From positions 874,599 to 938,598 of the forward strand of contig CAVSGI010000009.1 in NCBI GenBank assembly GCA_963727445.1: DNA of 64,000 bases, read 5' to 3'. The notes beneath the pieces were generated by a model that worked only from the letters and a program-made list of their open reading frames with translations, made no database searches and was not told the DNA's origin. Every line of letters starts with the position of its first letter. The stretch's first letter is position 1. This document shows positions 1 to 64,000 of this stretch, in pieces. Source of the DNA: an uncultured delta proteobacterium. GTDB lineage: Bacteria; Myxococcota_A; Polyangia; Polyangiales; B10-G4. The translations under genes were made by a program, and so were the position numbers.

Positions 1-1228
1 CCGTCGTCGCCATGCGCTGCAGGCGGGGGACGGCCGGCGGCGTGACCGGCGCTTCGTCCCCGCCGTTCGCCATCGGCGCCGCGGTCGCTTCGTCCTCGCC
101 GACGAGGTTGATCACGAAGAGCGCCGCGACCGTCAGCCCCGCGAGCACGGTCGCCGCCGCACCCAGCGCGATCAGCGACAGGCCGCGGCGCGACGGGCGC
201 TTCGCCACGTCGGTGGCGGCCGCCGAGCTCTGCCCGGTGTCGGCGATGGCCGTCGGCGCGTGCGCGGGATCCGAGGCCGCGTGGGGAGCCGGCCGTCCCG
301 CCGCGGTGGGCGCGCGGCTGGGCCGCGCCATGTCGCCTTTCGGCACCGGCGTCCCGGTGACGAGGGTCTCGAGTCGGCAGAACGCCTCCAGCATCTCGCC
401 TGCGTTCGCGAACCGCTCGCCGGCCTCCTTGGCGGTGGCCTTTTCGAGGAAGGCGACGAGCGCCGGTGATGCCGACAGGCCCGGGCAGACGCGGTCGATT
501 CGAAGGCAGGGGCGTCACGAGGTGGTGTCGGATCAAGTCGACCGGCTCCCCGCGATAGGGCCGCTCTCCGGTGAGCATCTCGAAGAGGACGATTCCGGCG
601 CTGTAGACGTCGCTCGGCGCCTCACCCCCCTGACCGGTCCCCTGCTCCGGGGACATGTAGGCCGGTGTTCCCACGATGGTGCCGGTCTTGGTCAGCGCCG
701 GTCCCGCGCGACCCACGCGCTCCCCCGCGACGAACTTGGCGAGACCGAAGTCGAGGAGCTTCACGTGCACCGGCGCGTCGCTCATGCGCTGCAGGAACAC
801 GTTGGCCGGTTTGAGGTCGCGATGGGCCAGGCCCTTGCTGTGAGCGAAGGAGAGCGCGCGAAGCGTCTGCTCGAAGATGAGCCGAACGCGCCCGGGATCG
901 AGGGGCGCGCCCTGCGCGATCACCTCGTCGAGGGCTTCCCCTCGAGGAGCTCCATCACCAGGTAGGGCACGTTGTCGACGAGGCCATAGTCGGTGACCGT
1001 GACGATGTGCGGGTGGGCCATCGCGGCGTGGTTCTTGGCCTCGCGCTCGAAGCGCAGGCGCAGCTCCTCGCTCTCGCCGAACTCGGGCAGCAGCACCTTG
1101 ACCGCCACCGGGCGTTCGAGCTTGAGGTGGGTCGCGCGATAGACCGTCCCCATGCCGCCCTCGCCAATCGGCTCGAGCAGCCGGTAGCGACCGTCGAGAA
1201 CACTGCCTGGTTCGTACGACGTCCTCAC
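1..1228 (-). CDS. Ser/Thr protein kinase, frameshifted near 935 and again near 500; runs off the window
   Basis: N-terminus has GEGGMGTVY and VAVK. After a shift in a C-run the next frame gives HRDLKPANVF and VKLLDFGLAK. Confidence 0.85.
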
Positions 1229-1240
1229 GTGCGACGGATT

Positions 1241-2500
1241 CTATCCCATGGCCGGCGGGGCGGATTCGAACGCGATACCCCGGGCCTCTCGGCCTACGGA
1301 GTCACGGTGGTCACGCCCACGGTGCAGGTGGCATCCACGTCCGGATCCCCACCCTCCGGTCAGGACCGTGTAGGTGCCGCTCGTCGGGCAATCGAACTCC
1401 GCGTAGCTGCAGTAGTCGCCGCAGCCGTCATCGTCGTTGGCCAGCGCGGTGCGCGAGCCGCAGGGCTCGGTGCCCTCACAGACGCGGAGCACGGTGTCGC
1501 CGACGCAGGTGCCGAGCATGCAGCCCATCCCGCAACCGACGCCGATCCGCTCGCCGGGCGTACAGGTCCGGCCCGCCGTCCCTTCGATGGCGAAGCCGCA
1601 GTTGCGCCACACGCCGGTCTGGATGCCTTCGCAGGTCAGGGTGGGGTCCGGATCGGGCATGTCGGGCGCGATGGTCACCGGGATCTCGGCGACGTTGTTG
1701 GTGTAGTCGAGCTCGGTGAGGATCATCGTCTCGTTGAGCGCGAGGCGCAGCGTGTAGTCGCCCGGTGCCACGTCGGTGACGTCGACCCACTGACAGTCGA
1801 GGCTCGCGTCGTAGTTGTCGGCCCATCCCCGCTGGATGCCCTGATTGTCGCAATCGTACTGTTCGGTGCGCCGCACCGTCGGGTCGTCGGTGATGTACTG
1901 CTCGGAGTCGAGGAGGCAGAACGCCTGCTTGTGCCCGAAGCCCACCTCGGTCCCGCTCGCGTCCCTGAGGGTGTAGTCGGCGTAGCCGTTGAAGTGGTAG
2001 TGCATGTGACAGTCCGAGTAGACGAAGGAGGGGTTGTCGTCGCTCGGCGCGCCCAGGTGCAGGTCCCCGGTGCCGATGTTGGGTGTCACGGTGTCGAAGC
2101 GGAGCAGCCGGCGCCAACCCGACTCGCTCACGCAGCCTTCGACCACCGCACAGTGATCGGGCTCGAAGTAGGCCCACTCCACGTGGGCGGTCTCCATGGC
2201 GCGGTCGGGGAGGACGGTCAGGTCGGGCAGCGGGCATTCACCCTCGCTGGTCGCGGTCACGCACTCCCATCCGAGGCCCGCGGGGCAACACAGATCGCCA
2301 GCGGTGCCGCAGTCGGCGCCGCAGGGGCTGGCTTCGGGTGAGGTGTCGGCGCTGGTGTCGGGGCTGCCGGTGTCGGGCGGCGCGGTGTCGAGCGCCGCAT
2401 CCATGCCCGAATCCATCGGTGGCGCATCATCGTCTCCGCAGGCGCCGAGGGTCAGTACCAGGAGACCGATCGCCATGGGGGCGAGATGCTTCTTCTTCAC
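1241..2500 (-). CDS. Lysyl oxidase family lipoprotein
   Basis: Lipobox LGAC; RRLLRF, HMHYHF (copper-binding His cluster), GHKQAFCLLD, GWADNY and CQWVDVTDV motifs. The extreme C-terminus may be frameshifted. Confidence 0.85.
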   Translation of the reverse strand: MKKKHLAPMAIGLLVLTLGACGDDDAPPMDSGMDAALDTAPPDTGSPDTSADTSPEASPCGADCGTAGDLCCPAGLGWECVTATSEGECPLPDLTVLPDRAMETAHVEWAYFEPDHCAVVEGCVSESGWRRLLRFDTVTPNIGTGDLHLGAPSDDNPSFVYSDCHMHYHFNGYADYTLRDASGTEVGFGHKQAFCLLDSEQYITDDPTVRRTEQYDCDNQGIQRGWADNYDASLDCQWVDVTDVAPGDYTLRLALNETMILTELDYTNNVAEIPVTIAPDMPDPDPTLTCEGIQTGVWRNCGFAIEGTAGRTCTPGERIGVGCGMGCMLGTCVGDTVLRVCEGTEPCGSRTALANDDDGCGDYCSYAEFDCPTSGTYTVLTGGWGSGRGCHLHRGRDHRDSVGREARGIAFESAPPAMG

Positions 2501-2607
2501 GTCCCGAGGATCCTCCCAAAGGCGGGCCTCGCGCAAGCGGATCGATGCGCCCGTGAACCCGATGGGCGGGATCGGGGCGGCGCTTCGGGTGTACGCTCCG
2601 AGGCCCG

Positions 2608-3645
2608 ATGCTCTTCCGCCAGCTCTTCGACCGCGAGTCCTGCACCTACACCTACCTCCTGGCTTCCGCGCCCGGCCGCGAGGCGATCTTGATCGATCCC
2701 GTTCTGAGGAACGTCGATCGCTACCTGAAGCTCCTCGAGGAGCTCGAGCTCCGCCTGGTGAAGGCGGTGGATACCCACGTGCATGCCGATCACGTGACCG
2801 GCCTCGGCGCGCTCCGGGATCACACCAGGTGCGTGACGGTGATGGGCGCCGAGAGCGCCGTGGACGTGGTGAGCGTGCGCGTCAGCGACGGAGACGGCGT
2901 GACCTGTGACGGCGTTCGGATCGAAGCGATGTACACGCCAGGCCACACCGACGACAGTTACAGCTTTCGCATGAACGACCGCGTGTTCACCGGCGACACG
3001 CTGCTGATACGCGGTACGGGGCGTACCGACTTCCAGAACGGTGATCCGCGGGCGCAGTATCACTCGCTCTTCGAGCGGCTGCTGAAGCTGCCTGACGACA
3101 CCCAGGTCTATCCGGCGCACGACTACAAGGGAGACACCGTCAGCACCATCGCCGAAGAGCGGCGGTTCAATCCCCGGCTTCAGGTGAGCTCCGTCGACGA
3201 GTACGTCGAGCTGATGAACAACCTCGACCTGCCCAACCCGAAGATGATGGACGTCGCGGTCCCTGCCAACGTTCGGATCGGGCTGAGTCAGGCGGACCTA
3301 CGCGCGCGCGGCTGGTCGATCGACGTGGACAGCGCGGTGGACGTGAAGGACGACGTGCTCTTCGTGGACCTGCGCGAGGCGTCGGAGAGGAAGCGTCACG
3401 GCGCGCTCGTAGGCGCGGTGCACTTTCCCTACGGCGAGCTCGAGGCCGGGCTCTCGTCGGGAGGAACGCTCCGCAAGTTGATGGAGCGCCACGAGGGGCC
3501 GGTCGTCTTCTACTGCGCTTTCGGGGAGCGGTCGGCCATGGCTACCGAGCGGGCTCACTCCCAGGGCCTCGACGCGGCCCTGAATCTCGAGGGCGGCATC
3601 GACGCCTGGAAGTCGGCCGGACACACGGTCGAGCCGGTCACCTGA
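2608..3645 (+). CDS. Persulfide dioxygenase (ETHE1-like MBL fold) fused to a rhodanese domain
   Basis: THVHADHVTG, TPGHT, GTGRTDFQ and PAHDY motifs; C-terminal YCAFGERS and NLEGGIDAW. Confidence 0.9.
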   Translation: MLFRQLFDRESCTYTYLLASAPGREAILIDPVLRNVDRYLKLLEELELRLVKAVDTHVHADHVTGLGALRDHTRCVTVMGAESAVDVVSVRVSDGDGVTCDGVRIEAMYTPGHTDDSYSFRMNDRVFTGDTLLIRGTGRTDFQNGDPRAQYHSLFERLLKLPDDTQVYPAHDYKGDTVSTIAEERRFNPRLQVSSVDEYVELMNNLDLPNPKMMDVAVPANVRIGLSQADLRARGWSIDVDSAVDVKDDVLFVDLREASERKRHGALVGAVHFPYGELEAGLSSGGTLRKLMERHEGPVVFYCAFGERSAMATERAHSQGLDAALNLEGGIDAWKSAGHTVEPVT

Positions 3646-4879
3646 GGCGGCGCGCGAGGCCCATCGCCACCACCCCCGCGCCCACCAGCGCGATCACGGG
3701 ACCTATCACCATCCCGTTGTCGCCCCCGAGGAACGACGCGAAGATACCGAGCAGAACCAGGCTGGCGCCCGCCGCTACTGCGATCTCCGAGGAGGTCGTG
3801 CCCTTACGGCCTTTCGCCTTCGTGCGCTGCTTCTTCTGAGCGGCCGGGTTCGAGGACGCCGCGCTCGAGTCCGCGCGCTCCAGCGCATCGAGCGCGGGTG
3901 CGGACTGAGGGTCGTCGAGGATCACCGGCGGCACGCGCTCGGTCTTCCGTGGATCGAAATCGATCAGCAACGGCTCGACCGACGCTTCGTCCACCAGCTT
4001 CCCCGACACGTCCGGATGCGCGACGCCGACGGAGTCGTGCTGGTGATACCGCACCAGGTCTGTGAGGAGCTGCTTGACGGTCTGGTATCGGTCGGCCGGG
4101 TCGAGTCGCGTGCACTTGCGCACAATCCGCACCAGCCCCTCGGGGCTGTCCTTCAGCTCCTCGAGCGGCAACAGATCTTCGCCCGCCAGGAGCCGATGGC
4201 GGCCACAGAGGAGGAAATAGAGCACGCGGCCGAGTGAGAAGACGTCCGAGCGGGGATCGATTTGGTCGCCGACCTTGGCTTCGGGCGACGCGTAGGTGTG
4301 AAAGGCATTGGGGTCGGCGGAGTCACCGGAGGTACCGAGGAGGAGGTTCGTACCGGAGGCGCCCGCGATCCACGGGGTGCCGTCTTCGTCGAGGAGGACG
4401 GCGGCCGGGCTGAGGGCGCCGTGGGTGATCCCCGCGTCGTGCAGGTGCTCGACCGCCTCCGCCACGGTCGCGAAGACGACGAGCTTCTGTCCGAGCTCCC
4501 AAGACCGTTCGTCTGCGAGGCTTCCCCCCGTGCAGAGGCGCGTGGTGAAAGCCGTTCGGTCGGCAGCGAGAGACACCGGCTTGGCGACGTTCGCGGGGCT
4601 CTTGCCGCGGAGCGCCGACACGAAGGCGTCGAGTCGCTGCTCGAATGTGCCCTTGGCCTCCTGCGTCACGCGCGCTCCGAGCACGTGCACCGCGACCTCT
4701 TCCGAGCGGAGCTGGCCGCGGAAGCAATAGCCGAGCAGGCCGGTGCTGAGCCGCTCGACGAGCTCCGCGTCCGCTCTCACTTCGCCGGGCTGCGGACCCT
4801 CCGATGCAGGCGTCACCGCCTTCAGCGCCGAGATGGAGCCGAAGATACTCGGGAGCTCGTCGTCAGCCATGTCCGGCAA
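3638..4879 (-). CDS. Membrane-anchored protein-kinase-like protein (probable pseudokinase)
   Basis: YASPE and SDVFSLG retained; HRD replaced by HGA, no DFG; two C-terminal hydrophobic helices. Confidence 0.7.
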   Translation of the reverse strand: MPDMADDELPSIFGSISALKAVTPASEGPQPGEVRADAELVERLSTGLLGYCFRGQLRSEEVAVHVLGARVTQEAKGTFEQRLDAFVSALRGKSPANVAKPVSLAADRTAFTTRLCTGGSLADERSWELGQKLVVFATVAEAVEHLHDAGITHGALSPAAVLLDEDGTPWIAGASGTNLLLGTSGDSADPNAFHTYASPEAKVGDQIDPRSDVFSLGRVLYFLLCGRHRLLAGEDLLPLEELKDSPEGLVRIVRKCTRLDPADRYQTVKQLLTDLVRYHQHDSVGVAHPDVSGKLVDEASVEPLLIDFDPRKTERVPPVILDDPQSAPALDALERADSSAASSNPAAQKKQRTKAKGRKGTTSSEIAVAAGASLVLLGIFASFLGGDNGMVIGPVIALVGAGVVAMGLARRLR

Positions 4880-4887
4880 ACATCATA

Positions 4888-6236
<1,349 letters not shown>

Positions 6237-6240
<4 letters not shown>

Positions 6241-7994
6241 CGCAGGTCTTCGATGACCCGCTCCCGGGCCCCCGCACCGACCTCTACCACGGCGCTCCCC
6301 GGCGCGCTGAGCGAGGGGTTCTCGAAGCGCAAGCGATGCCGCCCCGCCGAGACTTCGTATCCCTGGATCGGGGTGGTGCCGATGGGTCGTCCGTCGACGA
6401 AGACCGTCGACCACGGGTTGGTGTTGATGTCGAGGAGCCCCGTCTCCCGGGCGCCGCGCACCTCAGCGCGCCGACCTCCCATTTCCGTTCCCGTTCCCGT
6501 TCCCGTTCCCATTCCCGCATTCGGTGTGGACGCAGTCGGCAGAGGCCCCTCTCGTTGGATATCCGGCCGTGGCCCTTCACCCCGGTGGGGTTCGTCCGCG
6601 TGGTCCGCAGGAACCGTCTCCGCCTCCGATCTCGCCCCCGGCACGGCCAACGCCTCGGCCTCGGCCTCCCCCCACGTCCTCGCCACGAAGAGGGTCATCG
6701 CCGCGAGCGCCACCAGCACCAGAGTCAGCGCGGCGTAGAGCCGACCGCGGCCACTCGGCGGCAGACGCGGAGCGTCCTGCTCACGCTCCTGGCTCCACTT
6801 CGGCGTCGGTTCGGGCTGGGGGGCCGGCTCCGGTCGTGCTTCGTTCACGGGGGGGGCCAGAGCCGCGCTCTCGGCGGTTCGATAGACGCTGAAGGGCTCG
6901 TCGGTGGGGACGGGCGCGAGCTGCATGCCCAGAAGGGCGTCGAAGGCCGCGCCGGTGTCGTTCTGTTGCGCGGGGATGGCCGGCATCGCCAGCTCGGTGG
7001 GAGCGAATGAGATGTTGTTCATCCGAACCGTCATCCCCGACCGAAGCGTCACCAGCTGCTGGCGCTCCTCGTCGACGACGGTGCGCACGAAGTCCGCCAG
7101 GTCGGCCGTCGACAAGAGGAACGCGCGCTTCATCGCGTGACGCTCGAGCTCCTGGCGCATCGCTGCAGCGGAAGGATGGCGGTCCGCGGGGTCGGGGGCG
7201 AGCGCGCGCATCACGATGGACTCGAGCTCCTCCGCGATCGCGCTCGTGAGCTCGCGGGGGCGCGGAAAGCGGCCCTCGAGGATGGCCGGGATCGAGGAAG
7301 GGTCGTCCTCGGCGATCGGCGGTCGCCCCGTCAGCATCTCGTAGAGCACCGCGCCCAGCGAATAGAGGTCGGCCCGCGGGTCCACCACCTCTCCGCGCAG
7401 CTGCTCGGGCGCCATGTAGGGCAGCTTCCCCTTCACCTCGCCCGCGATCGACGCGCTGTCCTTCATCGTGCTCTTGGCGATGCCGAAGTCGGCGACCTTC
7501 ACCTCGCCCTCGAAGGAGATCAGCAGATTGCCCGGCGAGACGTCGCGATGGACGATCGACAGAGGCTCGCCTTCACCGGACGTTCGCCGATGCGCGTAGT
7601 CGAGGCCCTTGAGTGCCTCGACGGCGATCAAGATGGCGTGGCGGTGCGGGATGGGTTGCGCCAGGCGGTCGAAGCAGATCGAGATCAGATCCGCGAGATC
7701 GATCCCGTCGACGAACTCCATCGCCAGAAACCACCGCTCGTCGATGCGCCCCACGTCGAAGGCGGTGACCACATTGGCGTGGCTCAGGCTCATCGCCACC
7801 TTCGCCTCCTCGACGAAGAGGCGCTCCATCGCCTCGTCCATCGAGAGCGCGGGCCGCACCACCTTCAGCGCCACCGGCTTCTCGACGCCCAACGACTCCA
7901 TCACCGCTTGATAGACCTCGCCCATCCCGCCGGTGGCGATGCGGCCCACGATGCGATAACGGCCGGCCGCCCTCTGCGGAAGCAAGGAGCTCAC
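6237..7994 (-). CDS. Ser/Thr protein kinase with TM helix and C-terminal PEGA-like domain
   Basis: [42 protein letters not shown] start inferred. Confidence 0.9.
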
Positions 7995-8380
7995 CTCAGA
8001 GAGCAGGTGACCGACGGCGTGAACGCGCGCGCCGGCGAGCCGCGGCGCGTGACCACCTCTTCGGTCGCTCCGCCCGCCACGTCCACCGCGTGCTGCTGGG
8101 GGTCCACGTCGGTGGAGACGAGGCAATGAGCGGCCTCGCGGCAGCTGCTCTCGATCACCACCACGTGGTTGTATCCGAGGCCCCGATAACGGGCCTCCCC
8201 GTGGTAGGCGATGCACTCGGGCGTCTGGCCCGGACTGTCGTCGTCGGCCATTCCCCGACCCCCGATCGCGAGGACCGAAAGGACGATGGCCGATAGGAGG
8301 CCGAGGAGTCGAAGACGAGAGCCCACGAAATCAAAGATATTTCCCTTTCCTGAGAGTGCAAGTTCGTCGCCTTGCCCCAC
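7991..8380 (-). CDS. Small secreted Cys-containing hypothetical protein
   Basis: Signal-like hydrophobic stretch; stop codon overlaps the kinase start. Confidence 0.6.
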   Translation of the reverse strand: MGQGDELALSGKGNIFDFVGSRLRLLGLLSAIVLSVLAIGGRGMADDDSPGQTPECIAYHGEARYRGLGYNHVVVIESSCREAAHCLVSTDVDPQQHAVDVAGGATEEVVTRRGSPARAFTPSVTCSLR

Positions 8381-8424
8381 CCCCCGTCCACATGTAGGTT
8401 GCCGGCCTTCTCACTGAGGAATTC

Positions 8425-9828
8425 ATGCGCGCCCATTCTTTGCTCATTTTCTCCGCCATCGCCCTCACCCTCGCCGCCTGCGGGGATGATGGGGCCTCCG
8501 ACACCGGCCCCACGGACGGTGGTGGCGACGCCGCCGACACCACTCCGCCCACCGACACCGGCACCGATACCGGCGCCATGGATTCCGCCATGGACAGCAC
8601 GGTTCCCGGCTGTGAGACGGACTGTGAGTTCATCGACGTCGTGGCGGGCGCAACCCACAGCTGCGCGCTTCGCGCCAACGGCACCATCTGGTGTTGGGGC
8701 GGCAACATCAACGGCGCTCTCGGCGACGGCCGCATGCGCCACGGCATGCAGTGCGGGATGATGGAAGGTGGGGACGTTCCCGACTGCTCGCCCCCGGTGC
8801 AGGTGGCCGTCATCGACGACGCGACCGCGCTGAGCTCGCGTGGCGGGATCGAGAACTGCGCTCTGCGTTCGAGCGGTGGCGCCTGGTGCTGGGGCCAGCA
8901 GAGCGTGGCGCCGGCGACCGGCGGTGAGCCCCCCAAGCGCTACACCCCGGAGGCGCGGAGCGGCCTCGACTCCGTCGAGACCATCAGCGACGGATTCGAT
9001 CACACCTGTGGCGTCGCCGCGGGGCAGGCGGTCTGCATCGGTCTCAACCAATCGGGTCAGATTGGCGACGGCACCAAGGTCGACGCCCGCACCGCCTACA
9101 CGGTCCCGATGCCCACCGACATGGAGATCGTCGAGGCCGGCGCCGCCTCGGACTTCACCTGCGGGCTCGCTGGCGGTTCCGCCTGGTGCTGGGGCAACAA
9201 CGACTCGGGTCAGCTCGGCGACGGCGTCGATGCCCACATGGGCGGCTGCATGGGCTCGGTCGCCATGTACGACTGCAGCCTCACGCCGGTGGAGGTCACG
9301 ATGCCCGACGGCATCACCTTCTCCGACATCAAGTTGGGCGCCGGCCATGCTTGTGCCCTCGGCAGCGACAACAACGCCTATTGCTGGGGCGCCAACAACT
9401 ACGGCCAGCTGGGCCTGGGCAACCTGGACGCGTCCAGCGTGCCCGTGCAGATCACCGACACGGGTGATGTCGCCGCGCTCGACGCCGGCGCGGTCTTCAC
9501 CTGCCTCCTGTACACCTCCGGCGCGGTCTCCTGCTTCGGCGACAACCAGGAGGGCCAGATCGGCGATGGCAGCTTGGATCACGGCGGCGACTGTGGTGGC
9601 GCGGCCACCGGGTGCTGCGGTCCGATGGGAACCGACTGCTCCTGGGACATCTCGCCGGTCTCCGGTCTCACCGACGCCGTCACCATCGGCCTCGGCTGGC
9701 GTCACGCGTGCGCGATCCGCATGACCGGCGACGTCGTGTGCTGGGGCTACAACAGCAAGATGCAGCTCGGCGACACAACTCGCGATCGGCGTGACGCGCC
9801 TGTCACCGTGATGTCCCTGGGCGACTAG
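8425..9828 (+). CDS. RCC1-repeat (beta-propeller) lipoprotein
   Basis: Lipobox LAAC; repeated HxCA...WCWGxNxxGQLG units. Confidence 0.88.
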   Translation: MRAHSLLIFSAIALTLAACGDDGASDTGPTDGGGDAADTTPPTDTGTDTGAMDSAMDSTVPGCETDCEFIDVVAGATHSCALRANGTIWCWGGNINGALGDGRMRHGMQCGMMEGGDVPDCSPPVQVAVIDDATALSSRGGIENCALRSSGGAWCWGQQSVAPATGGEPPKRYTPEARSGLDSVETISDGFDHTCGVAAGQAVCIGLNQSGQIGDGTKVDARTAYTVPMPTDMEIVEAGAASDFTCGLAGGSAWCWGNNDSGQLGDGVDAHMGGCMGSVAMYDCSLTPVEVTMPDGITFSDIKLGAGHACALGSDNNAYCWGANNYGQLGLGNLDASSVPVQITDTGDVAALDAGAVFTCLLYTSGAVSCFGDNQEGQIGDGSLDHGGDCGGAATGCCGPMGTDCSWDISPVSGLTDAVTIGLGWRHACAIRMTGDVVCWGYNSKMQLGDTTRDRRDAPVTVMSLGD

Positions 9829-9837
9829 CCTGCTCCG

Positions 9838-11296
9838 ATGAGCGGCGCGCTCTTCCCGAACGTCAGCCCCGATCGTCCGGCGCTCAGCGTCGAAGATCGG
9901 ACGCTGACGCACGGTGAGCTGGCGCGCGCTCTGTCGCGTCACTTCGAACGGCTCTCGTCGGCGGGAGTGTCGCCCGGTGACCGTGTCGCGGTCTGGACCG
10001 AGCGCACCCTCGAGACGCCGGTAGCCCTCCTCGGCAATGCCGCGGCGGGCATCGTGAGCGTCCCGCTCAACGCGTCCCTGGGCGAGCGCGAGCTCGCCCA
10101 CATCCTTCGTCACGCGAAGCCCAAGCTGGTGGTGGCCACCAGCCCCGCGAGCGCTTCGCGCACCCCCGATCATTCGGTGGTCGAGGCGACGGTCGACACC
10201 GCGGGCGAGCCTCGGCTCTCCGTGCGGGATGCCGACGACGCGCCTCTACTGATCCTCTACACCTCCGGCACCACCGGCCCGCCCAAGGGCGCCGTGCTCA
10301 CGGCGAAGAACGCCGCCGCGAACATCGACGGCCTGGCCGCCGCCTGGGCCTGGACGCCACGAGACACCGTGGTGCACGCCCTGCCGCTCTTCCACGTCCA
10401 CGGGCTGATCCTCGGGCTCTTCGGGAGCCGTCGCGTCGGGGGTCATCTCCACTGGGTGCCGCGCTTTTCGCCGGAGAGGGTCGCCGGGGCTCTCTCGGCA
10501 GGCGGGACGATGCTCTTCGCGGTTCCCACGATGTACCACCGACTGGTGGAAGCCGCGGAGGCCGACGCTTCGATCGCGTCGACGCTGGCGGGCGCGCGCC
10601 TGCTCATCAGCGGGTCGGCGGGTCTGCCCGTCCGCGAGCATCGGCGCATGGAGGCGATCACCGGCCGGAAGGTCATCGAGCGCTATGGCCTCACCGAAAC
10701 CCTGATCAACACGGCCGTTCATCACGACGCGCCGAGGCCGGGCTACGTGGGCCCGCCGGTTCCGGGCGTCCAGCTCCGGCTCGTCGACGACGCGCGTCAG
10801 CCGATGGACGCGCGAGACGACGCGACCATCGGAGAGGTGGCGGTGCGCGGGCCGTCGGTCTTCGCGGGCTACCTCGACGACCCCGAGGCCACCGCCAAGG
10901 TGCGGGACGACGACGGCTGGTTCTACACCGGAGACCTCGCCACCATGACCGAGGACGGCGTCCTGCGCATCGTCGGGCGGCGCGCCACCGATTCTGATCA
11001 AGACCGGCGGCTTCAAGGTCGGCGCTGGCGAGGTGGAGGCGGCGCTCCTCGAGGAGGTGGGGGTGGCCGAGGCAGCCGTCACCGGCGTGCCCGATGAGGA
11101 TCTCGGGCAGCGCATCGTGGCGTACGTGGTGCCGCGCGACGCGGCCGCGCCTCCCGACGCCGACGCGCTGATCCGTGCCGTCGCCAATGCCCTCGCACCC
11201 CACAAGCGTCCCCGGCAGATCCGCTTCGTCGAGGCGCTGCCGCGCAACGCGATGGGGAAGGTGCAGAAGAAGCGCCTCGGAGAGCTCGACCCTTGA
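9838..11296 (+). CDS. Acyl-CoA synthetase (AMP-binding, MatB-like), frameshifted near 10990
   Basis: YTSGTTGPPKG, LPLFHVHG, YGLTET and TGD; the C-terminal domain (LIKTGGFKV...LPRNAMGKVQK) is in another frame. Confidence 0.88.
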
Positions 11297-12279
11297 AGTC
11301 CGAGGACGGCTATCGCCTCGATCCGCTGAGTGGGGAGTTCATCGCGGTGACCCCCGGACGGCGCAAGGCCTACAAGCCCCGCACCCGGCCTGCAGAGATG
11401 CCGCAGATCGCAGGCCGCTGTCCCTTCTGCCCCGGCCACGAGTCGGACACCGAGGAGACAATCGCCCAGACGCCCGCGTCGGGACCCTGGCAGGTGCGCG
11501 TGGTGAAGAACATCTATCCCCTCGCGAGTGAGGGCGCCGAGGTGGAGCCGGTGACGGGTGGCGTGCTCGAGGCGGCGCGCGGCATGCACGAAGTGGTGGT
11601 GGAGCACCGCGCGCACGACGTGGACATGCCCGACTACGACGACGCGCATCTGGCAGCGGTCCTTCGCACCTACCGAGACCGCGTCGCGGCGCTCTCGTCC
11701 ATGGAAGGCGTGGCGTCGGTGGCCGCTTTCCGCAACCGCGGCCGCCGCGCGGGCTCGTCCCAGCCGCACCCTCATGGCCAGGTGGTCGCCGTCCCGGTCG
11801 TCGCGCCGCGGCAGGCGAGGCGCCAGGCCCTCGCCCGTGCCCACCACGACGAGGCCGGCGAGTCGCTCCTCGACACGATGGTGAAGGCCGAGCTCCGCGC
11901 CGAGCTTCGCGTCATCGAAGAGCGTCGCGGCTTCGTGTCGTTCGTCCCCTTCGCGGCGCGCCAGAACCATCACCTGCGCATCGCGATGCTCGGCGCGCGA
12001 GGAGGCTTCGGCGGCGTCACGGACGACACCATCGCCGCCCTCGCCGAGGCTCTGGGGCGCGCCCTCGTCCGGGTGAGGGCGGCGACCGGCGACGCGCCCT
12101 ACAACATCCTCTTCGAGTCGCCGCCGGTGGGGGCGCAGAGCCACGCCGGCGCCTTCTGGTATGTGGACGTGCTGCCGCGGCGGGGCGGTCACGCCGGTTT
12201 CGAGCTGGGCTCGGGGATCGAGGTGGTGACGGTTCTACCCGAGCGTGCGGCCGAGGAGCTGCGCGCCGCGCCCTTCTGA
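11293..12279 (+). CDS. galT: Galactose-1-phosphate uridylyltransferase family protein
   Basis: CPFCPG, GSSQPHPHGQ (HPH motif) and AGFELGSG. Confidence 0.85.
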   Translation: MKSEDGYRLDPLSGEFIAVTPGRRKAYKPRTRPAEMPQIAGRCPFCPGHESDTEETIAQTPASGPWQVRVVKNIYPLASEGAEVEPVTGGVLEAARGMHEVVVEHRAHDVDMPDYDDAHLAAVLRTYRDRVAALSSMEGVASVAAFRNRGRRAGSSQPHPHGQVVAVPVVAPRQARRQALARAHHDEAGESLLDTMVKAELRAELRVIEERRGFVSFVPFAARQNHHLRIAMLGARGGFGGVTDDTIAALAEALGRALVRVRAATGDAPYNILFESPPVGAQSHAGAFWYVDVLPRRGGHAGFELGSGIEVVTVLPERAAEELRAAPF

Positions 12280-12280
12280 T

Positions 12281-13594
12281 ATGCTCCTCGCCGTGAGGCG
12301 CTGCGCCCATCTCTCGATCGCTCTCGCTCTGCTCGCCACGTCGAGCGTCGCCTTCGCCCAGGCGGGCGGGCTCGGCGCGCCGCCGCCTCCGCCGGGCGGG
12401 ACGCCTCCAGCCGGGCAGCCGCAGGAGGGCGCCGAAGGCGGCGCCGCGGGGGAGGAGACCACGCCGGCCGCTGGAGGCGCGAGTGGCGAAGGGGAGGGGA
12501 CGGGTGCCGAAGGCCAAGGCACGCCCGCCGAAGGCGAGGGCGAGGGCACGCCCGCCGCGGGTGAGGGCGAGGGAACGCCCGCCGAGGGCGAAACGCCCCC
12601 TGGCGACACGCAGCCCGTGAACCAGCTCCAGCTCATCGTCATCGACGCCGCGCCCTACGGCATCGATCCGGTGGTCGGTCGTCACGTCTCGGATCAGATG
12701 CGCGCGACCGGCGCGGCCATGGGCTACACGGTGGTGTCGCCGGAGGCGACGGTGCAGGCCGCCCAGAGCCTTCAGATGCCCTATCCACCGAGCCCGGCCG
12801 ATCTGTGGCGCGTCAGCTACGCGAGCCAGTCGCAGCGTGGCGCCTTCGCCCGGGTGTGGGCGCACGGGGGCGTCTACGTCATCGAGATCACCGTCGCCAG
12901 CCTCGACAACAGCGGCCCCTTCATCTCGCGCGGAAACGCGGGCGCGTCGGATCTGCACGCGGTGGTGGATCAACTGCTCCGCGAGGCGCTGCCACCGCCC
13001 GACGCCTGGCAACCAGGCACGCCCACCGCCGGCGGGGCAACCAACTTCTCGCAGGGGATGACGCAGGCGCCGCAGGAGACCGAAGAAGAGCGCCTGGCCC
13101 GCGAGCAGGAAGAGGCCGAGCGGCGTGCGCGCGAAGAGGAGGATCGCCGTCGCACCGAAGAAGCCATGAAGTATCGCTGGCATCTGGTCCTACAGACCGA
13201 AGGGGCCATCGGGACCTCGCAGCAGGGCTTCTACAATCACCTGGTCGGCGCGCGCGTCGACTTCCGGGTCTCCCGCGCCATCCTCTTCGGCGTCTACTTC
13301 GCCTACGCCAACCTCGCAGGCAAGGGCGGCCGCGCCGACAACATCTACTTCTCGATCATGGCCGAGGATCGGATCCGGATCTCCTCTTCGAGCGACATCT
13401 CGATCCCGCTCCGCGTTCACCTGGGCTATCTGCCCTTCAACGGGCCCGTGATCCGGCTCTCGGCGGGGATCAACATTCCGCTCTCGAGTCGCTTCGAGTT
13501 GGGCTTCGACCTGCTCGCTCCGACCTTCTGGATCCTTCCGGACCGCACGGCGGTGTCGCTCAACGTGGCGGCCGAGCTGATCCTACGGCTCTGA
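12281..13594 (+). CDS. Secreted hypothetical protein with GEGEGTPA linker and probable C-terminal beta-barrel
   Basis: Signal peptide, low-complexity linker, alternating hydrophobic strands at the C-terminus. Confidence 0.65.
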   Translation: MLLAVRRCAHLSIALALLATSSVAFAQAGGLGAPPPPPGGTPPAGQPQEGAEGGAAGEETTPAAGGASGEGEGTGAEGQGTPAEGEGEGTPAAGEGEGTPAEGETPPGDTQPVNQLQLIVIDAAPYGIDPVVGRHVSDQMRATGAAMGYTVVSPEATVQAAQSLQMPYPPSPADLWRVSYASQSQRGAFARVWAHGGVYVIEITVASLDNSGPFISRGNAGASDLHAVVDQLLREALPPPDAWQPGTPTAGGATNFSQGMTQAPQETEEERLAREQEEAERRAREEEDRRRTEEAMKYRWHLVLQTEGAIGTSQQGFYNHLVGARVDFRVSRAILFGVYFAYANLAGKGGRADNIYFSIMAEDRIRISSSSDISIPLRVHLGYLPFNGPVIRLSAGINIPLSSRFELGFDLLAPTFWILPDRTAVSLNVAAELILRL

Positions 13595-13601
13595 GCCGGG
13601 G

Positions 13602-15950
13602 TCAGTTGGCCGCTTCGAACTGGAAGGGATAGGCGACGCGCACCTCGCCGCCGCCCTCCGGAGCGGGGAAGGTCCAACGCCGCACCGCCGCGACCAAACA
13701 CGACTCCACGGATTCGTTTCCGAGAGTGGAGCCATCGACCGTGGCGCTGGTGACCGAGCCGCTCGCCCCGACCACGAAGGAGACGGTCACCCGGCCCGCG
13801 AGGTTCGGGCTCTGTGCCAGCGCCCGCTCGTAGCAGTAGCGCGCTTCGTTGATGTGCCGGCGAATCACGCGGCGAATGACCTCGGGGCTCAGAGAGCCCT
13901 GGACCGCGCTCGAGCCGGTGCGAACGCGCGGGGTGGGCCGGTCGTCGCTGGGAGGCCGCATGGTCGGGGTGCCGCCGCTGGAGCCGATCCCGCCGAGGTC
14001 CGCGAGCCCGATGACGCCGCCGTTCCCGAGGAGCGCTTCGAGCGTTTCCTCCGCTTCCGCCACCGCGTCCGGGTTCCCCTGGAGCAGACCGAGCACGCCC
14101 GCCGCAGCATCCGCGGGCGGTAGCTCGCCCAGATAGAGCGCCGGGGTGAAGCCGCGCGCCTTCGCCAGGCCCACGAAGCGCGAGACGTCTGCTGCGCTCG
14201 CTCCCGGTGCGACGCGCAGGTAGGCGATGGGCTCCTGGGCGAAGTCGACGCGGCCGCCGAGGTCGTCTGGCGCGAGCCGAAGAGGAGCCCGCGACGAGGT
14301 GGGGCGTGGGGTGAGGGTGAGCTCTGTCGCTCCCGCTTCGATGGTGCCCCGATAGGACTCGGGATCGGCCGCCACGAATGCCATCGGCAACGACGATGGA
14401 AGCCGAACCTTCACCGACACGGGCTGCTCAATCATCGCGGCGACCAAGGGGAGCTGCGCTGCAACGGCAGCGCGGCCTTCGGGGGAGACGTCTCCCGGAA
14501 GCCCCGTCCACCAGATCGACTTCGCGCCGGCGGCTTCAGCGGATTCGATCACACGGCTGAGCGTGGCGTGGTCCGTGCGTCGATCGAACGCGAGGCTGAG
14601 GCTCGGCTCGGCCGAGGGGAGGGTCTCGGCGCCCTCTACTTGGCCGAGCATGCCGAGGAGGCCCGTCTGGGGAGGCGGCTCGTCGAGGTCTCCGCCCGCG
14701 GGGCTCACGAGCTGGTGCAGGCTCGCGGTGACCGCCTCCGCACCTGCACCGATGGGGACGGATGGCTGGCCCGCGAGGGGGACCAGGTTTCCTTCGAGCA
14801 CCAGCGCATGCACGGCCGGTGGCGTCTCCATCCCGCCGTCGGCGCCGTCGAGCGGCACGGGCTCGAAGCTCGGGTGGTCGCGCCAGGGCGGGCGCGCGAG
14901 CTCGGCGAGACCTGCCGGCGCCGCGCGAACGATGTACTCGTCGAGGCCGACCACGAGCAGCACCACCAAAGCCGACACGACGCCGCCGATCACCATGCCG
15001 GCGCTCACCTTGCTGCGCGTCGCCGACAGGCCGACGAGGGCGAGCAGTGGCACCACGCCGAGGACGATCCCCCACCGCGCGACGGCCGTCGCGGGGGCGA
15101 GCTCTTCGGCCGCGGCGACGAGCACCTCCATGCGTGCGTCCGGAGAGACCATCGCCAACGCGCTGAAAACCTCCATCCGCGCGGCGGTCGCGGCGGCGGC
15201 GGCCGCGGCGACGAAGGCCAGGGAGCCCGCGGCGACCGCGCCGACGGCGAGCGCTGCGCTCCGGTGCTTCGGTGCGTCGCTGCCCACCGCAGCGCCCGCG
15301 AGGCCGGCGGCGATGGTGGCGCCGAGCGCGACGGCGATGGGGGTGCTCGCCGCCATCGGGCTCACGGTCATCAGCCATCCACCGGCCCCGAGGAAGGGAA
15401 GGGCGAGCAGCGCGATGCCCGCCCCCAAAAGAGAACGATCCGGCGCGCGCTGGCCGAGCGCGGCGATGGCGAGCCCGAGGCTCGTGCCGAGGAGCGTGCC
15501 GGAGGCGACGCCGGCGCCGTAGAGGAGCGCGCCACTCGACTCCGCATAGCCCTGCGCGATCATCGGGGCGCGCGAGCTGGGATCTGCGAAGCTCAGCGCC
15601 TGCTCGACCATGTACATGCCGTAGCGATGGCCCGCGAGCCCGATGAGCCATGGCAAGGCCGCCGCGAAGAGCGCGAGCGCCGTGGGTACCCGCCGGCCCG
15701 TGCCTGCGACGCCGATCAGCGCGCCCGCCACGATCCCCGCGAAGGGTGCGGCGAGCATGATGAGATAGAAGGCGATCCCCGTCTGCTCAGCGAAGGCGAC
15801 CGCCTCGTCGGGCCCGCCAGCGCCCACCCAGGGCACGAGCAGGCAGCAGCCTGTCGAGAGCACCAGCGGCAGCGCGGCGGCGATCCCGGCGAGGGCCTTG
15901 CTCGGCTCTCTCGTGTCGGTCGGGACCTCCGGCGCCGGGTCGCGCGTCAT
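13602..15950 (-). CDS. Multi-TM protein with AgmX/PglI-like (TonB C-terminal-like) domain
   Basis: C-terminal IRRVIRRH...CYERAL...GRVTVSF...WTFPAP...YPF. Confidence 0.78.
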   Translation of the reverse strand: MTRDPAPEVPTDTREPSKALAGIAAALPLVLSTGCCLLVPWVGAGGPDEAVAFAEQTGIAFYLIMLAAPFAGIVAGALIGVAGTGRRVPTALALFAAALPWLIGLAGHRYGMYMVEQALSFADPSSRAPMIAQGYAESSGALLYGAGVASGTLLGTSLGLAIAALGQRAPDRSLLGAGIALLALPFLGAGGWLMTVSPMAASTPIAVALGATIAAGLAGAAVGSDAPKHRSAALAVGAVAAGSLAFVAAAAAAATAARMEVFSALAMVSPDARMEVLVAAAEELAPATAVARWGIVLGVVPLLALVGLSATRSKVSAGMVIGGVVSALVVLLVVGLDEYIVRAAPAGLAELARPPWRDHPSFEPVPLDGADGGMETPPAVHALVLEGNLVPLAGQPSVPIGAGAEAVTASLHQLVSPAGGDLDEPPPQTGLLGMLGQVEGAETLPSAEPSLSLAFDRRTDHATLSRVIESAEAAGAKSIWWTGLPGDVSPEGRAAVAAQLPLVAAMIEQPVSVKVRLPSSLPMAFVAADPESYRGTIEAGATELTLTPRPTSSRAPLRLAPDDLGGRVDFAQEPIAYLRVAPGASAADVSRFVGLAKARGFTPALYLGELPPADAAAGVLGLLQGNPDAVAEAEETLEALLGNGGVIGLADLGGIGSSGGTPTMRPPSDDRPTPRVRTGSSAVQGSLSPEVIRRVIRRHINEARYCYERALAQSPNLAGRVTVSFVVGASGSVTSATVDGSTLGNESVESCLVAAVRRWTFPAPEGGGEVRVAYPFQFEAAN

Positions 15951-15954
15951 CGAC

Positions 15955-16677
15955 TCAGAACCGCCCGCTCAGCGCATCGAGGCGGAGCTTCCACACCATC
16001 AGGATGGCTTCGGCGAAGATCTTCCGGCTCATCTTGCTCTGACCCGCGCGCCGGTCGACGAAGATGATCGGGACTTCCTTCACCGCGAATCCCTTGCGCA
16101 GCGCGCGATAGGTGAGCTCGATCTGAAACGAATATCCCTCGGAGCGCACGTCATCGAGGTCGATGGCGCGCAGCACGTCGGCGCGGAAGGCCTTGTAGCC
16201 ACTCGTGAGGTCGCGAACCGAGAGGCCGAGGATCGTCCGGCTGTAGAGCGAGCCGCCTTTCGAAAGGACGTGGCGCCCCACGCCCCAGCCTTCGACGCCG
16301 CCGCCTGGGATGTTCCGCGAGCCGATGACCACACCCGCACCGTCTTCGATCGCCGCGAGGAACTCCGGCAGGTAGCGCGGGTCGTGGCTGAGATCGGTGT
16401 CCATCTCGAGCACGACGTCGTAGTCACGCTCGAGACCCCAGCGGAAAGCGTCGAGATAGGCGCTGCCCAGCCCCATCTTGCCGGGCCGGTGCATCACGTG
16501 AACCCGCGCGTCCTCCTCGGCGATCCCGTCGGCCAGCTCCCCCGTCCCATCGGGGGAGTTGTCGTCCACGATCAGCACGTCCACCTCGGGAACGACGCGA
16601 AAGACGCTTTCGAGAAAGGGCTCGAGGTTCTCGCGCTCGTCGTAGGTCGGGGTGACGATGAGGACCCTGGGCGCCAT
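15955..16677 (-). CDS. Polyprenol monophosphomannose synthase (GT2, Ppm1/DPM1-like)
   Basis: PTYDEREN, VDDNSPDGT, MDTDLSH, DLTSGYK and GYSFQIE. Confidence 0.9.
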   Translation of the reverse strand: MAPRVLIVTPTYDERENLEPFLESVFRVVPEVDVLIVDDNSPDGTGELADGIAEEDARVHVMHRPGKMGLGSAYLDAFRWGLERDYDVVLEMDTDLSHDPRYLPEFLAAIEDGAGVVIGSRNIPGGGVEGWGVGRHVLSKGGSLYSRTILGLSVRDLTSGYKAFRADVLRAIDLDDVRSEGYSFQIELTYRALRKGFAVKEVPIIFVDRRAGQSKMSRKIFAEAILMVWKLRLDALSGRF

Positions 16678-16808
16678 GGCGGGCGCAAGCTAGCCCGGAT
16701 CGACCCCAACGGCTACGCCGAGTCCTCCATCGCCGAGATCCTGCTTGCACCCTGGTCTGTTTCGGGTATTCTGTGAATACAGAATATAGATAAGACGAGG
16801 TGTCCGAC

Positions 16809-17522
16809 ATGGCCCACCCCAAAAGGCAAGCGATCGTCGACGAGATCCCCAGCCGCTACAGCCCCACGCTTCACATCAGCCTCACGGTTGGCAGTGGGCT
16901 CGCGGTGCTGATCCTGGCGATGTTCATGATTCGGGAGCTGAGCTTCTACGAGCTGCTCACCGTTCCCGTGATGTGGCTCCTGGCCAATCTGGGGGAGTGG
17001 TACGCCCACAAGTACATCCTGCACCGGCGTGTGCCGGGGATGACCATCCTCTACGACCAGCACACCCCACGCCACCACGTGGTCTATCCGCACGACGAGA
17101 TGGCCATCGAGAGCCGTCGGGAGCTCCATCTCGTCCTGATCCCACCCTTCGGTGTCGCGATGATCACCCTGTCCGCCTCACCCTTCGCGGCGGCCTTCGG
17201 TTACTTCTGGTCAGCGAACGCGGGGTGGTTGGTGCTCGTAGCCGTAGCCTTGTACATGGTGTCTTATGAGGTCACCCACCTCCTCTATCACCTGCCCGAG
17301 GATCACTTCATCACGCGTTCACGCGCGGTTCGCTTTCTTCGAGAGCACCATCGCCGTCATCACGATCCGCGGTTGATGCAGCGCTGGAATTTCAACGTCA
17401 CGGTTCCTCTGTGGGACGTGATCCTCGGAACGCGCATCTCCGATGCGGCCTGGGCCGCGCACCTGGGCGAGGCGCAGCCCGTCCAAAACCCCGACCCCGA
17501 GGCTGCTCCCGTTCGCACCTGA
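16809..17522 (+). CDS. Fatty acid hydroxylase / sterol desaturase family protein
   Basis: His boxes HKYILH, HTPRHH, HLLYH and HHRRHH; NFNVTVPLWD. Confidence 0.85.
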   Translation: MAHPKRQAIVDEIPSRYSPTLHISLTVGSGLAVLILAMFMIRELSFYELLTVPVMWLLANLGEWYAHKYILHRRVPGMTILYDQHTPRHHVVYPHDEMAIESRRELHLVLIPPFGVAMITLSASPFAAAFGYFWSANAGWLVLVAVALYMVSYEVTHLLYHLPEDHFITRSRAVRFLREHHRRHHDPRLMQRWNFNVTVPLWDVILGTRISDAAWAAHLGEAQPVQNPDPEAAPVRT

Positions 17523-17570
17523 TTCGTCCGGTACGAGGTCCCAGACGAATTTCGTTGTAAGCTCAGGCGC

Positions 17571-18353
17571 ATGAGGCTCCTGAGTTGTGTCGTGCTCGCG
17601 GGGGGGATCTTCCTGATCTCACACGGGGCGGCGGCACAAGCGGCGGCCGGTGAGGACGCCGACGAGGAGGGAGCGCATTTTCTCCTCCGTCAGGGCCTCG
17701 AGTTGGTCGAGCACGGCGACTGGTCTCGCGCGGCGGATCGCTTTCGCACCGCGCTGCGCATGAGCCCGTCGCCAACGATCGAATATCACCTCGCGCGCTC
17801 GCTCTTCGAGCTCGGGCAGCTCAACGAGGCGGAAGAGCTGGTGGTCGCCATCCGAGCGCAGAGCGACGTTCCGGCCGAATTACAGGCGCAGGTCGAGGAG
17901 CTGGCGCAGCGAATTCCTTCGGGCGGCGGGACACTCACCATCCGCGTCGACGGGCCGAACGACGTCGAGATCTTTCTCGACAATCGTTCCCTGCCACCCT
18001 CGCGGCTTCAGGCGCCCATGACCGCCGCCATCGGCAGTCACATCGTCGAGGCACGCAGGGACCACGGGGTCCTCGCCCGTGAGGACGTGACCGTGAGCCG
18101 AGATACACCTGCGGAGGCCGTCCTCCACATCGCGGTCGCGGACGATCCCCTCGTCGGCAGCGGCGGCGAGAGCCCCGCAGCACCACAGGAGGAAGGATCT
18201 CTGCTGAGCGATTGGCGATTCTGGGCGATCGCCGGCGGGGCCGCGGTGGTGGTGGCGGCGGTCGTCATCATCCTCGCCGTGACCCTGAGCACGAGTCACG
18301 TCGAGGATCCCATCGTCGGTGACTTCCAACCGGGGGTGCTCACATGGCAGTGA
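17571..18353 (+). CDS. TPR plus PEGA-like domain exported protein
   Basis: Signal peptide, TPR-like helices, beta domain and C-terminal TM helix. Confidence 0.7.
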   Translation: MRLLSCVVLAGGIFLISHGAAAQAAAGEDADEEGAHFLLRQGLELVEHGDWSRAADRFRTALRMSPSPTIEYHLARSLFELGQLNEAEELVVAIRAQSDVPAELQAQVEELAQRIPSGGGTLTIRVDGPNDVEIFLDNRSLPPSRLQAPMTAAIGSHIVEARRDHGVLAREDVTVSRDTPAEAVLHIAVADDPLVGSGGESPAAPQEEGSLLSDWRFWAIAGGAAVVVAAVVIILAVTLSTSHVEDPIVGDFQPGVLTWQ

Positions 18354-19210
18354 GACGCCCAGCCGAGAGTGCGCCCCGTCCCCGCTGGCTCTTGCTCAGC
18401 CTCCTGCTGCTGTCCGCATGCGGAACCTCGCCGCGCACCGAGGTGGTCCTGCTGGTGTCGACGGATTACGCCGTGCCTTCCGAGGTCGACGCCTTCAACG
18501 CGACCGTCGACGCGCCGGACATGGAGATCCAGACCGCGAGCGCGACGCTGTCGAGCCCCTCCGATGAGCCGCGGACACTCGGGCTCGTCTACCGCGACGG
18601 ACCGCTCGGACCCTTCGACGCGACCATCCAGGGAATGCTTGGAGGTGGCGTGGTCGCTACTCGTCGCGCGCGCTTCACTTTTCAGGAAGGCCGCACCCTC
18701 GTGCTACGCATCCACCTCTCGCGCTCGTGTGAGAGCGTCCGCTGTGCAGGGGACGAGACCTGCGAGGACGGCGCCTGTCGACCCATCCTGGTCGCCCCCG
18801 ATGAGCTCCAGCCCTGGCCGCCCACCATGATGGATGCGGCGACCGATGCCTTGGATGGGGCCGTGGATTCGGCCCCGCCCGACGCCGCGATGGATGGGTC
18901 CATGGATTCCGGCCCGATGGACGCTGGGGTGGATGCCGAAGCGGGGACGTTGCCCACCTGCGACAGCCTCTTCGCCGATCGGGTCGACTACGACGCCTGC
19001 GACCAACGGCCCTCCGAGTGTGAGTTCTTTGCGAATCCCGCGTCGAACATGAGCTGTGGTCAAGTGTGTGCAGCCGCGGGCGAGACCTGCGTCAGCGCCT
19101 CCATCCCTGCCAACGACACCGGCCGCAACCGCTGCAACGCCGCCATGGCCAGCACCTGCGACGCGTTGGAGGACCTGCTTCTGTGTGTATGCTCGCGTAC
19201 ACCACGTTGA
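18344..19210 (+). CDS. Cys-rich hypothetical lipoprotein
   Basis: Lipobox LSAC; overlaps the upstream stop codon. Confidence 0.7.
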   Translation: MAVRRPAESAPRPRWLLLSLLLLSACGTSPRTEVVLLVSTDYAVPSEVDAFNATVDAPDMEIQTASATLSSPSDEPRTLGLVYRDGPLGPFDATIQGMLGGGVVATRRARFTFQEGRTLVLRIHLSRSCESVRCAGDETCEDGACRPILVAPDELQPWPPTMMDAATDALDGAVDSAPPDAAMDGSMDSGPMDAGVDAEAGTLPTCDSLFADRVDYDACDQRPSECEFFANPASNMSCGQVCAAAGETCVSASIPANDTGRNRCNAAMASTCDALEDLLLCVCSRTPR

Positions 19211-19254
19211 CGGAAGACCTCAGGTAGAGCGGATCATTTCCGGAAATTCGGTGT

Positions 19255-21339
19255 ATGCTCTCCGGGATGTCCGGGTCGCCCGAGTCCCCGGAAGACGAGG
19301 ACGTGAACGAGCCTGCTGGGAAGAAAGCGCCCGGCCTCACGCCCATCGCTCCGTCCAAAAAGCGTGACGAGCAACGCTCGGGGATCACGCCACGTCCATC
19401 GCCCGAAGCGATCGCGAAGCCGCCGGCGAAGAGCGGGAGCACGGCATCGACCGACAAGGACGACGCGAAGGACATCGATCGCGCGACGCAGAGCGAATCC
19501 GGCGTCGCTGCGGTGAAGAAGGCCATCGTTCCGCCCAAGGCCAAGCTGCCGGGCAAGCTGCCACCAACGCCCAAGGTCCCGAGCGTCGCGAAGTCGAAGA
19601 AGGACGAGGGTGAGGCGTCGAAGGCTGCGAAGCCCCCGCCGCCGAAGAAGGCCGAGAAGGAAGTCGAGAAGAAGGCGGAGCAGAAGGACGCAGTGGCAGC
19701 GCTCGGGTCGATGTCCTCGCCCTTCCCGGACGAGACGAAGGATCCGGAGGACTCGTCGGCCACGATGCGCCCTCCGGACGCGGGTGAGCTGTCGAACCCG
19801 AGCGAGCCGCTGCCCGTCGACGACTCTCTCGACATCTCCGTCGAGTCTCTCATCCCGGGCCCGATGGACGACCAGGATCCCTTCCTGACGTCGCTGCCGC
19901 CGTCAGCCATCGCGTTCGGCCGCTATCACCTCCTCGGCCGATTGGCGGTCGGTGGTATGGCGGAGATCTTCCTCGCCAACGAGCAGACCGAGGGCGGTGC
20001 TTCGCGTCACGTCGTGGTGAAGATGGCGCGCCCCCATCTGACGGAGCTCACCGGCTTCGACGACATGTTCACCAACGAGGGGCGCGTGGCCATGCGGCTC
20101 ACGCACCCGAACATCTGCCACGTCTACGAGTTCGGCAAGGAGCGCGGCCGTTACTTCATGGCGATGGAGTGGGTCAACGGCGTGTCGGTGCGCGATCTGA
20201 CGCGTCGAGCCAAGCAGCGGGGCGAGCAGCTGCCTCTCGACGTGGTGGTCAAGATCATCGCGCAGGTCGCGGACGCGCTCGACTACGCGCACCGCCTCCG
20301 GGACGCGCGCGGACGCTCGCTGAACATCGTCCATCGCGACGTCAGCCCTCACAACATCATGGTGAGCTACGACGGCGTGGTGAAGCTGCTCGACTTCGGT
20401 GTGGCCAAGGGTGGGCACACGAAGGAGACGACGCAGTCGGGCACCGTGAAGGGCAAGTTCAACTACATGTCGCCCCAGCAGTGCACGGGCCGCTCGATCG
20501 ACGGCCGCGCCGACATCTTCTCGCTCGGCGTCTGCTTGTGGGAGGCGCTGACGGCGAAGGCGCTATTCAAGCGGGAGACTCAGTACGAGACATTCAAGGC
20601 GATCATCGAGGACGAGGTCCCCGCGATCTCCAGTTTTCGCGACGACGTGCCGGAGGAGCTCGACCAGCTCCTCGGCAAGGCGCTCGCGAAGACGCTCGCC
20701 GATCGCTACAAGACCGCTGGCGAGTTCCACGACGACCTCGCTCACTTCCTGCAGAGGCGCGGTGAGGTGGTGTCGTCGTCCCGCTTGTCCCGCTACATGG
20801 AAGGCCTCTTCGAAGAGGAGATCGCGAACGGACCCGAGCTCGAGACCAGCGAGGAGATCTTCGCTCGGATCGCCCCTGCGGAATCCCTCAAGGCCGAGAG
20901 CGCCAAGCCCTCGACCGCGCCGAAGAACAAATGGCTCCTGCCGCTGGTCGCCGGCGTCCTCGGCGTGCTGGCCGGCGTCGTCCTGATCGTCACCCTCGCC
21001 TCCGACGGCGACGACCAGGCGAACACGAACAACCCTCAGATCGCCACGCCGCCACCGGAGACGGCTCCCCCCGACAATCCGCCCCCTGACACCACCATGG
21101 CGCAGATCGTCGAAGAGCCCGTGATGGAAGTCGAAGCCCCCGTCATGGACGTCGCCATGGACGAGATGGAAGAAGAAGAAGTGTCGGCCATGTCGGACGA
21201 AGAGGAAGTGGTCGGCGAGGGCTCGAGCGAAGAAGAAGACGGACACGAAGACGAGACCGAAGCCGGGATGCACCACCGGGGCATGCGGCGCTCCATGCGC
21301 TCCACGATGGGCGGCTTCGTCACCGATCCCGGCTTCTGA
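19255..21339 (+). CDS. Ser/Thr protein kinase with disordered N-terminus and TM helix
   Basis: GGMAEIF, HRDVSPHN, DFG, YMSPQ. Start codon uncertain. Confidence 0.9.
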   Translation: MLSGMSGSPESPEDEDVNEPAGKKAPGLTPIAPSKKRDEQRSGITPRPSPEAIAKPPAKSGSTASTDKDDAKDIDRATQSESGVAAVKKAIVPPKAKLPGKLPPTPKVPSVAKSKKDEGEASKAAKPPPPKKAEKEVEKKAEQKDAVAALGSMSSPFPDETKDPEDSSATMRPPDAGELSNPSEPLPVDDSLDISVESLIPGPMDDQDPFLTSLPPSAIAFGRYHLLGRLAVGGMAEIFLANEQTEGGASRHVVVKMARPHLTELTGFDDMFTNEGRVAMRLTHPNICHVYEFGKERGRYFMAMEWVNGVSVRDLTRRAKQRGEQLPLDVVVKIIAQVADALDYAHRLRDARGRSLNIVHRDVSPHNIMVSYDGVVKLLDFGVAKGGHTKETTQSGTVKGKFNYMSPQQCTGRSIDGRADIFSLGVCLWEALTAKALFKRETQYETFKAIIEDEVPAISSFRDDVPEELDQLLGKALAKTLADRYKTAGEFHDDLAHFLQRRGEVVSSSRLSRYMEGLFEEEIANGPELETSEEIFARIAPAESLKAESAKPSTAPKNKWLLPLVAGVLGVLAGVVLIVTLASDGDDQANTNNPQIATPPPETAPPDNPPPDTTMAQIVEEPVMEVEAPVMDVAMDEMEEEEVSAMSDEEEVVGEGSSEEEDGHEDETEAGMHHRGMRRSMRSTMGGFVTDPGF

Positions 21340-21428
21340 CGGCGTGGCCATCAGCCCCGAATCGGGCTATTTAGATTCCGCGGCCTCCGCCCTCGTGGCG
21401 GACGCTGCAGATCACCCGAGGCTCATTG

Positions 21429-23207
<1,779 letters not shown>

Positions 23208-23216
23208 TCGCGAGCC

Positions 23217-24513
23217 ATGCGCCTTCTGCGTTTGAGCGGACGCTTCATCCTGGTGGTGTGGGTGGTCCTCGGGTCGCTCTATCGCTGGGCGGCGGAGCGG
23301 GCGATCGCGGCGACGCTCACCCTCGAGGACGAAGACCGCCTCGCGGGGATCGAGTTGGCGCGCATGCTCGAGCGGCTCGGCGCCACCTACGTGAAGTTCG
23401 GGCAGATCCTCAGCACGCGCCCCGACCTGTTGCCCCCCGGCGTCATCCGGGGGCTTTCGCGGCTCCAGGACGCGGTGCCCCCAGGCCCTTTCAGCGCGGT
23501 CGAGCGGACGATTCGCGAAGATCTCGGGGCGCTGCGGAGCCGATTCGTCGAGCTCGACCCGACGCCCCTGGCGGCTGCGTCGGTAGCCCAGGTACATCGC
23601 GGGCGTCTCGAGAGCGGCGAGGAAGTGGCGGTCAAGGTGCAGCGCCGGGAGGCACGCGCGCAGATCGAGCGCGACCTGGTGTTGATGGAGATCGGCGCGC
23701 GGATCCTCCACCGGCTCCCGATGCTCCACCCCCTCTCGCTGCCCGGGATGGTGGAGCGCTTCTCCGAGGCGATGCACGGACAGCTCGACTTTCGGCGCGA
23801 GGCCGCGAACAACCGGCGCTTCGCCGAGAGCTTCGCCGACACTCCGGGCATCGACGTGCCGGCGCTCTTCGACGAGCTCTGCTCGGAGCGGGTGCTGACG
23901 ATGGCGCTCATCGACGGGGTGCGCGCCTCCGAGCCGGAGAAGGTGGGCGGTCATCGCGCGGAGCTCGCGCGGCGCGGGGCCGAGGCGGTGCTCGAGATGG
24001 TCTTCGTCGACGGATTCGTCCACGCCGATCTGCACCCGGGCAACATCCTGCTCACAGCCGACGGACGTTTCGTGATGATCGATCTCGGCCTGGTGGCGGA
24101 GATCCCGGACGACATGGTCAAGCCCTGGTGTCTGACCTTCATGGCCCTCGCGCAGCGCAACGGGGAGGAGCTGGCCCGGCTCTTCTACGTCTACGCACCG
24201 AGCGTGAGGAACGTGGACTACCTGGTCTTCCGCGACGAGAATCGTCGCTTTCTTCGACGGCTTCTACGGCAAGGCGCTGGGGGAGGTGGAGGTCAGCGCG
24301 GTCGTCGGCGGCGCCATGGCCGTGCTGCGCCGTCACCACGTCGCCATCGACCCGGTCTACACCGTCGTGAACATCGCGGTCCTCGTGGCCGAGGGGCTCG
24401 GGAAGCAGCTCGACCCCAGCGTGGACCTGGTCGAGATGGCCTTCCCCTATCTGGTGCGCGCCATCGCCGAATCGCCTCCTGGCAAGGCTCCCCTACGCGA
24501 CGTTCCGGCTTAG
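23217..24513 (+). CDS. AarF/UbiB/ABC1 atypical kinase, frameshifted near 24240
   Basis: VKFGQILSTRPDL, AASVAQVH and HADLHPGN; tail (EGLGKQLDP) in another frame. Confidence 0.85.
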
Positions 24514-24570
24514 AAACGCCCGGCTGGGCGCCGCCTGGCGACTCTGGGGATTCGTGATTAGGGTAGGGCC

Positions 24571-25095
24571 GTGTTGGGAAAGCTCTTCCTCCTCTTCACC
24601 GTCGTCCCTTTCGTGGAGCTCTACCTCCTGCTCCTCATCGGTGATCTCGTGGGTTTCTGGCCCACCGTCGCCATCGTCCTGACCACCGGGATCGTTGGCG
24701 CGTGGTTGGCCAAGAAGGAGGGCCTGCGCGTCTATCACAAGTGGCAGGAGGCGCTGGCCGAGTACCGCATGCCCGAAGAGGGCGTGCTCGGAGGAGTGCT
24801 GGTGCTCATCGGCGGCGTCCTCCTCGTGACACCCGGCGTGCTCACCGACATCACCGGCCTGCTCCTGCTCCTGCCGCCGACGCGCAAGCTCATCGCGGCC
24901 GTGGTGCGCAAGCGGATCGAGCGGCGCATCGAGGATGGATCGGTCCGCGTCGTGGGCTTCACGAGCGTCAGCGGCGTGGGCGGGATGGGCGGCGTGCGCC
25001 GGAGCTCCGCCCCGCCAGGGGTGATCGACGTCGAGGGTGAGGTCGTCGAGGAGAAGGCGAAGCAGCCCCCGCGACTTCTCGACGTCGAGGGCTGA
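24571..25095 (+). CDS. fxsA: FxsA family membrane protein
   Basis: LFTVVPFVELYLL and GGVLLVTPGVLTDITG. Confidence 0.88.
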   Translation: MLGKLFLLFTVVPFVELYLLLLIGDLVGFWPTVAIVLTTGIVGAWLAKKEGLRVYHKWQEALAEYRMPEEGVLGGVLVLIGGVLLVTPGVLTDITGLLLLLPPTRKLIAAVVRKRIERRIEDGSVRVVGFTSVSGVGGMGGVRRSSAPPGVIDVEGEVVEEKAKQPPRLLDVEG

Positions 25096-25135
25096 GGCCC
25101 TCCCTCTGCATGCCGTCCTCGGGTAATGTCGGGGG

Positions 25136-27592
25136 ATGGTGTCCCGTCCCCCCTCCGCTTCTCTCTTCGCGTTCCTCTCGTTCCTCGTCCTGTCCGTCGC
25201 CGGTTGCGACTGCGCGGCGAAGCCGAGCATGACGCCATGCTCGTCGACCGCGGACTGCGCGAGCGGCGAGGCGTGCGTCGACGGCACGTGTGAAGCCGGA
25301 GGCGGTGACACCGGCACCGACGGGACCACGATGTGCCCGGATGGGCGACGTGGCTGCGGCCCCGCGGGCGTTTGCTGTCCCGGCGACCTGGTCTGCGCTT
25401 CCGGCGCCTGCGCGACCGACTGCGGCGGCGCGGCGGCGTGCGGTGGCATGTGCTGCGAGGTTGGCCAGGTGTGCATGGGCGACGCGTGCATCGCCGAGTG
25501 CGCGGACCCGACGCAGCTTTGCGGCGCCTCGAACGAGCTCTGCTGCGCCGACGGAGAGGCGTGCTTGTCGAACGCCTGCGTCACTCTCGGGGGCGCCTGC
25601 ACCACCACCGACGACTGCGAGGTGGACGAGCTCTGCGATCCCGTCCTGATGCGCTGCGTTCCACGTAGCGCGGTCGAGGTCTGCGAGTACCGTCCGCCGA
25701 TCGGCGACTTCAACCCGGCCATCGCCTGCCGCTGGCTTCCCGCCGCCGGTGACCGCGTGAACTCGGACGACGTGGTCATGGCGCCCGCGGTCGCCAACCT
25801 CACCGACGACAACGGCGACGGCGTGACCGACACCCACGACATTCCCGACATCGCCCTGGTGAGCTTCAACCGGCCGGCGGACGGCTGCTGCACCGCGAAC
25901 GGAACGCTCCGCATCATCGATGGACGCTGCAACATGGACGGTACGATGAACACCATCGCGACGATCTCGTCGCCCTTCATCGACAACTCGACCGGGATCG
26001 CCCTCGGCAACCTCCACCCGGACACGCATGCCTGACGAGGCCAACCCGGAGATCGTCGCCACCATCCAGCGAAACGGCACCATCGCCTTCCGCCGCACGG
26101 CCGACGACGGGTCGGCCTGGGAGGTGATGTGGCACAACACCATGTACCTGCCGGCTGCGCGCTACAACAGCTCGGGCGCCGCGCCCTCCCTCGCCGACCT
26201 CGACGGTGACGGGCAGCCCGAGGTCATCGTCGGCAACGTCGTGCTCAACGGGCTCGACGGGTCGTTGGTGTGGGACGGTGACGTGACTGTCGGTCCCAAC
26301 GCCGGCGTCGGCAACAACGCCTTCCTCGGCCCGACCTCGACCATCGCCGACCTCGACCTCGACGGGACACCCGAGGTCATCGCCGGCAACACCGTCTACG
26401 ACGGCCCGACCGGCGCCGAGGTCTGGACCTACGACTACACGAGCAGCAACTCCAGCTGCGGGGGAAGCGTCCCCTGCGACGGTTACAACGCCGTCGGCGA
26501 CTTCGACGCCGACCCCGAGGGCGAGGTGGTGATCGTCCGGCGCGGGCAGGTCTTCGTCCTCGAGCACGACGGCACCGAGAAAGCCGTGAGTCGACATCCC
26601 CACGGTCGCCTGCACCAACAACGAGGGCGGCCCGCCCACCGTGGCGGACTTCGACGGCGACGGAAACGCCGAGATCGGCGTCGCCACCGCCGACTTCTAC
26701 ATCGTCTTCGATCTGGACTGCACGGGCATGCCGCTGCCGGCCGAATGCGACGCGCAGTACATCCGATGGCGCCAGCGCAACATGGACTGCTCGTCACGCG
26801 TCCACCGGCTCGAGCGTCTTCGACTTCGACGGGGATGGTCGCGCCGAGGTGGTTTACGCCGACGAGCAGGACTTCTACATCTTCGACGGAAACGACGGCA
26901 CGATCCTCTTCGACGATCCGGGCCACACCAGCAACACCCGGATCGAGATGCCCATCGTGGTCGACGTCGACAACGACGGGAAGAGCGAGGTGCTCGTGCC
27001 CGAGGCGCCTCCCACGGACTCCACCCCGGACGGTCTGGTGGTGTGGACCGACGCCGGCAACAACTGGGTGCGCACCCGCCGCATCTGGAACCAGCACACC
27101 TATCACGTCACCAACATCACCGAGGACGGCCAGGTCCCCCGCATGGAGACGCCCAACTGGTCGATGTCTCGCCTGAACAACTTCCGTCAGAACGTGCAGC
27201 CCTCGGGCGCCTTCGATGCGCCCGACCTCTTCGTGCAGAGCATCGATGTCGAGTCGTGCAACGCGAGCACCAGCACCTTCGAGATCGCGGTGACGGTGGG
27301 TAACCGCGGCGCGCTGGCGGTCGCGGCTGGCGTTCCGGTGACGGCGACGGCCACCCCTACGGGCGGAATGCCCGAGTCGCTCGGCGTCCAGCGGACGACC
27401 GACTACATCCTCCCCGGCGGAACGGAGACGCTGATCTTCACCTGGATGCCGAGCGGGGGCTTTTCGTTCATGGACTTCAGGGTCACCGCGCGCGTCGACG
27501 ACGATGGAATGGGCGGCGCCGAATACAACGAGTGCGACGAGGACAACAACGAAGCCACGAGCGACGTGCTCATGGTCTGCTCCTTCGGCTGA
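25136..27592 (+). CDS. Cys-rich FG-GAP/VCBS-repeat exported protein with CARDB-like C-terminus, split by about three frameshifts
   Basis: ADLDGDGQPE, ADFDGDG and DVDNDGKSE repeats across successive frames; WNQHTY, NNFRQN and ECDEDNN. Confidence 0.8.
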
Positions 27593-27593
27593 T

Positions 27594-28502
27594 TCAGCCG
27601 TCGGCGAGCGCGGCGTCGGCGAGCGGGGCGGCGTCGCGGGTGGTGAGCGAGTGGTCGTAGCGGTGGGCGCGGATGCCCTCTTCGCGGAAGCGCAGAGCGA
27701 GCTCGGTGCGGACGTCGTGGGTGAGCATCCAGGCGTTGGCGGGACCGTCGGCCCATCCGGCGACCCAGCACTGGATGCCCTCCTTGGCGGTCTCCATCAC
27801 CCAGAAGCGGGGTTCTTCGTAGGGCGCGAAGTGCTCGCTCGCGCGCGTCGCCTCGATGGCGATCTCCTTCACCCGCGTCAAGTCGGTGTCGTAGGAGACC
27901 CAGAACTCGACGTAGGGCCACAGGTAGTGATCGAAGATGGTGTAGTTGAGGATCTTCGACTGGAGCATCTGCGCGTTGGGGATGACGTAGCGCTTCCAGT
28001 CCCAGCGCTTCAGCGTGGTGTGGGTGATGGTGATGTCTTCGATGGTTCCGTAGTGACCATCGAGGACGACCGTGTCGCCGATGCGGAGCACCCTCGAAAA
28101 GGAGATGGTCAGGCCGGCGATGGCATTTTCGATCACCGGGCGGGCGGCGACGCCGATGGTCACGGTGATCACCGCAGCGACCACGGAGACGAGCGCCGCC
28201 GGCACCAGGGTGAGGAAGGGGAGGCTCAACACCAGCGCCGTCACCAGGATGACCATCGGGATCGCGAGGCGCCGCGTCACCGTGAATCGGCTCTCGATGC
28301 TCTCGATGGCCCGCTCCGTCGCCTGCCTTTGCAGGTTCTCGACCGGGCCATCACCGTCCACCGCAGCGGTCAGGTCGCGCCGCTCGACGAGCCGCACGCG
28401 TTTGTCTGCGTTACGGCGGAGCGCGTACAAGACTCGAATCAAGGTCAGGAGCCCTACGGCGCTGACGATGGCGACGTATGCGTGGAGGGGGTCGAGCTGC
28501 AT
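27594..28502 (-). CDS. MscS-family mechanosensitive channel
   Basis: TM helices followed by LRIGDTV...GTIEDI...IPN. Confidence 0.85.
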   Translation of the reverse strand: MQLDPLHAYVAIVSAVGLLTLIRVLYALRRNADKRVRLVERRDLTAAVDGDGPVENLQRQATERAIESIESRFTVTRRLAIPMVILVTALVLSLPFLTLVPAALVSVVAAVITVTIGVAARPVIENAIAGLTISFSRVLRIGDTVVLDGHYGTIEDITITHTTLKRWDWKRYVIPNAQMLQSKILNYTIFDHYLWPYVEFWVSYDTDLTRVKEIAIEATRASEHFAPYEEPRFWVMETAKEGIQCWVAGWADGPANAWMLTHDVRTELALRFREEGIRAHRYDHSLTTRDAAPLADAALADG

Positions 28503-28552
28503 GTACGCGCCGCAGTGTGGCGCGGCCGACGCTCCCTGTCGATGGTCGCAGC

Positions 28553-29869
28553 TCAGTCGCTCTCCGCCGCCTCCCAGCGGAGCTCGCTCGCCGCGGCGCG
28601 AAGCTCCACACCGCAGAGCGTCAGCACGAAGTCGGTCCCGTCGCTGTCGAGCTCGGGGTTGGCGCGGTCGTCCATGGTGGGGACGACGCGCAGCGGACCG
28701 ACCGGCTCTTCAGCGCCGACGTCGAAGGCCTCGACCACCGCCACGCGGCTGCCGGGCGGGTAGCGCAAGAGCATGGACCGGCCGCCGACCCGCGCCAGAC
28801 CGAGGCGTGACGGTCCGATCGGCTGCTGAACCGGCGCCGCGCAGCGCGTCCCCTCCGGCCTGTCGAGGCTGCATTCGAAGAGCCGCGCCTCCGCGTCGCC
28901 CGCGTAAGCGAGGGTCGGGCCGTCGTCGCTGCAGGCGAGATGGACCTCCCGCCCGTCCTCGCCGCGGAGCGCTACGGCGAGCGCTTCATCACCGACCTGC
29001 TCACGGCTCAGCACCTCGTGCTCCGGGCCGAGGGCGATCCAGTGCACGCTGCTTTCCGTCGCGAGGACGAGGTGAGAGCTCGACGCGGCGCCGCACGCCC
29101 TCAGCCTGCGCCACGCATCCTCCTCGCTGGCGCCTCGGGCGACGACCACCGGCGCGTCCGCGCCTTCGTCGCGCACTTCGATCTGCCCGTCGGGCCTCGC
29201 CCGAAAGCTGTAAAGCGTCCCGCCCACCCGCGCGGCGTCCGCGAGCGGGTCGTCCGCACCGATGCTCAGATTCACCGCGGTGGTCGGACAGTCGTCGCCG
29301 CGGACGAATGCAGGGAGCACTTCCTCGTCCCACGGCGCGACGGGCGCGGTCGCCTCCGGAAAAGGCGAACCTTCGCCCCCGTAGCTCGACCAGAGCGAGG
29401 CGACGTCCGCGTCGACGCGCATCACGAGCGCGGCGAGCGCGCGCAGCTCGCGGAACGAAAAGGGCCGGCGGCCATCGTCGTCGGCGAAGGGCGTCTCGTA
29501 GGGGCCGGGCACGGGTGCGCCCGCCTCTGGCGGCCTCAGCGCGGAGAGCTCCTCGAGCGTTGCGTGCGCTTCGGAGAAGCACGTGAATGGATAGTGCGCC
29601 GAAGGCGGCGCGAGGGCCAGTGAGCGATCCCGGGCGCGCACCATGGACAGGGCGAGCGCCTCGGCGTCTTCGTCGCTTCCCGGAGGCGCGTTCGTCAGAC
29701 ACCAGCGCACGTCACTCCAGCGCTGGGCAAGCGCGCCGACCTCCGCGAGGAACGCGCGCTTCGCCATCCACCGCTGGTAGTGCTTCATCAGGGCCCACCC
29801 GCCGCCGGCGAGCATCAGGACCGCGACGAGGCCGATCGCCCATCCGCTCCGGTCGTTTTTTCGCACCAC
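28553..29869 (-). CDS. Hypothetical protein with N-terminal TM helix
   Basis: Long ORF filling the gap between neighbours; no motif recognised. Confidence 0.55.
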   Translation of the reverse strand: MVRKNDRSGWAIGLVAVLMLAGGGWALMKHYQRWMAKRAFLAEVGALAQRWSDVRWCLTNAPPGSDEDAEALALSMVRARDRSLALAPPSAHYPFTCFSEAHATLEELSALRPPEAGAPVPGPYETPFADDDGRRPFSFRELRALAALVMRVDADVASLWSSYGGEGSPFPEATAPVAPWDEEVLPAFVRGDDCPTTAVNLSIGADDPLADAARVGGTLYSFRARPDGQIEVRDEGADAPVVVARGASEEDAWRRLRACGAASSSHLVLATESSVHWIALGPEHEVLSREQVGDEALAVALRGEDGREVHLACSDDGPTLAYAGDAEARLFECSLDRPEGTRCAAPVQQPIGPSRLGLARVGGRSMLLRYPPGSRVAVVEAFDVGAEEPVGPLRVVPTMDDRANPELDSDGTDFVLTLCGVELRAAASELRWEAAESD

Positions 29870-29939
29870 GGCGCGACTCTACCTGGTTCTCTCCGGGTGC
29901 GCGTGGACGTGGCAATCGATGGGCGCTATAGCCGCCGCC

Positions 29940-32684
29940 ATGGCTCGCACGCGCATCTCCACCCTCGTCGCCCTCGTGCTCTTCGCCGCTTCCTGTGGAG
30001 GTGGCGTCGCGACCGGGCCCTCCATCGCCCAGGAAGAAGCGGACCTGCCCGACACGCCGCCCGAGGAGGACCCGCCCCTCGGCCGACTCCCCGAGGACGT
30101 GACGCCGAAGCACTACGAGGTGAAGCTCCGCGTCGTCCCGACCGAGGAGCGCTTCAGCGGAACCGTCGACATCCTCGCGACCCTCGATGCGCCGCGGAAC
30201 GTGATCTGGATGCACGGACGGGACCTCGCGGTGTCGGCGGTGACGGTGACGCCCGCGGGCGGAGAGCCCATCGACGCGGCCTGGGAGCAGGTGGACGAAG
30301 AGGGTGTGGTCGCGGTGCGGCTCGATTCGGTCATCCAGCCCGGTGACGCGATGATCCATGTCGAGTACGACGCTCCCTTCAACCGGCAGCTCGAAGGGCT
30401 CTACCGCGTGGACACCGCCGGCGAGAGCTACGCTTTCACCCAGATGGAGGCGATCAGCGCGCGGCGCGCCTTCCCTGGCTTCGACGAGCCCCGCTTCAAG
30501 GTGCCCTTCGACTTCACCCTCGAGGTGAAGGCCGACCACGTGGCTGCGGCCAACACTCAGGCTGCCTCCGAAGAGGAGATCGGCGGCGGGATGAAGCGCG
30601 TGCGCTTCGCGACCACCGAGCCGATGCCGACCTATCTGGTGGCCTTCGCCGTCGGGCCCCTCGACGTGGTCGTCGGCGATCCGATCCCGCCCAACGACGC
30701 CCGCCGGCGGCCGCTCCCTTTCCGCGGGCTCGCGGTGAAGGGACAGGGGGAGCGCCTGGCGTACGCGCTCGAGAACACGCCTGCGATCCTGGCGCAGCTC
30801 GAGACCTACTTCGGCATCGCGTACCCCTACGACAAGCTCGACATCGTCGCCGTGCCCGACTTCGGCGCCGGCGCCATGGAGAACATCGGCCTGGTGACCT
30901 TCCGCGAGTGGCTGCTCCTGGTCGACCCGGAGGAGGCCGAGGAGGACCAGAAGCGCGCCTTCGCCGGGGTGATGGCCCACGAGCTGGCCCACATGTGGTT
31001 CGGCAACCTGGTCACGATGCCCTGGTGGAACGACATCTGGCTCAACGAGGCCTTCGCGACCTGGATGGCGAGCAAGGTGATCCGCGCCCTCTACCCGCAG
31101 TACCGCGCCGACGTGAGCCAGCTCGTTCGTGTCGAGGGCGCGATGGAGCCCGACAGCCTCACCACCGCGCGCCGCATCCGTCAGCCGATCGAGAGCAACC
31201 ACGACATCCGGAACGCCTTCGACGCCATCACCTACTCGAAGGGTGGCGGCGTTCTCGAGATGTTCGAGCGTTGGATGGGCGTCGACACCTTCCGCGAGGG
31301 CTTGCGCCTCTACATGAACGACCATCGCTTCGGCAACGCGACCGCCGAGGATCTCTTCGCGGCGCTCAGCCAGGCGTCGAACCGCGACGTCGCCACGCCC
31401 TTTTCGACCTTCGTCGATCAGCCAGGCGTTCCGACGGTCGCCGTGACGCTCTCCTGCGAAGGCGACACCCACGAGCTCCGCCTCGCGCAGTCGCGCTATC
31501 TGCCCGTGGGCTCCGAGGGTGACCGCAACGAGACCTGGGAGATCCCCCTCTGCGCCCGCTATCCGGTCGACGGTGAGGTCCAGCAGAGCTGCGAGCTCCT
31601 CACCCAGGCCCAGGGCACCCTCGCTCTCGAAGGGGAGGCATGCCCCGATTGGGTCATGCCGAACGCCGACGGCGCCGGCTACTTCCGCTTCACGCTCCCG
31701 TCGGCGCAGCTCGAGAGCCTGAGGACCCACGGCCTCTCCGAGCTCACGGCGCGGGAGCGCCTGGCCGTCGCCGACAGCCTGAAGGGGGGCTTCGAGAGCG
31801 CCGAGCTGCCGGCGGCCGACGTGCTCGCCGCGCTCTCGCCCCTCGTCCGCGACGAGGTCCGGCAGGTGGCTGTGGCCCCGATGGACGTGATCCGCTTCGT
31901 GCGCCGGCGCATCACGACCGGCGAGGAGAAGGAGCGCCTCGACGTGTGGGCGCGGCGCCTCTATCAACCGACGTATCGGCGGCTCGGCTGGGCGCCGCGA
32001 CGCGGTCGCACCGAAGACGGCGAGACCGCGCTCTTGCGCGCCGACGTCATCAACTTCCTCGCCATGAGCGTGGAGGACCCGGCGGTGCGTCGCGAGGCTG
32101 TGCGCCGCGGACGCGCCTACGTCGGCTTTGGCGGCGATGGCGAGATCCATCCGGACGCCGTCGACCCGAACCTCGCGGACGTCGCGCTGGGCGTCGCGGT
32201 CCAGGAGGGCGACGCCGCGTTCTTCGAAGCACTTCTCGAAAAGTTCGTCGCTTCCTCCGACGCGACGCTGCGCAATCGCCTCCTGGGCGCGCTCTCCAAG
32301 GCCAAGAGCGAAGAGCTCTCCGCGCGCGCCATCGCGCTCACCCTCGATGATCGCCTCCGCGTCAACGAGATGTTCACGCCGCTGATGACGCAGCTCAGCA
32401 TGGAGGAGACCCGCGAGCGTGCCTGGGCCTGGCTGCAGCAGAACTTCGACGCCTTCGTCGAGCGCGCCGGCCCGGGGCGCGCCGGGTACACGCCCTTCGT
32501 CGCGACCTCCTTCTGCGACGCCGGCCGGGTGGAGGAGATGCAGGCGTTCTTCGGCCCGCGCGTCGACGAGCTCCCGGGTGGTCCCCGCAATCTCGCGACC
32601 GCCCTCGAGGCGATGCGCCTCTGCGCTGCCCGCGTGGACGCGCAGCGACAGTCCACTGCGCAGTTCCTTTCCCGGCGTCGCTGA
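29940..32684 (+). CDS. M1 family aminopeptidase, lipoprotein
   Basis: GAMEN, HELAHMW, IWLNEAFA and YSKGG; lipobox AASC. Confidence 0.93.
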   Translation: MARTRISTLVALVLFAASCGGGVATGPSIAQEEADLPDTPPEEDPPLGRLPEDVTPKHYEVKLRVVPTEERFSGTVDILATLDAPRNVIWMHGRDLAVSAVTVTPAGGEPIDAAWEQVDEEGVVAVRLDSVIQPGDAMIHVEYDAPFNRQLEGLYRVDTAGESYAFTQMEAISARRAFPGFDEPRFKVPFDFTLEVKADHVAAANTQAASEEEIGGGMKRVRFATTEPMPTYLVAFAVGPLDVVVGDPIPPNDARRRPLPFRGLAVKGQGERLAYALENTPAILAQLETYFGIAYPYDKLDIVAVPDFGAGAMENIGLVTFREWLLLVDPEEAEEDQKRAFAGVMAHELAHMWFGNLVTMPWWNDIWLNEAFATWMASKVIRALYPQYRADVSQLVRVEGAMEPDSLTTARRIRQPIESNHDIRNAFDAITYSKGGGVLEMFERWMGVDTFREGLRLYMNDHRFGNATAEDLFAALSQASNRDVATPFSTFVDQPGVPTVAVTLSCEGDTHELRLAQSRYLPVGSEGDRNETWEIPLCARYPVDGEVQQSCELLTQAQGTLALEGEACPDWVMPNADGAGYFRFTLPSAQLESLRTHGLSELTARERLAVADSLKGGFESAELPAADVLAALSPLVRDEVRQVAVAPMDVIRFVRRRITTGEEKERLDVWARRLYQPTYRRLGWAPRRGRTEDGETALLRADVINFLAMSVEDPAVRREAVRRGRAYVGFGGDGEIHPDAVDPNLADVALGVAVQEGDAAFFEALLEKFVASSDATLRNRLLGALSKAKSEELSARAIALTLDDRLRVNEMFTPLMTQLSMEETRERAWAWLQQNFDAFVERAGPGRAGYTPFVATSFCDAGRVEEMQAFFGPRVDELPGGPRNLATALEAMRLCAARVDAQRQSTAQFLSRRR

Positions 32685-32734
32685 GCCAGGACCGCCCACC
32701 ACCCGTCGTTTTCGCCCGATTTCCGCGCGAAAGC

Positions 32735-34015
32735 GTGTCAACGCGTGCCATTCGGGCTGGCCCGATCCGTGCTTCGTCGTCTGGCGTGCCCTCTCGGCCC
32801 GCCGCGCTCGTGCTCCTCTGGCTCTCTGGCTGTTACCAATCCCACGGGCTCCCCGAGGGCGAGCCGCCGCCGGAGACCGCCGACGCAGGCCCGGACGTCA
32901 CCGATGCCGGCCCGGACGCGCTCGATGCGCTCCCCGACGTCCCCACCGACACGAGGACCTGCGAGGACGCGGGCCCCATCGAGCCGGGCGTGGAGCTGCT
33001 GGTGGACATGCTCTTCGTCGTCGACAGCTCGGGCTCCATGTCGGAGGAGCAGGCCGCGCTCGCGCGCGAGTTCCCGCGCATGGTGCGGATGCTCGTCACG
33101 GGGGATCTCGACGAGGACGGGCGTGCAGAGTTCGAGCCCGTGACAGACCTGCGCGTCGGCGTCATCACCACCGAGCTCTCCACGCACGGCATCGCGGTGC
33201 CCGGCTGCTCGGCGGACGTCCTCGACGGCGACGACGGCGCGCTTCGGACCCACGGCTACTGGTGGCGCGACGAGTGCCGTCGTCATTACCCATCGTTCCT
33301 CTCGTTTCGCGCAGAGGAGGGGGGCGCCGACCGTTTCGTCGCCGACTTCTCGTGTGTCGCCCAGGTCGGAAACGAAGGCTGCGGCATCGAGCAGCCACTC
33401 GAAGCGGCGCTCAAGGCGCTCACGCCTTCCACATCGGAGATCACCTTCGTCGATGGGACGGGGCGCCGCGACCTCGACAACACCGGCTTCGTCCGCGACG
33501 ACGCGGTGCTCGCGGTGGTCGTGGTCACCGACGAGGACGACTGCTCGGTGGCGGACCCCGAGCTCTACGACCTCGAGTCGGAGCGCTATCCCTTCGACCC
33601 GATGACGGGCAACCTCCGCTGCTTCTCGTATCCCGAGGCGCTGACGCCGACCCGCCGCTACCTCGACGGTTTCCGGGGTTTCAAGGAAGACCCGAACGAC
33701 TTCTTCTTCGCCGCCATCACCGGCGTGCCTCCGGACCTCGTCAACGACGCCACCGACATCGACTACGACGCGCTCCGCGCAGACCCGCGCATGGTGCCCC
33801 GCCCCGACCCGGCGCGCCCACAGGAGCGCCTCGCGCCCGCGTGTGACGTCGTGGGCATCGGCTTCGCGGCGCCCGCCGTGCGGCTCCTCGACGTCGTCCA
33901 AGGTCTGGGACAGAACGCGACGATTCGCTCCATCTGCGACGACACCTTCACCGAGGCGCTCGGCGGGATCACCTCTCAGCTCGGCCGGGTGATCCGGCGA
34001 CACCACTGCCGCTGA
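32735..34015 (+). CDS. vWA-like domain lipoprotein
   Basis: MIDAS-like VDSSGSM, EQPLEA and TDEDDCS; lipobox LSGC. Start uncertain. Confidence 0.75.
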   Translation: MSTRAIRAGPIRASSSGVPSRPAALVLLWLSGCYQSHGLPEGEPPPETADAGPDVTDAGPDALDALPDVPTDTRTCEDAGPIEPGVELLVDMLFVVDSSGSMSEEQAALAREFPRMVRMLVTGDLDEDGRAEFEPVTDLRVGVITTELSTHGIAVPGCSADVLDGDDGALRTHGYWWRDECRRHYPSFLSFRAEEGGADRFVADFSCVAQVGNEGCGIEQPLEAALKALTPSTSEITFVDGTGRRDLDNTGFVRDDAVLAVVVVTDEDDCSVADPELYDLESERYPFDPMTGNLRCFSYPEALTPTRRYLDGFRGFKEDPNDFFFAAITGVPPDLVNDATDIDYDALRADPRMVPRPDPARPQERLAPACDVVGIGFAAPAVRLLDVVQGLGQNATIRSICDDTFTEALGGITSQLGRVIRRHHCR

Positions 34016-34135
34016 GGGTGCCGCTCGCCTCACGGCCCCTACCGCTCGGGCCGTCGCGTGCGCCGTTCGTCGCCCGGTCGCGGCGCGGCGAGCGCGGGCG
34101 CCACAGCTTGGCGCGTGACCACGAAAGGAGGTCGC

Positions 34136-34687
34136 GTGCCACGAATCCTCACTCCTCTCCTCGCCTATCTCATCTTCGCCGCCTGGGCGCCGGCGGCGCA
34201 TGCACAGAGCCCGGGGCGCCTCGAGCTCAGCTTCGACGGCGGCTACGGCGGCGGCTCGGAAGGCGGCTACGGCGAGCTGGCCATGGACTTCCGCGCCTAC
34301 GCGCCGAGCGGCGTCGGCGGCGTCGTGCGGGCGGGGGTCGCGACGCAGATCTTCAGCAACGCCTTCGCGTTGGATCTGGGCGTTTCACTTCGGCTGAATC
34401 TCGCCGGTGACGAGAGCGGCGGCCTCGCACTCACCGGAGCCGTCGGACCGAGCGTCGCCTACGGGCCCTTCGACATCGACTGGGTCGATGCCTGGGGCGG
34501 CTTCGCGATGCTCGGCCTCGACTACTGGCATCGCCACTTCCTGATCGGGCTGGGCGTGACGGGGCACCTCCTGGTCGCCTCGTCTCACGACCGGCAGGCG
34601 AGCTGGGCGGGCGAAGAGCCGGGGCGCAACGATCCGATCATGACGCTCGCGCCGATGCTGCGCGTCGGTTGGGCGTGGGGAAACTGA
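34136..34687 (+). CDS. Small secreted, probable beta-barrel protein
   Basis: AGGAGG RBS before GTG; signal peptide; amphipathic strands. Confidence 0.65.
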   Translation: MPRILTPLLAYLIFAAWAPAAHAQSPGRLELSFDGGYGGGSEGGYGELAMDFRAYAPSGVGGVVRAGVATQIFSNAFALDLGVSLRLNLAGDESGGLALTGAVGPSVAYGPFDIDWVDAWGGFAMLGLDYWHRHFLIGLGVTGHLLVASSHDRQASWAGEEPGRNDPIMTLAPMLRVGWAWGN

Positions 34688-36531
34688 TGCGGCGCTTCAT
34701 CCCATCCCTCGTCTTTCTGCTCGCCTGCGCGCCCACGCCGCCTTCGACGGAGCTCTTCGCCCACCCCTTTCCCGACGAGCGCCTCCGCGAGCCGGACGGG
34801 ACCCTGCGCATCGCCGAGTTCCCGGTCGGCACCGGCGCGCCCATTCGCCATCAGAGCGCGGCCTCTCTGCGGCGCGCGCGCGGCTTCGGCGTGGCGTCGC
34901 CCGTTCTCTTTCCCTTCGACGTGCCTCTCGACGAGGCGTCGCTGCCGAGCCTCGAAGCGAGCGCTGACGAAGACGCGTCGGTCCTCATCGTGAACGTCGA
35001 TCGCGATTCGCCCGACCTGGGCGCCCGGGCGATCGTCGACGTGCGCTTCCTCGCCGACGCCGGACCCTTCGGCGGGACGAATCTGCTGGTCGCGCTCCCC
35101 TATCCAGGCGTGCCCCTCGCGCGCGAGACGCTCTACGCCGCGGTCGTGACCACGCGGGTGCGCGCCGCCGACGGCACGCCGCTGCCGCCCTCGACGGAGC
35201 TCGCGCCCACGCCGGTGCACGCTGCCGCCGTCGACACGCTCGGCGAGCTCGGTGTCGCGCCGGACGCGATCGCCTCCCTCGCCGTATTCCGCACCGACGA
35301 CCCGACCCGCGACCTCCGCGCCGCCGTCGCCCAGGCGCTTCGCGAGGACGCGCCGGCGCTCGACACCCCGACGATGATCGAAGAGTACGAGGGCTACTGC
35401 GTGTTCGGCGCCATGGTCGACATGCCCGTCTATCAGGAGGGAGAGCCGCCGTATCTCCACGACGGCGGCGGTTGGGTGTGGGATCGAGACGACCACCTCG
35501 TCCTTCAGCGCCGCGCCCCCTCCCGCGTCTTCATCACCGTGCCGCGCGTCGTCGCGCAGCGCTATCCGAGCGCGCTCTTCATCCGAGCGGGCGGCGGCGG
35601 TGACCGCCCGCTGATGGATCGCGGCCCCCGCGACCGCGAGGGACACAGCGCTCCCGGGACCGGCATCGCCCGCGAGCTCGCCGAGGCGGGCTACGTCGGA
35701 CTCTCGGTGGACGGCCCCCTCGGCGGCATTCGCAACACCGCCGGCTGGGACGAGCAGACCGCGGTCTTCAACCTCGTGAATCCCATCGCCATGCGGGACA
35801 ACGTACGGCAGTCGGCGCTCGAGCTGGCGCTCCTCGCAAATGCCATCGACGATCTCCACATCGACGCTTCCGCCTGTGAGGGGGCGGCGCCGGTGGTGCA
35901 GGTCGACGCCCATCCGGTGCTCATCGGCCACTCGACGGGCGCCACCATCGCGCCCATCGCCGCGACGGTGTCGCCGCGCTTCAGGGCCATGGTGCTCGCC
36001 GGCGCGGGCTCGAGCTGGGTGCGGCAGCTCGTCTACAAGGAGAGCCCGGCGCCTCTCAGACCGCTGGCGGAGGTGCTCTTCGGCTACTGGCCTCGTCGCA
36101 CCCTCGTCGAGCACGACCCGATGCTCGGGCTCGTGCAGTGGGCGGGGGAGCCGGCGGATCCGATGGTCTACGCGCCGGAGCTCGAAGACCGCGACGTCCT
36201 CGTCTTTCAGGGCGTGGTCGACACCTACATCCCGCCGCCCATCGCCAACCCCACGGCGCTGTCGCTCGGCCTCGATCTCGCGGGAGAGCCTCTCGACGAA
36301 GGCGTCGGAGCCCGCTCCATCATCGACGACCTCGCCCTCGTCGGAGGAAGGGAGCGCCCCCTGCCGGCGGAATGCGACGCCTCGGGGCGCCTGCGGGTCG
36401 TCACCCAGCTCGCGGACGACGGGATCGAGGACGGCCACGAGATCCTCTATCAGCGTGCCGAGGCACGGCTTCAGCTCAGGCGTTTCCTCGAAACGCTGGC
36501 GGAGGGCGACCCCGCGCTGGTCGGGTTGTGA
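34687..36531 (+). CDS. Alpha/beta-hydrolase-like lipoprotein
   Basis: Lipobox LLAC; GHSTG nucleophile motif. Confidence 0.7.
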   Translation: MRRFIPSLVFLLACAPTPPSTELFAHPFPDERLREPDGTLRIAEFPVGTGAPIRHQSAASLRRARGFGVASPVLFPFDVPLDEASLPSLEASADEDASVLIVNVDRDSPDLGARAIVDVRFLADAGPFGGTNLLVALPYPGVPLARETLYAAVVTTRVRAADGTPLPPSTELAPTPVHAAAVDTLGELGVAPDAIASLAVFRTDDPTRDLRAAVAQALREDAPALDTPTMIEEYEGYCVFGAMVDMPVYQEGEPPYLHDGGGWVWDRDDHLVLQRRAPSRVFITVPRVVAQRYPSALFIRAGGGGDRPLMDRGPRDREGHSAPGTGIARELAEAGYVGLSVDGPLGGIRNTAGWDEQTAVFNLVNPIAMRDNVRQSALELALLANAIDDLHIDASACEGAAPVVQVDAHPVLIGHSTGATIAPIAATVSPRFRAMVLAGAGSSWVRQLVYKESPAPLRPLAEVLFGYWPRRTLVEHDPMLGLVQWAGEPADPMVYAPELEDRDVLVFQGVVDTYIPPPIANPTALSLGLDLAGEPLDEGVGARSIIDDLALVGGRERPLPAECDASGRLRVVTQLADDGIEDGHEILYQRAEARLQLRRFLETLAEGDPALVGL

Positions 36532-36561
36532 ACGGTGCTCGCCGTGCTAATCCGACGGGTC

Positions 36562-37632
36562 ATGAGGGGTGAAGTCGCACTGGCGGACTGGCCGTCGAAC
36601 GCCGAGCCGTCACGCGTGCTGCCCGCGAAGGCGATGTGGTTCTTCGTCGCGGGGCCGCCGGCGATGGCGCTCCTCTTCGACCCCGACTGCATCAAAGAGC
36701 CGATGCACGTCCTCAGGGCGATGATCGCGCTCGTCACCTTCACGGTGGTCACCGGCATCTCTGTCCACTACGCCTTCGAGTGGACCCACGCGCGGCTCCG
36801 CGAATCGCCGGCGGCGCTCCGCCTTGCGGCGCATGCGCTCGTGACGCCGCTGGTGGTGGTCGCGGTGAGCCTGCCCCAGCTCCCCCTCGTCCGCTTCGTC
36901 TATCCGGAGGTGGCGGGCGACGAGCTGACGGTCGTCTCGCGCGCCGTCCTGGTGAGCTACGCCTATCTCGCGGTGGCGAGCTTCATCGGCTACCTGCTCC
37001 GCCAGGCCGCGCGCGAGCGCAACCGCGCGCAGGAGGAGCGGATGCTGGCCCTCGAGTCGCGGCTGCGCGTGCTCCAGGCGCAGACCCAGCCGCACTTCCT
37101 CTTCAACAGCCTCAACGTCTGCGCCGGCCTCGTGCACGAGGACGCGGACTCGGCCGAGCGCACCCTCGACCGCCTCTCGGGCTTCCTCCGCTACTCTCTC
37201 GAGAGCACCGAGCGCCGCCTCGTTCCGCTCAGCGAAGAGCTCGACGCCATCGCCGACTACCTCGAGGTGCAGCGCCAGCGCTTCGGCTCGCGGCTCTCCT
37301 ACGAGATCGAGAGCGCGAAGCTCACCCATCGCGTCCCGCCGATGCTCCTTCAGCCGCTCGTCGAGAACGCGGTGCTCCACGGCATCGGGCGCGCGCCCGA
37401 AGGAGGCACCATCACCATCGACGCGAAGGTCGAGCAAGGCGCGCTGATGATTTCCGTCGAAGACGCGCGCCGCGGCGCCGCCGGCCCGAACCACGGCCAT
37501 CGCGGCACCGGCCTCGGCCAGAAGAACGTGCGCGAGCGCCTGGCGCTCGTCTATGGCGCGGCCGCGCAGCTGGACGCCGAGCCCACCGCGGACGGCTACC
37601 GCGCGGTGGTCACCATTCCGGTGTCGGCGTGA
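36562..37632 (+). CDS. LytS/YehU-type sensor histidine kinase
   Basis: PHFLFNSLN, LQPLVENAVLHG and GTGLGQ. Confidence 0.9.
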   Translation: MRGEVALADWPSNAEPSRVLPAKAMWFFVAGPPAMALLFDPDCIKEPMHVLRAMIALVTFTVVTGISVHYAFEWTHARLRESPAALRLAAHALVTPLVVVAVSLPQLPLVRFVYPEVAGDELTVVSRAVLVSYAYLAVASFIGYLLRQAARERNRAQEERMLALESRLRVLQAQTQPHFLFNSLNVCAGLVHEDADSAERTLDRLSGFLRYSLESTERRLVPLSEELDAIADYLEVQRQRFGSRLSYEIESAKLTHRVPPMLLQPLVENAVLHGIGRAPEGGTITIDAKVEQGALMISVEDARRGAAGPNHGHRGTGLGQKNVRERLALVYGAAAQLDAEPTADGYRAVVTIPVSA

Positions 37633-38316
37633 GAGTCCTCGTCGTCGACGACGAGCCGATCGCGCGCGCCCGCATCCTGCGCGTTCTGTCGCGCATGGAA
37701 GGCGTCGAGGTCGCGGGCGAAGCCGAAAACGGCGTCGAGGCGCTCGAGCTCGCGCGCGAGCTCGCGCCCGACGTGCTCCTCCTCGACATCGACATGCCGG
37801 GGCTCGACGGGCTCGCGGTGGCCGAATCGCCCGACGTCCCGCCCGTCATCTTCACCACCGCGCACAAAGAACACGCCATCGACGCGTTCGCGGCGAACGC
37901 CTACGACTACCTGCTCAAGCCGATTCTCGGAAGAGCGACTTCAGAAGGCGCTCGACAAGGTGGGCGAGCGCGCGCCAGCGTCGCCCAGCGAGCCCTGGCG
38001 CCTGGTCGTCGTCGACGGCTCACTGAAGCGCTTCGTCGACGCCCGTCAGGTGGAGGTCTTCTCCGCCGACAAGAAGTACGTCGCCTTCACCCTCGACGGC
38101 GAAGAGCTCCTCACCCGCGAGAGCCTCGACGCCCTCGAGACCCGCCTCGGACCTCTCGGCTTCTTGCGCGCCAGCCGCGGATCGCTCGTCCGGCGCGATG
38201 CGATCACCGCCTACGACGCGGCCGACGGGGGCACGCTGGTGCTCGAAAGCGGCGCCCGGGTCGAGGTCAGCCGCCGTGCCGCGCCCGCCGTTCGAGCGGC
38301 TCTGGGCCTCTCTTAA
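37629..38316 (+). CDS. LytTR-family response regulator, frameshifted near 37925
   Basis: [18 protein letters not shown] and DYLLKP; LytTR part (FLRASR...VSRR) in another frame. Confidence 0.85.
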
Positions 38317-38422
38317 CTCTCGCCCCGAGGCCTTTCGTGCCTCCCTGTCGTGTGTCAGCTTGCCCGCTCCGAGGCTCTTAAACCGCTCATGGAGCGGCCA
38401 CTGGGCCCGAGCAGGAGGCGCG

Positions 38423-40093
38423 ATGCGGGCACTTCACCTGGTTTTTTTCGGCGTCGTCGTCGCCGTCATGGCGATGGGCTGCGGCACCCGTGGGGACCGC
38501 CCGAGCGACGGGGGAACCTTCGACACGATGGACCCTCCGGTGGCGGGCTGCGACGCCTCCGTGGACAGCGATGGTGACGGCATCGCCGACGCCATCGACG
38601 GCAACGACGACACCGACGGTGACGGCACGCCCGACCGTCTGGACGATGACTCGGATGGCGACGGGATCAGCGACGCCGAGGAGCACGCGGGCTTCGGGCC
38701 GTGCAACATCGCGGACGCCGACATGGACGGCATCCCCAACCATCAGGACACCGACTCCGACAACGACGGCCTGAGCGACGCCGACGAGACGAACGTCTAC
38801 TACACCGATCCCCACAATCGCGACAGCGACGGCGACGGAGTGACCGACCTCGGCGAGGTCGCGGCCATGACCGATCCCAACGACGCCTCGAGCACCATCT
38901 CCGACGACGACTTCTTCGTGGTGCTTCCCTATCTCGGCGACCACGTGACGAAGACGCTGCGCTTCGGCACCGAGATCCAGCGCGCCGACATCTACTTCCT
39001 CATCGACACCACCGGTTCGATGGGGCCGTCGATCGACAACGTACGTTCGTCTCTCTCGCGCATCGCCACCGCCCTCGCCGGGGAGATCCCCGACGTGCAG
39101 ATGGGCGTCGGCCACTTCGAGGACTTCCCCTTCGCGAGCGGGAGCCCCTTCGGCGACACCTTCTTCGGCGGGCCCGCCGACGTGGCGTACGGGAACGAAC
39201 AGGACATCACGGGCGACGTCGCCGCGGTTCAGAGCGCGCTCGATGGTCTCGTCATCGGCGATGGTCACGACGGACCGGAGGCGCAGGTGCAGGCGCTCTA
39301 TCAGACGGCGACCGGCGCGGGCGGCGACTGGAACTTCATGGGCAGCGCGGCGAGCTGGAGCCTGCCGCGGCGGGACTGCTTCGCGGTGCCCGACGAGGTC
39401 GGGCGTCGTCGCGGCTATCCCTGCTTCCGCCCCGGCTCGCTTCCGGTGGTGGTGCTCGTGACCGACATCGAGTGGCACAACGGCTACGCCACCGGCGACC
39501 ATTGGCCGTACTCGCAGATCAGCCCGGCCCCGCAGGGTCTGCCCGACGCGGCGATGGCGCTGAACGCCATCGGGGGTCGCTACGTCGGCGTGGTGGTGGA
39601 CAGCGGCGGCGGCTCCTGGCCGATGGACCACGAGCAGGTCGCCATGATGACGGGGAGCGTCGACGGGACCGGCGCGCCGCTTGTCTACGACGCGGTGGCG
39701 GGCTCGGTCTCGGATCGCATCATCGACGGCATCCGCACGCTCGTCGGCAGCACGCCCCAGAACGTGACCACCGTGACCGAGAACGTGCCGCCCAATCCGG
39801 ACGGCGTGGACGCGACCGGCTTCATCATCTCGATCACCCCGCTCGAAGGGTATGGGCCCGGCGGCATCGCGGGCGCGGGCTACGACAGCAAAGACGATGT
39901 GGCCTTTTACGGTGTGACCCCCGGGACGGTGGTGGAGTTCGAGGTCGACTTCTACAACGACTTCGTCACGCCCCCGCCTACGGCGCAGGTCTACAAGGCC
40001 AACATCGTCGTGATGGGCAACGGCGTGGCGCGTCTGAGCGAGCGCAACGTCTACATCATCGTTCCGCCGGAGGGCGGGACGGTCCTGATTTAG
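38423..40093 (+). CDS. Lipoprotein with DxDxDG Ca-binding repeats and vWA domain
   Basis: AGGAGG RBS, AMGC lipobox, DSDGDG repeats and DTTGSM. Confidence 0.8.
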
Positions 40094-40157
40094 CGCACAT
40101 CCCGCGCCCCCGAGGCGGGTAGTCTTTCGCGCCGTCTCGTGTCACAACACCGGCCCC

Positions 40158-41834
<1,677 letters not shown>

Positions 41835-41982
41835 GCCGCCCCTCTCCGACCCGGCGGGGACGTCGTTCACTTTTGACGCAACCCAGGCGAGCGCGATCGA
41901 ACGCGGGTCGTTGCCGGATCGCGCGACCCGCGCTGGTCAAAAGTGCACTGCGTCCCCTTCCAACGTCCTTGGGGGGGACGCA

Positions 41983-42161
41983 CGGATTCGGAGTTCGGAT
42001 TCGGAGTTCGGATTCGGAGTTCGGATTCGGATTCGGAGTTCGGAGTTCGGATTCGGAGTTCGGATTCGGTGTCGGATTCGGATTCGGATTCGGAGTTCGG
42101 TGTCGGATTCGGATTCGGAGTCGGGGGCGGGTTCGGATTCGGAGTTCGGAGTTCGGATTCG
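41983..42161. repeat. Short tandem repeat of mixed CGGATT / CGGAGTT / CGGTGT units
   Basis: Directly visible. Confidence 0.95.
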
Positions 42162-42166
42162 TGATC

Positions 42167-42229
42167 GGACCCTGAGGTGCGTGGTGTTGCTCATGGGGGG
42201 TATGAGCAACACCACGCACCTCAGGGTCC
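42167..42229 (+). promoter_or_regulatory. Perfect 28-bp inverted repeat whose right arm is the first 28 nt of the four-helix-bundle ORF
   Basis: GGACCCTGAGGTGCGTGGTGTTGCTCAT-GGGGGGT-ATGAGCAACACCACGCACCTCAGGGTCC. The regulatory role is inferred. Confidence 0.8.
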
Positions 42230-42540
42230 TTCGGGATACGATCCAAATCATTCGGGAGCTTCGGCCGGTCATCGGGCGGCTGAAGAAGCGGAACGCGAAG
42301 CTAGCGGATCAGCTGGAGCGGGCCGCGACGAGCAGCGCGTTGAACCAGGGCGAAGGGAATGCGATGCGGGGCGGCAATCGCCGCAAGCACTTCGACATCG
42401 CGCTGGGCTCGACCCAGGAAGTGAGGGTCGCCCTCGAGACGGCGGCGGCCCTCGGGTACATCCCCGACGAGATCGTCACCCGATTCGATCCACGACTCGA
42501 CTCGATCTGCGCGCGGCTGTATCGGCTCGCAGGGTATTGA
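42202..42540 (+). CDS. Four-helix-bundle protein (23S rRNA IVP-like family)
   Basis: 112 aa; LADQLERAATS-ALN-GEG...HFDIALGS-QE...LGY pattern. Confidence 0.85.
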   Translation: MSNTTHLRVLRDTIQIIRELRPVIGRLKKRNAKLADQLERAATSSALNQGEGNAMRGGNRRKHFDIALGSTQEVRVALETAAALGYIPDEIVTRFDPRLDSICARLYRLAGY

Positions 42541-42903
42541 GCGGCTCGCGGCGAGAAGCATCGGAGATTCGCGCGCGCGATCACTTTCCCCGGGGAAAGG
42601 ATGCGCGCCTGAGCTCTCCCTCCGCCGTTCGGTCCGCGCTCAAAGACTGCCGCTGAGACTCTGGTCGATCCACTTTGTCACCCCTCTGGGGGGACAAGCC
42701 TCTGCGCGTTGCACTGCGAAGCCATTCGCTGCGCGACGAATGAATCGTGACGAACCGAAGCGATCGAACTCCTTCGTCACAATCTCTGCCGTCGTGCCAC
42801 TCACCCCACGGGACGTCCGTATGCGTAACCGCAGTTGCGAACGAGTTGGGGGGGGGGTGTACGTTCATTGCACAGCTCTTGTGAGCAGAATAGGGGGGCC
42901 GCG

Positions 42904-44868
42904 ATGGGAATTCGAGGTCTACGAACCGAGCATGTGCTCGCGCTGTTCGTCGGGCTGCTCTCGATCGTGGCGAGTCCCGTGCGTGCGCAACAGCGACGCG
43001 CCGGGCCGCCCTTTCGCAACGACATCGTCGCGTCGTTCAGCAGCGGCACCGTCCTCATCGACGTCGACGGCTCCACCGCGATTACGACGATCACCGGCGG
43101 ACGGATGGCGCTCTCGACAGACAACGTCCATTGCACGCCAACAACCGCGGCACCATGCCCGTATACCGTCCTCGATCTGCGCGTCGCCGTGGCCGATTTT
43201 TCGATCGAAGGCCTCGACTTCGAGGAGGTCGCGCTCCTCAACGCCATCACCGCCGTCGATCGACCGGATGACGGGAGCGGGCTCCACGTTCGCCCAGTGA
43301 TTCCATACTGGGTATTTGGCCGACTCGACGGAGAGCCCTTCGGGTTTCGCACGACACCAGACATGACCGAAGACGTGTTGGAGATCATGGATCTCGTGGT
43401 CACACCAACCGAGAACCACGCCACGATCTTCGGCCACCTCTCGGGAACGATCGGGTCGCTGCACGTGCGCGCCACCATCATGGCGAGCGCAGACGAGCCG
43501 TTCGACAACGTTCCACCCGTCGCCGATGCCGGTCGCGATGTGTCGGCGACGACATCCTGTATCGCCGACGTGCTACCCGACGCGTCCGGGACCTTCGACC
43601 CGAACGGCAACGAAACGGGCGCGTGGTGGGAGCTGAACCAGTACGGCCTCGCGGAATCCGAAGACCCCGTACGACTCCAGCCGGGCGACTACGATCTCAC
43701 GCTGGTCGCGCGGGACGACTTTGGTGGGGAAGCGAAGGACACGACGTTCGTCCACGTGAGTGACGACGGGACGAGCCCACCGCTCCCGGGCATGGCTGTC
43801 GTCTCGTTCGAGGTTCCTCCGGGGTCGGCGCCCGAGCGCTTCGCGCTCGTGGGAAGCGACGGCATCGAGCTGAAACCGAACGCTTCGGTGCTGACCGCCG
43901 ACAGTCGCGGTGCACCCGTATCGAGTGGTGGAGCGCTCACGATGAGCGTGAGTTCGCACGCGGGCGAGAGCTACGTTGCTGACGACACCCTGCTTCGGAA
44001 CCGTGCGTGGATCGAGGGGGCGCTCCACGCGGGCGCCGGAGTGCAAACGGGTCACGACGTACGCATCGACGGGGGTATCCTGCGTGATGGGCCGTACGAG
44101 CCAGGTGTCGTCACGAGCTTCTACGTACCCACCGTGCCCCGCGAAGCGCCCTCGGTCGTCCTCCGACCCGGTGAGCACGCCAGCCTGGTTCCGGGGGCCT
44201 ACGAGCGTATCGCGCTCGGCCCAGGCGCGGTGCTCGAGCTCGCGCCCGGCGTATACGCAGTAAACGACCTGCGAGTTCCGCCGAACGCTCAGCTCCTCAC
44301 GCGTGAGCAGGGCGAAGGCGTCCCTTCGATCCTCGCCGTGCACCAGACTGCCTTCTACCACGGCGATATCGTGGCAACCGAAGGCACGCCCTCACTCCTC
44401 ATCGCGTATCTCGGCATCGAGGCCTGGACGATCCACTCCGCCTTCAACGGCTGGATCGTCGCGCCGAACGCGACCCTCGTCCTCGCCGGTGTCGCGCACC
44501 GAGGCGGATTCATCGCCAGGCAGATCCTCGTGCAGCCACACGCCGTGATTACCCAGCAGGCTCTCTCCTGGGCGTTCGTCCGCGATTCACGTAACGCGTG
44601 CGCCCTCGAACCGCGGGTCACGTGCGTGAAAGAGGGCCCGGGCGGCCTCGTGGCGGTGTTCGGATATCGAAACGTGCTCGAGCACATCGGCGCGTTCGTC
44701 CCGGCGGGTCCGTTCAATCGGGTCGATGGATCGGCGAGGCCACCGCCGCCGTTCTTCTGGCCCGGGCAGGTGGACGAAGCGTTCGCAGTCTCCTTCACGG
44801 AGCGAGCCACCTGGGTCCTCGGCGGCCGGACCGCGACCGCAACGGAAGGGAGCACGCGATGTCCATGA
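42904..44868 (+). CDS. Secreted multi-domain hypothetical protein (PKD-like and beta-helix-like segments)
   Basis: Signal peptide; NVPPVADAG...DASGTFDPNG; FNGWIVAPNA. Confidence 0.65.
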   Translation: MGIRGLRTEHVLALFVGLLSIVASPVRAQQRRAGPPFRNDIVASFSSGTVLIDVDGSTAITTITGGRMALSTDNVHCTPTTAAPCPYTVLDLRVAVADFSIEGLDFEEVALLNAITAVDRPDDGSGLHVRPVIPYWVFGRLDGEPFGFRTTPDMTEDVLEIMDLVVTPTENHATIFGHLSGTIGSLHVRATIMASADEPFDNVPPVADAGRDVSATTSCIADVLPDASGTFDPNGNETGAWWELNQYGLAESEDPVRLQPGDYDLTLVARDDFGGEAKDTTFVHVSDDGTSPPLPGMAVVSFEVPPGSAPERFALVGSDGIELKPNASVLTADSRGAPVSSGGALTMSVSSHAGESYVADDTLLRNRAWIEGALHAGAGVQTGHDVRIDGGILRDGPYEPGVVTSFYVPTVPREAPSVVLRPGEHASLVPGAYERIALGPGAVLELAPGVYAVNDLRVPPNAQLLTREQGEGVPSILAVHQTAFYHGDIVATEGTPSLLIAYLGIEAWTIHSAFNGWIVAPNATLVLAGVAHRGGFIARQILVQPHAVITQQALSWAFVRDSRNACALEPRVTCVKEGPGGLVAVFGYRNVLEHIGAFVPAGPFNRVDGSARPPPPFFWPGQVDEAFAVSFTERATWVLGGRTATATEGSTRCP

Positions 44869-45242
44869 CGCGTCATGTTCGTTTATCGGGGGTGGTGCTC
44901 GCAGCCGTCCTGTGTTTCTCGTGCGGCTCATCATCCGACGAGGTGCCCCCGACCGGCGTCGACCTCGACACGCCGGTGGAGTCGCTGGCGGGTTGGAGCG
45001 CGCTGATCGCGTCGATGGACCTTCCCGAAAATCGCGACGTCGGCTTGGCGAGCTGGGTGGAGACCTTTCGGGAAGGCCTGGACATCGCGCGTATGGGCGC
45101 GACGCCGACCGATCGCGAGGAAGCCGAGACCGCGTGGTGGAATGAGGCGCGCCGTGCACTCCCCGCCATCGTCGGAACCGACAACGTCGATCGCGTCATC
45201 GCATGGCTCGAGATGCTCTACGGCAACCGGGGGACGCCATGA
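44865..45242 (+). CDS. Hypothetical lipoprotein
   Basis: Signal ending CFSC; ATGA overlaps on both sides. Confidence 0.65.
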   Translation: MTRHVRLSGVVLAAVLCFSCGSSSDEVPPTGVDLDTPVESLAGWSALIASMDLPENRDVGLASWVETFREGLDIARMGATPTDREEAETAWWNEARRALPAIVGTDNVDRVIAWLEMLYGNRGTP

Positions 45243-47076
45243 CACCGAAGCTCCAGCTGAGCCTTGCCGGCGCGATCACGGTATCGAGCCTCGTCGGGTG
45301 TGGCGGTGACGCTCACCCCCCGCCTCCTTCCCGTTGCTTCTCCGAGCAGAGCGTGATCACCTGCACGGCCAGCGCGACGGGCGTATGCTTGGAATACGAC
45401 ATGACCGGCGCTTGCATCGGTGGAAGAGAAGACCAACCCGACCACGTTCCGGCCGAGGTCGTTGCGCTCGGTCATCCGCCCTGCGGTGCCTACGCACGGT
45501 TTGGGGTGACTCGGCCCGATGGCGGGCCACCGACCCCGGAGGAAGGCCAGGCTGAGTGTGAGCGGATTGATTGCGGTGATTGCGAGGCTCCTCCAGTAGA
45601 CGGTGGGGTCGCCCCTTGTGAGTCCTGTGCCGCGACCTTCGTCGCTTGGGGGATGGAATGCCCTCCCGAAGACAGGACGTTGAGCGCCTGCCCCGAGGAG
45701 AGGCGTGGTGGCACTAGCACCGGGAGTGGTGATGGCGGCGTCGATGGCAGCGAGACACCCGAGCCCGGCTCCTTCCGCATCCTCAGCTTCCCCTGGGCCG
45801 GCCCGGGCGGGGGCATTGGGGACCCGGTCGCCGAGACCGAGCTGCCCGACGCATTGGCACCGACCGGCGGCATCACCGTCGTACGGATGGAAGTCCTGCC
45901 CGAGCTCGGCGCGCACGAGCCGCGCCTCTTCGTCGTCACCAGCGGCGTCGCCGGAGGTACGCCGCCGTTGGTGGCTGCGTTCACATTCGAGCCGAACGCG
46001 GACGGAACCGGAGCCGAGGGCGTCCTCGACTACGGCCTCGACACGGATGGAGACGGCGATCCGGACAGCCCCTTTCCGCTGCCTGTTCCCGCCGCGCGCG
46101 GGGGCACCGCCGCCGTCACCTCGGTCGACTTCTTCACGGCCCTCTCGAGCGACGACCCCTGGGCGCTCGTCGGCACCACGAGTGGCGTCTTCCTCTTCGA
46201 CATGACCGAGGATGGTCCGATAGCCATCGTGGACCCGCTGTCCGCCGATCCCACGATGACCGGCACGGGCGCGGCGGTCGTCGCTAACATCTCCACGTTC
46301 TACGGTCTGGATCCGGTGTTTCACGATCCGCTGGCTGGACAGACGTGGACGGCGTTCACGACCTCGATGACAGCGACCTCGACGTTGACCGTCACGCAGA
46401 ACCTCGGCGGACCTTCTCCGCAAGGAACGCTTACGAGCGCCTCAACAGATGGGGTATCGCGGAGCATGAGCGTCGCGGGAACCCCCGACTTTCCTCCGGG
46501 AATCTGGGTCGGGGAAGTCCCGGCCGAAATCGAGAGCTTTCAATCGGGAAGCTTCTCTCCGGCAACGCTAGCCCGAAGAGAATCGGTCTCCGTCGAGGGC
46601 CCACTAACCGTCAGCGCGCTCGCCGGTCCCGTCGCGACGAGCGCGAGCGATCAGCTCGTCGCCGCGCTCGACTCCACGAGCGGTGCGCCCACCGTCTCAC
46701 TCCAGGCGTTCACCGGGGGAACCTCGACAACGTCCCGGCGATGACCGACTTCGCTGGTACCGTCGTCGGAATGGAACCGGTCGTTCTCGGGCCGGGAGGC
46801 CCGGTGGGGCCCGGCGTCTTTGGCGAGTTCTACGTCATCGTCCTGAGTCGCGGCCCGGGTGTGATCCGCGTGTTCTACCCGAGGACCGCGACCGCCGGCG
46901 GGTTCATCCTGAACGACGAGCAGGACCTGGAAGCGACGCTCACGCCCCTGGCATTCGCGCTTGGCCTCGAGCCGGGCGAGATCCCCGAGATACCCCCTCC
47001 CCCGGAGGAGCCGGAGCCGGAGGCGGGGCTCGCGTTCATCCACGTCCTGGTTCTCGAGGCGCCGACGGGGCCCTGA
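45239..47076 (+). CDS. Hypothetical Cys-rich lipoprotein; probably one gene frameshifted at the G-run near 46717, or two genes split at 46741
   Basis: Lipobox LVGC; ORFs 45239-46744 and 46741-47076. Confidence 0.6.
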
Positions 47077-47088
47077 GGTCGGAGGAGG

Positions 47089-48120
47089 ATGAGCAAGACG
47101 TTCATTGCAGCGGCCCTCCTCGCGCTTGGAACGGCGTGCAGCGGGCCGCCTGCGACGAACGACGCGAGCATGCCCGACGGTGGAGCGGGTGACGCGGGGA
47201 CGACAGGTTTCCTCACCGTGAGCAGCGTACACCGCGGAAACTGTGCCCTTCATTCGTCGAGGCGCGCGGTGTGCTGGGGGGACATCAACCCGGATGGTTT
47301 CTGGATCGACGATGTCGACGAGGCGGAAGCCGGCTTCGGGCCCTGCTTTCTTCGGGGTACGACGGCGATGTGTTTCAGGGTGGCGGACCTCGGCATGCAA
47401 CCGTGGCCCGTCCCCCCTGCGGACTACCGAATGGTAGGCGCCGGCAACGCCCAAGCGTGCGGGCTCCGCACGGATGGGTCCGCGATTTGCTGGGACGCGG
47501 CCGGGCGCATCTACGACAATGATCCAATCTACACCGAAAGGTTCTTGAAGATCCGAGTCGATTGGGCGTTGGCGTGTGGGATCACCGAGTCCGGAAGCGC
47601 CTCGTGCTGGAACATTGGTATCCCTCCCGAGACGTTGTTTCCTGCACCGCTTCCCGGCGACGAGTACATCGATGCCAGCAACGATGGTTTCTCTTCGTGT
47701 GGAATCAATCTAGCCGGTGAGGTTCGGTGCGCGCCAGGAATCTGTCGCGTGGACGGGGCCACCGGCGAGACGACCTGCAACGAGCCGACCTTCCCAGCCG
47801 CCGACGGCGGGCGAGAGACGTGGTCCGAAGCCGCGGGCGATCCGCCGCCCGGGCCGTTCACGAAGATCTCCATGATGGCAGATGCCAGAAGCGCGGGTCT
47901 TTGCGCCCTCAGGCCCACCGGTGAGGTCGTCTGCTGGGGCCGGGCGTACGAGATGTACCTGCGCGACACCGAGCCTCACGGCGTCTTGTTCCGCGACATC
48001 GCCACAGGTTCCAGTCACGCCTGCGGCGTCACTCTCGACGATGGCGAGATCCTCTGCTGGGGCACCGCGCCCCCCGGCCAGGACTTCGGCCAGACGCGGC
48101 CCCCGCCGCCAGGGCCGTGA
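47089..48120 (+). CDS. RCC1-like repeat lipoprotein
   Basis: GGAGG RBS, GTAC lipobox, repeated ACG...CWG units. Confidence 0.75.
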   Translation: MSKTFIAAALLALGTACSGPPATNDASMPDGGAGDAGTTGFLTVSSVHRGNCALHSSRRAVCWGDINPDGFWIDDVDEAEAGFGPCFLRGTTAMCFRVADLGMQPWPVPPADYRMVGAGNAQACGLRTDGSAICWDAAGRIYDNDPIYTERFLKIRVDWALACGITESGSASCWNIGIPPETLFPAPLPGDEYIDASNDGFSSCGINLAGEVRCAPGICRVDGATGETTCNEPTFPAADGGRETWSEAAGDPPPGPFTKISMMADARSAGLCALRPTGEVVCWGRAYEMYLRDTEPHGVLFRDIATGSSHACGVTLDDGEILCWGTAPPGQDFGQTRPPPPGP

Positions 48121-48129
48121 GGGTCGAAT

Positions 48130-48264
48130 CGGCACAAGCCGCTGGGGGATGCGGCGGACGTGCCGAAGCAGATCGAGTATCGGAAGCTGACGCGGAGTTG
48201 AAGGCGATCCAAGTCCGACTCATCGAGACGGCGGCGCCCGCGCGCGATCACTTTCCCCGGGGAA
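48130..48264 (+). pseudogene. Collapsed third copy of the ettA-end module
   Basis: 48130-48201 reads [23 protein letters not shown] (19/23 identical to the EttA C-terminus). 48223-48236 equals 42434-42447, and 48239-48264 equals 42572-42597. Confidence 0.85.
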
Positions 48265-48311
48265 TGGACATCGCTGTCACAGCAGCCCGAAAGGCTCCAG
48301 GTGTCGCGGGC

Positions 48312-48794
48312 TCATTCGTCGAGGTCGTCGATCAGACCTGCCTCCTCGAGCATCGCGATATCGGCCTGATCCTTCGGCCGTCCCGCCGCGCGTTTCGTGA
48401 GCACGTACTCGCGCTTTCCGAGAAAGGGAACCGTCTGGTCGTCGATGGTGATCTCGTTGCGGCCGCGCCATGCTTCTTCGAAGGTGACGCCATCGATGCC
48501 GGTCGTCACGTCGATCGCCAGTGGCGCTCGACCGATCGAGAACATCCGATCTCGTTCGGACATGTGCATAGGGATCTTCGCGACCAGCCTCTCGAACCCT
48601 CCGAACTCCGCGAGAGCATCGGCGAGCCGTCGTGCGTTCTCGCCTGACGCTTCGACGAAGACGTCGAGATCGTCTGAGAAGCGCGGCCTACCCAGCGTCG
48701 CCAGGACGTGGGCGCCGATCACCACGAAGCGAACGTCGTGGCGCTTCAGCGAGAACAAAAACTCTTTGAAGTCGCTGTGAAGGGCCGTCTTCAT
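48312..48794 (-). CDS. Nucleotidyltransferase-fold protein (DUF6036-like)
   Basis: VVIGAH...PRFSDDLD, IDV and KRAAGRPKDQADI. Confidence 0.8.
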   Translation of the reverse strand: MKTALHSDFKEFLFSLKRHDVRFVVIGAHVLATLGRPRFSDDLDVFVEASGENARRLADALAEFGGFERLVAKIPMHMSERDRMFSIGRAPLAIDVTTGIDGVTFEEAWRGRNEITIDDQTVPFLGKREYVLTKRAAGRPKDQADIAMLEEAGLIDDLDE

Positions 48795-48933
48795 AGGCGC
48801 TCGTCCGTAGCTCTTCCAAGGCGATGAGTCCCTCGATGGGTGTCAACGCGGCGGCACGCTCGCGAATGAAGCGCTCGTTGTCGCTGGTCTGACCCAAGCG
48901 AAATGACTCGTCCACGTGGATAGTGTGCCGCAT
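48688..48933 (-). CDS. Small partner protein upstream of the nucleotidyltransferase
   Basis: 81-aa ORF (LTPIEGLIALEELR...RLQRV) overlapping the NTase start. Confidence 0.55.
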   Translation of the reverse strand: MRHTIHVDESFRLGQTSDNERFIRERAAALTPIEGLIALEELRTSAYEDGPSQRLQRVFVLAEAPRRSLRGDRRPRPGDAG

Positions 48934-48991
48934 TTTCGAGTCGGGGTCATGAACCGCCTCGACTTCGCGCGTGGCCTGGGGCGAGTACTCG

Positions 48992-49438
<447 letters not shown>

Positions 49439-49586
49439 GCCGCCCCTCTCCGACCCGGCGGGGACGTCGTTCACTTTTGACGCAACCCAGGCGAGCGCGA
49501 TCGAACGCGGGTCGTTGCCGGATCGCGCGACCCGGGCTGGTCAAAAGTGCACTGCGTCCCCTTCCAACGTCCTTGGGGGGGACGCA

Positions 49587-49744
49587 CGGATTCGGAGGTC
49601 GGATTCGGAGGTCGGATTCGGAGGTCGGATTCGGATTCGGATTCGGTGTCGGATTCGGATTCGGATTCGGAGTTCGGTGTCGGATTCGGATTCGGAGTCG
49701 GGGGCGGGGGCGGATTCGGAGTTCGGATTCGGAGTTCGGATTCG
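49587..49744. repeat. Short tandem repeat of CGGATT / CGGAGGT / CGGAGTT units, copy 2
   Basis: Directly visible. Confidence 0.95.
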
Positions 49745-49784
49745 TGATCGGACCCTGAGGTGCGTGGTGTTGCTCATGGGGGGT

Positions 49785-50123
49785 ATGAGCAACACCACGC
49801 ACCTCAGGGTCCTTCGGGATACGATCCAAATCATTCGTGAGCTTCGGCCGGTCATCGGGCGGCTGAAGAAGCGGAACGCGAAGCTGGCGGATCAGCTGGA
49901 GCGGGCCGCGACGAGCAGCGCGTTGAACCAGGGCGAAGGGAATGCGATGCGGGGCGGCAATCGCCGCAAGCACTTCGACATCGCGCTGGGCTCGACCCAG
50001 GAAGTGAGGGTCGCCCTCGAGACGGCGGCGGCCCTCGGGTACATCCCCGACGAGATCGTCACCCGATTCGATCCACGACTCGACTCGATCTGCGCGCGGC
50101 TGTATCGGCTCGCGGGGTATTGA
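49785..50123 (+). CDS. Four-helix-bundle protein, copy 2 (hairpin at 49750-49812)
   Basis: Protein identical to 42202-42540. Confidence 0.85.
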   Translation: MSNTTHLRVLRDTIQIIRELRPVIGRLKKRNAKLADQLERAATSSALNQGEGNAMRGGNRRKHFDIALGSTQEVRVALETAAALGYIPDEIVTRFDPRLDSICARLYRLAGY

Positions 50124-50238
50124 GCGGGGCTCGCGAATGGCGTCCGCCGGCGGCCCGGCGGCGGATCGCCGATTCGGCGGCGCAACTGCCGACAATCACT
50201 GACCGTGATGCGGGCACAGATGTTGCCGAGCCGCGTGC

Positions 50239-51703
50239 GTGCAGCGCCTCTCGTCGACGTCGCGGAAGTATGCCCGCCGCGACCGCGAGCGCTCCGCTCT
50301 GCACCAGACGGTCCGTGAGCACCTCGAGACGTTCCTGGCGGAGACCCGGACCACGGACCGGGACGGCGTCGGTGTTCCGGCTTTCGTCGAGGCTGAGCTC
50401 CGGCGCTTCCTCGAATGCGGCGTCCTCGCTCATGGCTTCGCGCGCTTTCGCTGCGACGCGTGCGGCACGGACCGCCTCGTGGCGTTTAGCTGCAAGGGTC
50501 GCGGTTTCTGCCCTTCCTGCGGCGGGCGCCGCATGACCGCGCAGGCGGCGCACCTCGTCGACGAGGTCCTACCACCGGTCCGCATGCGGCAATGGGTGCT
50601 CAGCCTCCCCTTCGAGCTCCGCTATCGTCTCGCCTTCGACCACGAGCTCAGTCGCGCCGTCCTCGCCGTCTTCACGCGGGCGATCTTCGGCTTCCTCCGG
50701 GACCGCGCGAAGAGGCGCGGGCATCCAGGAGGTCGCGCAGGCAGCGTCACGGTCATCCAGCGCTTCGGCGGCGCGCTCAATCTCAATCCGCACTTCCACA
50801 CGCTCGTCCCGGATGGGGTGTTCCTCGAGGCGCCGGATGGATTCGGTCCGCTTTCACCGCCTCCCGCCCCCGACTGACGAGGAGGTCGCGGCCCTGCTCA
50901 CCACCCTCGTCGCGCGTCTGCGGCGCCTGTTGATCCGCCGCGGCGTCTGGCGGGAGGGCGACGACGGAACGGACTACGTCGATCCCACCCTTCACGAGCG
51001 CCTCGGCGCCGCCGCCATCCAGCAGGTCGCGCTCACCGGTCCGCGGGCACTTCTCTCCACGCGCCGCATCCGGACCGCTCCGCCCAAGACGTCACCGAAA
51101 GTCCTCGGCCGCCGCCGCGCCCGCCAGGACGGATTCGACCTGCACGCCAACACCGCCGTGCGCGGCAAGAACCGCCCGCGACTCGAGCGCATCTGCCGCT
51201 ACCTGCTCCGGCCCCCCGTGTCGGAGTCGCGCATCGAGCGGCACGGCGATCGTGTGCTGCTCACTCTGAAGACCCCCTACGATGACGGCACCACGCACCT
51301 GAGCTTCGAGCCCACCGAGCTCCTCGGGCGCCTCGCCGCCCTCGTCCCCCGCCCTCAGAAGAATCTCCTCCTCTACCACGGCGTCTTCGCGGCCAACGCG
51401 AAGCTGCGCAAGCAGGTCGTCGCGTACGGGCGTCCCTCCGAGCCAGGCAAGGGCCCGAAGCACAGCACGTCCAAACGCAAGCGTCACAACCCGAGCTGGG
51501 CAGAGCTCATGCGTCGCGGCCTCGACATCGACGCGCTCGAATGCCCGAAGTGCCACTCCCGCATGCGCTTCGTCGCCTCAATCCTGAGACCGGCCACCAT
51601 CCGCCGCATCCTCGAGAGCCTCGACCTGCCGGCAGAGCCAGTCGTGCCCGCCCCGGCGCGCGCACCGCCCAACGACGACGACCTCTTCTTCGACGTCGCC
51701 TGA
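50239..51703 (+). CDS. IS91/ISCR-family HUH transposase, frameshifted near 50842
   Basis: Zn-binding GFARFRC..C...SCKGRGFCPSCG, HUH motif NPHFH, LERICRYLLRPP, CPKC and PARAPP. Confidence 0.9.
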
Positions 51704-51790
51704 GCGGCTCCGTTCGAGTCGTCGACGTCGCGATCCGTCCGCCGCTCGACCCTCGCCTGAAGATCGGGTCATCATGCCTTTCATGCCCCG

Positions 51791-51915
51791 TCCGGTTTCC
51801 AGCCTCCACGGAAGCCAACCCCTTCACCGGACGCCCGAGTTTCGCAGTAGGTATGATCTGTCGACTCGCGCCTCCGGCGGGAGTGGCGGGAGGCCGTTTG
51901 TGATGGCTATCCACA
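51791..51915 (+). repeat. 125-bp ori-like unit, copy 1 (uninterrupted)
   Basis: Identical to 54496-54613 + 56025-56031 and to 58984-59101 + 60513-60519. Confidence 0.95.
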
Positions 51916-52145
51916 ACCGACGACCTTCGGGTTATGAGGTGAAAAAATGGGTCGATCGGGTGGGTGGTGGAAGTGCTTGGGATTGCTTGATTTGCGAAAT
52001 GATAACTAGGAGTTGGGCTGCATCGCCGTGTCACGGGACGTCACGCGAGATCACGTCATCGCCCGAAGTCATGTCAACCACATGTCACCCCTGACCCCTG
52101 GGATGTGGGATTCAGGCATTCCAGTGGGGTCCCAGCGCGGACGAA

Positions 52146-53312
52146 CTATGAACCTTGGGGGATGCGTTGCGGAAGATGAGTGCCGACGAGCTCACCCCAG
52201 CAGTACATTTCCTCGTCGGTGGTGAGGGCACAGGAGGACTCGTCGGAACAATCGAGGTCGATAACTGGTGGCAGACCGTCCACGAGTTGCGGTGTGATTT
52301 CACATGAACGCCCGCCGCATGCATCTCGCCGCACCGGGGGGCTGGAGACTTGTCCGTACGTGTTCCTGCCCCAGCAGTAGACGTTCCCGCGTTCTCCCAA
52401 GGCACAACTATGCTCGGCTCCCGCGCAGACGGCGCCTACAGGTTCCGCAACTGTAGGCGTGACCAGCTCGACCGAGAAAGCAGTCGTCTCCCCATTTCCT
52501 AGCTGCCCCGAGTTGTTGGCTCCCCAGCACAGGATCCCCGTGGATCTTGCAACGCACACATGGCGCTGACCAATTGCCATGTCTTCGATCCCATTGAGCG
52601 CCATGACAGATTCTGTTCGATACAGAGTCTCTTCACCAACGCACGCAGGTTGGCCTTGGTCGTTCCAGGAACACGACAGTCGTGGTCCCAACTCGATGCC
52701 AGTACCAGGCGCAGCTTCAGGCAGTCGGAACGGCGAGTCGCCAATGCACCGAACGCCGACGGTGCTTCCTCCGCAGGAGAGTTGTTCTGACAAAGAGATG
52801 TGGGCGACACCGAACAAACCTTCAACCTGGACCGGCGTTGTAGCGCATGAGAACTCGCTGCCGTCAACAAGGCAGCGCTCGCTCGCGCGGTCACCAATTT
52901 GACTCCAACGATCGCTACCCCAGCACGAGACGACGCCGTCGTCGAACTGGCTGCAGGTGTGAAACCTGCCCGCAGCCATCTGGCTGGCAATGTCAACGAG
53001 CGGAACAGGCACGAGCATCGGTGACGCGACTCGATCTCCCTGGCCAAGTTGCCCGGCCCAGCTGTTTCCCCAACAAAGGACACGCCCCTCGCCGTTGAGC
53101 ATGCAGGAGTGCTCCGCCCCCATCGAAATCGAGGCAGTGAGTTCCAATGGGAGGGGCTGCGAAGGCTGCGAACAACCGAGAGCAAGAAACAACATGGGTA
53201 CGAGGACGGGCGCCTTGGAGCTGCCCGGCCAGCCTCCCCTAGGTGCAGGAGTGGTCGCCGCGTGGTCCGCACGCGAAGGGCTAAAGTAGGAAGGACGCGA
53301 AGCGAAGATCAT
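52146..53312 (-). CDS. RCC1-repeat lipoprotein (cargo 1); alternative start at 53195
   Basis: CWGNSWAGQLG and CWGANNSGQLG repeats; ALGC lipobox. Confidence 0.8.
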   Translation of the reverse strand: MIFASRPSYFSPSRADHAATTPAPRGGWPGSSKAPVLVPMLFLALGCSQPSQPLPLELTASISMGAEHSCMLNGEGRVLCWGNSWAGQLGQGDRVASPMLVPVPLVDIASQMAAGRFHTCSQFDDGVVSCWGSDRWSQIGDRASERCLVDGSEFSCATTPVQVEGLFGVAHISLSEQLSCGGSTVGVRCIGDSPFRLPEAAPGTGIELGPRLSCSWNDQGQPACVGEETLYRTESVMALNGIEDMAIGQRHVCVARSTGILCWGANNSGQLGNGETTAFSVELVTPTVAEPVGAVCAGAEHSCALGERGNVYCWGRNTYGQVSSPPVRRDACGGRSCEITPQLVDGLPPVIDLDCSDESSCALTTDEEMYCWGELVGTHLPQRIPQGS

Positions 53313-54145
53313 CGGCACGCGCTTAGCACGTCAGCGAGCGAAGCGTCCAAACCGGCTCGAGTGCCGGCTCCGCTGACCGTCGCTTCGGTAACCTGTGCCT
53401 GCCAGATGAGCTGCCGTGGTTCAGTTAGGCCCGATAGCAGGAAGAGTCCCTGCTGGCCTGATGGGGGAAGTCCAGTCTGAGGTACGAACGCAGTGGCGGG
53501 CGGGTCCCAGCGTGGATCGATGTATGGTGCACCACGTGCATCCGACCAGTACGCCGCAGCAGTGAACCCCTCAACGAGAACACCATCTGGCACGTCAAAA
53601 CCATGGTCGTCAATTACTTGGAGCGTGGCGCTCTCTCTTCCGAACGCCATGTGGACATCAAGGAATGACGGCTCGCGGCCCACGTGGGGATCGGCCGTGG
53701 TCAGAGAGCCTGGTGTGACCTCGGCAAGCACGCAGGCGTCCACCTCACGAGCAGCGCTCTCAAGACTATCGGGAATGAGCGGTCCCACGTACTCGGGATC
53801 GACGCTGACGATGATCCGTTCACGGTAAAACGTCGTGGGGCACCCTTCGTCCTGAGACTCAATGGCTACGGCCCGGTATTCAGATTCATAGCCCGGTGCG
53901 GTTATGACCAGCTCGTAGGTCCCGGCGGGCGGCATGTCGAACTCACAGTAAACATCTGCGTCGATCCGACAGGGCCCGAGCTCTACAGAGGCTTGGGCGC
54001 CCACTTCGTCTGCTCTGCGGCCATCCTCCATCGTTGCAATACCCGCGAACACGTAGCCACAGTAGCCCCCGTCGCCAGGCTCACAGGCAAGCGCTCCGAG
54101 GAGAAACAACAACGCGCTATGGCTCCTAGCGCCGATGTCGATCAT
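53309..54145 (-). CDS. Hypothetical lipoprotein (cargo 1)
   Basis: Signal ending ALAC; start inferred. Confidence 0.6.
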   Translation of the reverse strand: MIDIGARSHSALLFLLGALACEPGDGGYCGYVFAGIATMEDGRRADEVGAQASVELGPCRIDADVYCEFDMPPAGTYELVITAPGYESEYRAVAIESQDEGCPTTFYRERIIVSVDPEYVGPLIPDSLESAAREVDACVLAEVTPGSLTTADPHVGREPSFLDVHMAFGRESATLQVIDDHGFDVPDGVLVEGFTAAAYWSDARGAPYIDPRWDPPATAFVPQTGLPPSGQQGLFLLSGLTEPRQLIWQAQVTEATVSGAGTRAGLDASLADVLSACR

Positions 54146-54493
54146 CCCGAACAGCCTGACGCGGAGAAACTCCACCTCGGGTACGGCACAACGAGTACAG
54201 GCTCTCATTTCCTCGGTGACCAATGGGTTCATCTTCTTCGCGAAGCACGCAGTGCGACCCCTCCTCGCAGTCTTGAGCAGCGCGACACGAGAGATGTCTA
54301 AGTAGCACGCAGTGTCCCAGCGCGCACGCCTCCTCCCCCTCGCAATCTCCGTCCGAACGGCAAGGTGCACACACTCCATCGATGCATGCGCGCGCGCCAC
54401 CGCAGGGATACGCAGAACCACAGTGGACTTGCATCGTCTCGTTGAAGAGACGTCCCTGCCACTCCCCCTCTTCGCGCGGGCGAAGCTCCGGCG
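54126..54493 (-). pseudogene. Cys-rich protein fragment with its 5' part cut off by the repeat unit
   Basis: CIDGVCAPCRSDGDC...CALGHC frame runs into the unit at 54494. Confidence 0.65.
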
Positions 54494-54613
54494 GCTCCGG
54501 TTTCCAGCCTCCACGGAAGCCAACCCCTTCACCGGACGCCCGAGTTTCGCAGTAGGTATGATCTGTCGACTCGCGCCTCCGGCGGGAGTGGCGGGAGGCC
54601 GTTTGTGATGGCT
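54494..54613 (+). repeat. Ori-like unit, copy 2 (interrupted by IS1111; last 7 nt at 56025-56031)
   Basis: Identity with 51791-51908. Confidence 0.95.
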
Positions 54614-54638
54614 TCTGTGAAGCGGCCACCCCGGTCAA

Positions 54639-54900
54639 CAGGTTTGTCTGATTTTCGTTCTACGTCGTTGCACGTCTCCTTCGCCTCGGCTCGGGTTCGT
54701 CGTTTCGCTCATACGTGACGGGTTGTTCAGCCTTCTGTTCGCGCTCGACTGGGGCGGCATCGAGGCCGCGGCGCAGGGTGGGATTCGGTGGTGGTCGGCG
54801 CCATCTATCCATCGGCGTTCGACAGCAGCCAGCCAGCACATCGCGCTCGACCACCATAATCGGTTCCCTTCACGAAGAGCGGGTCATCGTCGGTTGCGGG
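54639..54900 (-). ncRNA. Putative bridge/seek RNA of IS1111 copy 1; ends approximate
   Basis: Stem enclosing segments that match both sides of the target site, plus a separate donor-matching segment. Confidence 0.7.
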
Positions 54901-55932
54901 TCAGGCTGCAGCAGCCTCCTCACGGCTCGCTGTCGCCTCGAAGCGCGTCCCGTCTCGCCACATCGCGTACAAGATCCCCGCGAGCTTGCGCGCCAGCGCC
55001 ACCGCCGCGATCCGCTTGCCGCGGCGTGCGGCGATGCGCTCCGTCCAGTCGCGTAGCGCCTTCGTCTCCGGTCGTTTGTGACGCAAGATCCCCCAGGCCG
55101 CTTCGACGAGCAGCGACCTGAGACGGCGATTGCCGGTCTTCGTGATGTGGCCCCGCATCCGTTTTTCGCCAGAGCTCAGCTCGCGGGGCACCAGGCCGAG
55201 GTAGGCGCGCACTTGTGAGGCGTTGTGGAAGCGACCGATCTGGTCGACCACGGCGACGAAGGTCACCGCCGTCACCGGCCCGATGCTCGGCACGGTGCAC
55301 AGGCGTTCGACGGTCTCGTCGCCCTTGGCGAGCTCGGCGAGGCGCTTGTCGGCGTCGCGGATCTGCATGGTGAGCTGCTCGAGCATCGTGAGCAGCGGCG
55401 CGACCTCGAGCGCCAGGTGGGCGGGCAGTGACAGCTCCTCGATGCGCGCCGCGAAGGTCGCCGCTCCGCCGCTTCGTGGCGACAAGCCCTCGCGCCGCAC
55501 AAGCGCTCGGGTGAGCGAGATGTACTTCGTTCGCGTGCGCACCAGCGCATCACGCACCGCGACCTGCGCTCGCCGATGACGGGCCGCGTCCGAGGCGCGG
55601 TGCGCTGGGCGGTACGCGCCGAGCCGGCAGGCGTCGCAGAGCGCCCGCGCATCGCGCCGGTCCGTCTTCACCTTGCGGCTTCGCGTGGCATACATCGGCG
55701 CGAAGTTCGGGTCCGCCACGATCACCTCATGGCCCAGCTCCTCGAGCCACCGCGCCACCCACTCGCTGTCCGTCGACGCCTCCATCAGGATCTTCGCCCG
55801 GGCGCGGTCCGCGAACACCTTCGCCAGCGCATCGCGCGTCGTCGCCACGCGCCGCTCCCGCAGCTCTCCCTCGCTCGTCTGGATGCAGACCTGACTTGTC
55901 TTCTTGTGAACATCGATGCCAATGTGTTCCAC
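54901..55932 (-). CDS. IS110-family recombinase/transposase
   Basis: IGIDVHK, MEA, KTDRRDA (DEDD) and YLGLVP...SSG. Confidence 0.95.
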   Translation of the reverse strand: MEHIGIDVHKKTSQVCIQTSEGELRERRVATTRDALAKVFADRARAKILMEASTDSEWVARWLEELGHEVIVADPNFAPMYATRSRKVKTDRRDARALCDACRLGAYRPAHRASDAARHRRAQVAVRDALVRTRTKYISLTRALVRREGLSPRSGGAATFAARIEELSLPAHLALEVAPLLTMLEQLTMQIRDADKRLAELAKGDETVERLCTVPSIGPVTAVTFVAVVDQIGRFHNASQVRAYLGLVPRELSSGEKRMRGHITKTGNRRLRSLLVEAAWGILRHKRPETKALRDWTERIAARRGKRIAAVALARKLAGILYAMWRDGTRFEATASREEAAAA

Positions 55933-56031
55933 GGCTGGCCTCCACTCTGCGGCTCTTGACCGCGTTTACGGTTGTGGGGCTACGGCTACCACGTCAGTGG
56001 CGGCCAGCCGCTTACATCCCATCTATCCACA

Positions 56032-56676
56032 CCAATACCCCATTCGCTTGACGTGCCAGTCCAACATCTCCAGCACGCGCACCTCCATCTCTGCTGCAGG
56101 TGCGCCATGCTTCAACGCCTCAACTACGCTGGCGTGGGGTGTTTCGGGGCGAGCGACTGAGTAGGGCCGGCGCCCGAACTTCATGCACGCGAGATCGACC
56201 GCCAGCTGCCCTAAGGCCAGACCCTCTTCGCCTGCCAAGTTGATAATGGCGGCACGTCGGCACCGCTTCTCATCCGCAATTAGCTCACCGAGTGGACTAG
56301 AGAACGAAGCAGGAAGGAGCGTGGAAGCTGCACACCAGGTCAGACCCAACGTTGAATAGGTCGAGACCTGCATCTGCTTGTGTCCCCACCCGGCATGTTG
56401 GGCACCGCTTTGAAACGCGTCGATGAACAGAGTTGTCTCAGTCTCGAGCATCGCCCACTGACGCAGCTCGCGCCAGGCCGTCTCCGGATGTTCTTTAAGC
56501 TGAAGGAGCGCCGAGGTGATGAACCGTGCGCTCGCCCAATGCCTGAACGCCATCGCGGCTGTTACCAGACCGCCCTCGCTCTCAGCCGCATATACCTCGG
56601 TCTCGAACTCGAGGAGGTCCAGGCTCGTCGCCACGCGTTGGACGTGGCCCAATTGGCGCGCGATGCTTCGGGTCAT
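56032..56676 (-). pseudogene. Hypothetical protein, 3'-truncated at the ori end (cargo 2)
   Basis: The ORF terminates only inside the repeat/IS junction. Confidence 0.6.
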
Positions 56677-56873
56677 CAAGGGGTCCTGTTCCGTCGTCGT
56701 TGAGCTTCAACATTGCGCTGAGCTCTTGCTACTTCTGCCCGGAACTTTCTGGTGACCTCTGTGCGGGAGTAGCGGCCGGTAGGGCCACGATTCATCTCGT
56801 AGACACGCGTCCGGACGGCACTGCTGGTGTTGTAATTCGATAACTCGATCACGTAAGCCGTAAGAGTATGGGT
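56676..56873 (-). pseudogene. C-terminal gene fragment coupled (TGATG) to the downstream gene
   Basis: Frame ...THTLTAYVIELSNYNTSSAVRTRVYE...RRNRTP* has no start within the cargo. Confidence 0.45.
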
Positions 56874-56890
56874 GCTCCGGTTTCCAGCCT
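56874..56890 (+). repeat. 17-bp stub of the unit's left end
   Basis: GCTCCGGTTTCCAGCCT matches 54494-54510 and 58982-58998. Confidence 0.8.
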
Positions 56891-57189
56891 AACGGCAACG
56901 ACACCGTCTCACCGGACCCCGCTGTTTCCGAGAAGATACGTTGTGTAATCTCGGGGTCAGGCCGGAGGCCGTTCATGGTGACTACGAGCTAGCGGGTCCC
57001 GTTGTATTTGTATATCGGCGTGCGATGAAGTTTCCGACGTCTCGGATGACCCAACCGGCGTCCCGTCAACGGCGTTGGGAACGGCGCAAGACGCGACAAT
57101 TCGGCACATGCTGACTCTAGTGGTGGGTTGCGGGGAACGAGGATCGCCGCCAAACTTCGATGGCACGCATCTTGGGATCTTCGCGACAC

Positions 57190-57762
57190 ATGGACAGGAT
57201 TCAGGTCACCGCACTCCTCTGGCTTCTCCTCAGCGCCTGCAGCATGGAGTCGCATTCGGCCGATACCGGAACTACACGCGCCGACACCGGAGCTATACGC
57301 ATGGACGGAGCACTCGACGCGCCGTCGCCGACCGATGCGCCGACCGATGCGCCCGAAGGCTCGTTGACGTGCGACGCCAGTCTGTACCACCGCCCCTGCG
57401 GTGAGCCCAACACGTCGTATCACCAACGCTGTGCCCAGGAGTGCGTCTGTCCCTACTTGCTGTTCGAGGTGTGCGACGTCGACGAGGTCGGCTCCTGCGG
57501 CCGGACGCTCAGCTTCTGTGAGGCCGTCGAGGTCTTCACGTTCTGCGCCGGCCCTCGAGACGGCGCGTGCGACTGGCGCATCGAGTTTCGTAGTGGGCGA
57601 TACGAGTGGGCGCACTCGGATGTGGTCGAGAGCGGCGAGTACACCTGCGACGGCACGACCGTCACGAGCGACATGTACGAAGGCTCCTGGGATGGCGTTT
57701 GGCAGAGCCTCGTCTGGGACGGTGTCCGCTATCAGGCGGTCCCGCCGGAGTGCACGCCATGA
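57190..57762 (+). CDS. Cys-rich lipoprotein (cargo 2)
   Basis: Lipobox LSAC. Confidence 0.7.
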   Translation: MDRIQVTALLWLLLSACSMESHSADTGTTRADTGAIRMDGALDAPSPTDAPTDAPEGSLTCDASLYHRPCGEPNTSYHQRCAQECVCPYLLFEVCDVDEVGSCGRTLSFCEAVEVFTFCAGPRDGACDWRIEFRSGRYEWAHSDVVESGEYTCDGTTVTSDMYEGSWDGVWQSLVWDGVRYQAVPPECTP

Positions 57763-58397
57763 GCCAGCAGTCAGTCGACGCCCTCGCGCGCGCATCTGTG
57801 TTCCTCACCTTCGTCGCATTGCTTGCAACGCCCATGGGATGCGCCGGATCTCACGACGCGCGCCCGGACGGTCGCATCACCCTCGACAGCAGCATGGATG
57901 GGCCCTCGATGGACTCGGCGCCGGGCGACAGCGCCACCGACGGCCCCTCGATGGACTCCGCGCCGCGCGACACGTCAATGGATGGACCCGACGCCGGATC
58001 GCTGCCGACGCTCGAGGAGATGCAAGCCTGCGCGGTCGACAATGATTGCGTCGCAACATTCAGCCGCTGTTGCGAGTGTGGCGCGGACGTCGATACGCTC
58101 ATCGGCATCAACATGGCATACGTGGACGCCTATCGCGCGGACCTCTGTGCCCCATACCTCTTTGGCTGCGATGGGTGCGCCGGCCCCGTGGCCGGGGTGT
58201 TCGAACTTTGGGCTGCCTGTGTGGAGGGAACGTGCGAAGCCGGCATCTTGGAGTGTGCTGATGCGTATGACTGCATGCCGAGAGGCGCGTGCATCCTTCG
58301 AGATGCGTGGTCTTCGCGTGTCTGTTCGCTCTTCTGCTCGACCGATGACGAGTGTCGAGACAGCCAGCGGTGCGTTGGGTGGGCATGCACACCCTGA
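57759..58397 (+). CDS. Cys-rich lipoprotein (cargo 2)
   Basis: ATGA overlap; PMGC lipobox; duplicated DGPSMDSAP linker. Confidence 0.7.
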   Translation: MSQQSVDALARASVFLTFVALLATPMGCAGSHDARPDGRITLDSSMDGPSMDSAPGDSATDGPSMDSAPRDTSMDGPDAGSLPTLEEMQACAVDNDCVATFSRCCECGADVDTLIGINMAYVDAYRADLCAPYLFGCDGCAGPVAGVFELWAACVEGTCEAGILECADAYDCMPRGACILRDAWSSRVCSLFCSTDDECRDSQRCVGWACTP

Positions 58398-58446
58398 TGA
58401 AGCAGCCGCTCTTGATCCCGGGCGCGCGGCTTCGCTAGAGTGGGAG

Positions 58447-58981
58447 TGACCTGCCCTTGAAATTTCGGACCATCTCAAAGTTGTAGAATCGCCTCTTCGG
58501 GACCCCGGAGAGCACATGAGAAAGAGTCGATTTACCGAAGAGCAGAAAGTGAAGATGCTGCGCGAAGCGGACAAGACTTCGGTCGCCGTGGTCGCGAAGA
58601 AGCACGGCATCAGCACGGAGACCATCTACAAGTGGCGCCGAAATTTCGGCGGCATGGACGTCGCGGACGCGAAGCGGCTCAAGAAGCTCGAGCTGGAGAA
58701 CGCGCGGCTGAAGAAGCTCCTCGCCGAGCGCTCGCTCGAGGTCGAGGTGATGAAAGAAATCAACGCAAAAAAATGGTGAGCGTGCCGGCACGCCGCCAGC
58801 AGGTGGCGTACGCCCGCTTGCGGGGCGTTTCATGCCGGCGCGCTTGCGGCCTCGTGCACGTAGCGCGGTCGGCGCTCCGCTACGAGTCGAAGATGGACAA
58901 CAAAGACAGAGCGGTGGTCGCGCGGCTGTGCGAGCTCGCAGCGCGCTACCCGCGCTGGGGCTACCGCCGCATCCGCGTGAT
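58447..58981 (+). mobile_element. Truncated IS3-family element (left IR, orfA, start of orfB)
   Basis: Left end TGACCTGCCC...; A7 slippery site at 58767-58773; orfB (RYPRWGYRRI) is cut by the repeat unit. Confidence 0.88.
58516..58779 (+). CDS. IS3-family transposase OrfA
   Basis: MRKSRFTEEQ...TIYKWR...LELENARLKKLLAE...KKW. Confidence 0.92.
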   Translation: MRKSRFTEEQKVKMLREADKTSVAVVAKKHGISTETIYKWRRNFGGMDVADAKRLKKLELENARLKKLLAERSLEVEVMKEINAKKW

Positions 58982-59101
58982 GCTCCGGTTTCCAGCCTCC
59001 ACGGAAGCCAACCCCTTCACCGGACGCCCGAGTTTCGCAGTAGGTATGATCTGTCGACTCGCGCCTCCGGCGGGAGTGGCGGGAGGCCGTTTGTGATGGC
59101 T
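58982..59101 (+). repeat. Ori-like unit, copy 3 (interrupted by IS1111; last 7 nt at 60513-60519)
   Basis: Identity with the other copies. Confidence 0.95.
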
Positions 59102-60512
59102 TCTGTGAAGCGGCCACCCCGGTCAACAGGTTTGTCTGATTTTCGTTCTACGTCGTTGCACGTCTCCTTCGCCTCGGCTCGGGTTCGTCGTTTCGCTCAT
59201 ACGTGACGGGTTGTTCAGCCTTCTGTTCGCGCTCGACTGGGGCGGCATCGAGGCCGCGGCGCAGGGTGGGATTCGGTGGTGGTCGGCGCCATCTATCCAT
59301 CGGCGTTCGACAGCAGCCAGCCAGCACATCGCGCTCGACCACCATAATCGGTTCCCTTCACGAAGAGCGGGTCATCGTCGGTTGCGGGTCAGGCTGCAGC
59401 AGCCTCCTCACGGCTCGCTGTCGCCTCGAAGCGCGTCCCGTCTCGCCACATCGCGTACAAGATCCCCGCGAGCTTGCGCGCCAGCGCCACCGCCGCGATC
59501 CGCTTGCCGCGGCGTGCGGCGATGCGCTCCGTCCAGTCGCGTAGCGCCTTCGTCTCCGGTCGTTTGTGACGCAAGATCCCCCAGGCCGCTTCGACGAGCA
59601 GCGACCTGAGACGGCGATTGCCGGTCTTCGTGATGTGGCCCCGCATCCGTTTTTCGCCAGAGCTCAGCTCGCGGGGCACCAGGCCGAGGTAGGCGCGCAC
59701 TTGTGAGGCGTTGTGGAAGCGACCGATTTGGTCGACCACGGCGACGAAGGTCACCGCCGTCACCGGCCCGATGCTCGGCACGGTGCACAGGCGTTCGACG
59801 GTCTCGTCGCCCTTGGCGAACTCGGCGAGGCGCTTGTCGGCGTCGCGGATCTGCATGGTGAGCTGCTCGAGCATCGTGAGCAGCGGCGCGACCTCGAGCG
59901 CCAGGTGGGCGGGCAGTGACAGCTCCTCGATGCGCGCCGCGAAGGTCGCCGCTCCGCCGCTTCGTGGCGACAAGCCCTCGCGCCGCACAAGCGCTCGGGT
60001 GAGCGAGATGTACTTCGTTCGCGTGCGCACCAGCGCATCACGCACCGCGACCTGCGCTCGCCGATGACGGGCCGCGTCCGAGGCGCGGTGCGCTGGGCGG
60101 TACGCGCCGAGCCGGCAGGCGTCGCAGAGCGCCCGCGCATCGCGCCGGTCCGTCTTCACCTTGCGGCTTCGCGTGGCATACATCGGCGCGAAGTTCGGGT
60201 CCGCCACGATCACCTCATGGCCCAGCTCCTCGAGCCACCGCGCCACCCACTCGCTGTCCGTCGACGCCTCCATCAGGATCTTCGCCCGGGCGCGGTCCGC
60301 GAACACCTTCGCCAGCGCATCGCGCGTCGTCGCCACGCGCCGCTCCCGCAGCTCTCCCTCGCTCGTCTGGATGCAGACCTGACTTGTCTTCTTGTGAACA
60401 TCGATGCCAATGTGTTCCACGGCTGGCCTCCACTCTGCGGCTCTTGACCGCGTTTACGGTTGTGGGGCTACGGCTACCACGTCAGTGGCGGCCAGCCGCT
60501 TACATCCCATCT
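59100..60512 (-). mobile_element. IS110-family (IS1111 group) element, copy 2
   Basis: Offset 4488 from copy 1; two substitutions noticed (59728, 59820). Confidence 0.92.
59389..60420 (-). CDS. IS110-family recombinase/transposase, copy 2
   Basis: Same as 54901-55932 except one L-to-F change. Confidence 0.95.
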   Translation of the reverse strand: MEHIGIDVHKKTSQVCIQTSEGELRERRVATTRDALAKVFADRARAKILMEASTDSEWVARWLEELGHEVIVADPNFAPMYATRSRKVKTDRRDARALCDACRLGAYRPAHRASDAARHRRAQVAVRDALVRTRTKYISLTRALVRREGLSPRSGGAATFAARIEELSLPAHLALEVAPLLTMLEQLTMQIRDADKRLAEFAKGDETVERLCTVPSIGPVTAVTFVAVVDQIGRFHNASQVRAYLGLVPRELSSGEKRMRGHITKTGNRRLRSLLVEAAWGILRHKRPETKALRDWTERIAARRGKRIAAVALARKLAGILYAMWRDGTRFEATASREEAAAA

Positions 60513-60603
60513 ATCCACATGAGTCGGTGGCAACCTCGGTCTCCTGCCGCTCATGCCAAGGAACGCAGTACAGCAACCGCGGGGTCGGTGTAAGGGTGAC
60601 GCC

Positions 60604-61473
60604 ATGACTGCTCGGATCCTCTGTTCGATACTGCTGGGCCTATTGCTCGTTTCCTGTCCGGCCGATGATCCCGGCACGGACTCCGCCCAGCCAGATGCGG
60701 CAGCAGACACGGGTCCCACGGAGTGCCCGCCGCACCTCCCGTTTCGCTTCGGCGACTCGTGCTGCCAGTTCGAAGATGGGTCGGCCTGCGAGCAGATCTG
60801 GTGTGGAGTCGAGGAACCGTGGATACCATGGGACAACCGGACCCCCCTGTGGTGGTCGGCCGACGAGCCGGCGAGCTGCGCTGACACGCTCTCGCACTCT
60901 CCGCCGCAGCCATACGATGATTGCTACACGGGGGCCGACCCCAAACTCTGCGGCTTGCCGCACTCCGGCGCGCTCGAATGCATCGGGTACTGGGCGATTA
61001 CCTGTGAGTCGAGCATCGACTGCCCAGTGGACATGGGGTGCACCTATCACTCAACCGAGGGCCTGATCGAAACGCCAGAAGAGGTGCCGCTCGGCGACGC
61101 AATCTGGGGACATTGCGTGAAGCGGTGCACTACGGTCGGTAGCTCCGACGAGTGCATCCGCTGTGATCAGGTCTGTCAGGACGGGGGCTTCTGCGACGCT
61201 CAAGGGCTGCTGCCAGGACACACGTGCGTGGCCGATTGCGAGTGTTGGGATGTGGTTGACCCAGCCACCGGCAGCGCCGTCTGCAACGGCGGTCGCTGCT
61301 ATCCGGGCCGGGGTCGCCCGCGCGTGGGCCTCTGCGGTGAAGGCCACGACTGTGGCTGCGTCGGTGGCACATGCGAGGAGCATCCCGAGGGCGGATGCTG
61401 CAGGCTCCCCGACGGCACGATCGCTGAACCGGAGTCAGAAGCGTGCGGCGGCCCAGATGCAGGGGTGCCGTAA
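60604..61473 (+). CDS. Cys-rich lipoprotein (cargo 3)
   Basis: Lipobox LVSC; many Cys residues. Confidence 0.72.
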   Translation: MTARILCSILLGLLLVSCPADDPGTDSAQPDAAADTGPTECPPHLPFRFGDSCCQFEDGSACEQIWCGVEEPWIPWDNRTPLWWSADEPASCADTLSHSPPQPYDDCYTGADPKLCGLPHSGALECIGYWAITCESSIDCPVDMGCTYHSTEGLIETPEEVPLGDAIWGHCVKRCTTVGSSDECIRCDQVCQDGGFCDAQGLLPGHTCVADCECWDVVDPATGSAVCNGGRCYPGRGRPRVGLCGEGHDCGCVGGTCEEHPEGGCCRLPDGTIAEPESEACGGPDAGVP

Positions 61474-61570
61474 GAACGGCCGGCACCCGGGTGGTCCGCA
61501 AGGCGCGAGCTTACCATTGGCTCTACCCGGCGGGCACCACGGTCCGATGGACGTCGAGATCGAGCGTGCC

Positions 61571-61636
61571 GAGGTTGCGCTGGAGCGCCACGCCCGAGCA
61601 CCGCCGTGAGAGATCCCTCTTCACGGCGCGCGCTCG
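61571..61636 (+). repeat. ~65-bp imperfect direct repeat with hairpin, copy 1
   Basis: Similar to 63773-63836; stem CGCCGTGA...TCACGGCG. Confidence 0.85.
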
Positions 61637-61645
61637 ATCAGCTCG

Positions 61646-62521
61646 TCAGCTCCCCGCATCGCCAGCGCACGCGCCCGGGTGAGCGATACTGACGCGAGCG
61701 CGTGCTGCCCAACACTCGTGCGCATACGTCAGACCGTCGCATCCACAGACCGGATCCAGCAGGCCCTCGCAAGACGGATTGTCGAGGGCGCAATATCCGA
61801 GTCCGCCGCATCCCTCTACCAGGTCGCAGAAGAGGTCGCCGCAGTGGGCGTCGGTTCGGCACGGCCAGAAACTCCCGGCCGGCGGCAGCACGCAGCAGTC
61901 GGGGCAATCGGCGGGGAGGCACAGGTTGGTGATCAAGCAACAGGACCCACCGGAGTCGCAATCACCGTCGTCTCCGCAGGTGCGGGGCCACCCTGGTTCG
62001 GGGCTGCTGCCGCAGGCACCCCGAGCACCCGGGCGTACGCCGGCGTGGGCCGCGTCGCAGAACCCTGGATAGGTGTTTCCATCACAGGCACAGTACTCGG
62101 GTGAGCAGCCGGGATCCGGTCGCCGCTCGCATGTTCCGGGGCCAAGGCAGTACTCCCCAGCGCAGTACTCTTCGGGGTCGCAGTCGGCGTTCGACGCACA
62201 AGCGTCTGGCCCTTCGGCCCGGCACGATTCTGGTGTCGCGGGATCGAAGCACTCCCCGGTGAGGTAGCAGCATTCTTCACCGGGGAGGCACGGACTGCCC
62301 CCACATCGAAGGGGCATCCTTGGGACTGAGGTGTCCGCAGGCGTGGCATCCGGCACGAGAGGATCTAGGAACGTGTCGGGCCCGACATCCGCATCCGCGT
62401 CCATCGGAGGAGTGGCATCGGCGTCGGAAGGACCGATGTCTGGGTCCATGTGGCTCGAACCGCATCCTCCGATCGTCACCAGCGCGACAACGAGGAAGGG
62501 TGTGATGATTGCCCTACGCAA
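61646..62521 (-). CDS. Cys-rich lipoprotein with Kazal-like modules
   Basis: PVCGCDGLTYAHEC...HPGAC and CACDGNTY; IGGC lipobox. Confidence 0.75.
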   Translation of the reverse strand: MRRAIITPFLVVALVTIGGCGSSHMDPDIGPSDADATPPMDADADVGPDTFLDPLVPDATPADTSVPRMPLRCGGSPCLPGEECCYLTGECFDPATPESCRAEGPDACASNADCDPEEYCAGEYCLGPGTCERRPDPGCSPEYCACDGNTYPGFCDAAHAGVRPGARGACGSSPEPGWPRTCGDDGDCDSGGSCCLITNLCLPADCPDCCVLPPAGSFWPCRTDAHCGDLFCDLVEGCGGLGYCALDNPSCEGLLDPVCGCDGLTYAHECWAARARVSIAHPGACAGDAGS

Positions 62522-63047
62522 CCTGCCAGATACCCTTTAGGCGAGACGCCGTGCCGCTGTCCGCGGGTAGGGTACACCACAGGTTATTCCAACCGTAGGA
62601 TGCCTTGTCCACGTTTACGAACTCCAAATATCCGGATCCGGTCCAAGACGCCGGAAACGACGCACAACCACCAGAAGTTGAACAGAGGAACTTGGTGGAC
62701 TCGTTGTATGTGACACTGCCGCTGTAGTTCGAGCTGTACTGGTTGCAGTACAAGCTGTGCTGCATCAGGGACCCGGCATTGTTGTCCGTTGCCCACACGG
62801 TGATGTCGTCGGTGGAACTGGACGACACGTCGTTCTGTTCCGGTAGTCCGCACGAAATCTGGGCGCCTGCGGACGCGGAGCCTTCGTAGTCGATCCATCC
62901 ATAGTTGGCCGGCACCATCGCGTCATCCGTCCATTGACACGCATTCGACGGTGGAAACATCGTTTGCTCGGCCGCAGCCGGGCTGTTTGTTGCCAGCAAG
63001 CCGGCAAGGAAGCCGACGGCGATAGACACTAGAGCAACTCTCTTCAT
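62514..63047 (-). CDS. Secreted hypothetical protein
   Basis: GGGAGG RBS; signal peptide ending AAA. Confidence 0.7.
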   Translation of the reverse strand: MKRVALVSIAVGFLAGLLATNSPAAAEQTMFPPSNACQWTDDAMVPANYGWIDYEGSASAGAQISCGLPEQNDVSSSSTDDITVWATDNNAGSLMQHSLYCNQYSSNYSGSVTYNESTKFLCSTSGGCASFPASWTGSGYLEFVNVDKASYGWNNLWCTLPADSGTASRLKGIWQVA

Positions 63048-63086
63048 GGGTCCTCCCTTTCTCAGTCTGGTCGTTGGGCCTGTAGG

Positions 63087-63712
63087 TTAGAAATCCGGAA
63101 GACGTTCGTCCCCCGTTATCAGGAAGTGCGTCGTGGTGAAGGCGCCTCCCTCCTCTGTTCGAAGCTGGACGCCCTGCTTTCCAAAGATGGGGGTTCGGGC
63201 CTCGTCCACGATCAGCTGCTGGATCGCGTCTGGCGTCTCGTGCGTGTACTGAACTCGACAGAACGCCGGGCCGCATGCGATGTCGCGTACGGCGATCCCT
63301 GCAGGCTCATGCGACGTAGAGTATTCGTGTATCGCCCACTCTACCTCCCTCTCATACCTGGCGTTACGCGGCGCTGCCGGGAGGATGTCGTCCAGGTACT
63401 CGAAGCGTCGAGCGACGCGCTCCTCGTCGTAGCGAATCCTTCCTCCAGCGTCAGTCGCTGAGGTTCAGGCGGCCGTCGGGTCTCAACGTCCTGCCTCGTC
63501 GTCTGAGGGAAGAGGCCCGCGTCACTGGGCCGAAGCGCAGATGGCGGGCCAGCGGCTGGCATCACGGCAGTGCCGCGCCAAGAAGGGGACGGCGCGGCCA
63601 TTTCGGCCGACTCAGTCGGGTTCTCCTGCAGGAGACGAGCTGTCAGGCCTCCCGCAAAGGCACCCGCGAGCGCTCCGACGACGCCGACGACCAGCTTGCT
63701 CCCCCCGTGCAT
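63087..63712 (-). CDS. Hypothetical protein with N-terminal TM helix, frameshifted near 63430
   Basis: GGAG RBS; the second frame continues DEERVARRFEYL...IACGPAFCRV...LPDF*. Confidence 0.55.
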
Positions 63713-63772
63713 ATGCTCCTTATGCCAGGACTTCGACCGCTACGGAATACGGGATATTACGTACGCGCTGTT

Positions 63773-63836
63773 GAGGTTGCGATGGCGCGCCAGGCCCGAG
63801 GGCCGCCGTGAGATCCCCCTTCACGGCGTGCGCTCG
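63773..63836 (+). repeat. ~65-bp imperfect direct repeat with hairpin, copy 2
   Basis: Similar to 61571-61636. Confidence 0.85.
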
Positions 63837-64000
63837 CATATGGTGAATGAGTAGCGACGTCCCCCCAGGTTAACCCCCTGCAGTCCGTCGCCCCGCATGA
63901 CGGCATGGATCTCGAAACCCTCCTTCGCCCGTCGAAGCGGAAGTAGAAGTGAACGGCAACGCTCTGTCTGACACTCTCTGAGAGTCACGTCTCGGGCTGA

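What the first reader, a model, noticed from the sequence alone, without database searches (positions are those of the whole stretch)
50134..61473. HUH (IS91/ISCR-like) transposase heading an array of captured DNA segments separated by a 125-bp ori-like repeat: candidate gene-capture system
Seen: a 125-bp unit (51791-51915) follows the transposase. Once the IS1111 insertions are removed it recurs identically at 54496-56031 and 58984-60519, with a stub at 56874. Between units lie unrelated, visibly lower-GC segments (51916-54493, 56032-58981, 60520 onward). Their edges cut genes: a Cys-rich ORF at 54493, an ORF at 56032 and IS3 orfB at 58981. The flanks of units 2 and 3 do not rejoin into a recognisable gene, and there is no target duplication, so the unit is not a simple MITE insertion. 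Established: in ISCR/IS91 elements oriIS lies downstream of the transposase, and from memory its end resembles GTTTG-N6-CTAT, as here; these elements mobilise adjacent DNA by rolling-circle replication. Inference: one enzyme plus a short non-autonomous ori unit builds an integron-like or CRISPR-like array of kilobase fragments. I do not know of a description of this architecture.
Basis: partly seen in the sequence, partly recalled or inferred. Interest (0 to 1): 0.92.

Follow-up and report, generated by a model that had tools for sequence, protein, structure and literature searches.

The report
IS91 transposon trailing captured-DNA array
A rolling-circle (IS91-type) jumping gene is followed by repeated copies of its own 124-base end piece with unrelated DNA between them, a pattern that recurs in other bacteria and looks like a by-product of how this transposon copies itself rather than a purpose-built gene-capture device.

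Summary
The observation largely holds. Window 50131-51914 is an IS91-family element. Its transposase carries one extra A at 50841; two intact 497-aa copies lie elsewhere in the genome. Its last 124 bp, the oriIS-side end, recur downstream on the same strand at 54496, 56876 (a divergent full copy, not a stub) and 58984. Copies 2 and 3 are each split by a 1411-bp IS110-family element.

The unit has 49 hits in this genome. Solo copies share one sharp left boundary. Transposase-headed, same-strand, downstream-only arrays occur at three loci here and in two genomes of another genus (22 of 22 units).

Segments between units are not simple insertion flanks. An IS3 is cut at unit 3. Elsewhere, segments are edge-to-edge copies of genes whose source loci carry no unit (0 of 6).

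Best reading: non-autonomous ori-end derivatives, as known for IS801, plus DNA joined at unit ends by rolling-circle transposition, giving head-to-tail arrays. I found no evidence for an integron- or CRISPR-like function. This is a new variant of a known kind, of moderate interest.

The parts
50131..51914 (+). IS91-family insertion sequence (about 1784 bp), the head of the array
   Evidence: Three copies aligned (C9, C10, C24). The left end is read as TCGCGAATGGCG.. by comparison with C24 and with the empty paralogue at window ~42550; it is uncertain by a few bases. The right end is ..CTATCCAC.
50239..51703 (+). Transposase gene, broken by one extra A at 50841 (frame 1 to frame 2)
   Evidence: Pfam Zn_Tnp_IS91 and Y2_Tnp. 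The single-base insertion shows against the intact 497-aa copies C10:590038-591498 and C24:9510-10955. An HFH motif and CxxC pairs are present in the intact copy.
51791..51914 (+). Unit 1: the element's own 124-bp oriIS-side end module. It has a conserved 5' domain, a variable hairpin, and the end GCCGTTTGTGATGGCTATCCAC.
   Evidence: The hairpin is kept with different sequence in different subfamilies.
51915..54495 (.). Segment 1: an RCC1-repeat protein gene (52146-53318, minus) and a putative lipoprotein gene (53309-54145, minus)
   Evidence: Pfam RCC1 families; translation. Single-copy in the genome apart from 137 bp. No homologue in 40 relatives, except one weak hit for the lipoprotein.
54496..54613 (+). 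Unit 2, positions 1-118; the last 7 bp are at 56025-56031
   Evidence: 100% identical to unit 1.
54614..56024 (-). IS110-family element, copy 1 (transposase 54901-55932 on the minus strand), inserted at GATGGCT^ATCCACA with CT on both sides
   Evidence: Pfam DEDD_Tnp_IS110 and Transposase_20; junctions read. There are 8 full copies in the genome and 7 sit at unit position 118/119.
56032..56875 (.). Segment 2a, with a 218-aa ORF (56023-56679, minus) whose stop lies in the unit remainder
   Evidence: No Pfam family. No homologue in 40 relatives.
56876..56989 (+).
   Evidence: nhmmer profile positions 1-123, E 3e-12; sequence read. A 299-nt soil-metagenome contig carries a related copy, with 11 differences over 113 nt.
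56990..58983 (.). Segment 2b: a 268-aa ORF (56989-57795, minus) and the left part of an IS3-family element (OrfA 58450-58776, plus) cut at the unit edge
   Evidence: Pfam HTH_Tnp_1, E 5.6e-21. No rve domain was found in the ORFs tested right of the unit, and no rve match of the genome-wide search lies in the window.
58984..59101 (+). Unit 3, positions 1-118; the last 7 bp are at 60513-60519
   Evidence: 100% identical to unit 1.
59102..60512 (-). IS110-family element, copy 2
   Evidence: 99.86% identical to copy 1.
60520..64000 (.). Segment 3, running to the contig end; ORFs without family apart from a weak Kazal match
   Evidence: No further unit lies on this contig. The far end of the array is not assembled.

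Best explanation
What it is: window 50131-51914 is an IS91-family rolling-circle insertion sequence. Its last 124 bp are the oriIS-side end module: a conserved 5' domain, a subterminal hairpin, and the end GCCGTT(T/C)(G/A)T-N6-CTAYCNNC.

Where solo units come from (inferred by analogy): solo copies are non-autonomous derivatives made when rolling-circle transfer, started at the ori end, stops early at an internal ter-like site. That site is the sharp boundary ^TCCGG. This was shown experimentally for IS801. The intact transposases on C10 and C24 can act on them in trans; the window's own copy is frameshifted.

How the array forms (inferred): the array downstream of the transposase grows because the end of a resident unit is itself the preferred joining site. 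It ends in ..GC, and the base before a solo unit's left end is C in 33 of 37 cases. Each event adds a [segment][unit] module, so units pile up head to tail, on one strand, only on the ori side.

What is shown for the segments: they are copies of DNA from elsewhere.

What is open: whether a segment is copied by read-through from a transient unit insertion at the source, or is joined in trans at pseudo-sites.

Function: the array is a by-product and record of transposition, not a dedicated capture device.

Separately, an IS110-family element inserts site-specifically into the unit's end.
For: Family: Pfam domains, HFH motif, and an end motif shared with 54%-identical elements in other genomes.

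Solo units:
- There are 49 profile hits, of which 41 begin at profile position 1-2 (4 are the full elements' own units). All 37 solo copies start at the same base.
- The flank has C at -1 in 33 of 37 and G at -2 in 23 of 37.
- Known precedent: IS801 right-end fragments of 229, 360 and 679 nt made up 26% of events, and IS801 also moved 290-1431 nt of upstream DNA (PMC3189936, passages).

Read-through in this element: the C10 copy carries 87 bp of the C9 copy's upstream flank.

Arrays:
- Units downstream of, and on the same strand as, a transposase number 3 on C9, 2 on C24, 2 on C5, 7 in G200 and 8 in G009. That is 22 of 22.
- The units are 100% identical within the G200 and G009 arrays.

Captured segments:
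- For 4 of 4 solo units whose left flank has a paralogue, homology stops exactly at the unit, and the paralogue's continuation occurs nowhere else in the genome.
- C12:26833-28445 and C11:17492-19266 are bounded edge to edge by a unit's right end and the next unit's left end.
- In G200, a 534-bp segment is a 98% copy of an internal piece of a gene conserved across the genus. A 532-bp segment is a 99.8% copy of the relaxase region in the same array.
- The flanks of the G200 unit at q6567 lie apart in 4 of the 5 relatives searched; the fifth had no hit for the right flank.
- In the window, IS3 is cut at unit 3.

A two-base overlap between a de novo end and its target is reported for IS91 one-ended transposition and for Helraiser (PMC4778049, passage).
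Against: - None of the 6 traceable source loci carries a unit next to the copied segment. Plain read-through from a resident solo unit therefore does not explain them without an extra assumption: a lost insertion allele, a donor in another strain, or joining in trans.
- The canonical IS91 target tetranucleotide (GTTC/CTTG) next to oriIS is not seen. The bias is on the other flank.
- For the window's own array only one junction (unit 3) is shown to be non-contiguous. Unit 2's flanks can be joined into an open frame.
- Other islands (C12, C21, C11, C20) hold units on both strands with no full-length transposase match nearby (only a 34-residue fragment at C20:113278-113379, ~4 kb from the last C20 unit). 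They are heavily rearranged.
- Folding of the top strand is no better than shuffles (z -1.09). The bottom strand gives z -2.6.
- No transposition, circle or nicking was observed.
Confidence: 0.6

Rival explanations
1. Solo units are ordinary miniature insertions (premature-termination products) that hopped locally into native DNA. The non-contiguous flanks come from later deletions, or from homologous recombination between the many identical units and the IS110 copies inside them.
For: - The islands are full of IS elements and rearrangements.
- The 1538-bp repeats are good recombination substrates.
- Removing unit 2 plus its IS leaves an open frame.
- For IS801, the retrospective analysis concluded that most genomic fragments arose by reorganisation (PMC3189936 abstract).
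Against: - Recombination does not duplicate DNA, yet the segments are extra copies of loci that remain intact elsewhere.
- Two segments are bounded exactly by unit ends on both sides.
- 22 of 22 units are downstream and on the same strand in five arrays.
- No pair of flanks was contiguous in any of 5 relatives; 4 of the 5 had hits for both flanks.
Confidence: 0.18
2. One reading: a dedicated capture platform. The transposase excises [cargo+unit] circles from ori to ori and reinserts them like integron cassettes, and the array has a use for the host.
For: - The architecture recurs in two genera, with fixed unit ends and variable cargo.
- Segment 1 holds two apparently whole genes.
- For ISCR1, variable DNA, often resistance genes, abuts the oriIS side, and the oriIS region carries outward promoters (PMC6218425, passages).
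Against: - Traceable cargo is internal gene fragments and broken mobile-element pieces.
- Gene orientation relative to the units is not consistent.
- No promoter-like site lies in or after unit 1.
- The window's transposase is frameshifted.
- No module was seen at two array positions, other than large duplications.
Confidence: 0.12
3. Assembly artefact: near-identical 1.5-kb repeats were mis-joined, creating a false array.
For: The genome is a 27-contig assembly, 85.6% complete. Several arrays sit at contig ends. I could not lay the source reads, because no run holds more than 0.05 of the sampled words.
Against: Each unit has unique flanks on both sides. The same architecture appears in independent assemblies G200 and G009, and in metagenome contigs.
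Confidence: 0.03

Closest known systems
IS801 / IS91 / IS1294 (IS91 family) one-ended transposition and miniature right-end derivatives
   Same: - HUH transposase with a zinc-binding N-terminus.
- Distinct ori and ter ends, with the ori end downstream of the gene.
- No target duplication.
- Right-end fragments with a fixed internal left boundary.
- Co-mobilised upstream DNA (PMC3189936 and PMC13181058, passages).
   Different: - The solo derivative here is very short (124 bp) and abundant: 41 copies begin at profile position 1-2 (37 solo), out of 49 hits.
- It forms directional arrays downstream of master copies.
- The GTTC/CTTG target next to ori is not seen.
- The source loci of captured DNA carry no unit.
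ISCR1 in complex class 1 integrons
   Same: Variable DNA directly abuts the oriIS end downstream of the transposase gene (PMC6218425, passages).
   Different: ISCR1 has one variable region per copy and no chain of solo oriIS units. Its cargo is whole resistance genes driven by outward promoters. Here the cargo is mostly fragments, and no promoter-like site was found.
Helitrons and their non-autonomous derivatives (eukaryotes)
   Same: - Rolling-circle HUH transposition.
- Non-autonomous copies made only of ends.
- Capture of gene fragments by missed or de novo termination.
- A two-base overlap at de novo ends (PMC4778049, passages).
- The unit starts with TC and ends with a hairpin plus CTAY, which recalls the Helitron 5'-TC and CTRR-3' ends.
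   Different: These are bacterial elements with no helicase domain. The transferred strand and polarity are taken from IS91 work and were not tested here. Captured pieces lie between complete unit copies rather than inside one element.
Integron cassette arrays
   Same: A repeated ~100-bp structured site separates unrelated DNA segments downstream of one recombinase gene.
   Different: - No tyrosine-recombinase (integrase) Pfam family was found in the ORFs scanned.
- Segments are 0.8-4.7 kb.
- Segments are often gene fragments and show no common orientation.
IS110/IS1111-family elements that target repeated sequences (recalled: the IS1111-attC group, and IS4321/IS5075 in Tn21 ends)
   Same: The inserted 1411-bp element has the two family domains. 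It sits at one fixed position of the unit in 7 of 8 copies. Its guide-like segments covary with the target variant.
   Different: The target here is the oriIS end of an IS91-family element. I have not seen that described, and I ran no literature search for it.

Membership tests
IS91 family (HUH rolling-circle IS) | Transposase with the IS91 zinc-binding domain and the Y2_Tnp catalytic domain | tested here: met
   PF14319 E 7.6e-18; PF04986 E 7.3e-15.
IS91 family (HUH rolling-circle IS) | HUH motif and catalytic tyrosine(s) | tested here: inconclusive
   HFH is present at residues 195-197 of the frame printed from the intact C10 copy, and a RYLLRPP stretch is also seen. The tyrosines were not aligned to a reference, so one versus two catalytic Tyr is not settled.
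IS91 family (HUH rolling-circle IS) | Two unlike ends: a hairpin-bearing ori end downstream of the gene with a conserved terminal motif, and a GC-rich hairpin at the ter end | tested here: met
   Right-end motif shared with five related elements. Hairpins are kept across subfamilies. A GC-rich palindrome sits at the left end. Compared with descriptions in PMC13181058 and PMC5737581.
IS91 family (HUH rolling-circle IS) | No target-site duplication | tested here: met
   No consistent direct repeat flanks the units.
IS91 family (HUH rolling-circle IS) | Target tetranucleotide GTTC/CTTG adjacent to the ori end | tested here: not met
   Right flanks show no such tetranucleotide. The bias is C (33 of 37) and GC (23 of 37) before the left end, and the unit itself ends in ..CNGC or ..CNAC. 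The specificity differs from the four studied members.
IS91 family (HUH rolling-circle IS) | One-ended transposition carrying DNA from the ter side | tested here: met
   The C10 copy carries 87 bp of the C9 copy's upstream flank.
IS91 family (HUH rolling-circle IS) | Transposition through single-strand circles | not testable with these tools
   No usable reads: share 0.05 in two metagenomes.
Integron | IntI tyrosine recombinase next to the array | tested here: not met
   No tyrosine-recombinase (integrase) family among 16 + 18 + 36 ORFs scanned against Pfam. Only ORFs of 120 aa or more, plus those I listed, were scanned.
MITE (simple miniature insertion) | Terminal inverted repeats, a target duplication, and flanks contiguous at empty sites | tested here: not met
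   No inverted repeats and no duplication. Flanks were not contiguous in 4 of 4 paralogue tests, nor in any of 5 relatives (4 had hits for both flanks) for a G200 unit.
IS110/IS1111 family (the element inside units 2 and 3) | DEDD transposase with the Transposase_20 domain, and site-specific insertion at a short core | tested here: met
   PF01548 and PF02371. 7 of 8 copies sit at unit position 118/119 with CT at both junctions.

The most novel reading that the evidence does not exclude
The end of a resident oriIS unit acts as a site-specific acceptor, in effect an attI for an HUH enzyme. The transposase cuts pseudo-sites in DNA that never held a unit and joins those single strands to a unit strand. 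Each event lays down a captured segment plus a fresh copy of the unit. The result is an ordered, one-directional record of captured DNA next to the master copy. This would also offer a direct mechanism for how foreign genes come to abut oriIS in ISCR elements.
Probability: 0.22. Interest if true: 0.8.

Novelty: new variant of a known kind. Interest (0 to 1): 0.55.

Why it matters
How IS91/ISCR elements come to have foreign DNA directly next to their oriIS end is still argued. One-ended transposition explains only DNA on the terIS side.

A subfamily that leaves chains of solo ori units, each with a traceable captured fragment, gives natural junctions from which the joining rules can be read. 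Three such rules emerged here: GC before the unit, TC at its start, and source loci without a unit.

It also gives a simple bench system, consisting of an intact transposase, a 124-bp unit and a resident unit as target.

If the acceptor-site reading is right, rolling-circle transposons in bacteria shuffle gene fragments much as Helitrons do in eukaryotes.

Tried and rejected
- Rfam scan of 49500-62000 at E up to 1: three chance-level matches, none on a unit.
- Promoter and terminator scan of 51650-52150: none.
- Unit DNA in 40 relatives: 0 of 40.
- Degenerate 5'-domain pattern in genome contigs: 3 matches in unrelated organisms, about the number expected by chance.
- A longer pattern in metagenome contigs: 0 matches.
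- Earlier findings of this scan near the place: none.
- Proteins of segments 1 and 2a in 40 relatives: one weak hit only. No empty site could be found for the window's own units.
- Sequencing runs: two metagenomes hold 0.05 of the words. Laying them gave short pieces of related IS elements, one related unit with unlike flanks, and near-identical pieces of 60691-61417. No contig bridged a unit junction and no usable circle joint appeared.
- RNAalifold on 15 units: it paired the 5' end with the region before the terminal motif, with little covariation. The variable hairpin aligned poorly, so I folded each copy on its own instead.
- Test for a short direct repeat flanking the units, done by eye output: matches of 3-4 bases in only a few copies, so rejected.
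- A conserved start of captured segments: TC in 2 of 2 in G200 but 0 of 4 in this genome, so left open.
- Survey of more distant relatives: 51 of the 75 metagenome loci were entered, and 38 of those had at least 900 bp downstream.
  - 11 showed a same-strand repeat of the 400 bp after the transposase match. In 5 of these the repeat belongs to a further transposase copy in direct order; in 6 there is no second transposase.
  - 2 showed short opposite-strand repeats.
  - Several of these loci are clearly the same element from different samples, so the counts are not independent. I did not resolve their ends.
- Supplementary files of the papers were closed. Figure-level end sequences of IS91, IS801 and ISCR1 were not seen.

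Full report
**What is in the window**

The window is G000:C9:874599-938598, the end of a contig in a 27-contig, 9.47-Mb assembly.

ORFs 50239-50877 and 50813-51703 carry the IS91 zinc-binding domain and the Y2_Tnp domain. Two other copies, on C10 and C24, have open frames of 497 and 499 aa. The window copy has 388. The difference is one extra A at 50841. The intact copy has an HFH motif and three CxxC pairs.

Aligning the three copies places the element at about 50131-51914.

The unit recurs 100% identical over 118 bp at 54496 and 58984. Each copy is followed by a 1411-bp IS110-family element and then the last 7 bp.

A profile built from 18 copies finds a fourth unit at 56876-56989. All four units lie on the transposase strand.

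GC is 0.68-0.73 in the IS and 0.58-0.64 between units.

**What the unit is**

In this genome the profile finds 49 hits. Each of the four transposase loci has a unit about 87 bp after the stop codon, so the unit is the element's own right end.

The nearest transposases in other genomes are 54% identical and belong to genus g9 of the same order. They end in the same motif..GCGTTTGTAGTNACTATCNGC, and share an internal stretch with the unit.

This matches published descriptions, read as passages only:
- The ori end lies downstream of the gene.
- It carries subterminal palindromes and a conserved ~17-bp end (PMC13181058; PMC5737581).

The variable middle of the unit folds as a hairpin in every subfamily although the sequence differs. 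Alignment-based covariation was weak.

**Solo units**

The 37 solo copies that reach the 5' end all begin at the same base (TCCGGTTTCC). The base before it is C in 33 of 37, and GC precedes in 23 of 37. The four full elements have G there.

A fixed internal left boundary with a constant right end is what Bardaji et al. found for IS801. Right-end fragments of 229, 360 and 679 nt made up 26% of transposition events. IS801 copies also carried 290-1431 nt of upstream DNA (PMC3189936, passages).

Here the C10 copy carries 87 bp of the C9 copy's upstream flank. That is the same kind of read-through.

**Arrays**

Units lie downstream of, and on the same strand as, a transposase as follows:

| Locus | Units downstream, same strand |
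|---|---|
| C9 (this window) | 3 |
| C24 | 2 |
| C5 | 2 (partial) |
| C10 | 0 |
| G200, contig C4 | 7, over 17 kb; three are 100% identical to the element's own 103-bp unit |
| G009, contig C12 | 8, over 30 kb; two are 100% identical to its own 82-bp unit |

The total is 22 of 22 downstream and on the same strand. None lies upstream on those contigs, apart from one opposite-strand hit 225 kb away in G200.

Against a tidy picture, the islands on C12, C21, C11 and C20 hold units on both strands. They have no full-length transposase match nearby (only a 34-residue fragment at C20:113278-113379) and are full of other IS elements.

In more distant metagenomic relatives, 51 of 75 loci were entered and 38 of those had enough downstream DNA:
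- 11 had same-strand repeats of the post-transposase region. In 5 of these the repeat belongs to a further transposase copy in direct order.
- 2 had short opposite-strand repeats.
- These loci are not independent, and I did not resolve their ends.

**Are the segments captured?**

In the window:
- Unit 3 cuts an IS3-family element. OrfA is present, but no rve domain was found in the ORFs tested to the right, and no rve match of the genome-wide search lies in the window.
- Unit 2 is undecided. Removing exactly 54494-56031 leaves a 619-codon open frame. The part next to the unit looks non-coding, and no homologue exists in 40 relatives.
- The window's segments are single-copy in this genome, so their origin cannot be traced.

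Elsewhere the evidence is clear:
- For 4 of 4 solo units whose left flank has a paralogue, homology stops at the unit's first base, and the paralogue's continuation occurs nowhere else in the genome.
- C12:26833-28445 is a copy (81-94% identical) of C20:607926-608809. It runs from the first base after one unit to the last base before the next.
- C11:17492-19266 is bounded the same way.
- In G200, a 534-bp segment abutting a unit is a 98% copy of an internal piece of a 458-codon gene conserved across the genus.
- Also in G200, a 532-bp segment is a 99.8% copy of DNA 10 kb away in the same array. It starts at a variant unit's left boundary and ends inside a relaxase gene.
- The two flanks of the G200 unit at q6567 lie in different places in 4 of the 5 relatives searched; the fifth had no hit for the right flank.

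**Mechanism**

Shown:
- The family and the ends.
- The sharp solo boundary and the flank bias.
- The directional arrays.
- The copied, edge-bounded segments.

Inferred:
- Solo units arise by early termination.
- The end of a resident unit, which itself ends in ..GC, is the favoured joining site. [Segment][unit] modules therefore stack head to tail on the ori side.
- A two-base overlap between a de novo end and its target is reported for IS91 one-ended transposition and for Helraiser (PMC4778049, passage). That fits the GC seen on both sides.

Open:
- None of the 6 source loci carries a unit.
- Either the unit-bearing allele was lost or lay in another strain, or segments are cut at pseudo-sites and joined in trans to a unit strand.
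- The second option is the more novel reading. I give it about 0.2.

**Comparison and verdict**

The element is a member of the IS91 family by protein and by end structure. It does not show the GTTC/CTTG target of the studied members.

The behaviour resembles three known systems:
- IS801 miniature derivatives.
- The variable DNA at the oriIS side of ISCR1 (PMC6218425, passages).
- Helitron fragment capture.

It is not an integron: no integrase was found in the ORFs scanned. Nothing points to a CRISPR-like role.

My four literature searches did not turn up chains of solo ori units with captured DNA. Subscription papers and supplements were not seen.

I rate it a new variant of a known kind, with interest 0.55.

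Noticed in passing
window 54614-56024 and 59102-60512; C21:2472-3893 and 6988-8409: The IS110-family element comes in two variants that are 91% identical, each sitting in its own variant of the unit end (GTGATGGCT|ATCCA versus ATGGTTACT|ATCCG). In the non-coding part downstream of its transposase, variant A reads CTATCCA and AGCCAGCAC, and variant B reads CTATCCG and AGTAAACAT. These match the right flank in sense and the left flank as reverse complement, with one mismatch each. This is guide/target covariation of the kind expected for a bridge RNA.
   Followed up: partly
window 50841: A single extra A breaks the window's transposase. The copies on C10 (590038-591498) and C24 (9510-10955) are intact.
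   Followed up: yes
unit positions ~58-67; C12:30633-30766, C5:177427-177559, C20:108789, C11:7653-10114: The decamer TAGGTATGAT (or its variant) is duplicated in three unit copies. Other insertion sequences sit at this point, including a 2.46-kb element identical to contig C22 and an element starting GAACCAAGC. This is a second insertion hot spot in the unit.
   Followed up: no
L039:6146-8157 (G200:C4, inside the array): A MobA/VirD2-type relaxase and a NikA-like protein lie directly beside a variant unit 5' domain. This 2.19-kb module is multi-copy across genus g9, and its homology starts exactly at the unit boundary.
   Followed up: partly
window 48992-50135 and 41388-42550; C12:56261-56894; C21:11034-11654: The gene left of the IS has paralogues next to other unit islands. 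It has a TCGGAT-type repeat region and resembles a 23S rRNA-intervening-sequence protein. A palindromic motif, GATCA(C/G)TTTCCCCGGGGAAAG, follows several copies.
   Followed up: no
window 60691-61417: Short contigs from a soil and an estuary metagenome match this stretch with 0-1 differences. The rest of the region is matched only at lower identity.
   Followed up: no
window 1-24000: Five Ser/Thr protein-kinase domain ORFs, a lysyl oxidase domain and an AMP-binding enzyme: ordinary chromosome to the left of the array.
   Followed up: no

Follow-up and report, generated by a model that had tools for sequence, protein, structure and literature searches.

An insertion sequence (IS) of the IS1111 group very likely homes to one allele of the origin end of an ISCR-type HUH transposon through pairing of a predicted bridge RNA with that end, entering at a CT dinucleotide 6 bases inside it, and would silence the origin (ori) that it fills. 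In this model, which is built from sequence comparison, the predicted RNA in the right end of the IS would base-pair with the terminal 15-16 bases of a single ori allele, and this pairing is the likely reason why the IS is found at the CT of oriIS; since each variant appears to read its own allele only, many other alleles stay empty. The RNA-guided mechanism and its chemistry are already known; what is new here is retargeting allele by allele within one genome.

Insertions at one CT in the window

The window, i.e. the whole stretch of DNA analysed, comprises 64,000 nt of assembly GCA_963727445.1 (contig CAVSGI010000009.1, 874,599 to 938,598, forward strand) and holds the following transposase gene, ori units and insertions:

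50239..51703, plus strand, ISCR-type HUH (IS91-like) transposase gene in two frames (Pfam Zn_Tnp_IS91 and Y2_Tnp)
51791..51914, plus strand, transposase-linked oriIS unit, empty
54496..54613, plus strand, left portion of solo ori unit 1 up to and including its core CT (matches the linked unit at 118/118 positions)
54614..56022, minus strand, IS1111-group element copy 1, variant A (from sequence comparison of copies)
56023..56030, plus strand, second core CT and last 6 nt (ATCCAC) of ori unit 1
56876..56989, plus strand, diverged solo ori unit without an insertion, allele ATGGTGA-CT-ACGAGC (nhmmer E 1.6e-10)
58516..58983, plus strand, IS3-family remnant (partial HTH_Tnp_1 and NF033516), truncated at the 5' boundary of the solo unit that follows
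58984..59101, plus strand, left portion of solo ori unit 3 up to and including its core CT (118/118 identical)
59102..60510, minus strand, second IS1111-group copy, also variant A, with recombinase at 59389-60420 and predicted RNA core at 59198-59348
60511..60518, plus strand, second core CT and last 6 nt (ATCCAC) of ori unit 3

The first-pass annotation had placed two IS1111 elements at the same CT with the empty target also present, and our comparison confirms cores and flanks to the base. The empty target reads GTGATGG-CT-ATCCAC (core CT at 51907-51908), and the filled targets have their core CT pairs at 54612-54613/56023-56024 and 59100-59101/60511-60512. The unit ends 6 nt past the core CT and not 7 nt as given before. 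This conserved end is CT-ATCCAC, its following A being common to the three window sites only; other filled sites, outside the window, continue as ATCCAC-C and ATCCAC-T, and the ends of ISCR1 and ISCR2 likewise lie 6 nt past the CT. Left of the core, all three of these units (the linked one and the two solo filled ones) are without differences over 118 bp, and the two IS copies, each 1,409 bp from core to core, differ at 2 positions. Exact matches to the 14-mer of the empty site, GTGATGGCTATCCA, number three in 9.47 Mb: two are in ori units and the third is at a chimeric joint; given this rarity, the shared flanks are not due to chance. The diverged unit at 56876-56989, overlooked in the first-pass annotation, has 4+4 mismatches to the guides of variant A and 2+3 to those of variant B. 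No second copy of the IS3-family remnant was found in the genome.

The target is the oriIS end of an ISCR-type transposon

The window HUH gene carries one extra base at about 50841 relative to the intact copy in C10, and for ISCR clade Ia and IS91 this split copy does not reach the NCBIfam cutoffs. The intact copy P0004 exceeds the cutoffs of PF14319 and PF04986; the transposase has HFH at 185-187, and the intact copy resembles those of ISVsa3/ISCR2 (42% identity) and ISCR1 (40%). The linked ori end lies 211 nt past the HUH stop codon, a distance similar to those in ISCR1 (232) and ISCR2 (235), and aligns ungapped and in the same register with the ends of both taken from plasmid records, where they were set by flank divergence in two records each. 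These alignments identify the unit as the oriIS of an ISCR-type HUH transposon, in agreement with the earlier suggestion that it is a functional site.

An IS1111-group element with a predicted bridge RNA

The anatomy of copy 1 is as follows:

54614-54616, right extension, 3 nt
54617-54626 and 56007-56017, imperfect subterminal inverted repeats
54633..54638, minus strand, TTGACC, predicted -35 half of a would-be circle-junction promoter, seen in the sequence
54710..54860, minus strand, predicted bridge (seek) RNA core, from consensus fold and guide-target covariation
54738-54732, minus strand, right donor guide of the predicted RNA
54784-54777, minus strand, left donor guide of the predicted RNA
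54811-54805, minus strand, right target guide of the predicted RNA
54840-54831, minus strand, left target guide of the predicted RNA
54901..55932, minus strand, IS110-family DEDD recombinase, 343 aa (D7, E51, D91, D94; serine motif 253-254)

The recombinase combines a DEDD RuvC-like N-terminal domain with a Transposase_20 C-terminal domain bearing the serine; PF01548, PF02371 and NF033542 all score above cutoff (NF033542 at 273.9 bits vs a cutoff of 140), and its PDB relatives are ISCro4 and IS621. The gene leaves non-coding stretches of about 290 nt downstream and about 90 nt upstream. The subterminal inverted repeats, ATGTAAGCGGC / GTGAAGCGGC, are imperfect and 10-11 nt long, the published norm for the group being 11-13 nt, and are flanked by extensions of 7 nt (left, core included) and 3 nt. 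The element is a member of the IS1111 group of the IS110 family, as first annotated, domain profiles and motifs being in agreement. The best relatives in a plasmid search with the recombinase are below 38% identity, and the one other genome of the family gave no match at E 1e-60. By analogy with other IS110 elements, TTGACC may serve in a junction promoter.

The predicted RNA sits in the right non-coding end of the IS, and its guides match both the target (9/10 and 7/7) and the IS's own ends; in the consensus fold of 59 homologues the target guides fall within an internal loop. An Rfam scan of 49000-64000 gave no match. The guides of variant A, TGTGCTGGCT / TGGATAG, match their target TGTGATGGCT / ATCCA at 9/10 and 7/7 positions, and those of variant B, CATG(T/C)TTACT / CGGATAG, match C(A/G)TGGTTACT / ATCCG at 9/10 or 8/10, and 7/7, one left-guide position being always mismatched; crosswise, with A guides on B targets or the reverse, left guides reach 5/10 or 6/10. 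Of the ten positions in the 151-nt RNA core that differ between A and B, six are among the 17 guide bases (p 1.3e-4), as are five of nine for the other B copy (p 9.6e-4). In two sets of homologues, left guides score 7.5/9 and 7.7/9 vs 4.4 and 4.2 when permuted, and right guides 5.6/7 and 6.2/7 vs 3.8, with 0/5,000 permutations as high in either set. Comparison of the variants shows that the predicted guide segments change in step with the target, and a folded RNA with guides for both target strands is predicted. Neither this covarying RNA nor the choice of one allele per variant had been noticed in the first-pass annotation.

Copies, variants and alleles

Across the genome there are 8 full IS copies, which fall into two variants; these differ in their guides, and each occupies an ori allele of its own. 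The specialisation on the ori proposed in the first-pass annotation holds: rather than lying mostly in unrelated sequence, 7 of the 8 are within ori units. All eight have a CT core and the same orientation to the target, both flanks being readable in seven; the one copy outside ori units, at C11:5169, is bordered on its left by AHH nuclease coding sequence (a fragment). Sites matching a guide are filled in 7/10 cases and non-matching sites in 0/17, with a match threshold chosen after the data were seen and copies that are not independent. The filled C24 copy was left out of this count because its right flank runs off the contig; its unit resembles the never-filled ATCAG type. The window's transposase-linked ori is among the three matching sites that are empty.

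The pattern extends to relatives. In the genome G031, which carries a relative of the IS, one allele is filled at 3/4 sites and six other parsed ori ends are empty; metagenome contigs from runs X2 and X3 hold a third variant, with guide CATGTTGACT beside the flank GGCCGTTC-ATCGTGA-CT. Homologues at large have ori-like targets at only 24/95 parsed sites. A convergent HUH gene lies 266-336 nt from the IS end at three loci (L015, L032, L054); as independent proof of the homologues' ori targets it failed, occurring near 2/19 ori-like sites vs 2/46 elsewhere (p 0.57). The reverse search, starting from 77 HUH loci, gave no case of this IS at the ori and one weak IS110 hit; the ori motif is recognisable by pattern in only about ten of these loci. 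A single origin of ori targeting was not borne out: in a quick tree, the ori-like rows are split over two parts, separated by rows with other targets. No circle or excision joints were seen in assembled contigs of public runs of related strains (word shares 0.05-0.12).

Alternative explanations

The IS could have entered once, the HUH transposase then copying ori and IS together as a composite from a filled ori that remained unblocked. The window pair, with units the same over 118 bp and IS copies with 2 differences, would suit such an origin, as would the three G031 copies, which are 99% identical in their unit, IS and 106-bp end duplication; the terminal CT-ATCCAC outlasts insertion, and the G031 hybrid end scores 3.4 on an ori matrix. 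The window hybrid end, however, scores -8.6 vs +12.6 for the empty ori, variant A occupies at least three distinct unit backgrounds plus the AHH site and variant B two, and guides track ori alleles. We consider this account unlikely; as sole cause co-mobilisation is already so, and it may contribute to some pairs. Mimicry of the ori by the IS left end was rejected on the same -8.6 score and on the presence of the same end in attC-type relatives.

Less likely still is that the recombinase is drawn to the ori hairpin, single-stranded DNA or the HUH complex, with the RNA only fine-tuning the site. It would be consistent with the recurrence of ori-like targets in separate parts of the tree with differing guides, with sister lineages seen by eye on attC-like sites, and with the folding of the unit's bottom strand (-31.9 kcal/mol, computed without shuffle control). 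Against it, units in which the hairpin is unchanged but one or two bases of the guide-read half differ are unfilled (ATCAG 0/4, ACCCG 0/6), and the C11:5169 copy lies at a hairpin-free site. Misjoining of 1.4 kb repeats, the flanks being one locus copied, is highly improbable: several copies (C24, C11) do contain indels, and C22 overlaps C11 at 99.8% over 2.5 kb, so that strain mixtures may be present, yet individual copies differ in private substitutions and in their outer flanks, two distinct variants exist, and G031 and independent contigs show the same pattern.

Proposed mechanism and known systems

Under guide-led homing, excision as a circle, a junction promoter and scarless recombination at the CT would operate as in IS621 and ISEc11, from which they are carried over. 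Insertion would move the nick end 1.4 kb away from the motif and hairpin upstream of it, so that blocking of ori mobilisation is plausible from the anatomy, and a filled ori would presumably stay silent until rare precise excision. It is tempting, if rather doubtful, to speculate on an arms race in one genome, in which the ori varies guide-readable bases, the IS1111 element rewrites its guide per allele as a reversible ori lock, and recombination between copies and precise excision reshuffle inter-ori DNA.

ISEc11, ISKpn4, ISPst6 and ISPa11 are IS1111-group seekRNA elements (Siddiquee et al. 2024, PMC11187229), which our element resembles in its DEDD enzyme of about 340 aa, long downstream non-coding region, subterminal inverted repeats extended by 7 and 3 nt, order of the matches (top strand 5' of bottom strand), fixed orientation and natural reprogramming. 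Those elements target attC sites, REPs or a linear site, ours an ISCR oriIS; and their natural retargeting pair, ISEc11/ISXne4, is 72% identical, compared with 95% here, in one genome and on two alleles of one end. IS621 (Durrant et al. 2024, PMC11208160; directionality paper PMC13626964) shares the CT core, the LTG, RTG, LDG, RDG layout, a tolerated mismatch (donor position 7) and handshake guides, AU after the right target guide here complementing the donor's last two bases; it differs in being of the IS110 group, with the RNA in the left end and a REP target, and its protein is only distantly similar (E 3.6e-16). IS4321/IS5075 (Partridge and Hall 2003, via PMC5034289 and PMC11187229) likewise insert in the functional end of another mobile element, there the 38-bp inverted repeat of Tn21-family DDE transposons, here a rolling-circle origin.

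A rolling-circle origin as IS1111 target was not found in the literature searched; subscription papers, ISfinder notes and supplements lay outside its scope and may list one. Such origins would join the short list of mobile-element sites parasitised by the group (attC, Tn21 ends, REPs), and the CT used is conserved in ISCR1 and ISCR2, movers of resistance genes. With three near-identical recombinases whose guides differ naturally, the guide rules for the group can readily be tested: one tolerated mismatch position, the tenth left base and a strict right half.

Solo units and the DNA between them

About 50 unit matches of about 124 nt occur in the genome; they are mosaic, with at least nine alleles of the 7-mer, and most are solo miniatures, which the insertions mark as real, maintained sites. 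The solo units are consistent with the miniature right-end derivatives known for IS801, short ori-end fragments of 229, 360 and 679 nt with a fixed left end and mobile in trans (PMC3189936), differing from them in number, length and allelic range. Homology upstream of the HUH copies stops at differing points in C9, C10 and C24, and no common target tetranucleotide was seen after the ori ends. The reading of units and spacers as a HUH cassette array, with the DNA between units moving as cassettes, was not borne out: integron-like repeats of cargo were sought as full second copies of the window spacers in the genome and found for 0/4. A 1,065-bp segment common to C11 and C21 was rejected as ori-mobilised cargo because its end is the AHH coding sequence, a chance match to the left target. 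Wherever a homologue was available (6/6 cases), it is truncated by the 5' end of the unit and its remainder does not follow. Between two units on C12 lies one segment whose two ends both match a stretch of C20.

Target sites and the oriIS

Three near-identical ori units of the window share one CT core, and two of them carry an IS1111 element exactly there, with the empty target also present; both the arrangement and the core positions proposed in the first-pass annotation were borne out.

51907-51908: CT core of the empty unit
54612-54613 / 56023-56024: CT cores of filled unit 1
59100-59101 / 60511-60512: CT cores of filled unit 3
56876-56989: fourth, diverged ori unit, unfilled
50239-51703: HUH transposase gene

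The inserts are both 1,409 bp long and differ at 2 positions, and to the left of the core all three units share the same 118 bp. The conserved end of the unit, CT-ATCCAC, lies 6 nt past the core and not 7 nt as first read; C or T comes next at other filled sites. Each insert encodes, on the minus strand, a 343-aa IS110 recombinase with residues D7, E51, D91 and D94 and the serine motif. The long non-coding end downstream of the gene and the imperfect subterminal repeats with 7- and 3-nt extensions, hallmarks of IS1111 elements (PMC11187229), agree with the group originally assigned.

The empty unit lies 3' of an HUH transposase gene split by one extra base (inserted near 50841 when compared with the intact copy on C10; a candidate lesion or a long-read error) and intact on contigs C10 and C24. 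Its product is 42% identical to that of ISVsa3/ISCR2 and 40% to that of ISCR1. With the ISCR ends located by flank divergence in plasmid records, ISCR2 ends in GGGCGTTT-ATTCTTC-CT-ATACGT, ISCR1 in GGTGGTTT-ATACTTC-CT-ATACCC and the window unit in GGCCGTTT-GTGATGG-CT-ATCCAC, at 235, 232 and 211 nt from the stop codon, respectively. Given these comparable ends and distances, the unit is identified by sequence as an oriIS, which substantiates the earlier view of it as a functional site. A profile search retrieved 51 unit matches in the genome, 4 of them adjoined by a transposase gene or remnant. Solo units start sharply at TCCGG, preceded by C in 30/31 (counted by eye, omitting 5 units in which the upstream base is still the element's own and another 5 starting at model position 2), and fit right-end miniatures of the kind trapped for IS801 (PMC3189936). 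The proposal that the DNA between units consists of cassettes was not supported: none of the four window spacers has a full second copy in the genome, and wherever a homologue exists (6/6) it is cut by the unit and the remainder does not follow. Some ori ends bear short tandem duplications of the terminal motif (G000:C11:32786-32915, C12:24532-24660, homologue locus L207), and one chromosome clusters many ISCR-like HUH copies within ~100 kb (L098-L108, L135, L136).

Predicted guide RNA and allele-restricted filling

The source genome holds eight full-length copies, five of variant A (both window copies included) and three of variant B, 91% identical in DNA and 95% in protein. All eight lie at a CT and 7/8 have ori-unit sequence on the left; most copies therefore do not lie elsewhere, and the suggested specialisation on the ori stands. 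Variant A occupies TGTGATGG-CT-ATCCAC and variant B C(A/G)TGGTTA-CT-ATCCGC. The predicted RNA in the right end carries, in this order, a left target guide (TGTGCTGGCT, 9/10 to left target and core), a right target guide (TGGATAG, 7/7), a left donor guide (ATCCCACC, 7/8) and a right donor guide (ACAGAAG, 7/7); the single left-donor mismatch is at position 7, reported as tolerant for IS621 (PMC11208160). In the consensus fold, built from 59 distinct homologous regions (61/81 regions could be excised), the target guides face each other across an internal loop and the donor guides lie on either side of a hairpin that lacks a firm outer stem. Variant B guides read CATG(T/C)TTACT and CGGATAG. Within 151 nt, 6 of 10 A-B differences fall inside the 17 guide bases (p 1.3e-4; 5/9 for the other B copy), and all guide changes go toward the new target, the tolerated position excepted.

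From 35 candidate ends, 27 were kept after removal of 7 in which no CT end stood at the expected offset and of the filled C24 unit, whose right flank is missing; this C24 unit resembles the never-filled ATCAG type. Ends that match the right guide perfectly and the left guide with no more than 2 mismatches were filled in 7/10 cases and the remaining ends in 0/17 (p 1.4e-4), with a threshold chosen after seeing the data and among related copies. A truncated copy (G000:C11:34731-35233) ends at CT-ATCAAC, a further allele, has lost its guide and is interrupted by a palindromic repeat of 87 bp that has relatives on C27, C6 and C17. At G000:C12:47464-47628 an ori unit is joined end-first into the last 51 bp of an IS left end, which makes the IS a target of the rolling-circle element as well.

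Homologues in other genomes and metagenomes

We parsed 46 of 79 genome loci and 49 of 80 metagenome loci. Left guides matched their own flanks at 7.5 and 7.7 of 9 positions (permuted flanks, 4.4 and 4.2) and right guides at 5.6 and 6.2 of 7 (permuted, 3.8), levels reached by 0/5,000 permutations in tests inflated by kinship among loci; a stricter earlier parse (35/82 loci) agreed. When a matrix derived from 11 HUH-linked ori ends was applied to just the 9 bases that lie beyond the main reach of the guide, 24/95 parsed sites were classed as ori-like, and ori-like rows occupy two regions of a rapidly built, incomplete tree. Convergent HUH genes were not commoner by ori-like sites (2/19 vs 2/46 others, p 0.57). 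Of 77 HUH loci examined, none had this IS at its ori. One branch of homologues occupies what we take, by eye, to be attC-like sites (L029, L049, L056, L061, L063, L065, L067, L069, L071, L072 and others); this sister branch belongs to the same IS lineage (99 support) and is mostly from Gemmatimonadota.

G031, a genome from the same order, carries a 170-bp unit of its own, with allele GAACCGA-CT-ATCCGC filled in 3/4 and six other parsed ends empty; L009 is the same element and was not counted separately. In all three G031 copies 106 bp of the right end are tandemly duplicated (L197:5081-5200, on G031:C4); the duplication starts at the right donor guide, a segment identical to the end of the element itself. 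Contigs of metagenome runs X2 and X3, treated together as a single case, carry a third variant, in which 5/6 listed changes in 54780-54890 fall in guides and guide CATGTTGACT matches its neighbouring flank GGCCGTTC-ATCGTGA-CT at 8/10 (both by eye). The same foreign sequence directly past the IS right end in L038 and L064 suggests a second element inserting there.

Proposed mechanism and probable consequences for the ori

The site, the target's identity, the guide match with its covariation and the allele-restricted filling are documented here at the sequence level. The RNA-guided mechanism itself is already known; an ISCR-type origin as an IS1111 target class was not found in the openly available literature searched, and the locus adds allele-by-allele retargeting among near-identical elements. 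By analogy with IS621 and ISEc11 (PMC11208160, PMC13626964, PMC11187229), the IS would form a circle, a promoter would arise at its junction (TTGACC sits 19 nt inside the right end), insertion at CT would be scarless and excision weak. An AU 3' of the right guide in the predicted RNA can pair with the donor's end, a pairing that favours insertion in IS621. In experiments with IS91, the functional ori was the last 82 bp with its palindromes (PMC13181058). Insertion parts the motif and hairpin from the unit end, and on the ori matrix the hybrid end scores -8.6 against +12.6 for the empty ori; insertion would probably block the ori. Some unit-IS pairs may have arisen by composite copying.

It is possible to see in this an arms race between IS and ori, since ori ends by the intact HUH genes (C10, C24) are non-target alleles and the window's target-allele end adjoins the split gene (three ends compared), but in 15 units compared the hairpin varies no less than the 7-mer read by the guide, and three targets with a perfect match are still empty. 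The one copy with a different left flank (G000:C11:5169-6585) abuts an AHH nuclease fragment, and codons of that fragment make up the left target; 1,065 bp of this flank recur on C21 with an empty site (G000:C21:1209-1223, L083), where the AHH fragment runs through ATCCAC into a fragment of an unrelated RCC1-repeat gene, leaving an empty 16-bp target between two broken genes. The simplest reading would be that the IS hit an off-target site, that IS copies exchanged flanks and that one later excised precisely, with the C21 joint as a possible scar; the pair could possibly reflect a strain mixture in the assembly.

Elsewhere in the window, a duplicated stretch (41388-42358 and 48992-49941, the second just upstream of the HUH gene; more copies on C12 and C21) contains a short ORF, hexamer repeats of the form CGGATT/CGGAGT and the 3' part of an ABC-type gene. 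Spacers 57160-58397, 60553-62521 and 47089-48120 have a G+C of 0.60-0.64 vs 0.69 and encode cysteine-rich, apparently secreted proteins, with one weak Kazal match and one RCC1 repeat.
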